A stretch of 64,000 bases of DNA from Psilocybe cubensis (lineage: Eukaryota). Below are positions 1 to 64,000 of this stretch, in pieces (position 1 is the first letter of the stretch; the number at the start of each line of letters is the position of its first letter). Below the pieces are notes generated by a model. It ran no database searches. It saw only the letters and a program-made list of their open reading frames with translations, and was not told the DNA's origin. The position numbers were made by a program, and so were the translations under genes. The stretch spans positions 2,914,001 to 2,978,000 of the forward strand of contig CM038999.1 of assembly GCA_017499595.2 (NCBI GenBank). Direction: 5' to 3'.

Positions 1-2988
1 CAACCCTTTTGGAGATATTAAAGCTCCTCAGATTACAGTTCCGAGCCTTGATGGTCTTCAGAACGTTTCCCTTCCTTCATCATTTACAGATTCCTTAACG
101 AAACTTAATGCGTCACTTCCTTCGATATCCGATCTGAAGGACAAAGTAGAATCTATGTGCGTGCGCGAATATCTCTTCATTTCGATACCATATTTACAGG
201 TTCATACAGCATAGATACACCGTTCGAGCTTCTTAAGAAGGACATCAACGATACCTTCGCAGGTATCAATTTTCAACCTGACGGCCTTCCCGTCCCAGAG
301 CTCAGCACCATCAAATTCTGCGACAATCTCGACACCTCCGTCATTGATGACATCGGCCGTGACTTTATCAAGACTGCAAAAATTGGAGTTGTTGTTCTCG
401 TCCTTCTTGCCCTTCTTCTCATTGGGCTCAACTGTCTCTTGACCTGGTACAAATGGCGTTGCATGAGAAACCATCTCCAGTACACTCGTGAAGCCTGGAT
501 CTCAGACCCTACTATGGTTCATGCGAAGCCAACGTCGTCTTCGCCCCAGATCACCATGAGCGACCATAACTTGATGATGCTCAATGCCAACTCCGAGCAC
601 CCACTTATTACCAGAATCACCAACCAAATTTCTGCTCGCTTCAGGTTGACTCCTGCTCAGCATACACACACCCAATGGTTTTTCAACTATATTTTCCATG
701 CCCCTGCCCTAGCGTGCTTCCTTATCGGCTTCTTTGGCTTGTTGTCTGTTCAGATACAACTTATGGCCATCGGGCCCCTCGTTTCAAAGTACCAGGCTCG
801 CTCACAGTCTACTGTATCAGACTTCTCGAGTATCATTGCTACCAGCATTAACGACAGCATGTACAACCAATCGTCTTTGTATGCCAACGAAGTCAACGGA
901 CAAGTTGCCAGCATCCAATCGACGATCAATGACGGTCTCTTCGGCTGGGTTAACGGCACCACCACCACCCTCAACGCCACAATTAACGGGTTTTACGACG
1001 ACATCCAGAACACCGTCACGACCATTTTTGGCGGCACAATTCTCGAGAGCCCAGTCAATGAATTCCTGAAATGTTTCATAGGTGGCAAGGTCGACGCAAT
1101 CGAGAGTGCGCTCACGTTCTTACACGACAACCTTAAGATCGACATGCCGCGTGTCAACCAGACTGCGCTTGTACTCTCCCCCGACTCAGTTAATGAGGCT
1201 GCGCAGCCAATCGCTGCAGCCGCCATTGGTGGCGGCACAGACGCTGACGGCAACGATGACGGCGGTCTTCTCATTCGGCTCGTCAACTCCTATGCCGCAT
1301 CGCTGAGGAAGGAACGCGTCATGTTTGCCATTTTCATGGGTTTGTGGGGGATCGTCATTCTCATGGGTTTATCCGTTGTACTATGGCACTCAGTTATCCG
1401 CCCCATGCGCGAGAAGAGATCGCGCAGAAAGTGGGAGGCGGAACAGCGCGTTGGACTGGAAAATATTGGGCCATATCCCGCTGGATCGGGTAACGAGAAG
1501 GACGGCAATGGAAATGGAGGAGTGTTTGCCAGGTCGTTCTCGCCGCTGCCTTCTCCAAGGGGTAGCGCGTTCAAGCCTTTCTGGGGGTCGCGCTCAAACT
1601 CACCTGCGGGACAACGCGTGCCGCAGCTGAGCCCCGACGCGTCACAGGAGTCTCTGCCGAGGGGGCAGGAGGCGAGCGCCCTGGCGTCGAGCGAGGAGTT
1701 TGGCGCACACCTACCACCTGCGCAGATGGAGAGAAAGCAGACCGGGGCAGCCAAGTTGTTGGCAGTTGGGAAAAAGGCGGTAAGGAGGGAAAGATTAAAG
1801 AAAGATGGCACAGAGGAGGAGCTGGCAGTGCCACTTTCGCCGACGCTCGTCCATGAACCTAATCGTCGCGCTAATGACAACGATACCAACGCTCCCTGGT
1901 ACACCAGGATCGCTGCTTTGCTTTCAGGGAAAAAGCAAGGCAATGGGGATAACGACTCTTCTCGCAGCAGTGGAAGCGATTATTGGGATCCCACTGCCAT
2001 GGTCCAGGCTGACAAAACACAGGACAAACCAAAGCTACAAGTCTATACGCAGCGAGGGATCGACAAATATGGCCCGCCGCCACCGCAGAGATACCAAACT
2101 CACACTTGGACGCCACCGAACCAAGTCCGAGCACCGTCCCCACCTCAACCACAGACTCAGACGCGCGGACGACGCCAGAGCGCGGCTATTTCATGGCCTC
2201 CTTCACCACCCGTGACACACGCTGACTGGACCCGTGTCATGGCCCCCGCAACGCCGCCCCAGGTCAACGTGTCTCAGCAGCCGGCGATTTCCTCTGTGGC
2301 TGAGTTCAATTTCCCGCCTCCGCCGATCGGTGTTCCTATCATAAATAGGGAGCGACAGCAGGTTGTCAGCGTTCCGAATGATGTTGGGCCTGTATATGAA
2401 GACTCAGTCGCGAGGGCGCCTCCGCATGTAGCGACTACCCCTATTCTACCCGTGCCTCTCTATACCAGCTTTGAGAACCAGACACAACAATCCCAACAGC
2501 AGCGCACGCCGCGCCCACATCCGACATTCCCGCAGCTCGAAGTGGCGGGAAGACGGCGAAAGGGCTCATCCCCGCCGCCACCGCTAAAGTCGCCGCGCAT
2601 GCTGCAGCCCCAATTTGCTCTGTCGCCTCCCCCTCTGCAGGACAAGCACCGACGAGCTTCGTCGACAGGCACAGCTTGGCGCGTAACAAACTTTGTTCCA
2701 GGCGACGCGACTTCGTCTGCACACACCTCGACGGCATCTTTGGCTGCTATGGCACTCGCTCCAAAGGTGTATGCCGGCCAACAGTCGAAGGAAGATATTA
2801 CAACGGCAAGCTCCAATCTGACGAGGCTGTTGACGGCGCCACGACAAGGACATGCGAGACAAAGCTCGAGCATCAACCCGTTTATCACGCCGTTTGATGA
2901 CGAACATCGTGTACAGGTTGTTGATGACCCTGGTGCTGCGGATCTGAGGAAAAGTATGCAGACGAATCCGTTCGTGCATGCTATCTGA
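1..2988 (+). CDS. PRM1: Plasma-membrane fusion protein Prm1, 5' end outside the window
   Basis: Open frame from the window edge, then intron 157-209 (GTGCGT...TACAG) joining ESI|IDTP, then a long exon to TGA at 2988. Hydrophobic TM segments flank an N-glycosylation-rich loop ([10 protein letters not shown]...[36 protein letters not shown]) typical of fungal Prm1, followed by a long Pro-rich tail. Confidence 0.85.
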
Positions 2989-3533
2989 TTTGTGATCCCT
3001 GATTGTTTTGCGTTTCTGTTTCTTGACTTTCATTTGACGTTGATGTCCTTGCTTTCATGAACACATTTCTTACGACCCATTCTTCTTCGATCACTATAGG
3101 TATCTTATTCTTTAATTAATGCAAACGCGCGTATGCGCTCCAAACGACAGCCACTTACCCATCTTGGACCAACTATCATCCATCATCGCATCCATCATCA
3201 CTCATCTCTATGTAGCCTTTTCACCCTGTTGTATTATACCTACCCCACATTTATACTCATGCACACGCGTATATCCAATCTTGTCATTTTTGCCCATACA
3301 CATCATAGTTCGTACTCATCTGGACATCGAGACGATTTTTCAAAATTTGTAGCATCTTGTTTTTCCATGACTTTCTTTTTTTAATAATGATACATAGCTT
3401 ATTGCTCGCTGTACATTTAGATTTTTGGCCTTGAGCCTGACAATCCATCAGCTTGATGAAAGATAAATTTGGAGTTCTGTTCTCGTCAGGTTTCAGATTG
3501 TTTAGAATGACAATGGGATCAAAATGCGCCTTT

Positions 3534-5302
3534 TTACATACACTCATACCCAAGATAAGTTTTACCTACCGCCTTGTCATCATCAAACACGACTGATCTC
3601 AAAGCGCGTTCCATCGCCTCGTAGTTTTCGAACGGTGGGATAAACAAAATATGTTGGGGGACATCAATGTCCCTTAGTGGGAGAGCTTCGCGTTTGACCT
3701 TTTTTCCTGGTATAGTGACGCGTTGGATGTTTCCGTCTGGGGTTTTCATGACTTTGATCAGGTCACTCGCGGGTATGCGCACGCTTCCCGTTACATAGGT
3801 AAATAGCGCTCGTTGTTCCTCAGGAGCCCATGAGCCGGCAATTTTCCAGAACCAATCCAGGTGAATATCGGATTTAGAAGAAATTGAAGAGCCATTAACA
3901 GCCATGGAGTCCTTGTCAGTGCGTTTTTCGATTTTTTCATCGAACATGGTGTATGTTGCACAGTATTCTCTTGAAGAACTCGTCAGAACAGCAGACAGGC
4001 AAACGAAGATTATTCCTCCACTTACTTCTGAAGTGTGGTCACTCTTCCAAATAGCCGTTCCAGTTCAATGAGGGAATACCCTTCAAACATCTGACGATCT
4101 ACCACATTACAAAAGCCAAGTAAAAGGTAGTCTTTTGGGTCAAGTATCTTGGTATGTCCAAAATTAACGGGATTTCGTTCGGTGACTGGGCTAATGCGGG
4201 TGAGATCGCCATGTAAGATTGAGGCCAGTCTAGGGTCCACGAAAAACCCATGGAATACAGCCATCCCACAAAGCCATCCATATTTATGACAGAAAACCAT
4301 TAAGATACGTGTCCAAAGTGATCTCTTGAGTTTTTTAAAAGAACCGGTATCGTCTATCTCGAAGGGTCCATCTTCCTGCAGCAAATCATCTCGTACCAAA
4401 TCGAGCCATTCTCTGAGGTAACAACACGGTAAAATAAGTTACGATTACATCCTTCGCAAACTGGTATATGCTTACTGGACAGGCTCTTTGCAATCCAAAT
4501 CATCCTTAAACGTCACGCGAGGATAGCGACGCAGAGAGGCCCTTGGTGTCTCCTGTATTTTCCTGAGAAACGCAAAGGTATCTTTACGGATGACGCTCTT
4601 TCGCACGCTTATTTCAGAGGCTCCTTCTTGAATTCTGATAGAATTTCTTCTATTGAAGAATAAAATCTTGCGCATGAAGATATCCAAAGGGTCTGTCGCA
4701 AACATATTTTGCATTGGGTCGTCCCAAGTCGCAGTTAAATTGTTATAGTCAACAAAATACGGCCTGCCTTCTTCGTCGAATCTCTTGCTCCATCCAGGAG
4801 GACTCCTTGGATCGGTCCAACTTTGGGTCTGAGTATTGCGATTGACGAAACATATCCGAGAATCTGTGGTTACACCAGTCACCCATCCAGTAGGTAAATC
4901 TTTGAGGTTACGATTTTTGTCGCCGAGATCCAAGGTTGTTGGCTTGCTTTTCCATAACGTGGTCCTCGTGTAATTATTGGCATAGAATTTGCGATTCGCG
5001 CTGTCTATGCAAGGTACCCACCCAGTAGGTAGAGGTGTGCCATCTGTGTCGAGGGATGCATTGTTATCAAATACTGGTAACAAAGGTTTTTGAACAGGTT
5101 TCGATATTGATCCTTCTGTGTCCTCAGTTGTACTGGGTTTCCTCTCCTTGTGAGATGGTGCCCTTGTAAACCTGTTTGAGCGAAGTTGAGGCCAAGTGGA
5201 GCTGAGTCGTAGGCGACAACTGTTCAAACAGGAGGCCAAGCGATTAATTGGCCGTTTGAATCGAAAACTAAAGCCGAGTTCTGATGTTTCAAGGTATACC
5301 AT
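3534..5302 (-). CDS. Rsp5/NEDD4-derived 3xWW + truncated pseudo-HECT protein, copy 1
   Basis: Exons about 5302-4476, 4412-4026 and 3975-3534 with GTAAG donors and AG acceptors. Three WW repeats (LPTGW...W), a HECT-like QEWL motif, GMAVFHGFFVD, and WFWKIAGSWAPEEQRALFTYVTGSVRIP. The catalytic HTCFN motif is replaced by DVPQH. Confidence 0.85.
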
Positions 5303-5544
5303 GAAGGATTGAACGATACAATACTAACCAGTTCACTTGGGTTAAATAGGTAGAAAGGCTATAGAGAGGAACCACTAACCTTGTGTAACAGGTATTAATA
5401 GCGGATCCGTTGAACCCCGATACAACTTGGTGTGCATCGCCAGTCGCAAACCTCGATTACTTGTTAGGAGATCTGAGAACAATGACTTGTCCCAAATCAT
5501 CCTTCTAAGATGACATCAATTTCTTTGATATCAAAATTAGATCG

Positions 5545-6482
5545 CTACTCACCTATTTGTTGTATCTTGCAGTCCTGTTCAAAATCAGTTGCTAGATTGG
5601 GTTTAATTATAACACAGCTCAGTATCTGAAGCAACACATCAAATAAGTTCGAGCATTGATAGAATAATATGGTAACAAAAAAAAAGAAAAGGAAGAGCCC
5701 ATAGACAAAGACAAACTTTGCACAGACCATGTTCCTAGAATCTTTGCTTTGATTACAATTTATTACGCAAGATCAACCCGAGTAGAACTCCTACATACAT
5801 CAAACACTGTACCGCAAGGGTTAGCAGATGGACTGCAAACCGGGTGCTGGGATGCATTTCGGAAGACTGGATCAGTTATTGGCAGTTATTCTAATCACTG
5901 ACCAATATTGTCAAGGCAAAGAATGATTATAGGTCTCAGATACCCGTCCGAAGCGTAAACACAAAAGTTGATACATGGGGCAGAATGGAACGCAGCCTCG
6001 ATACCAACAAGAGCGATGTTTTGAGCAGGATACAGCCGAGTTCATTTTTGTGGTATTTTGACAATGACACAGGTTCTATTCGTTGTCAACAGGTGGCTGA
6101 ATAACGCGAAGCGGCCGTGGAGTAAGATAAATCCAAAGTGTACGAGATCTAGAAGATATGCTGGCACAAATAGGCGCACGTCGGAGTGATCAAAGTCAGC
6201 ACGAAAGATAAATCTTTGGAACCCTTGCAATCGTCACGATTGAGTTGATACAGGACGTCCGGGCCTTCCCAAACATAGTTGAGATAGAACACGAATATTC
6301 CCCAAATCCACCCGTTATGACAATGATTGATGTTAATCCTGAGTGTTAAATTTGAATGAGTATGAAAAAGTTTGCGCAATTGAAATGAAAACGAATGAGC
6401 AAGTTCCAACTTACCAAGTGATAATGCATGATTTCGGTCATGGAAATGGGGTTTGTATTAAATTGCTGAATTGTTCCAAGTT
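5545..6482 (-). pseudogene. 5'-truncated, frameshifted copy of the multi-TM membrane protein gene at 9347-11009
   Basis: Nucleotide and peptide similarity to 9350-10290 (YVWEGPDVL vs YVWGSPDIL; VRLFVPAYLLDLVHFGFILLH vs MRLFASAFVLIFVYFGFILLR). A 1-nt deletion near 6213 and the first two exons are missing. Confidence 0.75.
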
Positions 6483-6527
6483 CAAGATGATCGGAAACCC
6501 GCTCGTACTTGTCATGTCAAATATTCA

Positions 6528-6723
6528 TGCTAGGTCGTTCAAGCCATTCTGGGTCGTGTTCAAACACAATACGGGGCAACGCGTGTCGTAGATAACCCAG
6601 ACGTGTCACAGGAGTCTCTGCCCAGGGAGCAGGAGGCGAGCGCGTTAGCGTCGAGCAAAATCTTTGGCGCGCACCTGCCGCCTGCAGAGGTAGAGAAAAA
6701 GCAAACAGAGCGGCCAAGTTGTT
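6528..6723 (+). pseudogene. Decayed internal fragment of PRM1 (matches about 1527-1760)
   Basis: About 80% identical by eye to the PRM1 tail region (e.g. gtcacaggagtctctgcc, gcaggaggcgagcgc, gccaagttgtt). Has an in-frame TAG at 6589-6591 and small indels. Confidence 0.9.
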
Positions 6724-7146
6724 CGAGATTGAGTACTTGGATTGGACTCGCAACGGTATAGTACATGCCGCACTACCTCTGTTAGGCATGTCACGAAACA
6801 ACGCGTAACGCGCTGCTTGAGATTTCTCTCTGGCCAACTATGATCCATCATCATTTCCATCCATCTATCCAGTTTCATCGCTCATCCTTCACCGCTGTAC
6901 CAAATTGTATTTATCTCTTTCCAATCGTCTACATGCACTGTAATTCATGCTCATCTTGCCGTCCAGGTGATTTGTAAAAAAATTGTAGCATCCTGATTTA
7001 CTCTTTTTGATAATGTTACATAGCTCATTGCTCGGTGTACGCATACGGTAATTATATAAATATAACAGGCACTATGAATGCGCAATAGATGCTTTACCAT
7101 CAGCAGAATCTATAAAAATGAACTTCTCTTCACGACTAGTCTCTGA

Positions 7147-8986
7147 TTATTGCTTTATGATAGATCCTTCACGGACCTTCTGGGTCGATTGCACTCCCCC
7201 CCTCCCCCCCATACACACATCCTTACGGGAAGTTTTATCTATCTCATCATCCACATCAAATACAATTGATCTCAAAGTGCGTTCCATCTCTTCATAGTCG
7301 TCGAACGGTGGGATAAACAAAATATGTTGGGGGACATCATCATCCCTCACTGGCAAAGCCCCCCGTTTGAGCTTGTTCCCTGGAACACTAACTCGCTGGA
7401 TGCCCCCGTCTGGGGTTTTCATAATTTTGATCAGGTCTGTCGCGGGTACACGCACGCTGCCCGTTACGTAGACAAATATTGCTTGTTGTCCTTCAGGAGC
7501 CCAGGAGCTGGCAATTTTCCAGAACCAATCCAGATGGATATCGGATTCGGAAGAGACTGAAGATGCATTGACTGCTGTGGAGTCCTTGTCGCTGCCCGTT
7601 CCAATTTTTTCATCGGATATGGTGTACGTTGCACAGTACTCTCTAGAAGAAAGTACTCGTCAGAACAGCAGAAAGGTAAATGAAGATTATTCTCCCGCTT
7701 ACTTGTGAAGTGTGGTCACTCCTCCAAATAGCCGTTCCAGTTCAATTAGGGAATACCCCTTCAATGACCGGCGGTCTATCACATCATAGAAACCACGGAG
7801 AAACGAGCCCTGGGGGTCGGTTATATAACTGTGACTGGACATCTGAGCGTTTTGTTCAGTAATGGCGCCATTGCAGCTTAGATTGCGATGTAAGATTGTG
7901 ATCAATCTAGGGTCCACCAAGTATCCATGGAAGACTGCCATGCCATAAATCCACCCGACGTAAGTAAAGACTTTGAAGAAACTGGGTGTACTGAATGATG
8001 TGTTGATTTCTAAAAACCCGTTACCGTCTAGCACGAAGAACCCAAGGCGAGGCTCGAACAAAACATCTAGCAGCAAATTAAGCCATTCTCTGAAGTAACA
8101 ATCCGATGAAGATAAGCTAAGGTTACATTCTTCGCAAACTGTTATATGCTTACTGGACAGGCTCTTCGCAATCCGGATCATCCTTAAACGTGACATGAGG
8201 ATAGCGACGCAAAATATTCCTTGGTTTCTTGATTTTGCTGAGCACTGAAAAGGTGTCTGGGACAATGTAGCCCTTTCGAATTCTAATTTCAAAGACTCCT
8301 CGCCGAGTTTTGTTACAATGTTTCCTGTTCAGAAATAAAACCTTGCGCATATACATAGACAACGGGTCTGTCGAGAACGTCGTTTGCCTAGGGTCATCCC
8401 ACGTCGTGGTTCTACTGCTATGGTCAACAAAATACGGCCTGCACTTATGGTCGTATCGCTTTTCCCATCCGGATGGAAGTCTTGGGTCGGTCCATGTTGT
8501 AGTCTGAGTGATGTGATCAATGAAATATATCTGGGAACTTTCGGTTACTCCAATCGCCCATCCAGGAGGCAACTCTTCAAGGTCTGGATTTTCCTTGGAA
8601 ACATCGGAGGCCATCGGCGTACCTTTCCATAGGGTGGTTCTGGTGTGATGATTGGCATAAAATCTGCGATTTGTGCCGTCTATGCAAAGTACCCACCCAG
8701 TGGGTAGAGGTACATTGTCTGAGTTGGGGGACATGTTGTTGTCAAGTGACGATAGCAAGGAAGTTTTATCTGCGTAAACGGGCATTGGATCTGATCCTTC
8801 TACATGCATTCTTGTACCGGGTTTCCGCTTTTTTGGAAATTGTGCCTGCGAAAATCCCTTTGAACGAAGTCGAGGCCATGTGAAGATAAAACGTAGGCCG
8901 CAACCACTCAACCCAACGGCTACACGTATTAGTGGCCGCTTGAATCGAGAACTGGAGCTACGTTTTGATGATCCAAGTTGTAGCAT
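7147..8986 (-). CDS. Rsp5/NEDD4-derived 3xWW + truncated pseudo-HECT protein, copy 2
   Basis: ATG at 8986 has the same CCTTCATG context as copy 1. Three WW domains and the same two intron positions as copy 1 (PVQ|EWL, LHK|E). HECT-like motifs [26 protein letters not shown] and [14 protein letters not shown]. The extreme C-terminus is uncertain. Confidence 0.85.
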
Positions 8987-9346
8987 GAAGGATGGAACAA
9001 TACTATGTGTGGACTGATTCACTTGGGTTAAATAGGTAGAAAGGCTATATGTAAGAGCCACTTGAACTTTGATATATTCATAGCAGATTTGTTGAACACC
9101 GATATGGCGGTGTGCATCGCCAGTCGTGAGCCCCGATCGCTGGCGGCCAGGAGATGTAAGAACAGTGACTCGTCCCAACTCGTCTTTCTGAGATGATATC
9201 AGTATGATAGATTCCAAAATTAGATTATTATTCATCTATTCATTGTACAGTCCTGTGTAAGAAAGACTGCTGCGAGGAGGTCTAACACGTCTGAGTATGG
9301 ATGTTAACTATCAGTGCGTTAAATAATCCAAGGAAAGTCACATACA

Positions 9347-11009
9347 TCATATAAGTTTGAACATTGATAAAATAACCATAAACATCACGAAAAAGAGCCC
9401 GAAGAAAACGAACAGTCCAAGGGCAGAAACAATGATTGCGCCGACTATGCTTCCAAAATTCCAGATTTTGGTTCGACTATCATATATTGCGTATGACAAT
9501 CCAACTAGGACACCTAGATACATCAGACAGACCACAAGCGCTAGGAGATGACCACAATGTGGACCGTGTACTTGAATGTAGTTCGGAGGGCTACATCAGA
9601 AATTTTCAGCGAGTTCAATCTCCGACGAAGATGGGGAATTACCTACAAGGTAAAGACCAATCATTTAGATGTTTGAATCGCCTCCGATTTGTTTCCCTCA
9701 GGTTTGTATCAAAGATTGATACGGATTTTAAAATGGAATGTAGCCTCAAGGCCAACATGAACACCATTCTAAACAAAGCATGCTTCAAAGCGTTGTAGAG
9801 GTATGTAGCCAATGATACCAATTTGCCCATGATAGGTGGTGGAATTATACGAAGTGACCGCCGGAGTAAGATAAACCCAAAGTATACGAAGATTAGAACA
9901 AAAGGCTGACGCAAATAAGCGCATGGAGTGGTAAAAGCCAGAACGAAAGACAAATTCTTTGGAGTCCTTGGAATCATGGCGACTGGGCTTTTCCAAGATA
10001 TCCGGGCTTCCCCAAACATAGTAGAACCCGAACACCGATATTCCCAAGATACATGCCAAAGAAATAGTTATGCCAATGCTTGACATTAATCCTGGGTGTT
10101 AGATTAGAATAAGTATGAAAAGAATTTGCGCAATTAAAAACGAAACAACGCAGGGCATCAACTTACCAAGCGATAAGGCACGTTTTCGGTCGTAAAGATA
10201 GAATGAGGGCCATATTCGAGCGTTGTTGTTATATTCATAGAGTCCAAGAATATAAAATCTGTTGTATCAAATTGCTGAGATTTCCCAAGTTTGCTGCAAT
10301 TGAAAAATTCACCCACATTGTGGTTGTAGGCACGGCGAATGTCCAGTCCATCCAATTCATAACGACTGACTGATTAGTAAAATACGCCAGCATTGCCTTC
10401 GACAGTCCAAATGTCGACACAGTTGTGCACACAAGAAGTTGATAATAAGTGAATAATGGGTGCGATGCATACGCATGAAGATCATGTACACATTCCTTAG
10501 AAGAGTATCTTGGCCGCTTAAAAGTGAACAAGAACTCGAAGGTTGACCATACACAGTTCAAGCTTTCTACTTCGAAAAACCAAGCAAGACAGTTTGGGAG
10601 GTTTGATTGGCCTCGATCGATGGAGTCGTAGGAGCTCACACTAAAAAAGCTGTTATAGACCATGAATGTCAGAAATCCTTGAAATTGATAATACAGCGTT
10701 TGATACCACCACCTACATTGTAGCGATAACAGTCCCTGCCGCCCATTCGAGAGTAGTCGATATGAAAGTGTTTCCAGTTTGAAACGATATCGCCTTTGCC
10801 GTTCCGAAGGCGATCGTCGTCGTGATCACGGATAAACGATACGCAGAGACTTTTGGGTGCCAGCGACCATCATCTTGGTTGTATGCCGCCGATTCTGACG
10901 GTGTATTGTCTCCAACGTTGTCGATGAGTAAAGTCATGTTGCCGTTAGGCGCCTTTGCAGCGTTGTTTGTTCCTTTAATATTGCAATGCTTCAGCGAGCT
11001 CCAAGCCAT
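9347..11009 (-). CDS. Uncharacterised multi-pass membrane protein with an internally repeated TM unit; one apparent +1 frameshift (pseudogene or sequence error)
   Basis: Spliced exons encode HPKVSAYRLSVITTTIAFGTAKAISFQTGNTFISTTLEWAAG and the repeat HPLFTYYQLLVCTTVSTFGLSKAMLAYFTNQSVVMNWMDWTFA, each followed by an intron at the equivalent position. Further hydrophobic helices run to 9347. An extra base lies in the A4 run at 9900-9903. Confidence 0.65.
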
Positions 11010-11794
11010 AGCGCCTGATCCGACCGTATAGGAAGAGAAAAAGAGTTAACAAGGAGCTGGTGGCGGTCGGTGACATATGTAGCCTTGAAAGCATGTCATT
11101 TCTGTAGCCCCGATTAGTCTGCTGTCTGCTGTCCAAGTATGACTTTCCAAGTATGAAGAGAAGATATAAGGGGCTGTGACCAAGTAGACGTGCAAAAGAC
11201 CATTAATCAATAGTATGCGAGTGTGTGTCTCTGTGTGGCGAGGTTCATAGGTTTTATAGGTTTTTGGTACGTTCAGATTTGTGGTTTAAGCAAGAAACAA
11301 AAACACCTTCGGGTTGGACAACAAGCCCCCCTAAAAAGGAAATAACCGCGGAAAGGCCTCAGGGGTACATGAAAGCTAGTAGCGGGGTTTTGGCGGGGTT
11401 GTAGCATAAATTTAGATGGCTGGGACTGAGAACACTGATACTTTGGGCGTGAACAAAAGTACAAGTTAATTCATCCTTGTATCTGGCTCCCTCAAAGTAC
11501 GACCAAATTTGACCAGCCTCGAGCCGTGATTTCCAACACTGCTGGCAGTGGATTCTAACTGTTAGCGTTGTGAAATCGTCGAAACAACTCAGCGCATCTG
11601 CTATTGGACAGTAACTGTGTCCTCTGAGTTGTGTGGTCTCCCGATACAAAATCAGCAATGAAAATATAAAGTTCTTTCAGAATGAACAATGAAGACCATA
11701 TGTTGCTTCAAATAGGCATGTATGCAAGTTCCATGATATGATGATAGTAAAGTCGTGTCGAGTTTAAAGCCTCTCTATATCAGCTATATGCTGA

Positions 11795-13426
11795 TTATTC
11801 TGTAGTATCTGGATCACGCTAAGAAACAATTGACCATGAGTGCCCATCATTGTCATAAAGAACAAACCACTTACCCAGCTACAATCAACTATGGAAGATA
11901 TCAGACAATTTTCCATCTCCTCATAGCTGTTAAACGGAGGTATGAACAGAATGTGCTCCGGAGCATCATCATACTTTCTGGGAACGGAGCGTTCTGTATT
12001 CCCCAGAATGGTTACGCGTTGAATGTCGCCGTCCGGGGCTTTCATCACTTTTATCTGGTCTGTAACAGGAACGCGTTCCAGGCCTGTCAGGAATACAAAA
12101 AGCGCATGCTGGCGTTCAGGTGTCCAGGACTTCGTGATTGCCCAAAACCACTCGAGGTGGATGTCAGGTTCGGAGGAGCCTTCGATAGTTTCATCGGCAA
12201 TGGTATACGTCGAACATCGGTCCCTGGACATTATTGTTGGTATACAATTCCAAAACTTCAGCTTTCAGAAAACTTACTTCTCCAGGACGGTTATTCCGCC
12301 AAAAACTTGTTCAACCTCGGCTTGAGAATATCCTATAAACGAACGTCGGCCTATCAGATCATAAAATCCGTCAAGTAATGAATGTCTTTGTTTAGATGTG
12401 TTGGTAGTGTCAGAAGTGTCTTTGGGGTTATCGGATGTCCCACACAGAGAAGGATAGAAGAGCGGCACAAGTTTAGGGTCTAGTAGGTACCCATGAAAAA
12501 TAGCCAGTCCGTGAAGCTGGCCAATGAACTTGAAGTAATTCAGATAATCCGGTATTGTAGTACTGGATGAGGGATTGATCTTCAACTGCCCTGTGGATCC
12601 GTCCGGAAGGAAGAAACCAAGGTCTGGATGGAAAAATGTATCTAGCAACAGGTCTAACCAAGTACTGTTAGAACGAGATGAGTATTCTACACGAAGTTTG
12701 GGGGTCTGAGACTGACTTCACCGGATTTCTACACATCAAGTCGTCCTCGAATACGACGGATGGACGTCGTCTTAGATCCGCAAGCGACCTCAATTTACTG
12801 AAGATCGAGAAACTGTCCTGAACGATACGGCTCTTCTTAACTCTAATTTCGAAAACACCTGGCTGCAATTTCAGACGATGTCGACTGTTGAGATACAGAA
12901 CTTTCCGCCTAAGTTTCGAAAAAGGGTCTGTCACATCCAACTTTCTCCTAGGATCTTCCCAAGTCGTTGTTCTAGTATTATGGTCCACAAAGTACGTGCT
13001 CATTTTCCCAGGTACGACACGGATTTCCCAACCAGGAGGAAGCGGGCCCAATCCTTCGATCTCTTCTACGACATCGAATGGCGGAGGGTGGATCCACGTA
13101 GTTGTCCTGGTATTGTGATCCACATAGTATTTGCGCCCTTTGCTATCAATACGGCAAACCCAGCCAGCGGGCAACGGCGAGTCCTCTGGATAAGCCGACG
13201 ACCCATCGTACGGTGGCCGTGTCCATGTCGTCGTGCCCGTGTTATGATCAATGTAGTACTTGCGACCTTTACTGTCAAGCGCTATCTCCCAACCTCTGGG
13301 AAGACCCTCTTCATGAACGCCCATAGGGTTGAGCTGCGTCCGAGGATCCTGCGATCCAGAGACATGTTTCGGTGGAGAACTGGAAGGTTCCCTGTCATGT
13401 CTGGCCTTCGTACTGCTTTCCGGCAT
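11795..13426 (-). CDS. Rsp5/NEDD4-derived 3xWW + truncated pseudo-HECT protein, copy 3 (closest to Rsp5)
   Basis: Three canonical WW domains ([40 protein letters not shown]). HECT-like INPSS...[25 protein letters not shown] and WFWAITKSW...[23 protein letters not shown] replaces the catalytic motif. A probable extra intron at 11874-11819 gives the stop at 11795 (11764 if unspliced). Start Met inferred at 13426. Confidence 0.85.
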
Positions 13427-13894
13427 TAAATCAAAGCGGCGATTAAAGACGTTGGCGAGAGTTCTAGCTTTCGTTGGTGAAACGATAATCAGACAAGCGA
13501 AGCCCCTGTCGAGTTCCAAGGGGTTTGAAATTGTTGTCCAACTCAAGGTGTCCTAGTAATTGGAAACGTACAGCAGAGTGATGACCTGCAATCGACAGCG
13601 GCTGGCAGAGATGAGTAAACTGGAATGACAAGAGATAATTTGAGTGATACAACGTGGTTAGTTGTGGTTCGTTTAACGAGTACTGACACTACTTGTGGCA
13701 GTTGTGGCGTCGTGCCACTTCCATAAATAGACTCGGTTCGCTTATAAACGCTTCTTCAAGTTATAGGTGTAAACAATCAAATGAAGGTATTGTAATTCTA
13801 GAAAGTCGAATCTACAGTAAATATTACAAGCTCCAAGTACATGAGGGACAAAAATAATTTAAGATAAATTAAAGATAAGGCGGGCAATGGACAT

Positions 13895-15034
13895 TCAATC
13901 GAGGTCTTCAATGGAGGCGTCGGAGGGAACTTGTTGATCTGACGAATCGTCGTCTCTCTTGGTCGCGACATTAGGAAGAGATTCCTTTACCAAAGGTTCA
14001 TCTGCGATGTCCACACCAACAGTCTCATCGTTCACATCACTGGCTCTGGGCATTTTGACTTTGATCATGCGACGTTCAAAACTTTGAGGGACGACCATGG
14101 CACTCTTCAATGACTGAGACGCCTTCTGTAAAGAAGAAGACATGGGGTCAAGTTCCATAGTGTCGATTGCCTCAGAGCTATTGTCATCCTCAGTTTCAGA
14201 CTCGGCGTCCTGCCGTTTAGCAGGCTGAGAAATTGCGACATTGCTATTCGCAACAGACGCGGCGAATGTTCCACTAGGATTTTCGTTGCCAGAAGTCCCA
14301 TAGAGTAGGTCAGTTGAAGGAAAATTGACGTATTGGCCCACAGCGGGGGTGAGTAACGACGTGACAAGGCTCGAGACTTCTGTCAGAACGCCGTCCTCTG
14401 ACCCAACGAGGGAGGCAACAGTGCTTCCCGCCTCACCAGTGCCAGAGTTGGACAAAGCTGATCCGTCCTTGACGATACCAGTTGGATTGACATTAGTATT
14501 GGAGCTCGAAGAGTCTGAAACGACGCCCGGGTCACTCGGGCTGGAGGAATCGTTGGTTATGGTGACAACACCAGAGTCAGAACTGGTAGAACTAGGACTG
14601 CCACTGGCCATGTTAGAGGTAACGATCTTAGAGCCAGTGATACTAGAGCCTTTGCTTGTGACGGTGTCGACACTAGGTTCGGGGGTATCGACCTTGACAT
14701 AGGGCGGTGTCGTCGAGGTAGAGCCAGTATTTGTCTCTCCAGCCACAGTTTCAAAAAATTCTCTGTTTGCGCCAAGATCGAGAGATGAGCCATTACCGTC
14801 GCCTGTAGAAATCTTGCCGTCTTTCTCGACCACATCATCGATTTGGTTCCTTGCGATGTGTTCCGAATCTAGGCCAAAGTCGGCGTTGTGGAACTGGCGA
14901 TCATGGACAATTTTGCGGACGTGAAGACCATCGGAAGAGTGATTGCTTGTGAGGGTCTTTGCGATGGTAGCTGCCTCGACGCCCATGTTGAGGAGAGAAA
15001 GAGCAGGGACGATGACATAGATGACGTTGCGCAT
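13895..15034 (-). CDS. Secreted Ser/Thr/Asp-rich low-complexity protein
   Basis: Single long ORF. The first plausible ATG at 15034 gives a signal-peptide-like MRNVIYVIVPALSLLNMGVEAA. The body is S/T-rich with dibasic KR/RR sites. Confidence 0.65.
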   Translation of the reverse strand: MRNVIYVIVPALSLLNMGVEAATIAKTLTSNHSSDGLHVRKIVHDRQFHNADFGLDSEHIARNQIDDVVEKDGKISTGDGNGSSLDLGANREFFETVAGETNTGSTSTTPPYVKVDTPEPSVDTVTSKGSSITGSKIVTSNMASGSPSSTSSDSGVVTITNDSSSPSDPGVVSDSSSSNTNVNPTGIVKDGSALSNSGTGEAGSTVASLVGSEDGVLTEVSSLVTSLLTPAVGQYVNFPSTDLLYGTSGNENPSGTFAASVANSNVAISQPAKRQDAESETEDDNSSEAIDTMELDPMSSSLQKASQSLKSAMVVPQSFERRMIKVKMPRASDVNDETVGVDIADEPLVKESLPNVATKRDDDSSDQQVPSDASIEDLD

Positions 15035-15437
15035 GGCGAAGAAAGAGAAGACTGGAGAGAGATAGAGAAGATTGAACTGCAAGACGGCTTAAATATTGGT
15101 CTGTGAGAGGCTGACGCTGGCTGACAGAAATATTATTGTATTGGTGGTCAGACGTCGATCAAATTAGGAACTGTATGGGAAGGACAGTTGACGCGCATCA
15201 CGGAAGATATAGGTGTTGAGAGTTGGACAGTTCTGGGAGGTATTTGTGTGTGGATGGATGGCGCGTGATGGGTCTCCTGCTTATCTAGACAAATTGTCTG
15301 CCATGAGGCCATCCTCCTGCACCACTCCGGCTCCCTAAATAGCTGCCATCCCTGTCCGAGATATTCTCAAAAATACACAAAACAATCGCCCTGTAATTGC
15401 CACCTTTCTCTCCCCCGCATCCTCCACCCCATTTCCT

Positions 15438-16035
15438 ATGGCTTCTCACTCGACTCCCTCCTCCTCCACCTCTTCAATATCATATCCTGCTCCAGATCCC
15501 CCCGTCATTCTTCCAGAGGACTATACAGACAACGGCCGTCCTACCAGCAGCAGCAGATCTTTTCTCAGCAGCACCCCTGCTCCAGGCAGCGCTATCGAGG
15601 TCCATACTCTTCAGCACGAGTACCAGCTCCATGTCAAGCTCCCCGGCTTCAGCTGGGATGGCATCACTCTCGCCACAAAGCGCCGCCGCATTCTGCATGT
15701 AGTCGCCGATCGTTGGGACCATGGTGGGGGTGAGTGCCGTTCTGTCGCGTTTTAACCTTTTAACTTTCCGATCATGATTCTTGCCGTGTTCAATATCCCG
15801 AGTCAACTTCCCGCGTCGTTCTCCTGCCGCCTCTGGTCTTGTTGCATTGTCCTGGTACTTATGACTTGCTACAGGTCATTTTGAACGTCGTGTCGCGTTT
15901 GGATACGACGCCGATCTCACTCAGGTCAAGGCTGATTTTCATTCTGATTTGCTTCGTGTCACTATTCCACGTCGCACATCCGCAGTCGCCTCTATGCAGT
16001 CAGCTATGTATGCGCCTATCGGGAGGTCGTCCTAA
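15438..16035 (+). CDS. Small HSP20/alpha-crystallin-like protein
   Basis: Exon 1 YQLHVKLPGFSWDGITLATKRRRILHVVAD, intron 15730-15874 (GTGAGT...TACAG), exon 2 HFERRVAFGYDADLTQVKADFHSDLLRVTIPR. These match the LPG, FxR and LxVxIP hallmarks of the HSP20 fold. Confidence 0.8.
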
Positions 16036-16741
16036 CTGCCCTCTGCATTCTTTTTGTGTGGGATCCATGTTCTTTCTTCCGAGTGATCCAGACGCGTCAC
16101 ATGCGGAAAACACAAAAGAACCCACAATAACCCGACTAGAAGAGCCTACCTAGAGGGGTTACCCACAGCCCTGTCTCTTCAACTCCTCGAGGGGACCAAA
16201 ATCAGTGGCGTCAGCACCAGAGATGACCTCTCCAGCAAGCACCATCAGCATTTTCCGACCACTTCTGGCGCGGCCGAACCTCATCGCAGTTCCGGATGTC
16301 GCCTTCAAGCTTCCATCCCACACCATGCCCCATCTCGCCAACGCCCACTCCTACTCCAAAATACATTTCGTGACTCTTGTGATTTCTCACACCATATATC
16401 GATTTCATTACCGTATTCATTTTACATTTCCCTTCAACTGTACTATACCAATCCAAAATAGACTATTTGCGGACCGCCGTTTGCCGTTTTTGAAAATGTA
16501 CGCCCGATTGCAACTTGAGCTCAGACTTTTACGAAATTTGTTGCTGATTAGCCGTGTACCAACACACACCATGTCTGGCTTCAAATCCTCACCGGGACAG
16601 TCATTTTTGAGGTAAGACACATCGCATGCAGCACAGTGACGCGAACAAATTCGAAGCACGATGATCATTATCACACTCCATCCGCTACGGCCGCCCTGTC
16701 TATCGAGCATCAAGCAGTCCTGCCGCGAACAGAGCTCAGGG

Positions 16742-19088
16742 ATGCGAGCTTCGAAAATTTATTCTACAAAATGGCTTCACAAAACCACCGATTGTACGAG
16801 GCGGTTTCACTCCGACATTCATCCTCGGCAAGAAATGCACGCCTCCAATTTACCTACGCAAACAGACCTTTTGGAGAAATACCGGGGCCTGGTGACCCTT
16901 GGGCATATTAAATACGACGAAGAACAGATAAGAGCTGTCATGAAGGTTGTTCTATCCACATTAATTTGACGATTATAAGAAAATTGACATCCTTGCAGCT
17001 TCGACGCCTGCACAAGGAGTTGATAGATTATGCCCCACCGGCGCATTCTGCCAACCTTCTGGGCCCACTTGCCCATCCGCCCTGTGAAGATCCAGAACAA
17101 GAGAAGCCTTGGTGGGTCTTCTCAGAGAAAGAAATGGAAACAAAGCAATTCGGGAAAGCGCTTGTCACACTCCGGGGCCACGCCGAAGAGTTAGGGGCTC
17201 TGGAAACGCCCAAAGTATGTATAGCAGGCTCTTGTGTTTTCGCCCAGTCCAGCTTATGCACTTTCTCTACCCAGGGTCTCCTTTTGACGGGACCTCCGGG
17301 GTCTGGAAAGAGTTTCTTGGTCGATCTTTGGTTTCAGTCCGTCCCAACGCCATACAAAGTTCGAAAGCACTATAGTCAGCTTGTGTTAGAGATCTATCGT
17401 GGAGTATGGGAGGAGACTAAACGACGGATGGGAGCACAGAATCAAATCGTATCCGAGGAAAGAGGTCCATGGAATAAGAACATTCGCGGACAAATGGAGC
17501 GCCTTTTGCGCGCAGGTTCTCTCCCTATTCGATGGGGAACTTTCAGACGCGTTTCCGCGGAATATACGAATCCATCCATCGCGTTCATGGTCGCAAAGAG
17601 ACTTTTACTCAGACATTGGTTGCTAGTCTTCGATGAAATTCAGCTTCTAGACGTCTCGAGTGCAAATTTACTTGCTGATGTGCTGACTTGGTATTGGCGT
17701 ATGGGTGGTGTCATTGTTGGCACTTCGAACAAAGTTCCTGATGAACTTTACCGCAACGGAGTTCAGCGGGAAAGATTGGAACCTTTCGTAGAGGCTCTGA
17801 AACTCAGGTGTCCTGTCACAGTTTTGGACGGTCAAAAAGACTGGCGGGAGGTACAAAGCGCGTCAGAGACCGACGGCCGTTCCTGGTTTACCTTTGATCA
17901 ACGTTCCGCCTTCAATGACATCGTTGAAAGATATTATCCGGTCGATAAAGGTTGGCGTTAACGTCATTTCCCCTGAAATTTTTACTGATGGGTTGTTTAG
18001 AGTCGACAAGTCGAATGTTGCGTGTGTTTGGCAGAACAATATATATCCCATCTGCTTCTGGACAACTGTGTAAATTCTCATTCTCTGAACTGTGCAACGA
18101 GGTAATTCTTTTTTAACCAGAAAATTTAGCCATGCGTCTCAGTTGTTTTGATATTACAGACACTCGGACCGGCAGACTATCTGACAATAGCATCTAATTT
18201 CTCAGTAATTGTTATAACTGACATTCCAATTTTACCGTTATCACTCAAGGATCAAGCGCGTCGTTTTATCTCGCTGATTGACGCGCTGTACGAATCCCGG
18301 TGCAGAATAATCTGTCTCGGTGAAACGACTCCAGACAAGCTCTTCTTTCCGGAATCATCTGCACACAGCGAAGTTGACATGATGATGGCCGAATCAGTTG
18401 CCGAGACGCAGGACATCTATAGACCCAACATATCATCCTACGATACACCTCAGATGCGTGAAGCACCGTCTGTTCCGAAAGTCGCGCTTTCCATTGACAC
18501 TCTGTCCATCTTTTCTGGTTCGTCTTTGTCTTGTTTTCTGACATTAACATGTGCGATCAACGAATTGACTTGAGTACCTGCTTCCATCTTTCAGGGGAAG
18601 AAGAACAGTTTGCGTTCAAACGCGCCCTGTCGCGTCTATCAGAAATGACGAGCGCGGCATACAACCGCACCAATCAGTGGTCTCCCCTTCCTCTGAGCGA
18701 CCGGAGGTGGGAAACAGAATTACCGCATACAGGCACAGTGGAATCGTCATCTGCTTTCATCGCCAAGGCAGAACCACGGGCGAGCGCAGAGTACGCTCAG
18801 CAGCATCAGCTTACGCAGCCTAGGCCGGAAGCGCCTAGTCGCTCGGCCACCTACGACAGTGACGATTTTGCCACGGAAGCATCGTGCGAAACCGTTGGTC
18901 CGTCTTTCAAGCGCCCACAGGCCCCGCGAATCAATGCAGACCATGTTTGGGGAGTTAGAGAAGACTGGGGGCCTGGAGCGAAAGCGTGGGGCTTGGGCCC
19001 TAAACTTTACGCCCGCCCCGAAAAAAGAACAAAGCTAGAAACAGACACGGAAGTCAAACGCAGCGTCGAGAGAACGCCAAAAGATTAG
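16742..19088 (+). CDS. AFG1: AFG1/LACE1 (ZapE)-like mitochondrial ATPase
   Basis: Walker A GPPGSGKS, Walker B LVFDEIQ, GTSNKVPDELYRNGVQRE, LGPADYL, DQARRFISLIDALYE and EEQFAFKRALSRL across several introns. The start is inferred from a presequence-like MRASKIYSTKW...RRFHS. Confidence 0.88.
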
Positions 19089-21429
19089 AAACTGGAAAAA
19101 ATATCTTGTTTGGGAGTAGGATTGGCTGAACGCTTTGGCTTTTCCCAATGCATTTGGTTGTCGCATTTGCCAGGTGTATTACTCTGTACCACGTTTGGCA
19201 TGTTTCTTCGTGGTTCGCCGTTGAAGTCTGGGCCGACATGGGAATACCCCTTCGTGGAATAAGGCTCGTATTGCGCTTGGCAGCAAATGGTGGGAAGCAA
19301 GTTTAGATGACCGAAAATGCCTTTTAAGGCTTGCTGTTCCTTTTCGCCCGTCTCACTCTGTAGGAAGCACAAAAGGCAAATTCAAGTCACCAGAGGAAAG
19401 AAGTCCGCTTCTTACCACCTTCCACTTCCCAAGATCACCGCGACCCAATGACCTGTCCCTTTTTTTGGCTACAAAGCACTAATTCACCCGACTGCGCGAT
19501 TCCGTGTGCCTTTGGATTCTATGATGGCGAGCTGACGCCATTTTTTTGCGATTTCAGGCCGTGGTGCTTGTAATTGACACCGGCGAGGCATACAACCTAT
19601 TTTGTTTATCTGTACATGTAAACGAAGCCGCATTTTGTTTTATTGCGTCCACCGCCGGGGTTAATACTCTGGGACACACGGGTCCGGCAAATACTCCAAG
19701 ACATTAATTGTTTCCCGTTTTCCACGAGAAGTCAAGTAACTTCTGCCCATTGCGCCGAGCCTGAGTGCGGAAACTCCAATAGGAATCGCAGGATGGGTGT
19801 CAGTCAGTTAGTTATGAGAACTTGAACCGGAACTTGGACGGAAGACGAGGATTATCACTGGACATTATCAGATCATATCAGTATGATCAATGAGGGAGAA
19901 GTAGGACGGCTGGCCAGATGTGTGGTTTTTTTTTCGCGAATCGCTCAGATCTTTGTTTGTTGACGCTCGCTTCGGGCGAGCGGCGGCGGGCATGGACATC
20001 TAGCGTATTTCAAACGGTATCGATTTACAATTGAATGAACAACCAAACGCTCGCTACCTTTTTTTTCTTCTTTCCCTTCAATCTCGGAGGCCCATCCAAA
20101 TGCAAAGGAAAACCTTAAAGTCAAAGCCGCGAATATATAACCGGACCCATTGTTCTGTCAAGCTCAAAATCTCGGGTGAAAATGCTTTTTTTTCACAGTT
20201 CACACAGACATCTGTGATCTAGTGCATGTAAGTACATGTGCAAAGCCTCAGGCGAAAGGCGATGTGACGCTAAGGACTCGTTCAGGGTCATATGATTGCG
20301 GGTTTATCGTACTTATCCTCAACACCAACGAAGCAGGCTAGTATTTCTCTGGTGTGTCTGCCTGTCTATCTGCCTGCCTGTCTATCTGTCTATCTGTTTG
20401 CATGCCAGTGTCTGCGGCTATAATTCTGACACATAAACCCTTGGTATTTTGGTTTTATGTAACCGCCCTCGGAGTCCCAAGCGCAGAAGTCAGGCCAGGC
20501 CTCAAGGCCTTATGCGAAATTTCAAGCACTTCAATGATTCGCTCTATTTTGAACTCTCTCGTTCAACTTGTAGTTTATTCATATTCTACCCGCGCGGCGC
20601 CCGTCGGTGAATAATCGAGTCGAATAACATCGGATAAGTATTAAGCAAAGCAAAGTTCACGGGGTCGTAATATTAAATTTATACATACGCAGTGTTTTTT
20701 CTCTTCAATTGAAGAGTTTTTTCCAGCTTATCATATTAAAAAAGTTGATTTTTCTCATCGCCTGCTTTTCGGCGTAATATCTATCATTTCAAGTTGTCTA
20801 CAGAAACAAAGGCGGGATAGAGAGAGAAAGCGAAGAGAAGAGAAACAGAAGAGAAATGGCAAAGACGTCCAGGTTAGGAATCAGCATAGATGGTCAAGGT
20901 ATCATTTGGGTATAGCATGCGAACCAATCGAACCATGCGATATCAATTATGTACATATGTATTTTTTTCCCTCGAGGTTCATCATGGGGGAACTCACAAG
21001 TCAAGTCTTCCGACCGACTCAGCCAGTACCATTGTGTCAATGTTATACATTTATACATATCACATATCACATATTTGCTGGCCAAACTTTGGGTCAAAGT
21101 ACGTACGTACGTACATTCTCTTCTCATCCTATTTATGCACCACTTCCTCTGGCACTTCCTTCAATCAAAAACGTCCAATCACATCGACATCCACACCCCC
21201 TGACGGACGCCGGAATCCCACGTCCAACAGCCTCAGGAATCAGGATGGCAGCGGACAGAATCCCAGGGCCCAGGGGCACAAAGGCAAAAAGGTAAGGTAA
21301 AATAAAGGAAGCGGTCGAGACTCGACTGACTGGACACAGCGAGGGAAAAAACTGGTGTGGTATTTTGGAGATGGAGATGGTGTCCAATGTTGTACGTTGA
21401 TGTTATGTTATTTTCGCATAGCGCATGGC

Positions 21430-21478
21430 GCGTGGTGCGTGGTTCAATGCGTGGTGCGTGGTTCAATGCGTGGTGCGT
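21430..21478. repeat. 19-bp minisatellite (gcgtggtgcgtggttcaat), about 2.6 copies
   Basis: Two perfect units plus a partial third, read directly from the sequence. Confidence 0.9.
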
Positions 21479-23632
21479 TGGTGTAAGTTAAGAACTGTGG
21501 CAGCAAGGTGAGTAGTGAGTAAGTAGGTAAGGGGTGGGTAAGTAGTAGCACGTACGACGGGACCGGGAGTTGGAAGGACAGACGAAAAACGTGCCTGCGC
21601 ACAAAATAAACAGTGACACTGGACACTGGACACTGAATGACAGACAGCGCAATAAATATTCGACCAATAGTGAGATCATACAGATATACATTCAAATAAT
21701 ATAGACAGTGCGAGTGCAGCAGAGTGTCTTGTCTTATCTCGAGGTTGAACTGTGAAGCGCTTGATGGATCAATACGGCATCCGGTATCAGGATGAAATTG
21801 AACCTCGTGGGCCAGTCAGTCCTCAGTCGTCTGTTCTCTGTTGTCTCTTGACAGTTGTCCGATGGAGATTTGGTGGTGTCAAGATATAAATTAGGATTCA
21901 TACAAAGTACACGGAGCACGGAGCCGTTGACTTTCATTTGTGGATTTTAACGTTTGAGAGTAAACCAACCAATCAAACACGACGAAAGAAAGAAAGTAAA
22001 ACGAGGCGTAGTAGAATAACCGCAGATCGAAAACGACGCAGCACTGTCGAGACTTGACAGAAGACGAAGACGAAGACAAAGACATCGAGGCGAGGCGAGA
22101 AGATGTATGGATATACCACAAACACGAGCATGCCAGTGAGAGATCAGAGAAGCCGCAGAGAACAAAGAATCAGAAAAGGGGCAGCTGTAAACAAAACCAA
22201 CCCACGAACAGAAACATAGTTAGATATCGGTTAACTTAGCCTTCAAGCCACCAATGAGAAAAGAGAGAAATAGAGAGAGAAGTCAAGGTGTGAGGTGTGA
22301 GGTAGGCGGTGCCGGGTGGAGCGAGAAACATTGACATGGTATGGCTAGTCGGCAGGAAATCGAGCCAATGGTAAGAGCGAGCTTTGAGCAGAAGGAGAAG
22401 GAGAAGGGAGGTCTTGGCCCATGCTTGAACGTTGAACCCTCAGCTAGGTTAACGAAAGCGTATAGATCGTTGAAGGTAGTGTTTGCAGTGTGCACGTCTC
22501 CGCCGAGGGGCTTTTGGTGATTTGGAACCAAGACTGCGAACGCGGCATGGCAGGACATAGAGAGAGAGAGACCTTTTTAGACGCCAGAACAAAACGCACA
22601 TAGTCATTTCATTTCCGCGCATTGAAAAATGTTGAACGGGAATGTGCATCGCTTATTGCATTTCCGTGTTGACCCTAATGACGCGATGCAAATTTTTGGC
22701 GCCTGTTGGGATATAACGTACGACGTGAATGGCGCGTTTACGTGGTGATGACCAGCGGTGTATGAACGCAGCTTTTGAAACGGAATATCGAAATCGAAGT
22801 GGTGGTCAATCAATCAACGACGATCGTCCTACAGAAGCAGTTGGAGAAGAGAATGATGAAACGGGGTGTGGGTCGTCCCGCGAATCCGAGGGTGACGCCT
22901 TGAGATGGAATATGGGCATTCCGAGAATTTGGTCGGGGGCGCTGGGTCGGTGGTGAGCATATGGAATCAAAATGCGTCAGGCGGGTTGTGATGCACCGTC
23001 GACACGCGTAGAAGGCGCCGCCGCCGCTGCTGCTTGTGATGGCTGCGGGCAGTGGTGGTGTTGCTGTGGATTAATAATTGGATTGGAGCAGTGATTGATG
23101 ATTAATTTCTCGAGTTGGAGTGGGATGAAAAATTGGCGAATGGTTTGGGAGGGCGCATCGCACGGGTGGAGAAGGACAGGTGGTGGAGGTGGATTGATTC
23201 TAAAAGAAAAATCTAGCGGATGTGTGGAGGGCGCGATGATCCTCAATTCGCAAAAGAGGTAATGAGAGAGGGCCCAGACCCTCGTTTTGTGGCAGGATGG
23301 GGTGGACCGAATAGCACCAGGTGGGGTTGATATAGGAGCTTGCAGCTCCAAATACTGAGGGGAGATATTTCCAGGGAGAATTAAAAGCGGAGAATAGTGG
23401 AGCGGAAAAGAGGAATAAATATAGAGGGCAAGGTTGGCCCGGTAGGATGGCAGAGTGGAATGCGTGCCCCACGGCGTTGGGCTGCGGGAGAATGACGTGG
23501 GCAGCCGAGGAAGGCCGAATCGGGGAGATGCGAGATATTGATGAGTGACGTCAGAGAGTTTGTTTGGCCTGGTTGAAGGATTGGCGGCGTTGGCCTGGCG
23601 CTTTCAACTCTGCTTAGAACCACGACAACAGG

Positions 23633-24984
23633 ATGTCAGAGGCAGAGACCCGCCCTGCCGCTGCCCCCCGCTACTCGCACTCCAAACGCCATGCCTCTTT
23701 TAACTCTCCAAGAGAGGTCCCTCTGCCCTCTCCCACCCACACTGACTCTAATCCCTTTGCCCTCTTCTCTGCACCCACCGAGCCACCCAGGCAGCCCCTC
23801 ACAAGACAGCTCTCTGCAGACTCCCTCATCCAGCCTCCCCGGCCCCCGATATCACGCGTCAACAGCGACCGCGCATATCCACCGTCACGGCCCTTTTCTC
23901 TGCCGCAGACAGTCCCCCCCCGTCCTGCAGAACCCGCACCTCCGCCGCCCACGCCGCCTGTTCCCCAGCCAGACGACTTGCCGTCGACTAGATTCTCCTC
24001 TGCAAGTCTCCCTCCGCCCTCCCAGATTCCCTTCCACACTCTCCCCAGAGCAAACTCTGATCTCGCCATGCCCCACCGGTTTCCTCCCCTCGACGAGATC
24101 AGCTCATCCTCGAGTAGCTCATCCCGTGACTCTATAAACACATCCGACTCGAGTGACAACGCCTCCTCTTCTGCACCGACTTCTGTCCGATCCACCTCGG
24201 ACAATCCATCGTCCCCATCCAAATCCCGCATCTCTGACTCACAATCCACAAATGACGCCTCTCATCTTCCCCGTCCACAGCCACGCCCTGTTTCTCCCTT
24301 CCGCGCCCCCCAACCCCCTCCACAGCGTCGTCCCCCTCCAACTCCCTCTGATTTCCACACTGCCATGCGTCGTTTCATGACGCCCTCATCATCCTCCGCC
24401 CCTTCGGCCACCAGTCTTCCCACCTCTTACCCGCCCCCCGAGCCCCCGGTCATTCTTCCCTATGACTCGGCCGACGATTCTACTTCTTTTTCTGCCTCCA
24501 ATTCCTCCTCGTCCACTGCTCCTGCATCTACATCATCACGCTCCCAACCACCGTATGTACCCTTTCTAAGTCATGCCCCTCCCCCGCCGGATAGCTGGAT
24601 TCAAGTCGAAACGACCATGAACGAGTATCGCCTAAATGTCCGCTTGCCCGGCTTTAGTAGAGAGGGCATCACCCTTGCAACCAAACGCAGGCGCATCCTA
24701 CATGTTGTAGCAGACAGCTGGGAAAACGGCGGAGGTGCGTCTATTTTTTTTTTCACCAGGTCAATATAATTTTCCCAATCCCTTTCCCCTTTTTAGGACA
24801 CTTTGAAAGACGGATATCGTTTGGATATGATGCGGACCTGGTCCAGGTGCGAGCAGAGTTTGATGGTGTCATGTTGAGGATTGTCGTTCCGAGGCGCACA
24901 TCTCCAGTTGTCTGGCAGTCACAGTCTTCGCGTTCAGGAGGAATTGGATACAGTGGTCCCTCGTATGGATATTCACGCGCTTAG
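23633..24984 (+). CDS. HSP20-like protein with a long Pro/Ser-rich N-terminal extension (paralogue of 15438-16035)
   Basis: YRLNVRLPGFSREGITLATKRRRILHVVADSWENGG, intron 24735-24796, then HFERRISFGYDADLVQVRAEFDGVMLRIVVPRR to TAG at 24984. Confidence 0.82.
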
Positions 24985-25700
24985 TGCCTTCAATTCATGC
25001 ACTTGTGCAAAATCGCACCCCATCCTAGGCGCATGTATTGCCCACGTTTATTTTCAGCATTACCCCGGACATTCGATATTTATCTATCCCTCCACCACAG
25101 CTCCACTTGCACGAGGCCTCTCCTCTTTCTCCGAAAACCACCTCTTTACCGGACCCTTGGACCTCCCTTGATCTTTATTTGCTTGCTTTTTTATGTTTTT
25201 TTTTTTCATCGCATCGTAACGTCAACTTCATCAAACGTCCATGAAGGATTCATCATAACGTATACCAATCATCAATATCAACATCATCATCATCAAATCA
25301 TTAACAGCAATGTTTCCATGTTCCAACAATCCACAATCATCATGATTCCAACTCGCCCCTCCATAGCATTACATTTTGCAATATAGCTCATACTGAAACG
25401 CATGTCCATCGATTCGACACAAAAAAAACGTATACCGTGCATTCGACTCCATCATATATTCTCCCCTGCAACGGACTCGGACTCGGGAAGCGGTCTTGGA
25501 TCCCATCCTTGTATTTTTTTTATGTTGTGTTTTCTTTCCGCTTTTTTTTATCTTTTTGATGGAGGAAAGGAAAAAGGCCACGCCACACCGCTTTTTTTCT
25601 TTTTAATTACTCACTCACTCACCCTCGCTGATCCATCCTACACGACCCACTGGCAGTTTTTTCGCGCATATACTCTTTTTTTTTCTTCTTACTTTTTTCC

Positions 25701-27685
25701 CTCCTCTTCCTCCTCCTCCTCCTCCTCGTCCCATGAGCTGTTTTTAATATTTGACCGTCTCTCTTGAGATCGAGCCGTTGATTATACTACTACTACCACT
25801 ATATCACACGTCCCGTTTATTATTGTTCTCCTGTTTTTTTTTTTGTTTTTTTGTTTTTGTTTTTTTACATGTATACATTACACATTACTATACTATATTG
25901 CATTTTTACCCCTCTGCTTGCCTTGTGTCTCTTTTTTCTCTCTTCTCTCTCTGTTTCTTCTTGTACGTTTGAAAGTTGAGTTGGAGGTTTAGTTTGGGTG
26001 TGAGCGGTTTGTGGTGTTGTTTGTATGCCTTGAACAAAACCCAAAACCAAACTGGTCGTCTCTTGATTCTGATTCTGTTCCTAATTTTTTCTTTTTTGTT
26101 TCGCGTCTTGTCTTGAAATTAAATTCGATTTCTCTCGTATCATCTCCCTAGCGTTGTAATATAATATATTATAATATACTCACCGTAATACATACATGCA
26201 TATGTACTACATCGGTACTTACGTTTTGTTCCTCTCTTGAGTCTCCAGTCTCCTTTTTACTGTTTACTGTTTAGTACTTGATACTTGATACTTGCAAGTA
26301 GGGTTTCTGATATCTGTAGCAACTAGCATGCATGTTGTACAGCATTAGTATTAGTATTAGTATTGCCAACCAGCGATATATTTATGTTTGTGGATTTACT
26401 TTTTTTGTGTGCGAGTTTGATTTGAGGATAGATGCTGGAAAGTGGTAAGAGGGAAGTGGGATTATGGCGCGTTTTTTATTTATGAAGGATTGAATTGAGC
26501 TTTGAGCTTCGAGGGCGAGATCGTGGTCGAGGTCGCGGTGTAGAAGTGTAGAGGTGTCGAGGTCACCTCTGGATTCTGGATTCTGGATTCTCGTTTGTAT
26601 AGTCGCGGGTCGGTTACAGTCTCGGTTGAATGAGATAATTAATAGAAGTCGAAGTGCAAATGAAAAAGTCCACCAACCAATGACGCGGACGGGCTGGCCT
26701 GGACAGGCAAGTCGGGTAGGTATTGATCAATGATATTACTTGCTTGATTGATTGCTATTGGTCCAATGGTAATAGCGATACTGCTACTTAAGAGCGGTAA
26801 CGCGGTTGGGACATCGGGACTCGGGAATCAAGATCAGGGGTTTTCGAAGCTTCGTTCAATGGTCAGGTAGCAGTGGGAGGATAGAGTCTAGAGTCTAGAC
26901 TTTAGACTCGAGAACAGAGAAACGAGGAACGGCGAACGAGGAATGAGGTGCGAAGTTGATGGTTATGGTTGACGTTATATCGCCATTGGTCCTTCACCAG
27001 TCACTAGTCATTCGTTATTGGTCTGGCCTTGAGAGTGCACGAACGACCGATGATTCATGGATGATAGATATGTAGATATGATGCTTTGATCATTGATCGG
27101 GCTTCTTTTCATTGAATTTTGAGAGCGCGTGCGCGTGTGTTTCTGCGTGTGCGTGGTGAGTTGATGGGATGGGATGGGTGAGGCGGTGCGCGTCATTTGG
27201 ATCGTCATTGGTTGCGCGCGTGTGTGCGCGCACGGTGGTATATAAGCTCTTTTAAGTTTAAAGAGTCGTTGATTGTGAATCGTGATTGGTTGGCCCTGTC
27301 GTGTATGCTTTTTCTTGGTTTTATGGTGTGCAGCCAGCCAATGGCGGAGCGTCGTTTGACATTGTGACAAGGGTCGACCGGGACCCCTCGAGTTCAGTTG
27401 CGAGATAGGTCTTCGAGATAATTGCGTTCAATTGAATTTGTGATTGTGATTGTGCCATTGTTAATGAGTGAGTTTACCAGCAGCTTCTTTCTCTTTATTG
27501 ACATTACGTGGATGCATTTCTTTGAACTCTGACAGTGTGTTGTCCTGGATAACATCATGGTTGGCATCATCGATGACACGGGCCATGTTCTTTTTGAATT
27601 CCGAAGTCGATGCAGGTGCTATCGCGGGGAATATATTTTTGCGGTGAGTTACCTCCTTGACCTTGACCTTGACCTGGACCTTGAC
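25701..27685. repeat. Low-complexity intergenic tract with short microsatellites: (tcc)n about 25701-25726, (tattag)n about 26343-26363, (tctggat)3 at 26568-26588, (ccttga)5 at 27655-27685
   Basis: Read directly from the sequence. The tract is rich in poly-T runs and has no credible ORF. Confidence 0.8.
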
Positions 27686-28534
27686 GGCGTGCCGTCCGAT
27701 TGGCGCGTTGTGTTAATATTCTTGCTTCACTCGCCAGGTTTATTTTTCGTTTTGGGGTTCCCTTGGACGCGTTGAGGCGCGTTTTGGAGGCGCGTTAAGA
27801 CTCGTTTTGGAGACGCGTCGCAATGAATCCGCCTTCAAAGTGCTGTGGCACAAGTATCCCTGTCGCTGTTTGCTAATGTCAACTTTGACCCGCCCACTGC
27901 AGGTTACATTGTAGCCACCGGAAAGCGTAATCAACTTTCAGGCCCGGTCGATTGTTGAATGCATTGGTTACTCGAGATTCTATTTCTTTTAGATTGAGAG
28001 TTGTGTTAGCAAGTGGCAAACAAGTCTAAGTGGTAAGCATACACCGACAAGTTTGAGCGCGTTGATCAACAATGACAAACTATTGCAGCCCCTTTTTTGA
28101 TCATGACCGCATCCAAACCGCGTCTCAACTCTGTGCGCCTACATCCGCTGCAGTTGCATCGACAATCTACGTGTACTGCGTCATCTTCCTTGCAAAAAAA
28201 ACATTTCACTGGCTCTCGCGACACAACGTTCACCGTTGAAAATACCATGATTCCTGGCGTTGGGTAGCAAGAGGTCGCGGTTTTACTGAACTGTTATGGC
28301 TCAAATATACCTCTGCACCTACTTGCGAACTCCATATGAATCCTTGCGCGTCATGCAGCATACGGCGCTCCCATCGCTTTAGTGGTTTCAGTCGTGGTCC
28401 ACAAATATATCATCGATTACGCGCAAATCCTCCTTTCAATGAACAAGCAGTCCGAGTCGAAATGAGAAATGCAATTGCCTTTGGACACAGCAACTGTCTG
28501 AGCTCTGACGGTAGACCGCCTACTTCGCTGCGCG

Positions 28535-31500
28535 ATGTCTGGACAGCAGCGTACTAGCATGGGTGCAGGCACCCTGCGCCATGGATCATCCTCGTCTCAT
28601 TCGTCCCATTCACACCCCGGTGGTGCTGGTGCTGGTGCTGGTACAATGAACGGCACGGAGAACACGTACGATAGCGCGTCTTCTCCTTCTTCTGCTGCTG
28701 CTGCTGAAAGACACCCGAATCCATGTCTTACGCCTGCCCAGCGGCTCATCGAGCGGTACGAGCGACTGAACACGCCTCCGCCCCCGCAGACTCCGCCATC
28801 GGAAAGATCGACGTTCCGTCGAGAGTATCGAACGGACGATGCGTCTGCGTCTGTCGAAAGACGGTACAGTGCAGGCACAGGCGCGCTGAGGACCCCTCTG
28901 GATGCGGAATCCCACAGAACCAGCGGCTCGGGGATGAAGAAAGATCGTTCGCCGATTAGGCAGAGCTTGAAGAATCTGTTTTCGGTACTCAAGAAAGGTG
29001 CTGGTGGATTGACGAAGAAGAGGCCGGAAGAACGTGAATCGCTTCTTGCATTGGGAGCGGCTGGGGTAGGATTAGCAGGAGCGGTTCATCCTTACTCTGA
29101 AGATTCTGTGAGGGGTATAAACAAAGCACTACCTCCACTCGCAGATGCTTCTGGTCGACCAAAAAAGAAGATGACGGGGTCGTTGCATTACCTCACTCAT
29201 AGCTCATCCTCTCCGGACTCGATCTCGTGGGCGGCGTGTAGTGTAACGCTCGAGCCAGAAACCCATAAACTCCAGGTTTCATCTTTCACTCCTGCCTCAG
29301 GCAATCTTCCGGGTGAAGGAATGGAACTGCATATACATGAAATTGCTTTAAGTCGATGTGTCAATATACGCTCGCTCTCAACCGCGCAATTGACTTCAAA
29401 GGAGGCACAACTTTTGCTGGAAGAGGGAGGAACACAGGGAATTGATGCACTGAAGGTATTTGAAATTTTATTCGAGGAAGGTAGTGGACGCTCGAATGAA
29501 AAATTTGCTGCTCGTTCTGTGCGAGAGAGAGCGGGATGGATTGGTGCTATCTGGTATGTTGCTTGTGGCATGCGAAAAGAATGCAAGCTGAATTACTCTT
29601 ATCCAGGGATGCTATCTTACCTATCCAAGACGCTAAAGAATATAGACCACGAACGGACCAAATACAAGATGCTGCTTGTGCACCTTCAGTGTGTCAACAA
29701 CCAGTCAAATATCCAGTGTCGAGCCCTCGGTCGGACGCGCCTGTCAGTCCAACATACTTGGAAAGATCTCTTCCAGCTCTACCTCCAAAATCACCCATTT
29801 CACCTCCTGCTACTCTTCCGTTGTCGTTACCGCCTGTAGCACCGCTATTTACTCCAAAGAAAGGTCCAAGTCTTCACCTAGACCTATCTGAATTTAAAAC
29901 ACCAATTTCACCTCCACACACGAGCCAACGTACATCTCACAACCGTGGTCAACTTACGCCGAGCGAAAGGGTTATATCTCCTAGCATATATCCACCTACT
30001 TCGCGGCCAGTGTCCACGTTTATCGCATCCCCCATTAGCCCAACGTCTGGTCTGACCGTAGGCTCTGGATCACCGTGCCCTAACAGTCCATCTATACGAA
30101 ATCTCAGCCAGCTTTCGGTTGTGAGGCAGCGCCTAGCACAGATTGAGCGCAATCACTCTGAGCTGTCTGCAGAGAGCAGGTATTCCAGTGCTTGTACCAC
30201 GCCGACGTCGGGTCCTGTGTCCCCGGCAGGCTCAGGGTGGTCGAAAAGGGAAGCTGTGTTCTATAACGCGGGGACGAGAACAGGGGTTATGTCCAGATCC
30301 AGTTCAAAGGCGGGATCTAGCAAAGTTGTCTCGCCTTTGAATCAAGTATCAACACCTGATTTCTCAAGGAAGACAGAGGATTCGGGACAAGGCAAAGACG
30401 ATGTCACCCCAAAGGCCAAGTCTCAACACAAAAGCAAAACAGCTACGGATAGTACCCCTACTTGGACAATGGATTTGTGTTCCAAAGATGATATGCGCAA
30501 ACTCTCGCGCGAAGTTACAAGCATCCGTAATGTGCTCGGTAGAGAAACTGGAAATCGCAGTGTGCAAGAAATCGTCATCGGCCTAGAGCAGCGCGCACAA
30601 GGCGACAAGAAAGATTTGCGCGCTATCAAGGATACCCTCAAAGTCTTAGGGGATCAAGTGGCGGAAGTTGTCGAAACAACAAAGACCAGAACAATGGCGG
30701 ACGCTCCTCCTCCGTCAACCATCCCTTTGGAACGGGAAAAGTCGGAAAAGGAAGATCGAAAAATTGTACAAGCCCTCAATGAAGTCAAGGAGCGGTTATA
30801 TACCGACTTGCCGGTGCTGGTCAGCAAACTGCAAGATATCCAAAATGCCCAAGAAAAGGTCGCAAGCAGTGCTATAGTCAACGCAACATCGCAGCCTGCG
30901 GCAGTTCCTCCAGAAGATCTTTCTAAGAGTATGGATCCCAAGTTACTACTCGATAAACTGGAGGAAGTTAAAAAATTGTGTCAATCTCCTGAGCGAGGAA
31001 ACACAGATGATACAATTAAAAATGAGGTTACTGGATTACAAGAGGTACCACTTTATTCATGTATTGCTTTTGAATTACCTTTACTAATCTAATTTTTAGA
31101 GTTTAACTAAGCTCCTCGCTATAGTTCAAGAAGATGGAAATAAACAAACTCTTTTGGCTCAGCAGCAAGCTGACAGTGTTCGTTATTTGAATGAGCTCAA
31201 CTCGGTGGGTGATCTCTATCCCATTTATAAAAATAGGTTTTCTGAACCTCTACGTCGGCAGTGGCTTGAATCTTTCGTAAACAATGGCACATCCCAGATT
31301 CAGGGTATCTCGGCCAACATCGAACGTCTGTGCAACGATCTCGGGGCAGGTCCTTCCAGGCCAGGAACCCCAGGTGCCCGGTCAAATCTAGTGAATGATA
31401 TCCGTCAGCTCGTGGCAGGAATGAAAGCCAGAGACCAAAATTTTGCCTCTCTCCAGGCTGCAGTACACGGTCTCCTTGAAGTGCTAACCGTCTCCCAAAC

Positions 31501-32166
31501 GCAGCAAGGTGCAGGTTAGTGGTTGTTCTTTTTAGCTCTTCTTCGTGATCATGCTTAGGATGAACTTTAAAACGCATTAGATTCGCAGGCTATTGCTGGG
31601 CTAATGGAACGACAGCGACATGCCCAAGAGGCCATGTTCAGGGCTTTTACCAGTGGTGAATATATTGCGACCGTTCATATACTCTTCATAGTTAACATTT
31701 CTGCAGAAATATCTGGCGAAATTAAAGGAGAGCGGCTTAGGTTCGTAGATGCTATGAAAGAAGCAACGGCCATCAACGTACAATGTAAGAAAGAAACCCT
31801 GATGCTTTGCGACTTGTTAACATGGGTCTGATGCAACTTGCAGTACATGTCGAGCAGTTTAAACAGGAACTCAACAAAGAAGTGATGGCCATGACAGAAG
31901 AAGTGGGGCGTCTCCACCGTGAAAAACAACAAATAGAGAACCAAATATCAGATCTATTTTCTTTTTACTCGAAACACAAGCAAGCAGAAATGGTACCGTT
32001 ACAGTTTAATTTATTTCTACACACCCTCATTGCTGAGGATTCTTAGCCTTTGCAGGCCATTCAAAATACAGGAATACCAGGAAGGTACCCACAAGAGACG
32101 CCTCGAGCAAATATACCGAGATCAAACCAGCACCGAGCGCTGTCTCATTATCCGCGTCCGCGGTAA
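28535..32166 (+). CDS. Uncharacterised protein with a PH-like domain and C-terminal coiled coils
   Basis: Multi-exon gene (introns about 29554-29607, 31045-31099 and several more, stop TAA at 32166). KMTGSLHYL...FEILFE...EKFAARSVRERAGWIGAIWDA resembles a PH fold ending in the Trp helix. Heptad-rich C-terminus (EEVGRLHREKQQIENQISDL). Confidence 0.7.
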
Positions 32167-32231
32167 TTTCCAGTGTGTGGGATTGAATTAAATCAAGAAA
32201 ATAATTAAATGATATAGAGCAAATATTTGCT

Positions 32232-35200
32232 CTATGCATGGTCGGCATTGATTTGACGAGCGGTTGCTGCAATCCTGAAGTTGGTTGGCACAACCGTGTG
32301 TCTGAAAACAAGCAGGGTGAGGGAAAGAGGTGATTGGTCAAGGGCACATACGTACTCGTAGTAATTTTGGACAGCATTGCCGTCCATCACAAGGATATCA
32401 CCCTATTTTCGTGGTCAAAAGACTAACTTTTTTGCGGTACGAAATATCTTACATGGCGGAGAACGATGCTTAAAAGTATTCCTCGCTTCCTTCGTTCTGG
32501 GTCATGTTTCGCGAGGAGGCGAAAGTGCATTAGAGCTGGTGACCCTAAAGACAAACCTGCAACCACAGGACCAAGTCCCTTTTCATTATCGCTGTGAAAC
32601 TTGCAATGAGCAGAATGAGTAAGTTTAATTTGTATATGATATTGCTAAACTGACTCACTGCCATTTTTTGCCTCTCCATGTAGGCGGCGCTAGATGAAAG
32701 CGGATTTTAATCAGAAGAAATGGATCTAAAGAGTTTGCGGACCTCAAGACTTCGTTAAATTGGGCAGGGATATTCAGAGCCTGCAAGACACGTTTCTGCA
32801 TGAAGTCACGGGCGCGAACAACCGCAAGGGGAGCTTGGTCAAAAGGTACAGTGTGCGCATCTCCTCCAACGTACTGGACTCAAACGAATGAAAACGTGTA
32901 AAACTATGTTGCAAGGTCTACATACTTTGTATGGCGCACCCGCTAGGAACACACGTCAAAAATGAAACCGATACCATGAAAAACACACACACAATTTTGT
33001 GAAAAATAATTAGTCAACAAAGAACCCCTGCCTATACTCTAATGATCAGTAGGGATAACAATTGACGATGAAGGGGTATACATTTGTGCTTATAATTGAG
33101 GATTGTGAGAAAACAATCAAATCGAGTTATAAAGCATTCCGACTCACAGCTCTCATAGGCCAACGACGAAATTTAAGATCACCACTCATCGCTTGCGTCT
33201 GATAGTCTGAAAATATTGAATCTGCTTCTTCTCTGCCCAACGCGTTACCGGGTTGTATATGATGGATTTTGGCGCTGAAGAAATGTCAATGTTTCGATTT
33301 CCGGTCAACAAGATTGGCCGACCTATTGTGGGGTAAGATGAAGGTGACCACAGTGCCTCTGCCTTTGTCATGTCGGAAACTTCTTGGAGACAGTTGAATA
33401 ATATCTGTGTATACAGCAATCAGTGGATATACATAACGGTAGCAATATTTATCTACCAGGTATAGAGTTTAGAGAATAATTTTTGATACTCGACGATGGG
33501 GTTTGATATAGAAGGCCTGACGCCTCACGAATTGCAGGTGCAGACGGCACCTGGTTCTGGATATAACATAGTCAGTCAGTATAGAGAAATTCAGACCAAA
33601 CACGTACACCGCAATTTCGACACTGCCACATTTCCCATTGATACCTACAAGCCTTTTAATCACCAGGTTGGTGGCAAAGTTCTGTAAACGGACCTGCAAG
33701 AAAGACGGCCACATTTATCGCAGTGAAAGCCTCTCGTAAAAGCATAGGCCGTTTTGTCTTTGATATCTAAAGAGCGGACAGGTGCAGGCATCAGGGTCCC
33801 AAAACCTACTGGAATTGGCATCGAAGGGGTCAGCTGAATGAAGTCACGAGAGTATTCAAGATTATCGGGGAGCATTTGTCCGTTAGGCAGCGTAAAGAAC
33901 TTGGAGCAATCTGGGTTTAGGCATGTCCAGGACAAGTCATACACTTGAGGATAAGGTTTGGAACAAAAAAGACAAGATTGCTTGATTCTTTCTTGGGAAC
34001 CAAGGAGTGACCTTCGAGACATAAGATCTCATTTCTTCCAGAAATAAATGAACTCACTTCTTTGAGTCAATATCATCTTCGTCGTCGGCTTTATGACTGA
34101 GAGAAGATAATGTTTAGTCAACAAGAGAATGTGAGGTAGAAAAGGGGGTAATTGATCAACCTTATAATGCCCTTCAGTTCTGATGCAGCATCTGAGTGAG
34201 TAAACGTAAGAGATATAATTTAATTGAAATGATCGAAAAGAGAAGGTACCATGGTTATTAGACCACTGGGACATAACAGTCGTAGTAAATCCTGTCGCGT
34301 TGCAACCCTCTGCAATAATTTCAGCACGAGCGGTGTCATTCAAGTCATCATTGGCAGCACTGGGAACACTGAAACAACTTTCGTCGCTTGCTTCTTTATG
34401 CCACCACGGAATGCCCTTATCAAAGTACGGGCAAGTTAATTCTCGGAATGGTAATGTAGTAGTGATTGATTACCTGGTCATCGCACCATCTGAATGCAAA
34501 TTTGTATCTTACAACGCGGCCGCTCTCGTTATTTGACGGTTGGTATTCAGCTGATTGCATTAATTTAGAACGGTGCAAGTTCAAGTAGCGAATTCGCGCT
34601 TACCCCAAGCGTCCGAAATCGTGTAAAATCCAAGAACAGCATACGAGACATTTTTTGCTTTGAGATCATAAGGGAAAAGAGCATATCTTTCGTCCACTAA
34701 TAGTACGAGTGGTCGATTATTTTGATAAGTATTCCAGAGCGCACGAACTGATTTATCTTGCGCCAATTGGTCAGTGGCTGGCTGAGACGATAGTTGTCCT
34801 TGCTTGGAGTGGATACTTTCAGCCTTACCACCTCTGTACAAGCAATGAGAACAGGAAAAAAAGATGGATAAAAGAAAGAAGACAGACCCGTGGGAAATGA
34901 TTAAACGACCACCGTGCGCAAAGGTATCACGTCTGGATGATATGCTGCATTTCAGCAAATCGAAAATATGTGGATATTTCACGGATCGCACCTGGCAGGA
35001 AACCCCCCCAAAAGATATCCTTTGGCCACATTATGAGCATGGTAGACACCACCTTGATAGCTGCGAAACCAGTCGAATGATTCGCAGATCTCTTGCCGAG
35101 ACTATTGAAAGCATTAGTTGTAGTCTGTATTTGAAGCCGAGTAAGCTAACCTCGGCCCAAAGGGGGGGCAAAAATTGCAATGGAGTTTTGGGAAACCTGC

Positions 35201-37496
35201 AAAGGGTATCGATAACGTCGTCCTGTTCATTCTCCACATCTTCTGCTTCCAAATAGGTTAAATCAGCAGGAAGGTTCATGTCATCATCAAAAGGCATGAT
35301 TGAAGTATTCTCGTCGTCCATACCCACTTCTCTGAGGTATATGGGAAAAGGCTTTGAGGAAAAACCAGCATCTGGTTGTTGTAATTCTTCTTCGAGTATT
35401 TCGACGTGTTGATTTACGTGGTATGCAGAGGTAGAAGGGCATTCGGATGCCATAGAGTTAGATTGCACAGCATTTGATTCAAGCACAGCTGTGGAGGCTT
35501 CAGCTACTGTATGTTCAGAATTTACTGAAGAGACGGAGTGTGGAACCAAACTTGTCGTCATATCGCCTTGACAAGTCGCCGAATGTTGAATTCCAGCAGG
35601 CGTTGGAACTGTTACTTCCATCAGTGGCAAAGTTCGAACCGGAAGATCAACCTTGTTCGTTTGAATATCTAACGACTGGAAGAAATCTAATTTGTCTGAC
35701 TGTTTGGAACGTTCGGATTGTCGGTCAAACAAAAGGGCATCACTATCCCTCTCCTGCGAAGTAATAGGAACATTGTCCGATTTGAATCGTTGATTTATTG
35801 CGCTTCCCGTCACGGAAGCAGATATCTTGCGAAAGCGATTTTTTGTTTGCTTTTTCTTGGTGAAAGATTTCGCGTCGACCACTGAAGATGGTACCGATAG
35901 ATGAATGGTATTATCCATTTTCTTGCGATGGCTTTTCGCTGAATGAAAATTAAAGCCATCATTTATGGGCTTTCCGTTGACTGACGTAGATTGCTCCCCT
36001 TTCTGTGTAGCAGATTCAACGGGGAGGGACGAGGAATCCAATTTGATCCGATATTGCTTCATATTCGACTCCGAGGATTTTTTTCTTTTCCTACTTAATG
36101 CACCAGATATTTGAGAGGATCGCAGATCGCATTCTTTTTTCTTCCTGGGTCGTGAATTTGAAGCCGGGCCCCCCGTTGCATTTTGAGTATTGGACGACAG
36201 CAACGTAACAGACATACAAGTGTTCATATCCTTTGATTCAATCTCCCTGATTCGGGGAGACCGTCTAGGTTCTTGCCACTCGTGCAACTTAGAGTCCGTA
36301 TTCGTGGTCACCTTGGCACCCTTTACCCTCCAGGTGGCACCGTCAGTCTGTGTTTCGTCAGCATCCATGATAGCCTCGTGTAATACAACGTCCTTGGTAT
36401 CGCCTGCTATACTGTTATCAAGAGGGACTAACTTCGGTACAGAGCCTGTGCCTTTTGTTTGCTGATCATTGGAAAAGAGTGAGGTATTATCAAGATTTTT
36501 GACTCTTTGATTATCCATTGTCAAAATATTTGGCGTGGAAGACTGATGTAGATCTTGACTCAAGTCCTGGTTGGCCTTCCGAGGTCGTAATTTGCGAACA
36601 TATAATAAAGACGGTGCTGCATGCACTGGAACCCATTTCTTCTTTACCGAGCCGGCGGAAATTTTGCTGGTCCCGCCATCGGCATCACAGACAGTGCGTA
36701 ATCGTTTTGAAGGATGAACTGATGTAACGCTAGATTCAATATTATTGATAGACGACGGGTTGGTAGTCCAAAATTTTCGTTTATTTTGGGAGGAATATAG
36801 CCTTTCACTGCGGTGGTATGTTGGACTCGATGAACTCTTGGGTGGTACAGTTGACGAAGTTTCCATCACAGAACCGGTCGATCGTCGAGGGTCACTTGTC
36901 AGCGCCACAAGGTTGTGTGGATTCTTATACTTGGGCACAGGCGCACTTCCACATCTGACGGTATCTGATTTGGTGTGAATGTTTTTGTTAGATTTCAATG
37001 ATACCATGACGTGTGAAGGTGCCGCGTTGGCTGATAGTGATCCCGGACGTTTTGCCTGGGCTTTATCCGAAGCTACTTTCGAACCCTTCTGAATCACACA
37101 TCCTGTTCTGAAGCGCCATTTCCTTCTAGTCCGTTCCTCGTCAAGAAACCTCCTAGCATGATGAAATCCTTTACTGCGATTAATCCAATGAAATTCAATG
37201 AAAAAGCGTGCCGATGCGTTATTTGCCAAAATAGTTTGTCCATTGGGGCCATTATTCGCAGGAAAGGACAATTCTAGCCAAGCGTTAACGGCATCGAGCT
37301 TATGGTTTGTGTCACTACAGGCAGAGAAGTAGTAACAATGCACACATACGTTGTTTCTGATCAAATCTTGAGCACATCTGTCAATGTCGTCAGCACTTAT
37401 GTTGTTGGCACCGGAAATAATCTGTTTCTCAAATAGAGATCGAAGTGGTTCTTGGTTAGCAATGCTCTTGTCGTAAATGTCTATGGGGTTCCTCAT
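32232..37496 (-). CDS. Large AlkB-family 2OG-Fe(II) dioxygenase with SRA-like and Cys-cluster regions and a long disordered N-terminus
   Basis: Spliced 3' exons give FHSDNEKGLGPVVAGLSLGSPALMHFR...LRHGDILVMDG..VQNYYEHTVVPTNFRIAATARQI*, i.e. HxD, distal H and RxxxxxR. Upstream lie CxxC clusters (CLFC, CLNPDC, CDKC) and FRSYQGGVY/GRLIISHGGG segments. The start codon is uncertain. Confidence 0.8.
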
Positions 37497-37976
37497 TGGA
37501 TTGGAAATTTGAAAGTAATATTCTATCAAAGGTGATCCAGGAAAAAGTTGCGCTAAGCCAACTGACACTTTACATGCAGTGAGAAATAAGCAGGAACTCT
37601 TGTGGGGCTTGACTAAAAACCAACTTGAGTAAGTTTGCTGACAGCAAGATTTGCAATGACATACCCTTGTTCCTTCCTCATTTGTTCATCTCATTTGCTC
37701 CCACCGACAAAAAATTGAATGTTAAAGAAAAAAATAAGAGATGAAAGTGGAGGTTCCGAACAAAGGTCTTGGTTTTTCCAAGGACAATGATCAATTTCGG
37801 GACACGTGATAAAATAGTTTAAAGCTTGCCCACTATAAACCCAATATAAACCTGAGGCCGAGGCCTGAATCTCAATTAACCAGTGCTTTCAATTCCTGTA
37901 GCAGTCATCTTGGACATCCCAAGTCCTCCACTTTATTTTATTGAAAAGAAAGTGATAATCTAATACCAAAACCAAT

Positions 37977-38631
37977 CTACTTTGCAAGCGCATTTTGGAT
38001 AGATTCGTACACGTCTGCCTCAATGCGTGCCTCCAACTTGTCAGCCTCTGATCCAGAACCCGAAGCAGTCTTCAAAGCCTCTTGCAAGTTGGAACGGACA
38101 GCCTTATAAATTTCATTAATGATTAGACACGAAAATGGCTACCAAAATGACATAAGGCATACCTCAAGAGAGAAGTCCTCGAGAGGAGCACCCTCAACGA
38201 CGTTAATCGTGAGCTTGTTGTTGGGGTGAACGGTAGCGAAGCCAGCGGAGACTATGGGTAACACATAAAAGGATGAGCTGAAAGAAATAACGTGCATCGT
38301 ACCGAAAAATTTCTGAGTTCCTGACGATTCGATGACTTCAACAACACCAGGTCGGAGGGCCTCAATGGAGGGTACGTGGTTCGACAGAATTCCCATATCA
38401 CCAGACTCCGCTGGGATATTTACTTGCACGACATCTTGCGAGTTAAAGACAGTCTAGAGTTGAAATTGATGAATAGAGTATTCAAGTGACCCGTTCATCA
38501 ACCTTTCAGACCTTGTGGGGAAGCGTTAGGGAAAGGTTCAGCTTGTCGCTAACATCGGCATATCCGCGGCGGGTCAGAGAGAAAGAGGTGGCCCGTCGAG
38601 CAGCAGAGGAGAGAAGTCGTAGGGAGGACAT
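37977..38631 (-). CDS. ATP16: Mitochondrial F1 ATP synthase delta subunit
   Basis: Presequence MSSLRLLSSAARRATSFSLTRRGYA, then QVNIPAESGDMGILSNHVPSIEALRPGVVEVI and VSAGFATVHPNNKLTINVVEGAPLEDFS. Three introns. Confidence 0.95.
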
Positions 38632-38817
38632 TTTGGATGATGACAACGTCGTTCCGTGCGTTTACGGATGCACTGGCTCGGCAAAATCCGGGCGCTTGCT
38701 CACACGGGCCGGTATCTCCCAGAATGTGAACGAGATTACAAAAACCGGAAGCGTAGAAGTGTCCGTTAAATATGTATCTCTGACCCATATATACATCTAC
38801 ATCGTTACTTATATAAT

Positions 38818-41565
38818 TTAAAATCCAATTGACCCGCGATCTGTATTCCCACCTTCATAGTCAACAGGAAGCAAGTCTGTCGCCTTACGCACTCCGCGTT
38901 CACTGTACCAGCTTGTGTGAGGTTCATCAGTCAAAGAGAAAAAAGCACATACATTTCATCAACAGCTTTAAGCAGGTCATAGTTTATTTCTTGTGACACC
39001 ACAGAGTCTTTCTTGTAATCGGGATGAGACTTTACAAAGTTTCTTATCCAAGTTGCGGGTGTCAGAAGAGTTCCTGCATCATGAAACGGTTGTGGGAAAA
39101 TATGTAAAAGGGTGTAGCATGAGGCATACCATCCGAGCGTCGCCGAACAAGGTCCAAATATCTGCGTATTTTAACCATGTCTCCAAGCTCGATGTCCAAA
39201 GTATCCAGATATGCGTTTATCAAAGGTAACAAACCCGGGAAATCAACGCCCTAGAATGGTAACCTTTGTTAATTTACGCAAACAGAATCGTGTTTGAAAA
39301 ATTACTTTTCCGTTCATGATCTCATTCATTGTCATTTCTTCGTATTCTTCTTCTACTGGGAACCGGTGAGTGAAACCATTCTCTGGTTGAGGCCTAGGTG
39401 GGAAGCAATTTTTCATCTTTTTCTCTTTCTTCTTAGGCATTCCGTCTATGGGGCTGCTCCCACCCGACGACGACGCTGTACTCGAGGTTGAGCTTGTGTT
39501 AGTGTAGATGTCCTTTCTGAAAAAAAATTTATTTGATACAGAGGCATCTCGCAGTTGTGCCCTCCTCATGTTTTCGTCGACCTGTTCAGGATATTGTTTA
39601 TTCCTACTGCCTGTTTTATCTCTCAAATACGACTCACCTTGGATATCGGAATGTAAAGATTGAGGTTGAACGCAAGTATAGCGCGAGACAGAAGAACCAC
39701 AAACACAGCGAAAGCTGCGTTCTCAAAATCTGTCATCTGGACTTCCATGCTTCTAAACTCAACTCTCCAGCCTATGGGCGAGTTTGGAGGCGGTGGCTTA
39801 AAGCGAAGGGTTTGCCAATTTGTTGATTGAATATTCTGGAAATTGTGTTACAACTTTATTTCATTTTAAAGTAGAACAATAACTTGCCTCAAAGTGGTCG
39901 CTGCTAGATGTATCGTCCTGATCGATAGTCTCGGAAAAGATTACCAAAGGGTCACGAATAAACAGATGGGATATATGCCTCGATAATAGATCGTCCAGAC
40001 CTTTTTCGATAAAGCTGAAGTTTTTGAGTGATAATTCATAAGGACAACAACACATACCATGTCTGCGCAGACGATCGTAAATGATTTCATCATATGGCAA
40101 CGGATTGTCGTTGTATTCTGGCCGATTGATCCAGTCATCAGAGATATAAAGATCGACACTGTCGTAACGCGACTTCGGAATAACAAATTTGTTTTCTTTG
40201 AGAGGCTAAATAGATCGTCAGGAGGATTAGAGGACTGAGAGTCAGTGCACAAGAGATCGACCTACTTTCAGCCCTCGCTCTTCCTCCGTTCGATCATCTA
40301 CACTTCCCGCAATGACATTCCAACGACAATCGACGTCGGCAAGATAACCGCGCCATATAGGGCTTGCAGCTGTCAGCGCTAACTGGGCTTGATATCTAAG
40401 TCGATGTAGGAACGAGAACAAACTGTACACTCCTTACCAAGATAGGACCAATAGGTATAAGCCCGTCATACATTCTACGCGCATCACCCAAATTACATGC
40501 CTGGAATGTCAATTGAAGGCAAGAGCATCCCATCCCAAAACCCATGGCATCCAGATAGATATGATCTGGTTTAGCAGCTCCGAGTTTGGCCTCTATAGTA
40601 AAATTTAAAAAAAGTTAAAAGTATGAACGACAAGCAGAACAAAAATATACCTGAATCTTCTGGGTATATGTCTCTGTCCCATGGAATTGAGGGGTCAATA
40701 AAAGGGCGAGGCGTCTTTTCATCTACGTATATAGGAAGATTAATCGCGACCTTGGACCCCCTTCTGCGCCTAATGTTGGCCGTGAGAGTCCTGATTATGA
40801 TGGGTCAGCATATGAGCCACTATCTTGAAATTACACTGACGGGAAACGTGCGTGTGGATTTGTGATCTCTTCTGGTAAGAATAGACTATGACTTGAAACC
40901 GCATCGGAAGGACTAAAATAGGGTTCAGTGAATTGGCCCGGGACGCCAAGTCGAGGAAAGGAGGTGAATGTAACCGGGATTTCATTGGGGTTCAGATGTC
41001 TACGTGCCAAATTACGCCTGACCAAGGATATAAGAATGATTCTGAATATCACTTAATATAGTTCTTGCCTGTAGCGCATGTTGCTTTCCACCGAAAGCAA
41101 ATCAGGGATAGAGCCAGTGTAGGGGGAACCCGGTGTGGATTCCAGCATGAATCGACCATACTCTGGATGGAACTTGGGTATAGAGATGCTGAGAACAGGC
41201 TGTTGAGATGTGATCATCGATTTTGCGTTGTACTCACTTATCTGGGCAGTCAGCACCTATGTCATCAACAATTGCGCTCAATTTCGCGAGGATCTCGGTT
41301 TGTCTCAGAGACAATTTCGCATTCTTTTCCTTATCGTCGAAGGAAACAACCATGTATTCAACCTAGCAAGGGCGTAAAGAGTCATGGAGTGCTCGGAGTT
41401 TAAAAGAAGACGCACCTCATCTCCCCACAGTAGTTCGTCTCCCTGCCTGTCTTTGAATCGGTCCCAAATGTGCAAAAATTGTGTTATTCCGTGATTTCGT
41501 ACATGGTCCGCGTATTTTTTGGCTTCCTCCCAGACCAGTGGTGTTCCAAGATATAGTAACCCCAT
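38818..41565 (-). CDS. GSH1: Glutamate-cysteine ligase (gamma-glutamylcysteine synthetase)
   Basis: [89 protein letters not shown] and [13 protein letters not shown] across many introns. Confidence 0.96.
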
Positions 41566-42165
41566 GATGGAGCAGGCTTGTAGACTTTGAAGCTTTGGAA
41601 ATTTATTGGAAATTTGTCGAGATGGGGTCGGTTTAGGATGTATAAGAGAGACCGAGATAGAGCATCAGGAGGGGAGAACTACTATAGGAGTCCCAGGACT
41701 TGAAAGAACTTTCTTAAATAAAAACCCGTCTTTGTAAGGACGGCCGCGATTGCTAATATTTAGAGCGAACTTCCATGCGGAAGATACAAACCACTCGGGC
41801 CGAATTTATTCGTCTATTTTCTAAACGATGAAATGGTATTCGCTCACGGGTATAGGAACAGCTTCGTCAGCCCACGGGAAAAAGGAGACACAGAGAAATA
41901 GATTGAATGGATCCAGGTGAAGATTCAGGTCTGAGGACCGTAGGGCCATCCAAAACACAATATAACTAAAGAATTACGACATGATCTCGTCACTTCATTA
42001 GACATATCAGTCACAACAGCAAGCAATATCTAATCATCTTTGAACGACAAGGCACCTGTGCCTCTATACCACTACAGTCAGTGTGCGCGTCCTTTCCTAT
42101 TACGCCACATAACCACGAGGGCGAAGGACGAGAATAAATTGCTGATACATCAGACAGTCATGAGA

Positions 42166-43905
42166 TCAACCGTTAGCGCCATTGGTTGCCCATTTAAGGC
42201 AGATTTTAAGGGCCAGGAGAACATGTCGAAGCGATCGCGTCCACGCTTCCTCTTGGTTAAACTGGAGCTTAACAGAAACATCGCCTATCTTATCCTTTGA
42301 TATCCTTTCCGCAAATTCAGGGTTGATGCCTTCTAAGATTAGAGCTGGAATAACTCACTGATGAGGGAAGTCGACAGTAGAGTCCTGCGACTTAACATGA
42401 TCCATCAAATGCTTCAAACAGTCAAGAAAAGCCACCATTGCTATATCGAACCGGCGGTTATGCAGCAGCCTTCCGAAGTGCAGATCCCCAGATCCGTATA
42501 GCTCATAGTTGGCCTTGTCCCCTGTTGTTTTTTCAATCCTGGAAAAAGATCCCATCGGAACTAAACGGTAACTGTAAAAAAGATGTTAATAAAAAGCAAT
42601 GTCGACGACTTTCAACGAACTTTTCGAAGGTGTAGTCAAGCTTGCGGGCAATGGTGTAAAGGAGAAGCAGTGTTTGGCCCCAAGCAGCGTTGATCTCCGC
42701 CCATTCAACCTAAGAATGTGGTTATAACGTAAACCAGCTAGCGAAAAAGTAGGGGCATACTGGTATCCCAGGAACTCGTCCGAGACGAAGACCGTTGATC
42801 GTTCCAAATACTCCGTCATGACCAATGCAAAACGCGTCGTTGTAAACATTAGTTCTCTCAAGTTTCTCCAGTGTGGCAACTCCAGAAACATATGCTGCTC
42901 GCAAAGCCGCTAGCTGTGAAGCTTGATGTTCTAAACCTAAGGTGTGGTCGTTGTATGATTGCCAAAATCTGATCGAGGTTAGCAGGTCAAGTCAGAAGAA
43001 AACTGCTATACTCACTCAGCTTCTTCAAGTTCAAGGGCCTTCTCGCTTGTCTCTAGCTGTTGCAATTCAAAATCCAATTGTTCCCTTTCCCTTTCAGCTT
43101 CTTTCAATTGCTCAATGGCGATGGCTTCCTCCTGTTTCAGCCTTTCTATCCTCCGTTCGGTCTCCTCCTTTGAGAAAGGAGTCTGAGCTTCCTTCTCTTT
43201 TTCTTTGCGAACCTCCTTCTCGAAGGCAATATAACCGTCTCTCTCCTTCTTTGTTTCATCCAACTTCCGCTGCAGGTTTGTCAAAAGGATTTGGGTACAC
43301 TCTGCGCAAAGAGGGTGATCAATGTCAGTTCGCGTAGATAATAGGTTGAATAAACGAGCGGTCGAGCGTAGGTGATGCGATAAGGGTGATGGATCGGCAT
43401 GGTCCTGTTCCTGTGTTCGAGATTGCGGTTCGTTTCTCGCGACTGTTTTTGTAGGGGTGGACTTGGGTTTAATAGTTGTGCTTCTCCTGGTTCGTGTTGG
43501 CGATGGGATTGGTGAGGGAATGTTCCGAATAATGCTGTCTTGCAGTAGGACGAACGATTCATTTGGAAGAGGGGTACTACGTTGCGCTTGTTTCCCTTGA
43601 GCACGAGAAGATAGGTTACTCCCGAAGGATTTACTAGATGATTTAGCATGGTGCCACGCTGCTTTTGATGGCGATCCTTGTCCCGTGTCAGATTGTTCTA
43701 GGACTTTGTTGGATGTCGATATCGGTGTCGAGGAAGAAGGCAAAGAAGCGACAATCATATCATACGCTGACGGTGCCAGGTCTATGAGTGAGCCGTCTAT
43801 CTAGCCAGGACATTTCATCAAAGGCTGCACCAGAAATCCAACATTGTATAGTTGTCTACCTGAAGGGGTTCTTTACATTGTTGACACACAGGTCCAAAAC
43901 TCATA
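42166..43905 (-). CDS. ATG6: Beclin-1/Atg6/Vps30
   Basis: N-terminal [21 protein letters not shown], a coiled coil, [51 protein letters not shown] and [14 protein letters not shown]. Confidence 0.95.
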
Positions 43906-44717
43906 GCTTTGAAAGTAACGTCAGAGAGTTATATAGCAGTGATCGATGAATCAAGAGTGTATTGGGGTGCAATGAAGTGAAATGTAAGAGTTACAAAGCC
44001 CTCACGGAGACTGAAGTCACTCGCGTTATGGCATATGCCGTACAGTCTATTATTTGCGTTTGCTTGTACACACCACAAGTCTGCAATGACCTTTGCCTTG
44101 TATCCTTGCTTTTCTCGTTCAGCGACCGTACTTGGACCGTATTATGTTGACCAATCCCTTGTTATACCTTTTCAGAGCTTCCTATTTGATCGTTTCATTG
44201 TGTCCGACACGTCACCTCTAGATTTTGATAGAAATCGGGCATTGTTGACGTTTTAGGCCCTTTTTCCTCATGGGTGCTCAAAAGTTGGCGCTTCGGGGCG
44301 ATTGAATGTTATTTAACTTACCCAGATCCATAGGCATATCTCCTTGGGCAGCGTAGTCCAACGAGGAGGAACTGCAAAAGCTGACTCGCCAGACTCCAAC
44401 CTCAGCTAGTTGTACGCCGTCCGGGACGGTACATGGTTCTTGAGAATGGACACGGCTCTATACTCGTTCGATCACAGAGGTCGAAAGGTAGAACATGTGC
44501 TCTAATGGTGTCTTTAATGTCTTGCGTCTCGAAGCTTTGCATGCGATCTGGACTAAGCATGCATTGCACGCGCTGAGGGAATACTTATACCACACAACTT
44601 GTTTTGCCACTAACTATCGCTCTTCTTACCTTTATACTTAGGCTTCAAGCTTGTCGCAAAGACACAGTGAGTGAATATGTTTAATATATCATCATTATAT
44701 CGCTAATAATGTCTTAG

Positions 44718-46670
44718 ATGACTGCCAGTCGTATATTTGCGTTGCTAATAGGGATTGACTCCTACAAATCGGGAAATGTTTGGAATCTTCATTCTTGCGT
44801 AGAAGATGCCAAAAAAATGAAGCGTTGGTTGGCGAACGAGCTGAATGTCCCAAAAGATCACATATGTCTTCTTCTGGACCACCATGCCACGAAAAATAAA
44901 ATAGAAGATTCGTTCATGGCGCACCTAGTCAACAATCCTTCCATTGAACCGGGTGATTCCATTTTTCTATATTTTGCGGGGCATGGAAGTTGCATGCCTG
45001 CTCCTGTTGGTTGGTTCCTTGGCCAAGAGGAGAAAAAGAAGGGAACTGTCGAAGTCCTTTGCCCTTACGACCACGACACTAAGTCCCATCATGGCCGGGT
45101 CTCAGGTATCTCCGACCGCTCACTCTACGCCATGCTTGACGACCTTGCCTCTGTTAAAGGGGACAATATTACACTCTTTTTCGATTGTTGCTTTTCACCC
45201 AATCAAAATTCAGTTAACGATCGCGATCGCTCCATCACTCGTTGGACCAAGACGACGAAGGCCACCTCAGAGGATTTGTATCGTGACCTATGGGTCGGCG
45301 CTCGTGGCAAACTTCAAAACTCCAGTTATGGGTTTTTCAATCCGTTATCTGTGCATACGCTGCTGGCAGCATGTCCGCCTGGGCACAAGGCTGTCGAGGG
45401 CAAAGATGGAGGCCGTTTTACTTCATGCTTCCTTGAAGCAGCATCGCACATGCCTCTTTATCGCACAACATATACTGCTCTTATCGACTACCTTCTCGAA
45501 ATCGATGGGGAATCTCAAAGATTCGTCTGTTTTGGTAGTCAGAAAGGGAAGGTTTTATTCAATCAGGTACCATTCACGCCCGATAGCCTCTTTACCCCTA
45601 CTACCTTCGATAAAGTCTCCAAGTTGCTTAAGGTTAACCTTGGCACAATTCATGGCGTTGTCGAGGGCAGTGAAATATCTCTGCATCTTCATAACTACCG
45701 TTGTTCTTTCAATCCACCGATTGCCCTTTCAGTTGTTTCTGAAGTCAATCCTACTAGCTGTGTCGCCCGGATTAAACTTCAAAACATCGACATACCTGAA
45801 TTGTGCTGGGCGAAAGTCATCCAGTGGAACAATCGGCGGCCTTTTTGCGTCTATTTTAAATCGACACTTCTTTCTCTACTACGTATATTTAAACTGAAGA
45901 AGTCGTTTCCGAAAGAACAAGATTCCGTGACTCCCTTCAAAAGTGGTGTCAGTATCTCAAGGGTCACGAACCCCAATACCGCAGACCTTTTACTCTCACT
46001 CAGACAGAGATGCTCTGTACTTGCGCAGAAAAATGCTGTGTATCCTGAGAAGGATCGTCATTTTGTCGAGATCGAAGATAAGAGCCCACTTGCCGTTATA
46101 GACGATGCTGCTCGTTTCAATCTTCATCTTCTTCGTCACAATGTCGATAACCCTTTGCGGGACCTTGTAGAGATGGAAATTTCTCGTTTGGATCCTATTT
46201 CTTGGTCGAAGGTTGGGCATAGTTATCTCCTTAACGGAAGGGCGACGCTGATTCACCAAAACGGAGCCGTCTATGACATCGCTCTTCACAACAAGTCCAA
46301 AATTGATATATGGCCATATCTATTCTACATGGACCCTAACTGCTACCGCAGCACCTTGATATATAAACCAGATTCCTATCAGTGTGCACCTCTCCCGCGT
46401 GATGGCTCTCTCAGTATTGGGGCTGGTCGATTTGGTGCGGAAGCTCTGTCCTCAGCAGGCAAAAATAATGTCAACCTTGCATATCTTAAACTTTTTCTAT
46501 CATCCGTCCCAGTTGAAATGGAGCTCTTGGAACAAGACCCACTCCCATATTGGATTGATCAGAAAACGCAAGTAGCAAGGAATATTCTCACGGATTCCGG
46601 AAGAGAAATAATATGGGATACAGCACTTGCGTCTCTCACATTCCTCAGACATCCAGATGGAAATTCTTGA
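44718..46670 (+). CDS. Caspase-like (peptidase C14/metacaspase-type) protein with a long C-terminal extension
   Basis: Intronless 650-aa ORF. IFALLIGIDSY, LHSCVEDA, LYFAGHG (catalytic His), TLFFDCCFS (catalytic Cys), LLAAC and GRFT are all present. Confidence 0.88.
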   Translation: MTASRIFALLIGIDSYKSGNVWNLHSCVEDAKKMKRWLANELNVPKDHICLLLDHHATKNKIEDSFMAHLVNNPSIEPGDSIFLYFAGHGSCMPAPVGWFLGQEEKKKGTVEVLCPYDHDTKSHHGRVSGISDRSLYAMLDDLASVKGDNITLFFDCCFSPNQNSVNDRDRSITRWTKTTKATSEDLYRDLWVGARGKLQNSSYGFFNPLSVHTLLAACPPGHKAVEGKDGGRFTSCFLEAASHMPLYRTTYTALIDYLLEIDGESQRFVCFGSQKGKVLFNQVPFTPDSLFTPTTFDKVSKLLKVNLGTIHGVVEGSEISLHLHNYRCSFNPPIALSVVSEVNPTSCVARIKLQNIDIPELCWAKVIQWNNRRPFCVYFKSTLLSLLRIFKLKKSFPKEQDSVTPFKSGVSISRVTNPNTADLLLSLRQRCSVLAQKNAVYPEKDRHFVEIEDKSPLAVIDDAARFNLHLLRHNVDNPLRDLVEMEISRLDPISWSKVGHSYLLNGRATLIHQNGAVYDIALHNKSKIDIWPYLFYMDPNCYRSTLIYKPDSYQCAPLPRDGSLSIGAGRFGAEALSSAGKNNVNLAYLKLFLSSVPVEMELLEQDPLPYWIDQKTQVARNILTDSGREIIWDTALASLTFLRHPDGNS

Positions 46671-46919
46671 TGGAGTCTATAGTCATCTGCAAACCGATGC
46701 CGACTCTACGTAGGTCTACTGAGCCGTGATTGCTCCGGGATAGACCTGTAGAATGGTATATCAGTGCTAGTTTGTATATTATTTTCAATATTGCCACACC
46801 ATCATTTCAGCCCAGTAGCACTCTTCTTTCTTTCTATTTCAACAGCCTACTAAATTTACTCATATTTTTACAATCTTATTGCATATATGTTAACTTACAT
46901 TGTAAGCTCGGCCATGTAC

Positions 46920-46974
46920 ACGCGTGACGTCATTGTGATAATGTCACATGAACCGCGTGATCGATGTCACGCGT
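46920..46974. promoter_or_regulatory. Putative MCB (ACGCGT) pair overlapping a CRE-like TGACGTCA upstream of DNA polymerase kappa
   Basis: ACGCGT at 46920-46925 and 46969-46974, TGACGTCA at 46925-46932, and a CCGCGTGA core between them, 335-390 bp before the ATG. Confidence 0.4.
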
Positions 46975-47308
46975 TCATACAATTACAATGGGTCACACCA
47001 GGTCACAACACTGGCTAGTTGTGCCCCTGGCTAAATACCTTGATTTCCAACTTACCGTCCCCGATCATTGCATTCCACCCAAGTTTTTGTTACAGTGGTG
47101 CTTTTCGGACTTCATAAAGTCAAAATTTCTCAGAAGTCTCAATTGCACTGTCCAGCTCAACATAAAGCTCAGCCAAGATTCAAGTTCCATTGCATCCAAT
47201 TGCAGGTTCGGTCCTTCGACTCGCCGTTTGCATTTCTTAGCTTCAGCCTTCGAGACATCCTACATGGAAAATCAGTGCCTCCAATAATTGTGTTTTCTTA
47301 CCAAATCA

Positions 47309-50135
47309 ATGGCGTCATATCTATCCACCGAACAACCCATCAAATTCTCTCAAGAAACTGAAAGCTTAGTGAAACGTCTTGCGGGTCCTTCGTCCGGGAA
47401 GGCGGGGTCTGTCGATTCTTCCCAAATCAATTCCTATTCAAACTGTCTAACATGGATATCAGACTAGCTAAAGATCAAACTGAAATAAATCGAATTATCT
47501 CCGATGCCTCCAAGGGATCCAAGTTCTATGAAGTGCGTATATATGACATTCAGCCATCCATGGAGGAATAATATAGAGCTTGCAACAGAATGAAAAAAAG
47601 AAGGACAAGGAGTTAACGATTAAAATTAACAGGATATTGAAACAAAGGGACGAGGCAATAAATGGAGTTGATATCGGTGTGTTTGAGCCCTTGTGTAAAA
47701 TCTGTGACTCGGGTGCCCTAAACCAATACACTATTTCTAGCGAAAATAGAGGCAGCTGTTGACCAGATGGTAAGTGGATTGATTATATTACCCGTTAACC
47801 AATATGTCATCTAGCATGGCACAGATAAACAAGATTGAATCTCAACGAGACCTAACTCAAATCATTGTTCACGTCGATATGGATGCATTCTATGCAGTGA
47901 GTTAGCCAGATCGTTATTTAATGAATTCAATGACATTCGATTAAAGAGTGTAGAATTGTTGGACAACCCAGATCTCAAAGGGAAACCTTTTGCTGTAAGG
48001 CGTTCCATGTGATTATTTTGGAGATCCCACCTCATGTTTACTTAGGTTGGAAAGGGGGTTTTGACGACTGCATCATATGACGCCAGAAAATACGGAGTTC
48101 GGTCTGGAATGGCGGGCAAGTCATGGCCTTCAAATGCCGCCAAACGGAATTTTTAATATCGACATAGGCTTCATCGCAAAGAAACTCTGTCCAGAACTCA
48201 TATTTATTCCCAACCATTTTGCCAGATATTCGGAAATGTCAAGCAAGGTGATGGAGATATTTCACAGATATGACCCAGATATGTGTCCAGCTGGATGTGA
48301 TGAGGGGTATCTAAAGTATGCGATATTTATTTCCTACCCCAGACATTTTGTAGCTGATCCGCAATCAAAGTATTACATTGTATTGTGAGGAACACTCAAT
48401 GACGGCCGAAGAATGCGTCAAGGAAATGCGAGAAACTGTATTTCGAGAGACTAAACTGACAGTCAGCGCTGGAATAGCTCCAAACAAGGTGTGTCTAATT
48501 GTATACTCGGGGCAGAGTTAATTGACATCTAAAATGCAATCAGATGCTTGCAAAGGTGTGCATTTCACCGTGCTCGGCTCTTTCGCTCTAATGGAAATTT
48601 ACGACTTTCAGATATGTTCCGACAAGGTCAGTATCTATGTCATACTGTTTAAGCAAATTCGGAAATTAACATATGTTTGTTTTTTTTGTGCAGAATAAAC
48701 CCAACGGGCAGTTCCAGCTTGAATTCGATTCCGAGTCTATCAAAAGTTTCATGCACGATCTCTCCATCCGCAAGGTCCCGGGAATTGGTCGGGTTAATGA
48801 AAGGTTACTGGATGCAATTGGTATCAAGGTGTGTTGTATAGTGTTATAGTAAGTGACTATATTAAAACAAAATATTATCAGACTTGTGGAGACATCTATA
48901 CGCAGAGAGCCGTTCTTTCATTGATGGACAAACAATTTGGTCTGGTTTTTTTACTACGAACCTACTTGGGCATTGCAAGCAACACTGTCGAGGCCTATCG
49001 ACGGGAGGAACGAAAGAGCATAGGTGCCGAAAGGTACTGTTTTTTCCAGACACTTTACTACATATCTCCCTCAATAAATAATTATGACCCAGAACGTTTC
49101 CGTCTCTGAGGAATATCCAACAGATCCACGAGAAACTGGCCGAGGTTGCTGACGAACTGGAGAGAGATATGGAAGAAAATGGTTGGGCAGGGCGAACGGT
49201 TACATTAAAATTCAAGCTAAATACATATCAAGGTCTGTTTCACGAGATGGAGTTTGAAGTTCTTCCATAAACTGAATGCTGATTCTGTTCAGTGTTTACT
49301 CGGGCGAAGTCACTTAACCATTGGGTAACGAAAAAAGAGGAGCTTTTTGAGGTTTGTGGGATATTTTTTTAAATCTACTTGCTTTCCCTCATTCATGGTC
49401 AGATTGGGAAGGAACTGCTTGCACCGGAGCTACCTGTTACAATTCGACTTATCGGCCTACGAGTAACTAAACTGAAAGACCTTCGAGATACAGGGACGAA
49501 CGGTATCAAGCGCGTTCGTATTTCTGTTGGATCTATCTTGCGTCTTGGCTAACATTCTTTAGTTTTTTGAGCCTGCTAGTAAAAATGGAAGCCCTCGGAA
49601 ACGAGCCAAGTTATCAAATGAAGAGCTGGAAGATCACGATTACATGGAGGAGGCTATGCCTGGATACCATGAACATGATGAGACGGACTACAAGCTAGAA
49701 GACGATTCTTTTGAAGGTGATGAGATTATCGACCTGACGAATATCCAGGAGAATCTAGACACTTCGATATCTCCCTCGAGGCGACCACCTCATTCAACGT
49801 CCAACGCACATGCTTCTGCAAGCGATCTGGGCCCGCCCTCGAGACCAAGAAGTAACAGCGAGGCAAAGCCATTCAGCCCAAAGTCTATCAAAGCTGTAGA
49901 AACACATGAATGCCCAATCTGTAGCAAGACCTTGGAAACCGATAATCAGGGCCTCAATGCTCATGTTGATTTCTGCTTAAGTCGTGGTGCTATCATGGAG
50001 GCTCAAGGTTCTGCTACGAAAATTATCAAAAGTACCGCCACCTACAAGGGATGGCCTAAACCAGAACCACGAAAAAAATTCAATGCAAAACCCGAAAATC
50101 CAAAAAAACCAGGTTCTTCCAAACGGGGGAAATGA
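47309..50135 (+). CDS. POLK: Y-family DNA polymerase kappa (DinB homologue)
   Basis: N-clasp KAG|LAKDQTEINRIISDASKGSKFYE, VHVDMDAFYA, TTASYDARKYGVRSGM, CDEGYL, SAGIAPNK, RKVPGIGRV, ERKSIGAE and a C-terminal UBZ (CPIC...NAHVDFC). Many introns and microexons. Confidence 0.95.
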
Positions 50136-50240
50136 GGACACCCTTTGAACATGTATGTATGTATGTATTTTAGATGTCATTTTTTATTGGAATTTGGAAT
50201 TTGTATTTTCAGTAAATTAGGTTCAACGTCGCTGAACAGT

Positions 50241-51018
50241 TCATTTCCCTCTGTGCTGCTTGAAAGACTGCTGGATACCTTTTCCTGCCTTGATATCTTC
50301 CATACAGCGAGCGTCGATTTCCCTCCCTTTGAAGGCCAAATCGACCACCTGAGCTTCAAGATCTCGTGGAACACATACAATGCCATCCTCATCGGCAACA
50401 ATCCAGTCACCGGGTTGAATAGTAACAGCAGGGAAGCTGTCTGCACCTGGGCCTTGAGGGGTTATGGTTAACTCGATGTTTATGGCAGATGGTCTCGTGA
50501 ATGGGGATTGTCCAAGAGTTGAATGTCCGCGAGAGAAAACTGGAAAACCGAGTGCTCTGTGCTCTGCAAGGTCTCTGCAGCGACCAGATATAACGACGCC
50601 AGTTACACCACGCGCTTGCGCACCTGCAGTCATGAGCCCTCCCCACACTGCACTTTTAGCCTCTACCTCACGATGAATTCATAAGTGGACATAGATCGGG
50701 CGAAGCCAGATAAAACAGCACTGAACCGGGAGGTGCATCGATGACGATGACTGAGCCTGCAGGAGCAGTGTCAACAAAGTGGGCAGTAAGCTTTGGAGCG
50801 GTTGTGTTTGATGCTAGCACCATTTGGACAGTGTATGCTGGGCTGCATAATTTAACGTCTGGGCTCGGGCAGGTCATATGGATGTCAGGGATATGGCCTC
50901 CGTGGGGGACAGAGAGTTTGATCAAGGCGTCAGATATCTCGCATGTTGAGAAATCTTTCAAAGAGGGGTTCGACATGGCCTTCAAAACAGTGTTGATGGT
51001 AGAGAATGCACGATTCAT
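50241..51018 (-). CDS. RraA-like / HMG-CHA aldolase family protein
   Basis: FSTCEISDAL, GSVIVIDAP, AVWGGLMTAGAQARGVTGVVISGRCRD and IQPGDWIVADEDGIVCVP, with one intron. The start is at 51018 or 50976. Confidence 0.9.
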
Positions 51019-51210
51019 GAAGGTAGAAAGAAAACAGGGTAACGGATACCCGACGGACGGACTCTTTGACTTCAGTCAATAGATAAGATAAGATAATATA
51101 GAGTCGCACGTGTAAAGTGACTATTGCTTTTACTCTCAGAACGTCAATGGCAGAATTATGTCCAATTTCAAACTCATGTCGTGAACAAGCTCCTAATTGT
51201 ATCCAGCATA

Positions 51211-53330
51211 ATGAATCCTCGGTCGCCTCCTGCTCGTCCCCATATTGGCATACACTCATCCCATTTTTCAAAAAATGCCGACTGGGGCGAAGATGATGCC
51301 TGGGACAGCACCTCAGATTCAGAGTCTCCTCGTCAGTCGACCCTAAATTCTTCATGGAATCGTCCGCCCGCAGCTTCATCAACAACGGCCCCGAAGATGG
51401 TTCCAAGGACATCTTCTAATTCATCTTCGTCAACATTAGCTTTCTCATATACGCATCTCCAAGCGCCCAGTTCATACCCTCCAAAATCAGACAACTCATT
51501 GGCTGAAGCCGCTCCGAAGAATGGTTGGACTATGATCCGTACATCCCATGGCGGGAAAGATGGAGAAGGTCAAAGCACTCAAAGAGCTCAGACAAAGGAT
51601 GGTGAATACGATCGATATTCTACCGGCTCTGGGGATCTAGATGTAGAAGGCGATATGATCTTGGGCGATCTTGAACCTGAAGCAAATGCAACAGATACAA
51701 ATGACGCTCAGATTCCCCTCCAATCTAAACCAAAACATAACTATGGTTCTATACGCTTAGATATCGACGACATCGTCACAGGTAAAATAACCTTTGGTGC
51801 TTATGCATTGTGTTACTGAAAATATAGTCATGTGTTGCACTTAGATCCTCTTAATGGCATCATAAATCGTAGTCGTCTTAGGGGTTCCTCACCGTTGCCA
51901 ACTTACCAGTCAGAAAACAAGCCTATACCCTCGACTCATCAGCGCGAAAGATCGGAAAAGATTCTTCGTGAAAACTCTATTCGATCGAATCGCAGACACA
52001 AGTTCGTAGAATGCCTATCCAGTCAAGACGTCAATATTAGTGTGTAGCCGCTATGACCATCTTTAGACATCTTCTTACCGATGAATCTAGGCGAGTTGCG
52101 GAAACTGGCATGGGCTGGCATACCAAATGATCTTCGTCCTATGGCCTGGCAATTGTTGCTCGTTAGTCGTTTTTGACAACTACTTGATACAATACTGAAA
52201 CTAATGGAATTAGGGATATTTACCTCTACCAACACCTCTACGTTCGAGTACTCTGAAAAGGAAACGAGGCGAATATCAAAACATGGTAGATCTTGCTTTT
52301 GCCAGAGGGAGGGAAGGACTAGATCAACAAATATGGCATCAAATCGAGATTGACGTCCCTAGAACTCGACCCGGTGTTCGGTTATGGATGCATGAAACAA
52401 CACAGCGGGTGAATACTAGGTTCTATACCACTTTCTCAACTAATCTGGAAACCACAGAGCCTCGAGCGCATTCTATATGTCTGGGCCATCAGACATCCAG
52501 CTAGTGGTTATGTGCAAGGGATCAATGATCTTGTGACTCCCTTTTTCCAAGTTTTCCTTTCGGCTTATATAGGTGATGAATTTATACAGCTCGACACTGA
52601 CATACATACTGATAGAACACAGATTCTGAGCCCGAAGAATTTGATACCTCTCTCCTCCCTTCACATGCTCTATTGGCGATAGAAGCCGATTCTTTTTGGT
52701 GTCTATCTCGGCTACTTGACGGAATCCAGGACAATTATATCTTTGCCCAACCCGGGATCCAGAGAAGTGTAAGGCGGATGGCGGAGCTAGTTGCACGCAT
52801 CGATGGTCTGTAGCTCTTCGCGATGTACTTTTTTCCTTCTCCCAGCTCATAGAGTTTCCCAGCTCCTTTATCCGCTCACTTGGAGTCGCAGAATGTTGAA
52901 TTCATGCAATTCGCGTTCCGCTGGATGAATTGTTTGTTAATGCGAGAGATTAGCGTGCAGAATACCATTCGGATGTGGGATACATACCTAGTGAGTAATC
53001 TATCCTTCGTGTGTCGCATTTCTGAAATTTCTCTTTGGTGCTGCAGGCAGAAGGCCCTGATGCATTTTCCCAGTTCCACTTATATGTTTGCTCAGCATTC
53101 CTGGTGCGCTGGAGTGATAAATTAAGAAAAATGGATTTCCAAGTGTGTTGCAAACAATACGTCATGCGAGGCTGCTTAACAAATGGTATTTTCCTCAGGG
53201 AATCATCATGTTTTTACAGTCCTTGCCAACCCAAGATTGGGGAGATCACGAAATTGAAATGCTTCTTAGCGAAGCGTTTGTTCTCAACTCAATATGGCAC
53301 AACGCACAAAGCCATTTCAATGGCAAATGA
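51211..53330 (+). CDS. GYP1: TBC-domain Rab GTPase-activating protein (Gyp1/TBC1D22 family)
   Basis: LRKLAWAGIP, RPMAWQLL, QIEIDVPRT (Arg finger), WAIRHPASGYVQGINDL (Gln finger), EADSFWCL, QFAFRWMNCLLMRE and FLQSLPTQDW. Confidence 0.93.
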
Positions 53331-53495
53331 AATCTCACTCACTGTATTGTTATTTATGGACACGTATCTAGCGTCAAACATTGTACAATGCGAACACAGC
53401 GACTAACGAAATGTGCGATGTGCCAAAGAGTAAATGTGAAACGTTCATATTAAACCAAGAGCTATTGACATGGTATAAATGAACCCAGTCACCCC

Positions 53496-55765
53496 TCAAG
53501 GTTCTTTGGCTTTGACGAATGCGATTTCTCGCTCAAGAGCTCCCTTAAGTTCTTGGGCATCGGTTTCAGTCGGCATACGCACAGAGTACGTTTGAGAAGT
53601 TCCCGCATCATGGCCCATGAACGTCACGGAGTTCTTGGTTTGTGTGGGTTTGAGACCCGAGTACAAATTGAAATTCTATAATCAAGTTTGTGGAGTGACA
53701 TTCATAAGAAATAAAGAATTATACACACCATAATGACTTTCCCGTTTGTACTATTTCGTAACAGCACCCGACGTGCTCCACTAGTCTTGTCTTTTTTCAA
53801 TTTCAAAAGGCCTTAAGAGTTTTGTCAGTAGTTGGAATAACAGTAACCGAATCAGACGCTTAACCAGATCCAATGTTCACCCATTTCATAGAGCCCTCAG
53901 CATCCTTAGTTAGTTTGTAGGCTTTCAATCTTGAACTATGAGTTGTCTCTTCGTTTTCCTCGCCCTCTCCATCTTCATCATGAGGGTTAATACTGGCCAT
54001 TAAACCCGACGTAGCTGGATCGGCTCCTTCTGTAGTTGTGGGTGAAGCATTGTCCACAGTTGTCTGAGGTGTAGCATCGTCTGAAGTAGGCTTCTCAACT
54101 GTCGTGTTTTCAGTAGATGATTTTTCTCCTCCAAATGTTGATGCTGAATTTCCAGATCCAAATAAGGAGGCGGTCTTGGGAGCCTCAGTGGAAGGAGAAG
54201 GTTTCCCAAATGTGAAACTTCCCGGCGGCTTGTCTGGGCCACCAAAGGGATTGAAGGATGTAGGCTTGTCGGATTTATCGGTAGGAGTTGATCCGAACCC
54301 ACCAAACGGAGTGGTTGCCTTTGTCGGCAAAGAACCGAATACTGACTTCGTATTGGAGGTTGAAGTAGACGTGCCTCCCACATTGAATACAGAAGGTGCG
54401 GGGTTACCAAAAGTACCAAAAGGCGAGGATGTAGATGTTTTGGTCGATGAATCACTGAAAGCAAAGAAAGATGGCACAGTAGGAGGAGGAGTGGCAGAGG
54501 ATGCAATCGGCGTGGTTGATGACGAGTTTCCGAATACGCTAGGGGTAGCCGTAGCATCTTTTGCCACTGCAAAAGGATTTGATGCACCAGAACCAATTGC
54601 TTTAAAATCGAACAGACTACTCTTGGGAGACCCAGTGGTGGCCGGCGTAGGGCTCATTGTCGTTGTTTTCCCGGCGTTGAAACCCGTAAATGAAGCTGGA
54701 GGAACAGGCATGGCAGGTGTGTTACTTACTACTGGTGCCGACATATCACTCTTTGGAGTGGGCTTTGGGTCCAGACTGGATGATTCGTCGAAATCTTTTT
54801 GGATTTTCAAGCGGAGGGTTTTATACTGCTCTAAAAGTTCCGATATGTCGATGAAGGGATCACTTTCCACTGTTTTCGTAATGGCGGAAAGAACAGATGT
54901 ATTCAACCCACGGAGATCTGTATAGTACTTTTCGGGAACAGAATCATTGAAAGGTTTTGCACTGCTAGAACTGTGAGCAGTCTGGGGAGTTGGGTTTAGC
55001 GGGTTGGCCGTGCTGGAATTGCTGATTATCGAAGCAAATGTTTTTGATGTATTACTTGCGGAAGACGGAGAGTTAGAAAAGGGGTTTGATGAAGGAGAAA
55101 ACCCTGACGAAGGCTGGGATAGTGTGGTTGTAAAAGGGGAAAATGAAGGTTTTACAGAGAAGAAGTTCTATTGTTGTGTTAATATTTATGAAGGTATTCA
55201 ATGAAGAATGCTGGCTCACATTCGAAGCATTGGGAAGCTTGTCTCCTGTCTCTGTAGTTGTCTTAAATGCAACTCCAGTGGAGAAAGGTGACTAGACGCC
55301 AAATGATGAGTAATGGCTGTTATGAGAGTGAGTTTACACTACAAACACTTGTCACAGGTGTCCCAATAGGGCCAGTGTTGAATGTGGTTATACCCGGAGT
55401 TGAAGCCGGTGCAAGAGGTGAAGAGGTGGGCTATAATAACGAGGTCGGGATGAGTTCTTCTATCCGTAACGTTCCAATAAATTGCTTAATAGTTACTGAT
55501 GGTATATTGTCGGGTGCGCGGGCTCCTCCGCGTTTAGGAAGGCCACGAATCCTGTAGGCTTAGTTAATAAAAGATATCGTCCATTAGTGAGTTAACGGAC
55601 ACCCTCGTAGCCAAAACATTCTCATCCGCCTTCTTGAACCCTTGCCCAGGGTTCTCCTGTTCAAACGTTGAGCAAAATGAAGATTTGAAAAGATAGATTC
55701 GGAACCTCAATTTCTTCCTCCTCGCGGTCATCCCTTGCGATTTGCTTGTCGGCTTGACGCTTCAT
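53496..55765 (-). CDS. NUP2: Nup2/Nup50-like nucleoporin with FG repeats and a C-terminal RanBD1 domain
   Basis: N-terminal MKRQADKQIARDD...RIRGLPKR (Nup50-like importin-alpha-binding start), many FG/FxF motifs in S/T/P-rich sequence, and a C-terminal GEGEENEETTHSSRLKAYKL...WVNIGSG RanBD. Confidence 0.8.
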
Positions 55766-56146
55766 GTTAGTTATGAAAGTTATGAAATAAACAGATGCCT
55801 CTGCAGAGTGGCAGATGCGGTCACGCTCAAGCCTCGTTTTGCTTGTTTGAATCGCGGTGCACGCGTTGTTCTCAATTATTCCCACAATCAGGACGTGAAC
55901 CTGCCACCAAACAAATTCTTTGTACCATCCAAACTTGTAAACCATTCTTGATTATCTAATAACAAATTGTAGTAATACAAGGAAAGAAAGCGCTAGGATA
56001 TGTGACCAGCTAATGCCAGCACTAAATAAAGGCATGTCCATCCGTGAACAACAAACAGCAAGAATCCTACATGGGGAGGCTAGAACAATAAAAGTAACAA
56101 ATGGAACAGAATACTGAAATATCAGTCTAAAATTATTTATGTGGAC

Positions 56147-59100
56147 TCATTGAAGAGGGATCCTCATTGGAAGGGCCATCTTGATGGTCTGAAAGGCAAA
56201 GCGTATGCCATTATGAAAAGCCCAGAGCATAGACACTGAAATTCGTAGTCAGGTTTGTTTTCACGGTGATTAATTAGAATAGAATATACTCACAAAAAAG
56301 AATTGGTAACCAAAACAGCAATAACATACGATCATCTGAAAGCTAGTGATTAATAGGTAGTCAAACCGATAAAGGGAGAACTCACGTTTTTTTTGGGTTT
56401 GGTTTGCAGGAGGCTGATATCCAAATGATTCAACGACTTTATCTGGCACCGGAGTGCTATCGTATCCAACAGGGCGAATTTCGGATGAGGGGCGGGTGGA
56501 GGAGGAAGAAGGCTCCTGAGCTTCAGCATCGTCTTGAGTCTGCGCTGATATCTGTACTGACTCATTATCGCCTGCACGAGGAGTATACACAGGAGGGGGA
56601 AGTTCCTCAGTTTGCTGTCTAGCAGTCGTTGCCACTGCCAATGCGACCCATTTTTCCCAAGTCGCACGCCACTCCTGTGCAGCTCGCAAAGCAACAGCAC
56701 CAGCGCCCATATTGGGTGGACCACCCTCTCCTTCATTGTGCATCCTTTCTCCTGGAGCTCCTGTTCCTGGCTCGCCACCAAAAAATGAGGGCCAGCCTGG
56801 CATCATTGGCACAAATACAGGGAACACCATGGGCAGTTGTGGCAGTGCACCCCATGGGACGGCAGGAAGATCAGGCAAGTGAGGAAGATGTGGTAAAGGA
56901 AGCTGGGGCATATTTGGGATGATTCCTTGGGCAGGTATCTGGGCTAGGGTGCGCTGAATCATTTTCTCCATGAAGGAGGCCGCACGCTTGGCGTCAGCAG
57001 TGTTTAAATCAACCTCTCCTTTCTTGTCGTCTTCGCTGCCAACATCGATGGTGGGAGGAGGTGGAGGAGGAGGAGGTGGTGGTGGAGGCGTAGCCGCTCG
57101 AGACACATCCACCGATCGTCTGGGTGTTCCTCGACCAGACTGCAGTAGGCTCAGTCGGGACAGTCGGCGAGAGACGCGACGGTTTATAACGCGGCGAGAT
57201 GGAAGGTCATCATCTCCCTCAGCATCTCCTAGGTTGGCATCCTCGTCTTCCGACCATTCGCCATCACTGTCACTATCACAGTATAAAGACGAAGGTAATT
57301 CTTCAAAGAACCCTGTGGTGGCGATCTCATATGCCGTCTTTCCTAGAGAATTGACAATTTCCACGTCGGCTCCACCCTGCAATAAGATGTTAGAGCACAA
57401 CTTCGACTGGGAAAGAGCGGCAAAGTGGAGTGGAGTGAAACCATTACGATCTCGAGCATCGACATCTGCGCCGTGATTTACAAGGAAGCGCGTTACATGA
57501 GAAAGTCCCAAAAAGGCAGACAAGTGAAGTAGTGTTTGTCCAGTCGCAGATGGGTAGGAAATGGCTTGTGAGGTGGGGATTGCGTTAGGTGCTGCGCTGC
57601 CTATGGAAGTATCCAGGACCGTAAGTAATTGAAGGAGTTGTTTCTCAAAATCTTTGATATCTCCTTGACCTTGATTGAATAGAAGTGGACGAATTGATGG
57701 AGAGGTTCCCATTTGCATCATACCAGTATTATTACCGTGGTTTGAATCAGAGTTGTCACTTCCAGCGGTCCCCACAATTCTCATGGCGACATTCTTAGCG
57801 TCTTCGATTTTGCCCGTCATTTTGAGGCCTACTACTTGCAAAGCAAGTTCCATCCTAACAACATTAATAAGCAACGATTCCAGTAAGACAAAGAAAAGAC
57901 TAACAAAGCACGGTCTGATTCATCAGAGTATGTAAATAATGAAGGAGGAGTATGTGTTTGCTCATCAGCCTTCGCAAACCCTTCAAACCAGACAGCGACA
58001 ACACCTGGCATTGACCGAGGAGGCAGTACACAAACCAGTGTGTTGTCGCTCCACCGCTGCGTCGAACTAGCGGCCACATCACCGAAGACACAATTAAGCT
58101 GAACTGTTGGATGAAAATTTGCCCCGAGAACTGTAACTTCGATGCCACCATGAGTTGGTCCAGAGTTAGGTATAAGACGATGTATCGTAGGTGGCTGTAC
58201 TTGGACTGTTTGGGATGATTGTGTGGGGTCAAAGAACATATATGGCATGGAATGAGGTAAAGTTGACATGATCAAATTTGCGGGGTGTTGCGTTGCAGAT
58301 GCTGTGGAAAGCCGCCTATCACCCTGCAAATCCGATGCCCCAAAGCTAAGTTCGGGCATTTGGATATCGGAATTACCATCTAGGGGTGTGGCAAGGGTAT
58401 CTGGGGACGACGTTTCGGATCCATGCACACCATCGTGTAAAGGTGGAGGAATATTTGAGGTAGAAGATTCTAAAACTACCCCAGTCTGAAGGTTTGAAAA
58501 TGGTGTCGAGGCTCTCGTTGCGGGGAGTGGAGAATAGGATGTAGACGGAGAAGGAGCACTAGAGACACTGCCCTCACGCGAGACGCGGTTAGGTTTGGAA
58601 GAGGAATCGTAGGGCTTTGGTCGGGGTTTCATTGGGCCTGTGTTTGATGATAACTCTTTTTTACGCCTTGAGGGTGCTCTGGAATCTGAGATAGAGGAAA
58701 GCTCGTTGATCATCCCGCTGCCTTGCGCCCAATCCGGAGGCTCCATAGCAGTAAAGCTTCCAATTAATTCATGAGGTTTGTTGGCAGTCGACGTTTTATG
58801 ATCGTCGGTTATCATTATCGGTCTCGACATACCTGAGCCCACAATCCGGCCTGCATGATCCATCATCGAGAAATGCACATTGAACCCAACCTTTTCACGA
58901 TGATGACGACAGTAACAAGTAATCCGAAGAGGAAGAACAACGGAACCGGTTGAAAAGTCCAGGATTTCTGCACAGTTGAACTGGATAATGCTCGTAGTAT
59001 CTTCATGATGCTTTGGTCTACTGGGCTTGCTAGGATCGCCCTCAACTTCGGATTCTGAGCGAGCGGGACGCACTCGGGCGGCTAACTTTTTTGCCACACG

Positions 59101-60108
59101 CTTCGCCTGATTGAAATAAGATTGAGAGACCCCAGAGAAAATGAGCTACTTACTTCACGTGATTGGCAGCTTGAGCAGCTTAATACGCGGTTATGGGGAG
59201 GTGACGCACAAGTTATCGTAGCAGAGAGATGGAGCATGTCTTGGGGATCTGGGTCTGCTACGAGATGTGAGTTGTTACGTGAAAGTAATCAAAATAATTC
59301 TACCTATTTTCCCCTGCTTCCTTGTGCGTTTCTTGGTTGCTGTTCCTTGCGGTAATTTCAACCATTTCCAGGACCCTATTCGGTCATATTTATACGGATC
59401 CGAGGATGAGCTTGAGTCTGCCAAATCAACGGTCACTCTGACTTGAGTTTCTACTCGCGATTTAGTCCCGCCTTCTGGTATACTAGGGAACATGATAGGC
59501 ATACTATTATGGGTCAATGGAAGTTCGGAGTGCCACTGGGATAATCACTCACTTGAAGCATGATTCCTTAGGTGGATATACAACCCTCTGGTTCAATATA
59601 GATGAATCTGTTTTACGAGGTAAAGATGCAGGGGGAGGAGGTATCGGCTTTGTCAGGGAAAGAGGAGTGTGTCGAGAAGAAATTAAAGGATTGGTATTGC
59701 GAGATTCGGATTGAAGGTCTCGAGTTAAAGGAGTGTTATTAGAGTTCTGAGGGTATGTAGGAGGCGATGTATAGCTTAGGCTTGAGTTAAACACTGAAGG
59801 AGAACTGGAGTCGAGTCAGGAAAGATTGGAACGTAAACAATATAGAAGACATACTCCTCATAAGCGTGTTGCTCTATCAGGTCATCTAGGCGCAGCATTT
59901 GCTCCTCTTCTGATTTATGCGGGGGTGCGTATACAGAGGGTTCCGACGGCCATGGTGATAGTGTCGACTTTGCTTGCATTGAAAGGTACCACGAGGACGT
60001 GAGGTCTAGCTCACCCTGAATGGTGACTGGCTCAGGAGATTCTGAAGGCTCAGGAGTCAATGGAGACGATGAACGGGATCCTGGCGTTGCTGTCGACGTT
60101 GTGGACAT
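56147..60108 (-). CDS. MGA2: Membrane-bound transcription factor Spt23/Mga2 (IPT/TIG, ankyrin repeats, C-terminal TM)
   Basis: KSRVETQV, CSSCQSRE, LRITCYCRHHREKVGF, PIMITDDHK, PTIHRLIPNSGPTHGGIEVTVLG, ankyrin GQTLLHL/GFTPLHFA and a C-terminal hydrophobic segment (LLLFWLPILF). Confidence 0.92.
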
Positions 60109-61174
60109 CGCAAAGGTTACGGAGACCACTGGGGCACACCGAAACACCAGGAAGGCGTTTTTGTGAATACTTGTGAGAAGAAGTGCTAAGCTTCCGAAAT
60201 CCACATAAATATTTTTCCATATATATCTAGTTTTGGGGCAAAACGTAACTGACCTCCATGTTGACCATTACCATATAAACTTCCTTTCCCCTCTGAATCT
60301 CTTGCATGTCCACATCAAACAGATGTCTAATCTACTCGGAACTGGCAATAATCTAACAATTAGAAGATTGGCATCTTCGAAATATTCAGATGCAATTCCT
60401 GACTGACCTAATAATCCTTTGCTACAGACATCTATGGGAACATCAACGCCGATGACCCACAATAGCTTTCCGATAACGACGAGTCTACGGTCTTCAATTC
60501 CGACTGTTCGCAAAGTTTTGGGGTAGCATTATTAACATACCCAATTCCTTCCGAGAAGTTAATAAGAAAGTTATTTACAATAACTTGACCATCTAACTTG
60601 TTGTCTCAACCAGCACCATTGCACGATTGTTCTTCCTGCAGGCATCGTCGTCGACTCAGTGATAATGCTCAATTGGTTGGTAAATCCGATACTACGCCGC
60701 CTCAGGCCTTCACCTTGGGTTAATACAGCATATTATAGGTTAAACATCATATTCATCAGCCGACATGTCAATGCTTAACACCGGATTCCGGCCACTTTCG
60801 TTCCTGACAACCCTTTATCTTTCAAGCATTATAGGTATTTTCTCATTTGGAGAATGCAGTTGCCTTGCTGTCTTCATACGTTTTCACTCTTCTGATTTCG
60901 TCAAGGTTCATTCGAGTTTACTTGACTGAAAATCTCAACTCTCGGCAGATCGCTATTTATAACGCTTCATGTTGCCTCTGGTCTCCTGGACACAAGATGC
61001 CCATTTCGATTTAATCACACGCCAAGCCTTCAGCTATGTCCATCAAAGACACGGAGTACTCGGAGTACTTTCCCTTCTGAACGCCTACGTCTTTTCGACC
61101 CTACAGTTCATACGTTCTAGCCACACATTCATTCCGTCACGACATTCTTTTGCTGTTCTTGAAACCTCTATCCT

Positions 61175-62202
61175 ATGTACGCTAAACTTACCAAAATCCT
61201 CTGTGCATCTCTCAGTTTGGCTTGTCTCGTTCCCAAAGCCGCTGCAGCATCCAGCCATGGACCACATTTGAGCCGGCACGCTGAGCTGGCTAAACGTGCC
61301 GATTCTGATGTCCAACTTTTCAGGAGAGTAACAGGCTCAAGGTGGACCTACTATAACGTTGAAACTGGCAACGCGTTCGTTTATCTTTTGCCCAATCTCA
61401 CTTCCGTCACGCTGATGTATTTCATGCAGGGGATCTTGCGGGAAAAAGCATGTGAACACCGATTTTGTATGTCCAGTATATTATCATTAACTTAGATTAA
61501 CTCATTCATGCGACTCTGCGACTCACAGACTGTTGCGATGAACGCTGCTGTGAGACAAAACAAAATCTAATCGACTCTATGTTGACCAAAAAATTTTCCC
61601 TATAGCAAATGAACCCAGGATGGTGCTTTAAAACTATCAGGATGACTCAAGGCGGAAAGACAACTACTGCCACAGTCACAGACACAGTTAGTGCCTTTTT
61701 CTCGATTCTGATTTGCTCCATTCCTGATGTAATTCGACCTCAGTGCCCAGGATGTCCGTGGGGGGGACTCGACCTTACTGAAGGTCTATTCGGATTTTTC
61801 ATCGGGCATTGGCCTGTAGGGGGAGGAGTTTTGTCTGGGGATTGGGAATTTACGGATGCGGCCCCTCCGCCACCGCCTCCCAAACCAACCTCAAAACCGC
61901 CTCCTCCACCTCCCGTCACAACAAACGCTAAACCCAAAACTACCAGCTCAATCGTCAGTCACAAGCCAACATCCACCAGCACAAAGATATCCAGTTCTAC
62001 TATTTCCAAAACTTCTTCAAGTGTCTCCAGCTCTTCAACTATTGCATCGACTTCTATCGATTACCTCAGTGGTCCAGCGAGCGGTCTTGCTATTCCCACT
62101 GGCTCTATCGACCGCACCGACTCGTCTCCCTCCAATTTGCAAGACCTTAATCAGTTCCTCATCCAAGTTGGAGGCCTGGCCATGGCGGCAGGCGCTCTCT
62201 AA
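61175..62202 (+). CDS. Secreted expansin-like/RlpA-like DPBB protein with a Pro/Ser/Thr-rich tail
   Basis: Signal peptide, TYYNVETGNA|GSCG, a 21-nt microexon TVAMNAA, WCFKTI and DT|CPGCPWGGLDLTEGLF. Confidence 0.9.
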
Positions 62203-63714
62203 ATACTTTGGTTGCGCTTTATAGCGTTGTTCATTGCGTTGTTCTCTCTCCGCTTGTATAACCATGTATCTATTCCAATGCCCCCCTACCTTCACCATTG
62301 TTTCCCGATATCATCCATTTGCGCTATACCCCAAGGCTCCCTCGAAATCAAGGTGCTGGGTCGCCTAAATTATTTATATTCTGCCGTACAGTCGTTTTAC
62401 AAGGTTGGTTTTGATATGGTAGTTAAACTTCACAAAAATGGCCATGGATCTGGCACATTGCATGTTGTTTAATTGTTTATGCTCTAGTATGCTTTTGTTT
62501 TGTTCCGTACAATTACCAAGGTACCTCCGGCATGATCCTGACTCGAAACGCACCAACCTGCTCCGTCTTCTTTCAGAAGTGGCCCACGTCGCTTTCACCT
62601 GCTCCATAGCCGTTAGTTTGCTGCTCGCTGGAGATAATAGAAAATATCTCGGTGAGTTCGAAAGCTACATCCTGCTCGTGCCAGATGTGAACTATGAAAC
62701 AAGCTTCTCAATCGGATGAAGGAAAATGAAGGAAGACAGATAACTGGTTTGAGTTTTATCATACACGACGCCTTAAGCAACAATATCCAAACATATACCT
62801 ATAGTTGATCGATTAGATATACAAATACCGACACTTCGTACAAAGTAGGCATGGTAGCGTAGATGGGTGAGCAACACTCACCCGTGCGTCTTAGCACTTA
62901 TATTCAAGTTGCTTGTTGCACAATAATAAACAGATTCAAAAAAGAAAGAAAAAAAAACTGGTTCGGATCGTATTTCCCAACGTATTACTAATTAAGTGTT
63001 CCTGGCTGTCTTTCCCTGTGTGGCTCTAACAATCTACCTTTCTGTATTTTGTGTGCCTGAATACCTCAGCTTACGAAAAACTCCTTGAAGGTGTGGTACA
63101 CGTACGCGGTCATCGACTCAACCTATTTTTCCCTTTTGCAGAGTTTCCTCAGTAATCAGTATCCAGAAGCCGCACCTTTCTATTGGGACACTTCGGTCCC
63201 GGCTTTGTTACATAACACTTTATTGAGGAACTTACAACGGCGGGTGCTCACCTCTGGTGTGACCGTATTACGATGCAAGTGTGTGTGATTTAAAAATAGA
63301 TCCGCGTAATCTATTTATAACAATTCTATTCTCGGTCACGAATGTCCTGTTTCCCTTACGCTGCCCAGAGCGCTCGATGAATGTCAGCCTGATTGTCATA
63401 ACCAGAAAGATGATGGTTTTTTGAAATTATAATGCTAATTTTTTCCTCTGTCCAATTTTGTGGGAGGCGCAATTTGGTTTTTTCAACGTGTACTAATCAC
63501 GTTTGTGTTAATACAACAAATCCGTAATTTCAACGGGGCAATCTATCATATATACATAATTTATAGCTACCCTAGAGGGCTCAAAAGATTTAAAAGTCTC
63601 GTATTGTGCTCTTTTCCCCCATCATTCCTTTGACACTCTTATATTACATTCTCTATCCAAACACACTTGTTCCACACTATACGACTTCAATAAGCTTAAT
63701 CTTTTTTGATGCAT

Positions 63715-64000
63715 ATGAAAATCGGAGCATCTCTGGTATTCTCTATTCTGGCCTTGAATATACCATGTGTCATCAGTTCTGGTTTTTGGCACTATCTTAA
63801 CCGACATGCTCACTCGCTCGCTTTGCACGGCGCGGGTGGCCTTCAACTTCCCAAGCGCGCTGCTGGATCGACTTGGAAATATTACAATGTCGAGACTGGA
63901 AATCCGTTAAATATCTTCATTTAATGTTATTTCCTTGATTTTTCTGACTTCGATTTTATAGCGGTTCTTGCGGATCGAAGCATGTCAATACTGATTTCGT
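63715..64000 (+). CDS. Second expansin-like DPBB paralogue, 5' part only
   Basis: MKIGASLVFSILALN...KRAAGSTWKYYNVETGNP|GSCGSKHVNTDF, with introns at the same positions as in 61175-62202. Confidence 0.85.

What the first reader, a model, noticed from the sequence alone, without database searches (positions are those of the whole stretch)
12274..12500. The pseudo-HECT also lacks the E2-binding subdomain
Seen: between the [11 protein letters not shown]...LFY motif and the LLDGFYDLI...EVEQVFGG motif there are only about 25 low-complexity residues ([22 protein letters not shown]). Copies 1 and 2 have equally short linkers. Known: in Rsp5/NEDD4 this interval is roughly 90 residues and holds the small N-lobe subdomain that docks the E2. 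Inference: a shared in-frame deletion of the E2 site, together with loss of the Cys, points to a remodelled mini-HECT scaffold rather than random damage.
Basis: partly seen in the sequence, partly recalled or inferred. Interest (0 to 1): 0.7.

Follow-up and report, generated by a model that had tools for sequence, protein, structure and literature searches.

The report
Non-catalytic, stripped-down HECT ligase relatives
Three neighbouring genes of a Psilocybe mushroom encode relatives of the Rsp5/NEDD4 ubiquitin ligase that keep the target-binding WW domains but have lost the catalytic cysteine and the whole E2-docking piece, so they probably bind ligase targets without tagging them.

Summary
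In copy 3 (minus strand, 11795-13426) 22 residues lie between two conserved anchor residues. Rsp5/NEDD4-type ligases have 87-88 there (54 of 56 aligned). Copies 1 and 2 have 24. The missing ~64 residues are the small N-lobe subdomain that hosts the E2 site. No exon is missed. The two motifs lie in one open frame, and spliced contigs from two runs are colinear with the genome there and confirm all three introns. Two proteins encoded here match Psilocybe cubensis records exactly.

The loss happened in two steps. A family of 14 proteins without the cysteine, all from suborder Agaricineae where looked up, has three WW domains and no C2. It also lacks the ubiquitin-exosite tyrosines. Its 11 members outside P. 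cubensis and P. cyanescens still keep an 85-93-residue subdomain. Only the P. cubensis/P. cyanescens clade (support 100/100) lost it, before the tandem triplication.

The genes look functional: frames are intact, two are seen spliced, and the WW domains (95%) and C-lobe (87%) are conserved against P. cyanescens while the linker is not (44%).

My best reading is a non-catalytic pseudo-ligase that acts through WW binding of PPxY partners. This is a new variant of a known kind, and I found no paper describing it.

The parts
11795..13426 (-). Copy 3 gene. It has four exons (13426-12717, 12664-12277, 12222-11875, 11818-11795 including the stop) and encodes 489 aa: three WW domains plus a shortened HECT-like domain without the Cys.
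   Evidence: Introns of 52, 54 and 56 nt with GT..AG ends are skipped by contigs of X9 and X10. The spliced translation is open. The first ATG downstream of the contig starts at about 13706-13712 is at 13426.
12950..13303 (-). Three WW domains of copy 3 (aa 42-159).
   Evidence: Pfam WW, E 6.3e-39, three stretches. 95% identical (114 of 120) to the P. cyanescens orthologue. Coordinates by hand.
12601..12630 (-). Stretch [10 protein letters not shown], which aligns with the NPYYGLFEYS stretch of NEDD4L. The ubiquitin-exosite tyrosines are replaced.
   Evidence: Alignment. Column counts: Tyr in 54 of 56 and 56 of 56 canonical proteins, and in 0 of 14 family members. Residue roles come from passages of PMC3077247.
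12451..12510 (-). Motif 1, the last helices of the large N-lobe subdomain before the junction (aa 289-308).
   Evidence: In the P0144 model these are helices 276-292 and 299-310, pLDDT above 89.
12379..12450 (-). 24-residue low-complexity linker that stands where the small N-lobe (E2-docking) subdomain should be (aa 309-332).
   Evidence: Only 44% identical (11 of 25 columns) to P. cyanescens. The modelled loop has pLDDT about 56.
12295..12378 (-). Motif 2, the helix that returns to the large subdomain and leads to the hinge (aa 333-360).
   Evidence: Matches SMURF1 HECT 232-263. Helices 325-341 and 351-359 in the model.
11932..11985 (-). Former catalytic loop, [18 protein letters not shown] (aa 446-463). 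It holds no Cys.
   Evidence: Alignment to Pub2, SMURF2 and SMURF1 C-lobes. The Cys column holds C in 55 of 56 canonical proteins and P in 14 of 14 family members.
7147..9235 (-). Copy 2 gene as annotated (P0266, 654 aa), with introns 8153-8090 and 7702-7643. Its short linker is at 7804-7884.
   Evidence: The CDS rebuilt from the window translates exactly to P0266. Both introns are skipped by X9 and X10 contigs. The interval is 24 residues.
3534..5302 (-). Copy 1 gene (P0001, 549 aa), with introns 4475-4413 and 4025-3970. Its short linker is at 4127-4207. It is the most diverged copy.
   Evidence: The CDS translates exactly to P0001. The interval is 24 residues. Its exon 2 gets no Pfam hit at E up to 1.

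Best explanation
Copy 3, and its tandem paralogues copies 1 and 2, are expressed, selectively maintained, non-catalytic descendants of the Rsp5/NEDD4 ligase, that is, pseudo-ligases.

Shown:
- They keep three WW domains, the large N-lobe subdomain and the C-lobe.
- They lack the C2 domain, the catalytic Cys, the exosite tyrosines and the whole small N-lobe subdomain.

Inferred from the known HECT mechanism (E2 docks on the small subdomain, ubiquitin passes to the C-lobe Cys): they can neither recruit a charged E2 in the canonical way nor form a ubiquitin thioester.

Inferred working mode: the WW domains bind PPxY-bearing proteins, the same kind of adaptors and cargo that Rsp5 binds. The protein therefore acts as a decoy or competitor, or as a non-ubiquitinating adaptor, in Rsp5-type pathways. 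The conserved C-lobe serves as a binding surface for a partner that is still unknown.

History, from the tree and alignment: the Cys, exosite and C2 were lost once in an ancestor within Agaricineae. The small subdomain was deleted once in the P. cubensis/P. cyanescens lineage. The gene was then duplicated in tandem.
For: Anatomy:
- Pfam WW x3, with the HECT profile matched only at positions 2-79 and 209-293.
- PDB alignments.
- Interval and Cys-column counts and exosite columns.
- Pfam reports only WW and HECT in P0144 and in copy 3 exon 1, with no C2.

Fold:
- In the AF2 model of orthologue P0144 (82% identical to copy 3; pLDDT 79.8), helix 299-310 joins helix 325-341 through a short loop.
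- The Galerina relative P0145 keeps a helix plus strands and a 34-residue helix there.
- VIA-align: P0144 residues 169-482 span NEDD4L 3jw0_C 575-950 (Z 22.5, rmsd 10.3, 259 aligned). P0145 residues 172-545 span the same range (Z 21.7, rmsd 11.4, 273 aligned).

Real genes:
- Spliced contigs exist for copies 3 and 2.
- The frames are open.
- NG86 dN/dS between copies 1 and 2 is 0.42 at dS 0.69.
- Identity of copy 3 to P. cyanescens by region: WW 95%, C-lobe 87%, N-lobe 76-78%, linker 44%.

History:
- In the careful ML tree the family has support 100/100 and the four Psilocybe rows 100/100, next to Galerina at 91/88.
- The 11 other family members keep 85-93 residues in the interval.
Against: - No binding or activity was measured, and no PPxY partner was identified.
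- A pure decoy model does not explain why the C-lobe and the replaced loop (..[13 protein letters not shown].., P-E/Q-H in 14 of 14) are so conserved.
- The other 11 family members kept a well-conserved small subdomain long after the Cys was lost, so that piece had some use that Psilocybe could drop.
- Copy 1 has lost the conserved His in all three WW domains, and its exon 2 no longer hits Pfam HECT. A dN/dS of 0.42 is only moderate constraint.
- The RNA evidence is contigs from two runs of one study. Their kind is a guess on record, and I call them RNA from the joints. Copy 1 is barely covered.
- The models are of orthologues, not the window's own protein, and were built with canonical HECTs in the alignment.
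- The genome's canonical Rsp5 gene could not be examined, because no genome is held.
Confidence: 0.6

Rival explanations
1. It is a scaffold with a new partner, not a competitor of Rsp5. The conserved C-lobe with its replaced loop (Asp-Asp-x-Pro-Glu-His) has acquired a new binding or even catalytic site, and the WW domains merely deliver it.
For: The C-lobe is 87% identical between P. cubensis and P. cyanescens, second only to the WW domains. The replaced loop is nearly invariant in 14 of 14 family members. The family stem is very long, 2.36 changes per column, as after a change of function.
Against: The loop has pLDDT below 50 in both models, so no pocket can be argued. No similarity to anything but HECT domains was found. 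No partner is known.
Confidence: 0.22
2. The genes are decaying duplicates, pseudogenes on their way out. The deletion is simply damage that followed the loss of the Cys.
For: Copy 1 is strongly diverged: WW His residues lost, no Pfam HECT hit for exon 2, end branch 0.86. It is hardly covered by the RNA contigs. The linker is poorly conserved.
Against: All three frames are open across 489-654 codons, with in-phase GT..AG introns. Copies 2 and 3 are spliced as predicted. The P. cyanescens orthologue has the same architecture at 82% identity. Conservation differs sharply between regions. dN/dS is 0.42, not about 1.
Confidence: 0.06
3. It is still an E3 that uses another nucleophile or an E2-independent route. 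Cys residues recur at the start of the C-lobe (..DRCSTY..) and near the C-terminus (..DCSW..).
For: Those two Cys positions are shared by many family members.
Against: Neither is universal. The first is missing in Pholiota, Crepidotus and Crassisporium. The second is missing in Gymnopilus, Crepidotus, Cyclocybe and copies 1 and 2. The E2 dock and the exosite are gone.
Confidence: 0.05
4. It is an annotation or assembly artefact: the subdomain is encoded by an exon that was missed.
For: Relatives do seem to carry an intron inside this region. Five of 5 ORF fragments lose similarity 22-29 residues after the anchor Tyr.
Against: The two flanking motifs lie 72 nt apart in one open frame. RNA contigs run through it without a joint. 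tblastn of the window finds no further piece. The P. cyanescens protein is equally short.
Confidence: 0.01

Closest known systems
Rsp5 / NEDD4-family HECT E3 ligases (C2-WW-HECT)
   Same: Clear homologue. It has three WW domains and the HECT fold. PDB matches are NEDD4L, SMURF1/2, WWP1/2 and Rsp5 (Foldseek E down to 2e-24; VIA Z 22-24). The family nests among Agaricomycete Rsp5-like proteins in the tree.
   Different: It has no C2, no catalytic Cys, no small N-lobe subdomain, no exosite tyrosines and no conserved GLDYGG stretch. By the defining chemistry it cannot be filed as a ligase.
Family of WW-HECT-like proteins without the Cys in other Agaricineae (Galerina, Gymnopilus, Hebeloma, Flammula, Pholiota, Agrocybe, Cyclocybe, Crepidotus, Crassisporium, 'Psilocybe cf. 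subviscida'). They are annotated only as hypothetical or automatically as HECT-type transferase.
   Same: Same architecture, same replaced loop, same lost exosite, and one clade at 100/100 support.
   Different: They keep an 85-93-residue interval, which in the Galerina model folds as a helix plus strands, and most carry a C-terminal ..TLLSDFEDLS.. tail. The Psilocybe cubensis and P. cyanescens proteins lack both.
S. pombe Pub2 (WW-HECT without C2)
   Same: It is the best solved match of the copy 3 C-lobe (9b55_C, E 5.7e-8), and it is a short Rsp5 paralogue without C2. The architecture is recalled, not tested here.
   Different: The Pub2 structure is an E2-Ub-E3 transthiolation mimic, so it is an active enzyme with the Cys and the E2 dock.
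UEV proteins (Uev1/Mms2, Tsg101): E2 variants without the catalytic Cys
   Same: They offer a working analogy. An enzyme fold of the ubiquitin system has lost its Cys and is kept as a binding module. A passage of PMC7647121 names UEV1 as such.
   Different: They have a different fold and are at a different step of the cascade. There is no homology.
'Possible pseudo-HECTs' of Leishmania (HECT13, HECT14)
   Same: They are described as partial HECT domains unlikely to act as E3s (passage of PMC7647121).
   Different: They are fragments of 60-69 residues set aside from a gene list. They are not a conserved, WW-bearing, two-lobed family.

Membership tests
HECT E3 ubiquitin ligase, NEDD4/Rsp5 subfamily | Bilobed HECT fold (N-lobe plus C-lobe) | tested here: met
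   Pfam HECT hits exon 2 (E 2.7e-11) and exon 3 (E 1.2e-7). The model of orthologue P0144 matches HECT structures at Z 22-24 (for example 7m3q_A Z 23.6, rmsd 5.4, 281 aligned).
HECT E3 ubiquitin ligase, NEDD4/Rsp5 subfamily | Catalytic Cys in the C-lobe loop | tested here: not met
   There is no Cys in the loop of copies 1-3. The column holds C in 55 of 56 canonical proteins and P in 14 of 14 family members.
HECT E3 ubiquitin ligase, NEDD4/Rsp5 subfamily | Small N-lobe subdomain that hosts the E2 site | tested here: not met
   The interval is 22-24 residues against 87-88. Pfam profile positions 80-208 are unmatched in the copy 3 exons, though phmmer aligns the second motif to SMURF1 232-263. 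The model has a loop there, whereas Galerina has a folded subdomain. The role of the subdomain comes from passages of PMC3077247.
HECT E3 ubiquitin ligase, NEDD4/Rsp5 subfamily | WW domains | tested here: met
   Three WW domains, E 6.3e-39.
HECT E3 ubiquitin ligase, NEDD4/Rsp5 subfamily | N-terminal C2 domain | tested here: not met
   Pfam reports only WW and HECT in copy 3 exon 1 and in P0144. RNA contigs start at about 13706-13712, and the first ATG is at 13426, 41 codons before WW1.
HECT E3 ubiquitin ligase, NEDD4/Rsp5 subfamily | N-lobe ubiquitin exosite (NEDD4 Tyr605, Tyr610 and the beta5-beta6 hairpin) | tested here: not met
   Tyr in 0 of 14 family members at both columns, against 54 of 56 and 56 of 56. 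The hairpin lies in the deleted piece.
HECT E3 ubiquitin ligase, NEDD4/Rsp5 subfamily | Ubiquitin thioester formation and transfer | not testable with these tools
   This needs an in vitro assay.
Agaricineae WW-HECT-like family without the Cys (unnamed) | Three WW domains, no C2, loop ..D-D-x-P-E/Q-H-I-L-F.. in place of the Cys loop, and one clade | tested here: met
   Alignment. Profile search with a score gap: family at or above 453 bits, canonical at or below 440. Clade support 100/100. Six of six species looked up are Agaricales, suborder Agaricineae.
Pseudogene | Broken frame, lost splice sites, no transcript | tested here: not met
   Open frames and GT..AG introns. Spliced contigs for copies 3 and 2. 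For copy 1 the question of expression stays open.

The most novel reading that the evidence does not exclude
These are dedicated 'anti-ligases'. A lineage of gilled mushrooms turned a duplicate of Rsp5 into a WW-domain decoy that shields PPxY-bearing adaptors or cargo from ubiquitination. It then shed every ubiquitin-handling surface step by step: first the Cys, exosite and C2, then in Psilocybe the whole E2 dock and a C-terminal tail. Finally it amplified the minimal form in tandem to diversify target range. The nearly invariant replacement loop in the C-lobe would be a newly evolved partner site. That would make this the first conserved family of HECT pseudoenzymes with a defined regulatory role.
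Probability: 0.3. Interest if true: 0.75.

Novelty: new variant of a known kind. Interest (0 to 1): 0.55.

Why it matters
Pseudoenzymes are well known for kinases, phosphatases and E2s (the UEVs). My four literature searches and passages of a 2026 HECT review turned up no conserved HECT family without the Cys. They yielded only a remark on partial 'possible pseudo-HECTs' in Leishmania.

This is a natural dissection series of the HECT domain:
- canonical Rsp5;
- a form without the Cys or the exosite that keeps the subdomain (11 proteins);
- a minimal form without the E2 dock (Psilocybe).

The series says which parts of the fold can be removed while the rest stays folded and under selection. It offers a ready-made tool, a WW-HECT that should bind but not ubiquitinate, for asking how Rsp5 adaptor networks are buffered. 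It also corrects database names: copy 2 is labelled 'E3 ubiquitin-protein ligase Nedd-4', and UniRef calls the family 'HECT-type E3 ubiquitin transferase'.

Tried and rejected
- Missed exon: rejected.
- Fusion of copy 2 with the upstream multi-exon gene, because RNA contigs run across both: rejected. The upstream exons read in another frame and end in a stop.
- The search for homologous proteins with exon 2, longer proteins: none found. The word index missed relatives that later searches found.
- No whole genome is held, so the genome's own Rsp5 and further copies outside the window could not be sought. Inside the window tblastn finds only the three copies.
- The look-up of sequencing runs: no RNA holder listed on record. 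X9 and X10 are 'RNA?' by guess, and I treat them as RNA only because of the intron-exact joints.
- Copy 1 has no cover in X10. In X9 it has a partial contig with about 8% differing letters that jumps to copy 2. No conclusion on its expression.
- Depths were not used to rank the copies.
- The 48-nt skip at 9187-9234 has no GT..AG ends and may be a strain indel rather than an intron.
- dN/dS of copy 3 against copies 1 and 2: dS is saturated. No P. cyanescens DNA was available for a proper test.
- Pfam on four ORFs of the upstream membrane-like gene and its partial duplicate: no family.
- Earlier scan notes: none found.
- Papers: the search listings, and passages of PMC3738095, PMC3673628, PMC13196369 and PMC7647121, hold nothing on a fungal WW-HECT without the Cys. 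Supplements were not seen. The supplementary figures of PMC3673628 list domain architectures and might hold such proteins.
- Complex prediction was not run. I claim loss of E2 binding, which a 'no support' result could not test.
- A script to re-derive motif coordinates was not completed, so those coordinates are hand-computed.
Full report
WHAT IS THERE

The window carries three tandem minus-strand genes of one kind:
- copy 1: 3534-5302
- copy 2: 7147-9235
- copy 3: 11795-13426

Each has three WW domains followed by a HECT-like domain. The CDS rebuilt from the window for copies 1 and 2 translates letter for letter to two database proteins named from Psilocybe cubensis:
- P0001, 'hypothetical protein JR316_0002460'
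- P0266, 'E3 ubiquitin-protein ligase Nedd-4'

The window is therefore from that species or a near-identical strain. Neighbouring ORFs are ordinary fungal genes: AFG1-like ATPase, SPT23/MGA2-like, ankyrin and caspase-domain proteins.

GENE MODEL AND cDNA-TYPE EVIDENCE

I predicted three short GT..AG introns in copy 3 from the sequence. Contigs of two public runs (X9 and X10, one study, a closely related strain label) skip exactly 12665-12716, 12223-12276 (cut ambiguous by one base) and 11819-11874. Contigs of two DNA runs (X11, X5) that lie on this region show none of these joints.

The record only guesses that X9 and X10 are RNA. The intron-exact joints are what make me treat them as transcript assemblies.

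The same contigs run unbroken through 12277-12664, with 0 and 1 differing letters. That stretch holds both motifs and the linker. The spliced frame gives a 489-residue protein starting at the first ATG (13426) downstream of the contig starts at about 13706-13712. Both introns of copy 2 are confirmed in the same way. Copy 1 is hardly covered, and I draw no conclusion on it.

THE OBSERVATION

Between ..LVPLFYP and LLDGFYDLI.. lie 24 residues, which include the 22 quoted letters.

- phmmer against solved structures aligns exon-2 residues 2-91 with SMURF1 HECT 73-159 and residues 95-126 with 232-263. NEDD4L aligns alike.
- Pfam matches the HECT profile only at positions 2-79 and 209-293 of 306.
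- In a 70-row alignment the interval between two nearly invariant anchors is 22 (P. cyanescens orthologue) and 24 (copies 1 and 2). It is 87-88 in 54 of 56 canonical proteins; one has 79 and one lacks the region.
- A profile of the three exon-2 translations against 1.84 billion representative proteins gave 143 hits. Three are contiguous: copy 1 itself and two unnamed ORF fragments. Ninety have both motifs with 55-101 extra residues between them. Fifty show one motif only.

Passages of PMC3077247 state two things. The small N-lobe subdomain (helices alpha6-alpha8, strands beta5-beta6) hosts the E2-binding site. Its beta5-beta6 hairpin also forms part of the ubiquitin exosite.

THE CATALYTIC CYS AND OTHER SITES

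The C-lobe loop reads ..[18 protein letters not shown].. with no Cys. The Cys column holds C in 55 of 56 canonical rows and P in 14 of 14 family rows.

The exosite tyrosines (NEDD4 Tyr605 and Tyr610) are Tyr in 54 of 56 and 56 of 56 canonical rows, and in 0 of 14 family rows. There is no C2 domain.

A FAMILY, AND A TWO-STEP HISTORY

Searches with exon 1, and then with a family alignment, found relatives of the same architecture without the Cys. They score above every canonical ligase, at or above 453 bits against at or below 440. By the names their sources give, they come from:
- Psilocybe cyanescens (P0144, 488 aa; 82% identical to copy 3 over the whole protein, 85% over exon 1)
- Galerina marginata
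- Gymnopilus junonius
- Hebeloma cylindrosporum
- Flammula alnicola
- Pholiota conissans
- Agrocybe pediades
- Cyclocybe aegerita and Agrocybe chaxingu
- Crepidotus variabilis
- Crassisporium funariophilum
- 'Psilocybe cf. subviscida'

The six species I looked up are all Agaricales, suborder Agaricineae.

All 11 members outside P. cubensis and P. cyanescens keep 85-93 residues in the interval. In the AF2 model of the Galerina protein (pLDDT 78.1) these fold as a helix, several strands and a 34-residue helix. In the model of P0144 (pLDDT 79.8), helix 299-310 is joined by a low-confidence loop to a 17-residue helix, 325-341.

VIA-align places P0144 residues 169-482 (314 residues) and Galerina residues 172-545 (374 residues) on the same NEDD4L range, 575-950 of 3jw0_C:
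- P0144: Z 22.5, rmsd 10.3, 259 aligned
- Galerina: Z 21.7, rmsd 11.4, 273 aligned

A careful ML tree (23 rows, 822 columns) gives:
- the family one clade at 100/100 on a very long stem (2.36);
- the four P. cubensis and P. cyanescens rows one clade at 100/100, next to Galerina (91/88);
- copies 1 and 2 as sisters at 100/100 on a stem of 1.54.

The simplest history is this. The Cys, exosite and C2 were lost once. The subdomain was deleted once in the P. cubensis/P. cyanescens lineage. The gene was then duplicated. 'Psilocybe cf. subviscida' keeps the subdomain and groups with Flammula and Pholiota, so the deletion is not a feature of everything labelled Psilocybe.

Copies 1 and 2 belong to a duplicated unit of about 3 kb that is 70% identical at the DNA level.

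Most non-Psilocybe members also share a C-terminal ..TLLSDFEDLS.. tail that the Psilocybe proteins lack.

HOW THE DELETION MAY HAVE ARISEN (INFERENCE)

Five of 5 unnamed ORF fragments of relatives lose similarity 22-29 residues after the anchor Tyr and run into unrelated letters. That is what an intron at that place would give.

The Psilocybe linker is 22-24 residues long, and the Psilocybe genes have no intron there. A deletion that took out this intron together with the start of the next exon would fit. So would fixation of a shortened splice form. Gene structures of the relatives would settle this, and I could not fetch them.

ARE THEY LIVE GENES?

- The frames of 489, 549 and 654 codons are open, with in-phase introns.
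- Copies 2 and 3 are spliced.
- NG86 dN/dS between copies 1 and 2 is 0.42 at dS 0.69. Against copy 3, dS is saturated.
- Identity between copy 3 and its P. cyanescens orthologue by region: 95% in the WW region, 87% in the C-lobe, 76-78% in the N-lobe, 62% at the N-terminus and 44% in the linker. Drift would not leave such a pattern.

Copy 1 is the weakest case. It has lost the conserved His in all three WW domains, and its exon 2 no longer reaches Pfam HECT.

MECHANISM

Shown: every surface that a HECT ligase uses to receive and pass on ubiquitin is absent. The E2 dock, the Cys and the exosite are gone. The WW domains, which in Rsp5/NEDD4 ligases bind PPxY motifs (recalled knowledge), are the best conserved part.

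Inferred: the proteins bind PPxY partners without ubiquitinating them. They would act as decoys or competitors of Rsp5, or as adaptors.

The high conservation of the C-lobe and of the replaced loop is not explained by a pure decoy. It suggests a further partner, which I give as the main rival. Decay, a non-canonical ligase and an artefact rank low.

COMPARISON AND NOVELTY

By homology this is a NEDD4/Rsp5 derivative. By the defining features of a HECT ligase it fails three of them, so I do not file it as a ligase. In working terms it resembles the UEV proteins, which are E2 folds without the Cys used as binding modules (passage in PMC7647121).

I found no paper on a conserved HECT family without the Cys (search listings; passages read). 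Supplements were closed. Databases name these proteins hypothetical, or automatically as ligases.

I rate it a new variant of a known kind, interest 0.55. It is a clear, testable pseudoenzyme series rather than a new principle.

Noticed in passing
window 9640-11009 (minus), and 6149-6457 (minus): There is a multi-exon gene just upstream of copy 2, whose ORFs look hydrophobic by eye and get no Pfam hit. RNA contigs confirm 4-5 of its introns. A partial look-alike lies upstream of copy 1 inside the ~3 kb duplicated unit (3537-6439 against 7210-10191, 70% DNA identity). One RNA contig runs across this gene and copy 2, but the frames differ and a stop separates them.
   Followed up: partly
window 11795-13426: Copy 3 is the best conserved copy and has confirmed spliced contigs, yet it has no identical protein in the two searches that would have listed it (length ranges 414-2000 and 268-1078 aa). 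Copies 1 and 2 are there. The public annotation seems to lack a full model of copy 3.
   Followed up: partly
window 9187-9235: The annotated start of copy 2 (P0266, Met at 9235) sits at a 48-nt stretch that the RNA contigs skip without GT..AG ends. That may be a strain indel, and the real start may be the Met that aligns with the start of copy 1.
   Followed up: partly
protein P0300 (Cantharellus anzutake, 932 aa, C2-WW-HECT): This is the one 'canonical' row of 56 without Cys at the catalytic column (it has Pro, in a loop that reads differently from the family here). It keeps the full 87-residue interval. It may be an independent loss of the Cys or an annotation error.
   Followed up: no
relatives P0145-P0151, P0154, P0005, P0011: A conserved C-terminal tail motif (..TLLSDFEDLS..) follows the HECT-like domain in most non-Psilocybe members and is absent from the Psilocybe cubensis and P. 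cyanescens proteins. It is a second trimmed element of unknown role.
   Followed up: partly
window 1568-1760 and 6536-6723: This is a 193-nt repeat at 79% identity. It probably explains the 'goes back' joint (6656 to 3000) of the RNA contigs, which would be an effect of the limits of the laid stretch.
   Followed up: no
window 44718-46670 (+), 56270-59145 (-), 16912-17961 (+): Other ORFs in the window: a caspase-domain (Peptidase_C14) protein, an ankyrin-repeat ORF next to an SPT23/MGA2-type DNA-binding plus IPT/TIG ORF, and an AFG1-like ATPase. Several long ORFs have no Pfam family (109-2988, 35031-37685).
   Followed up: no
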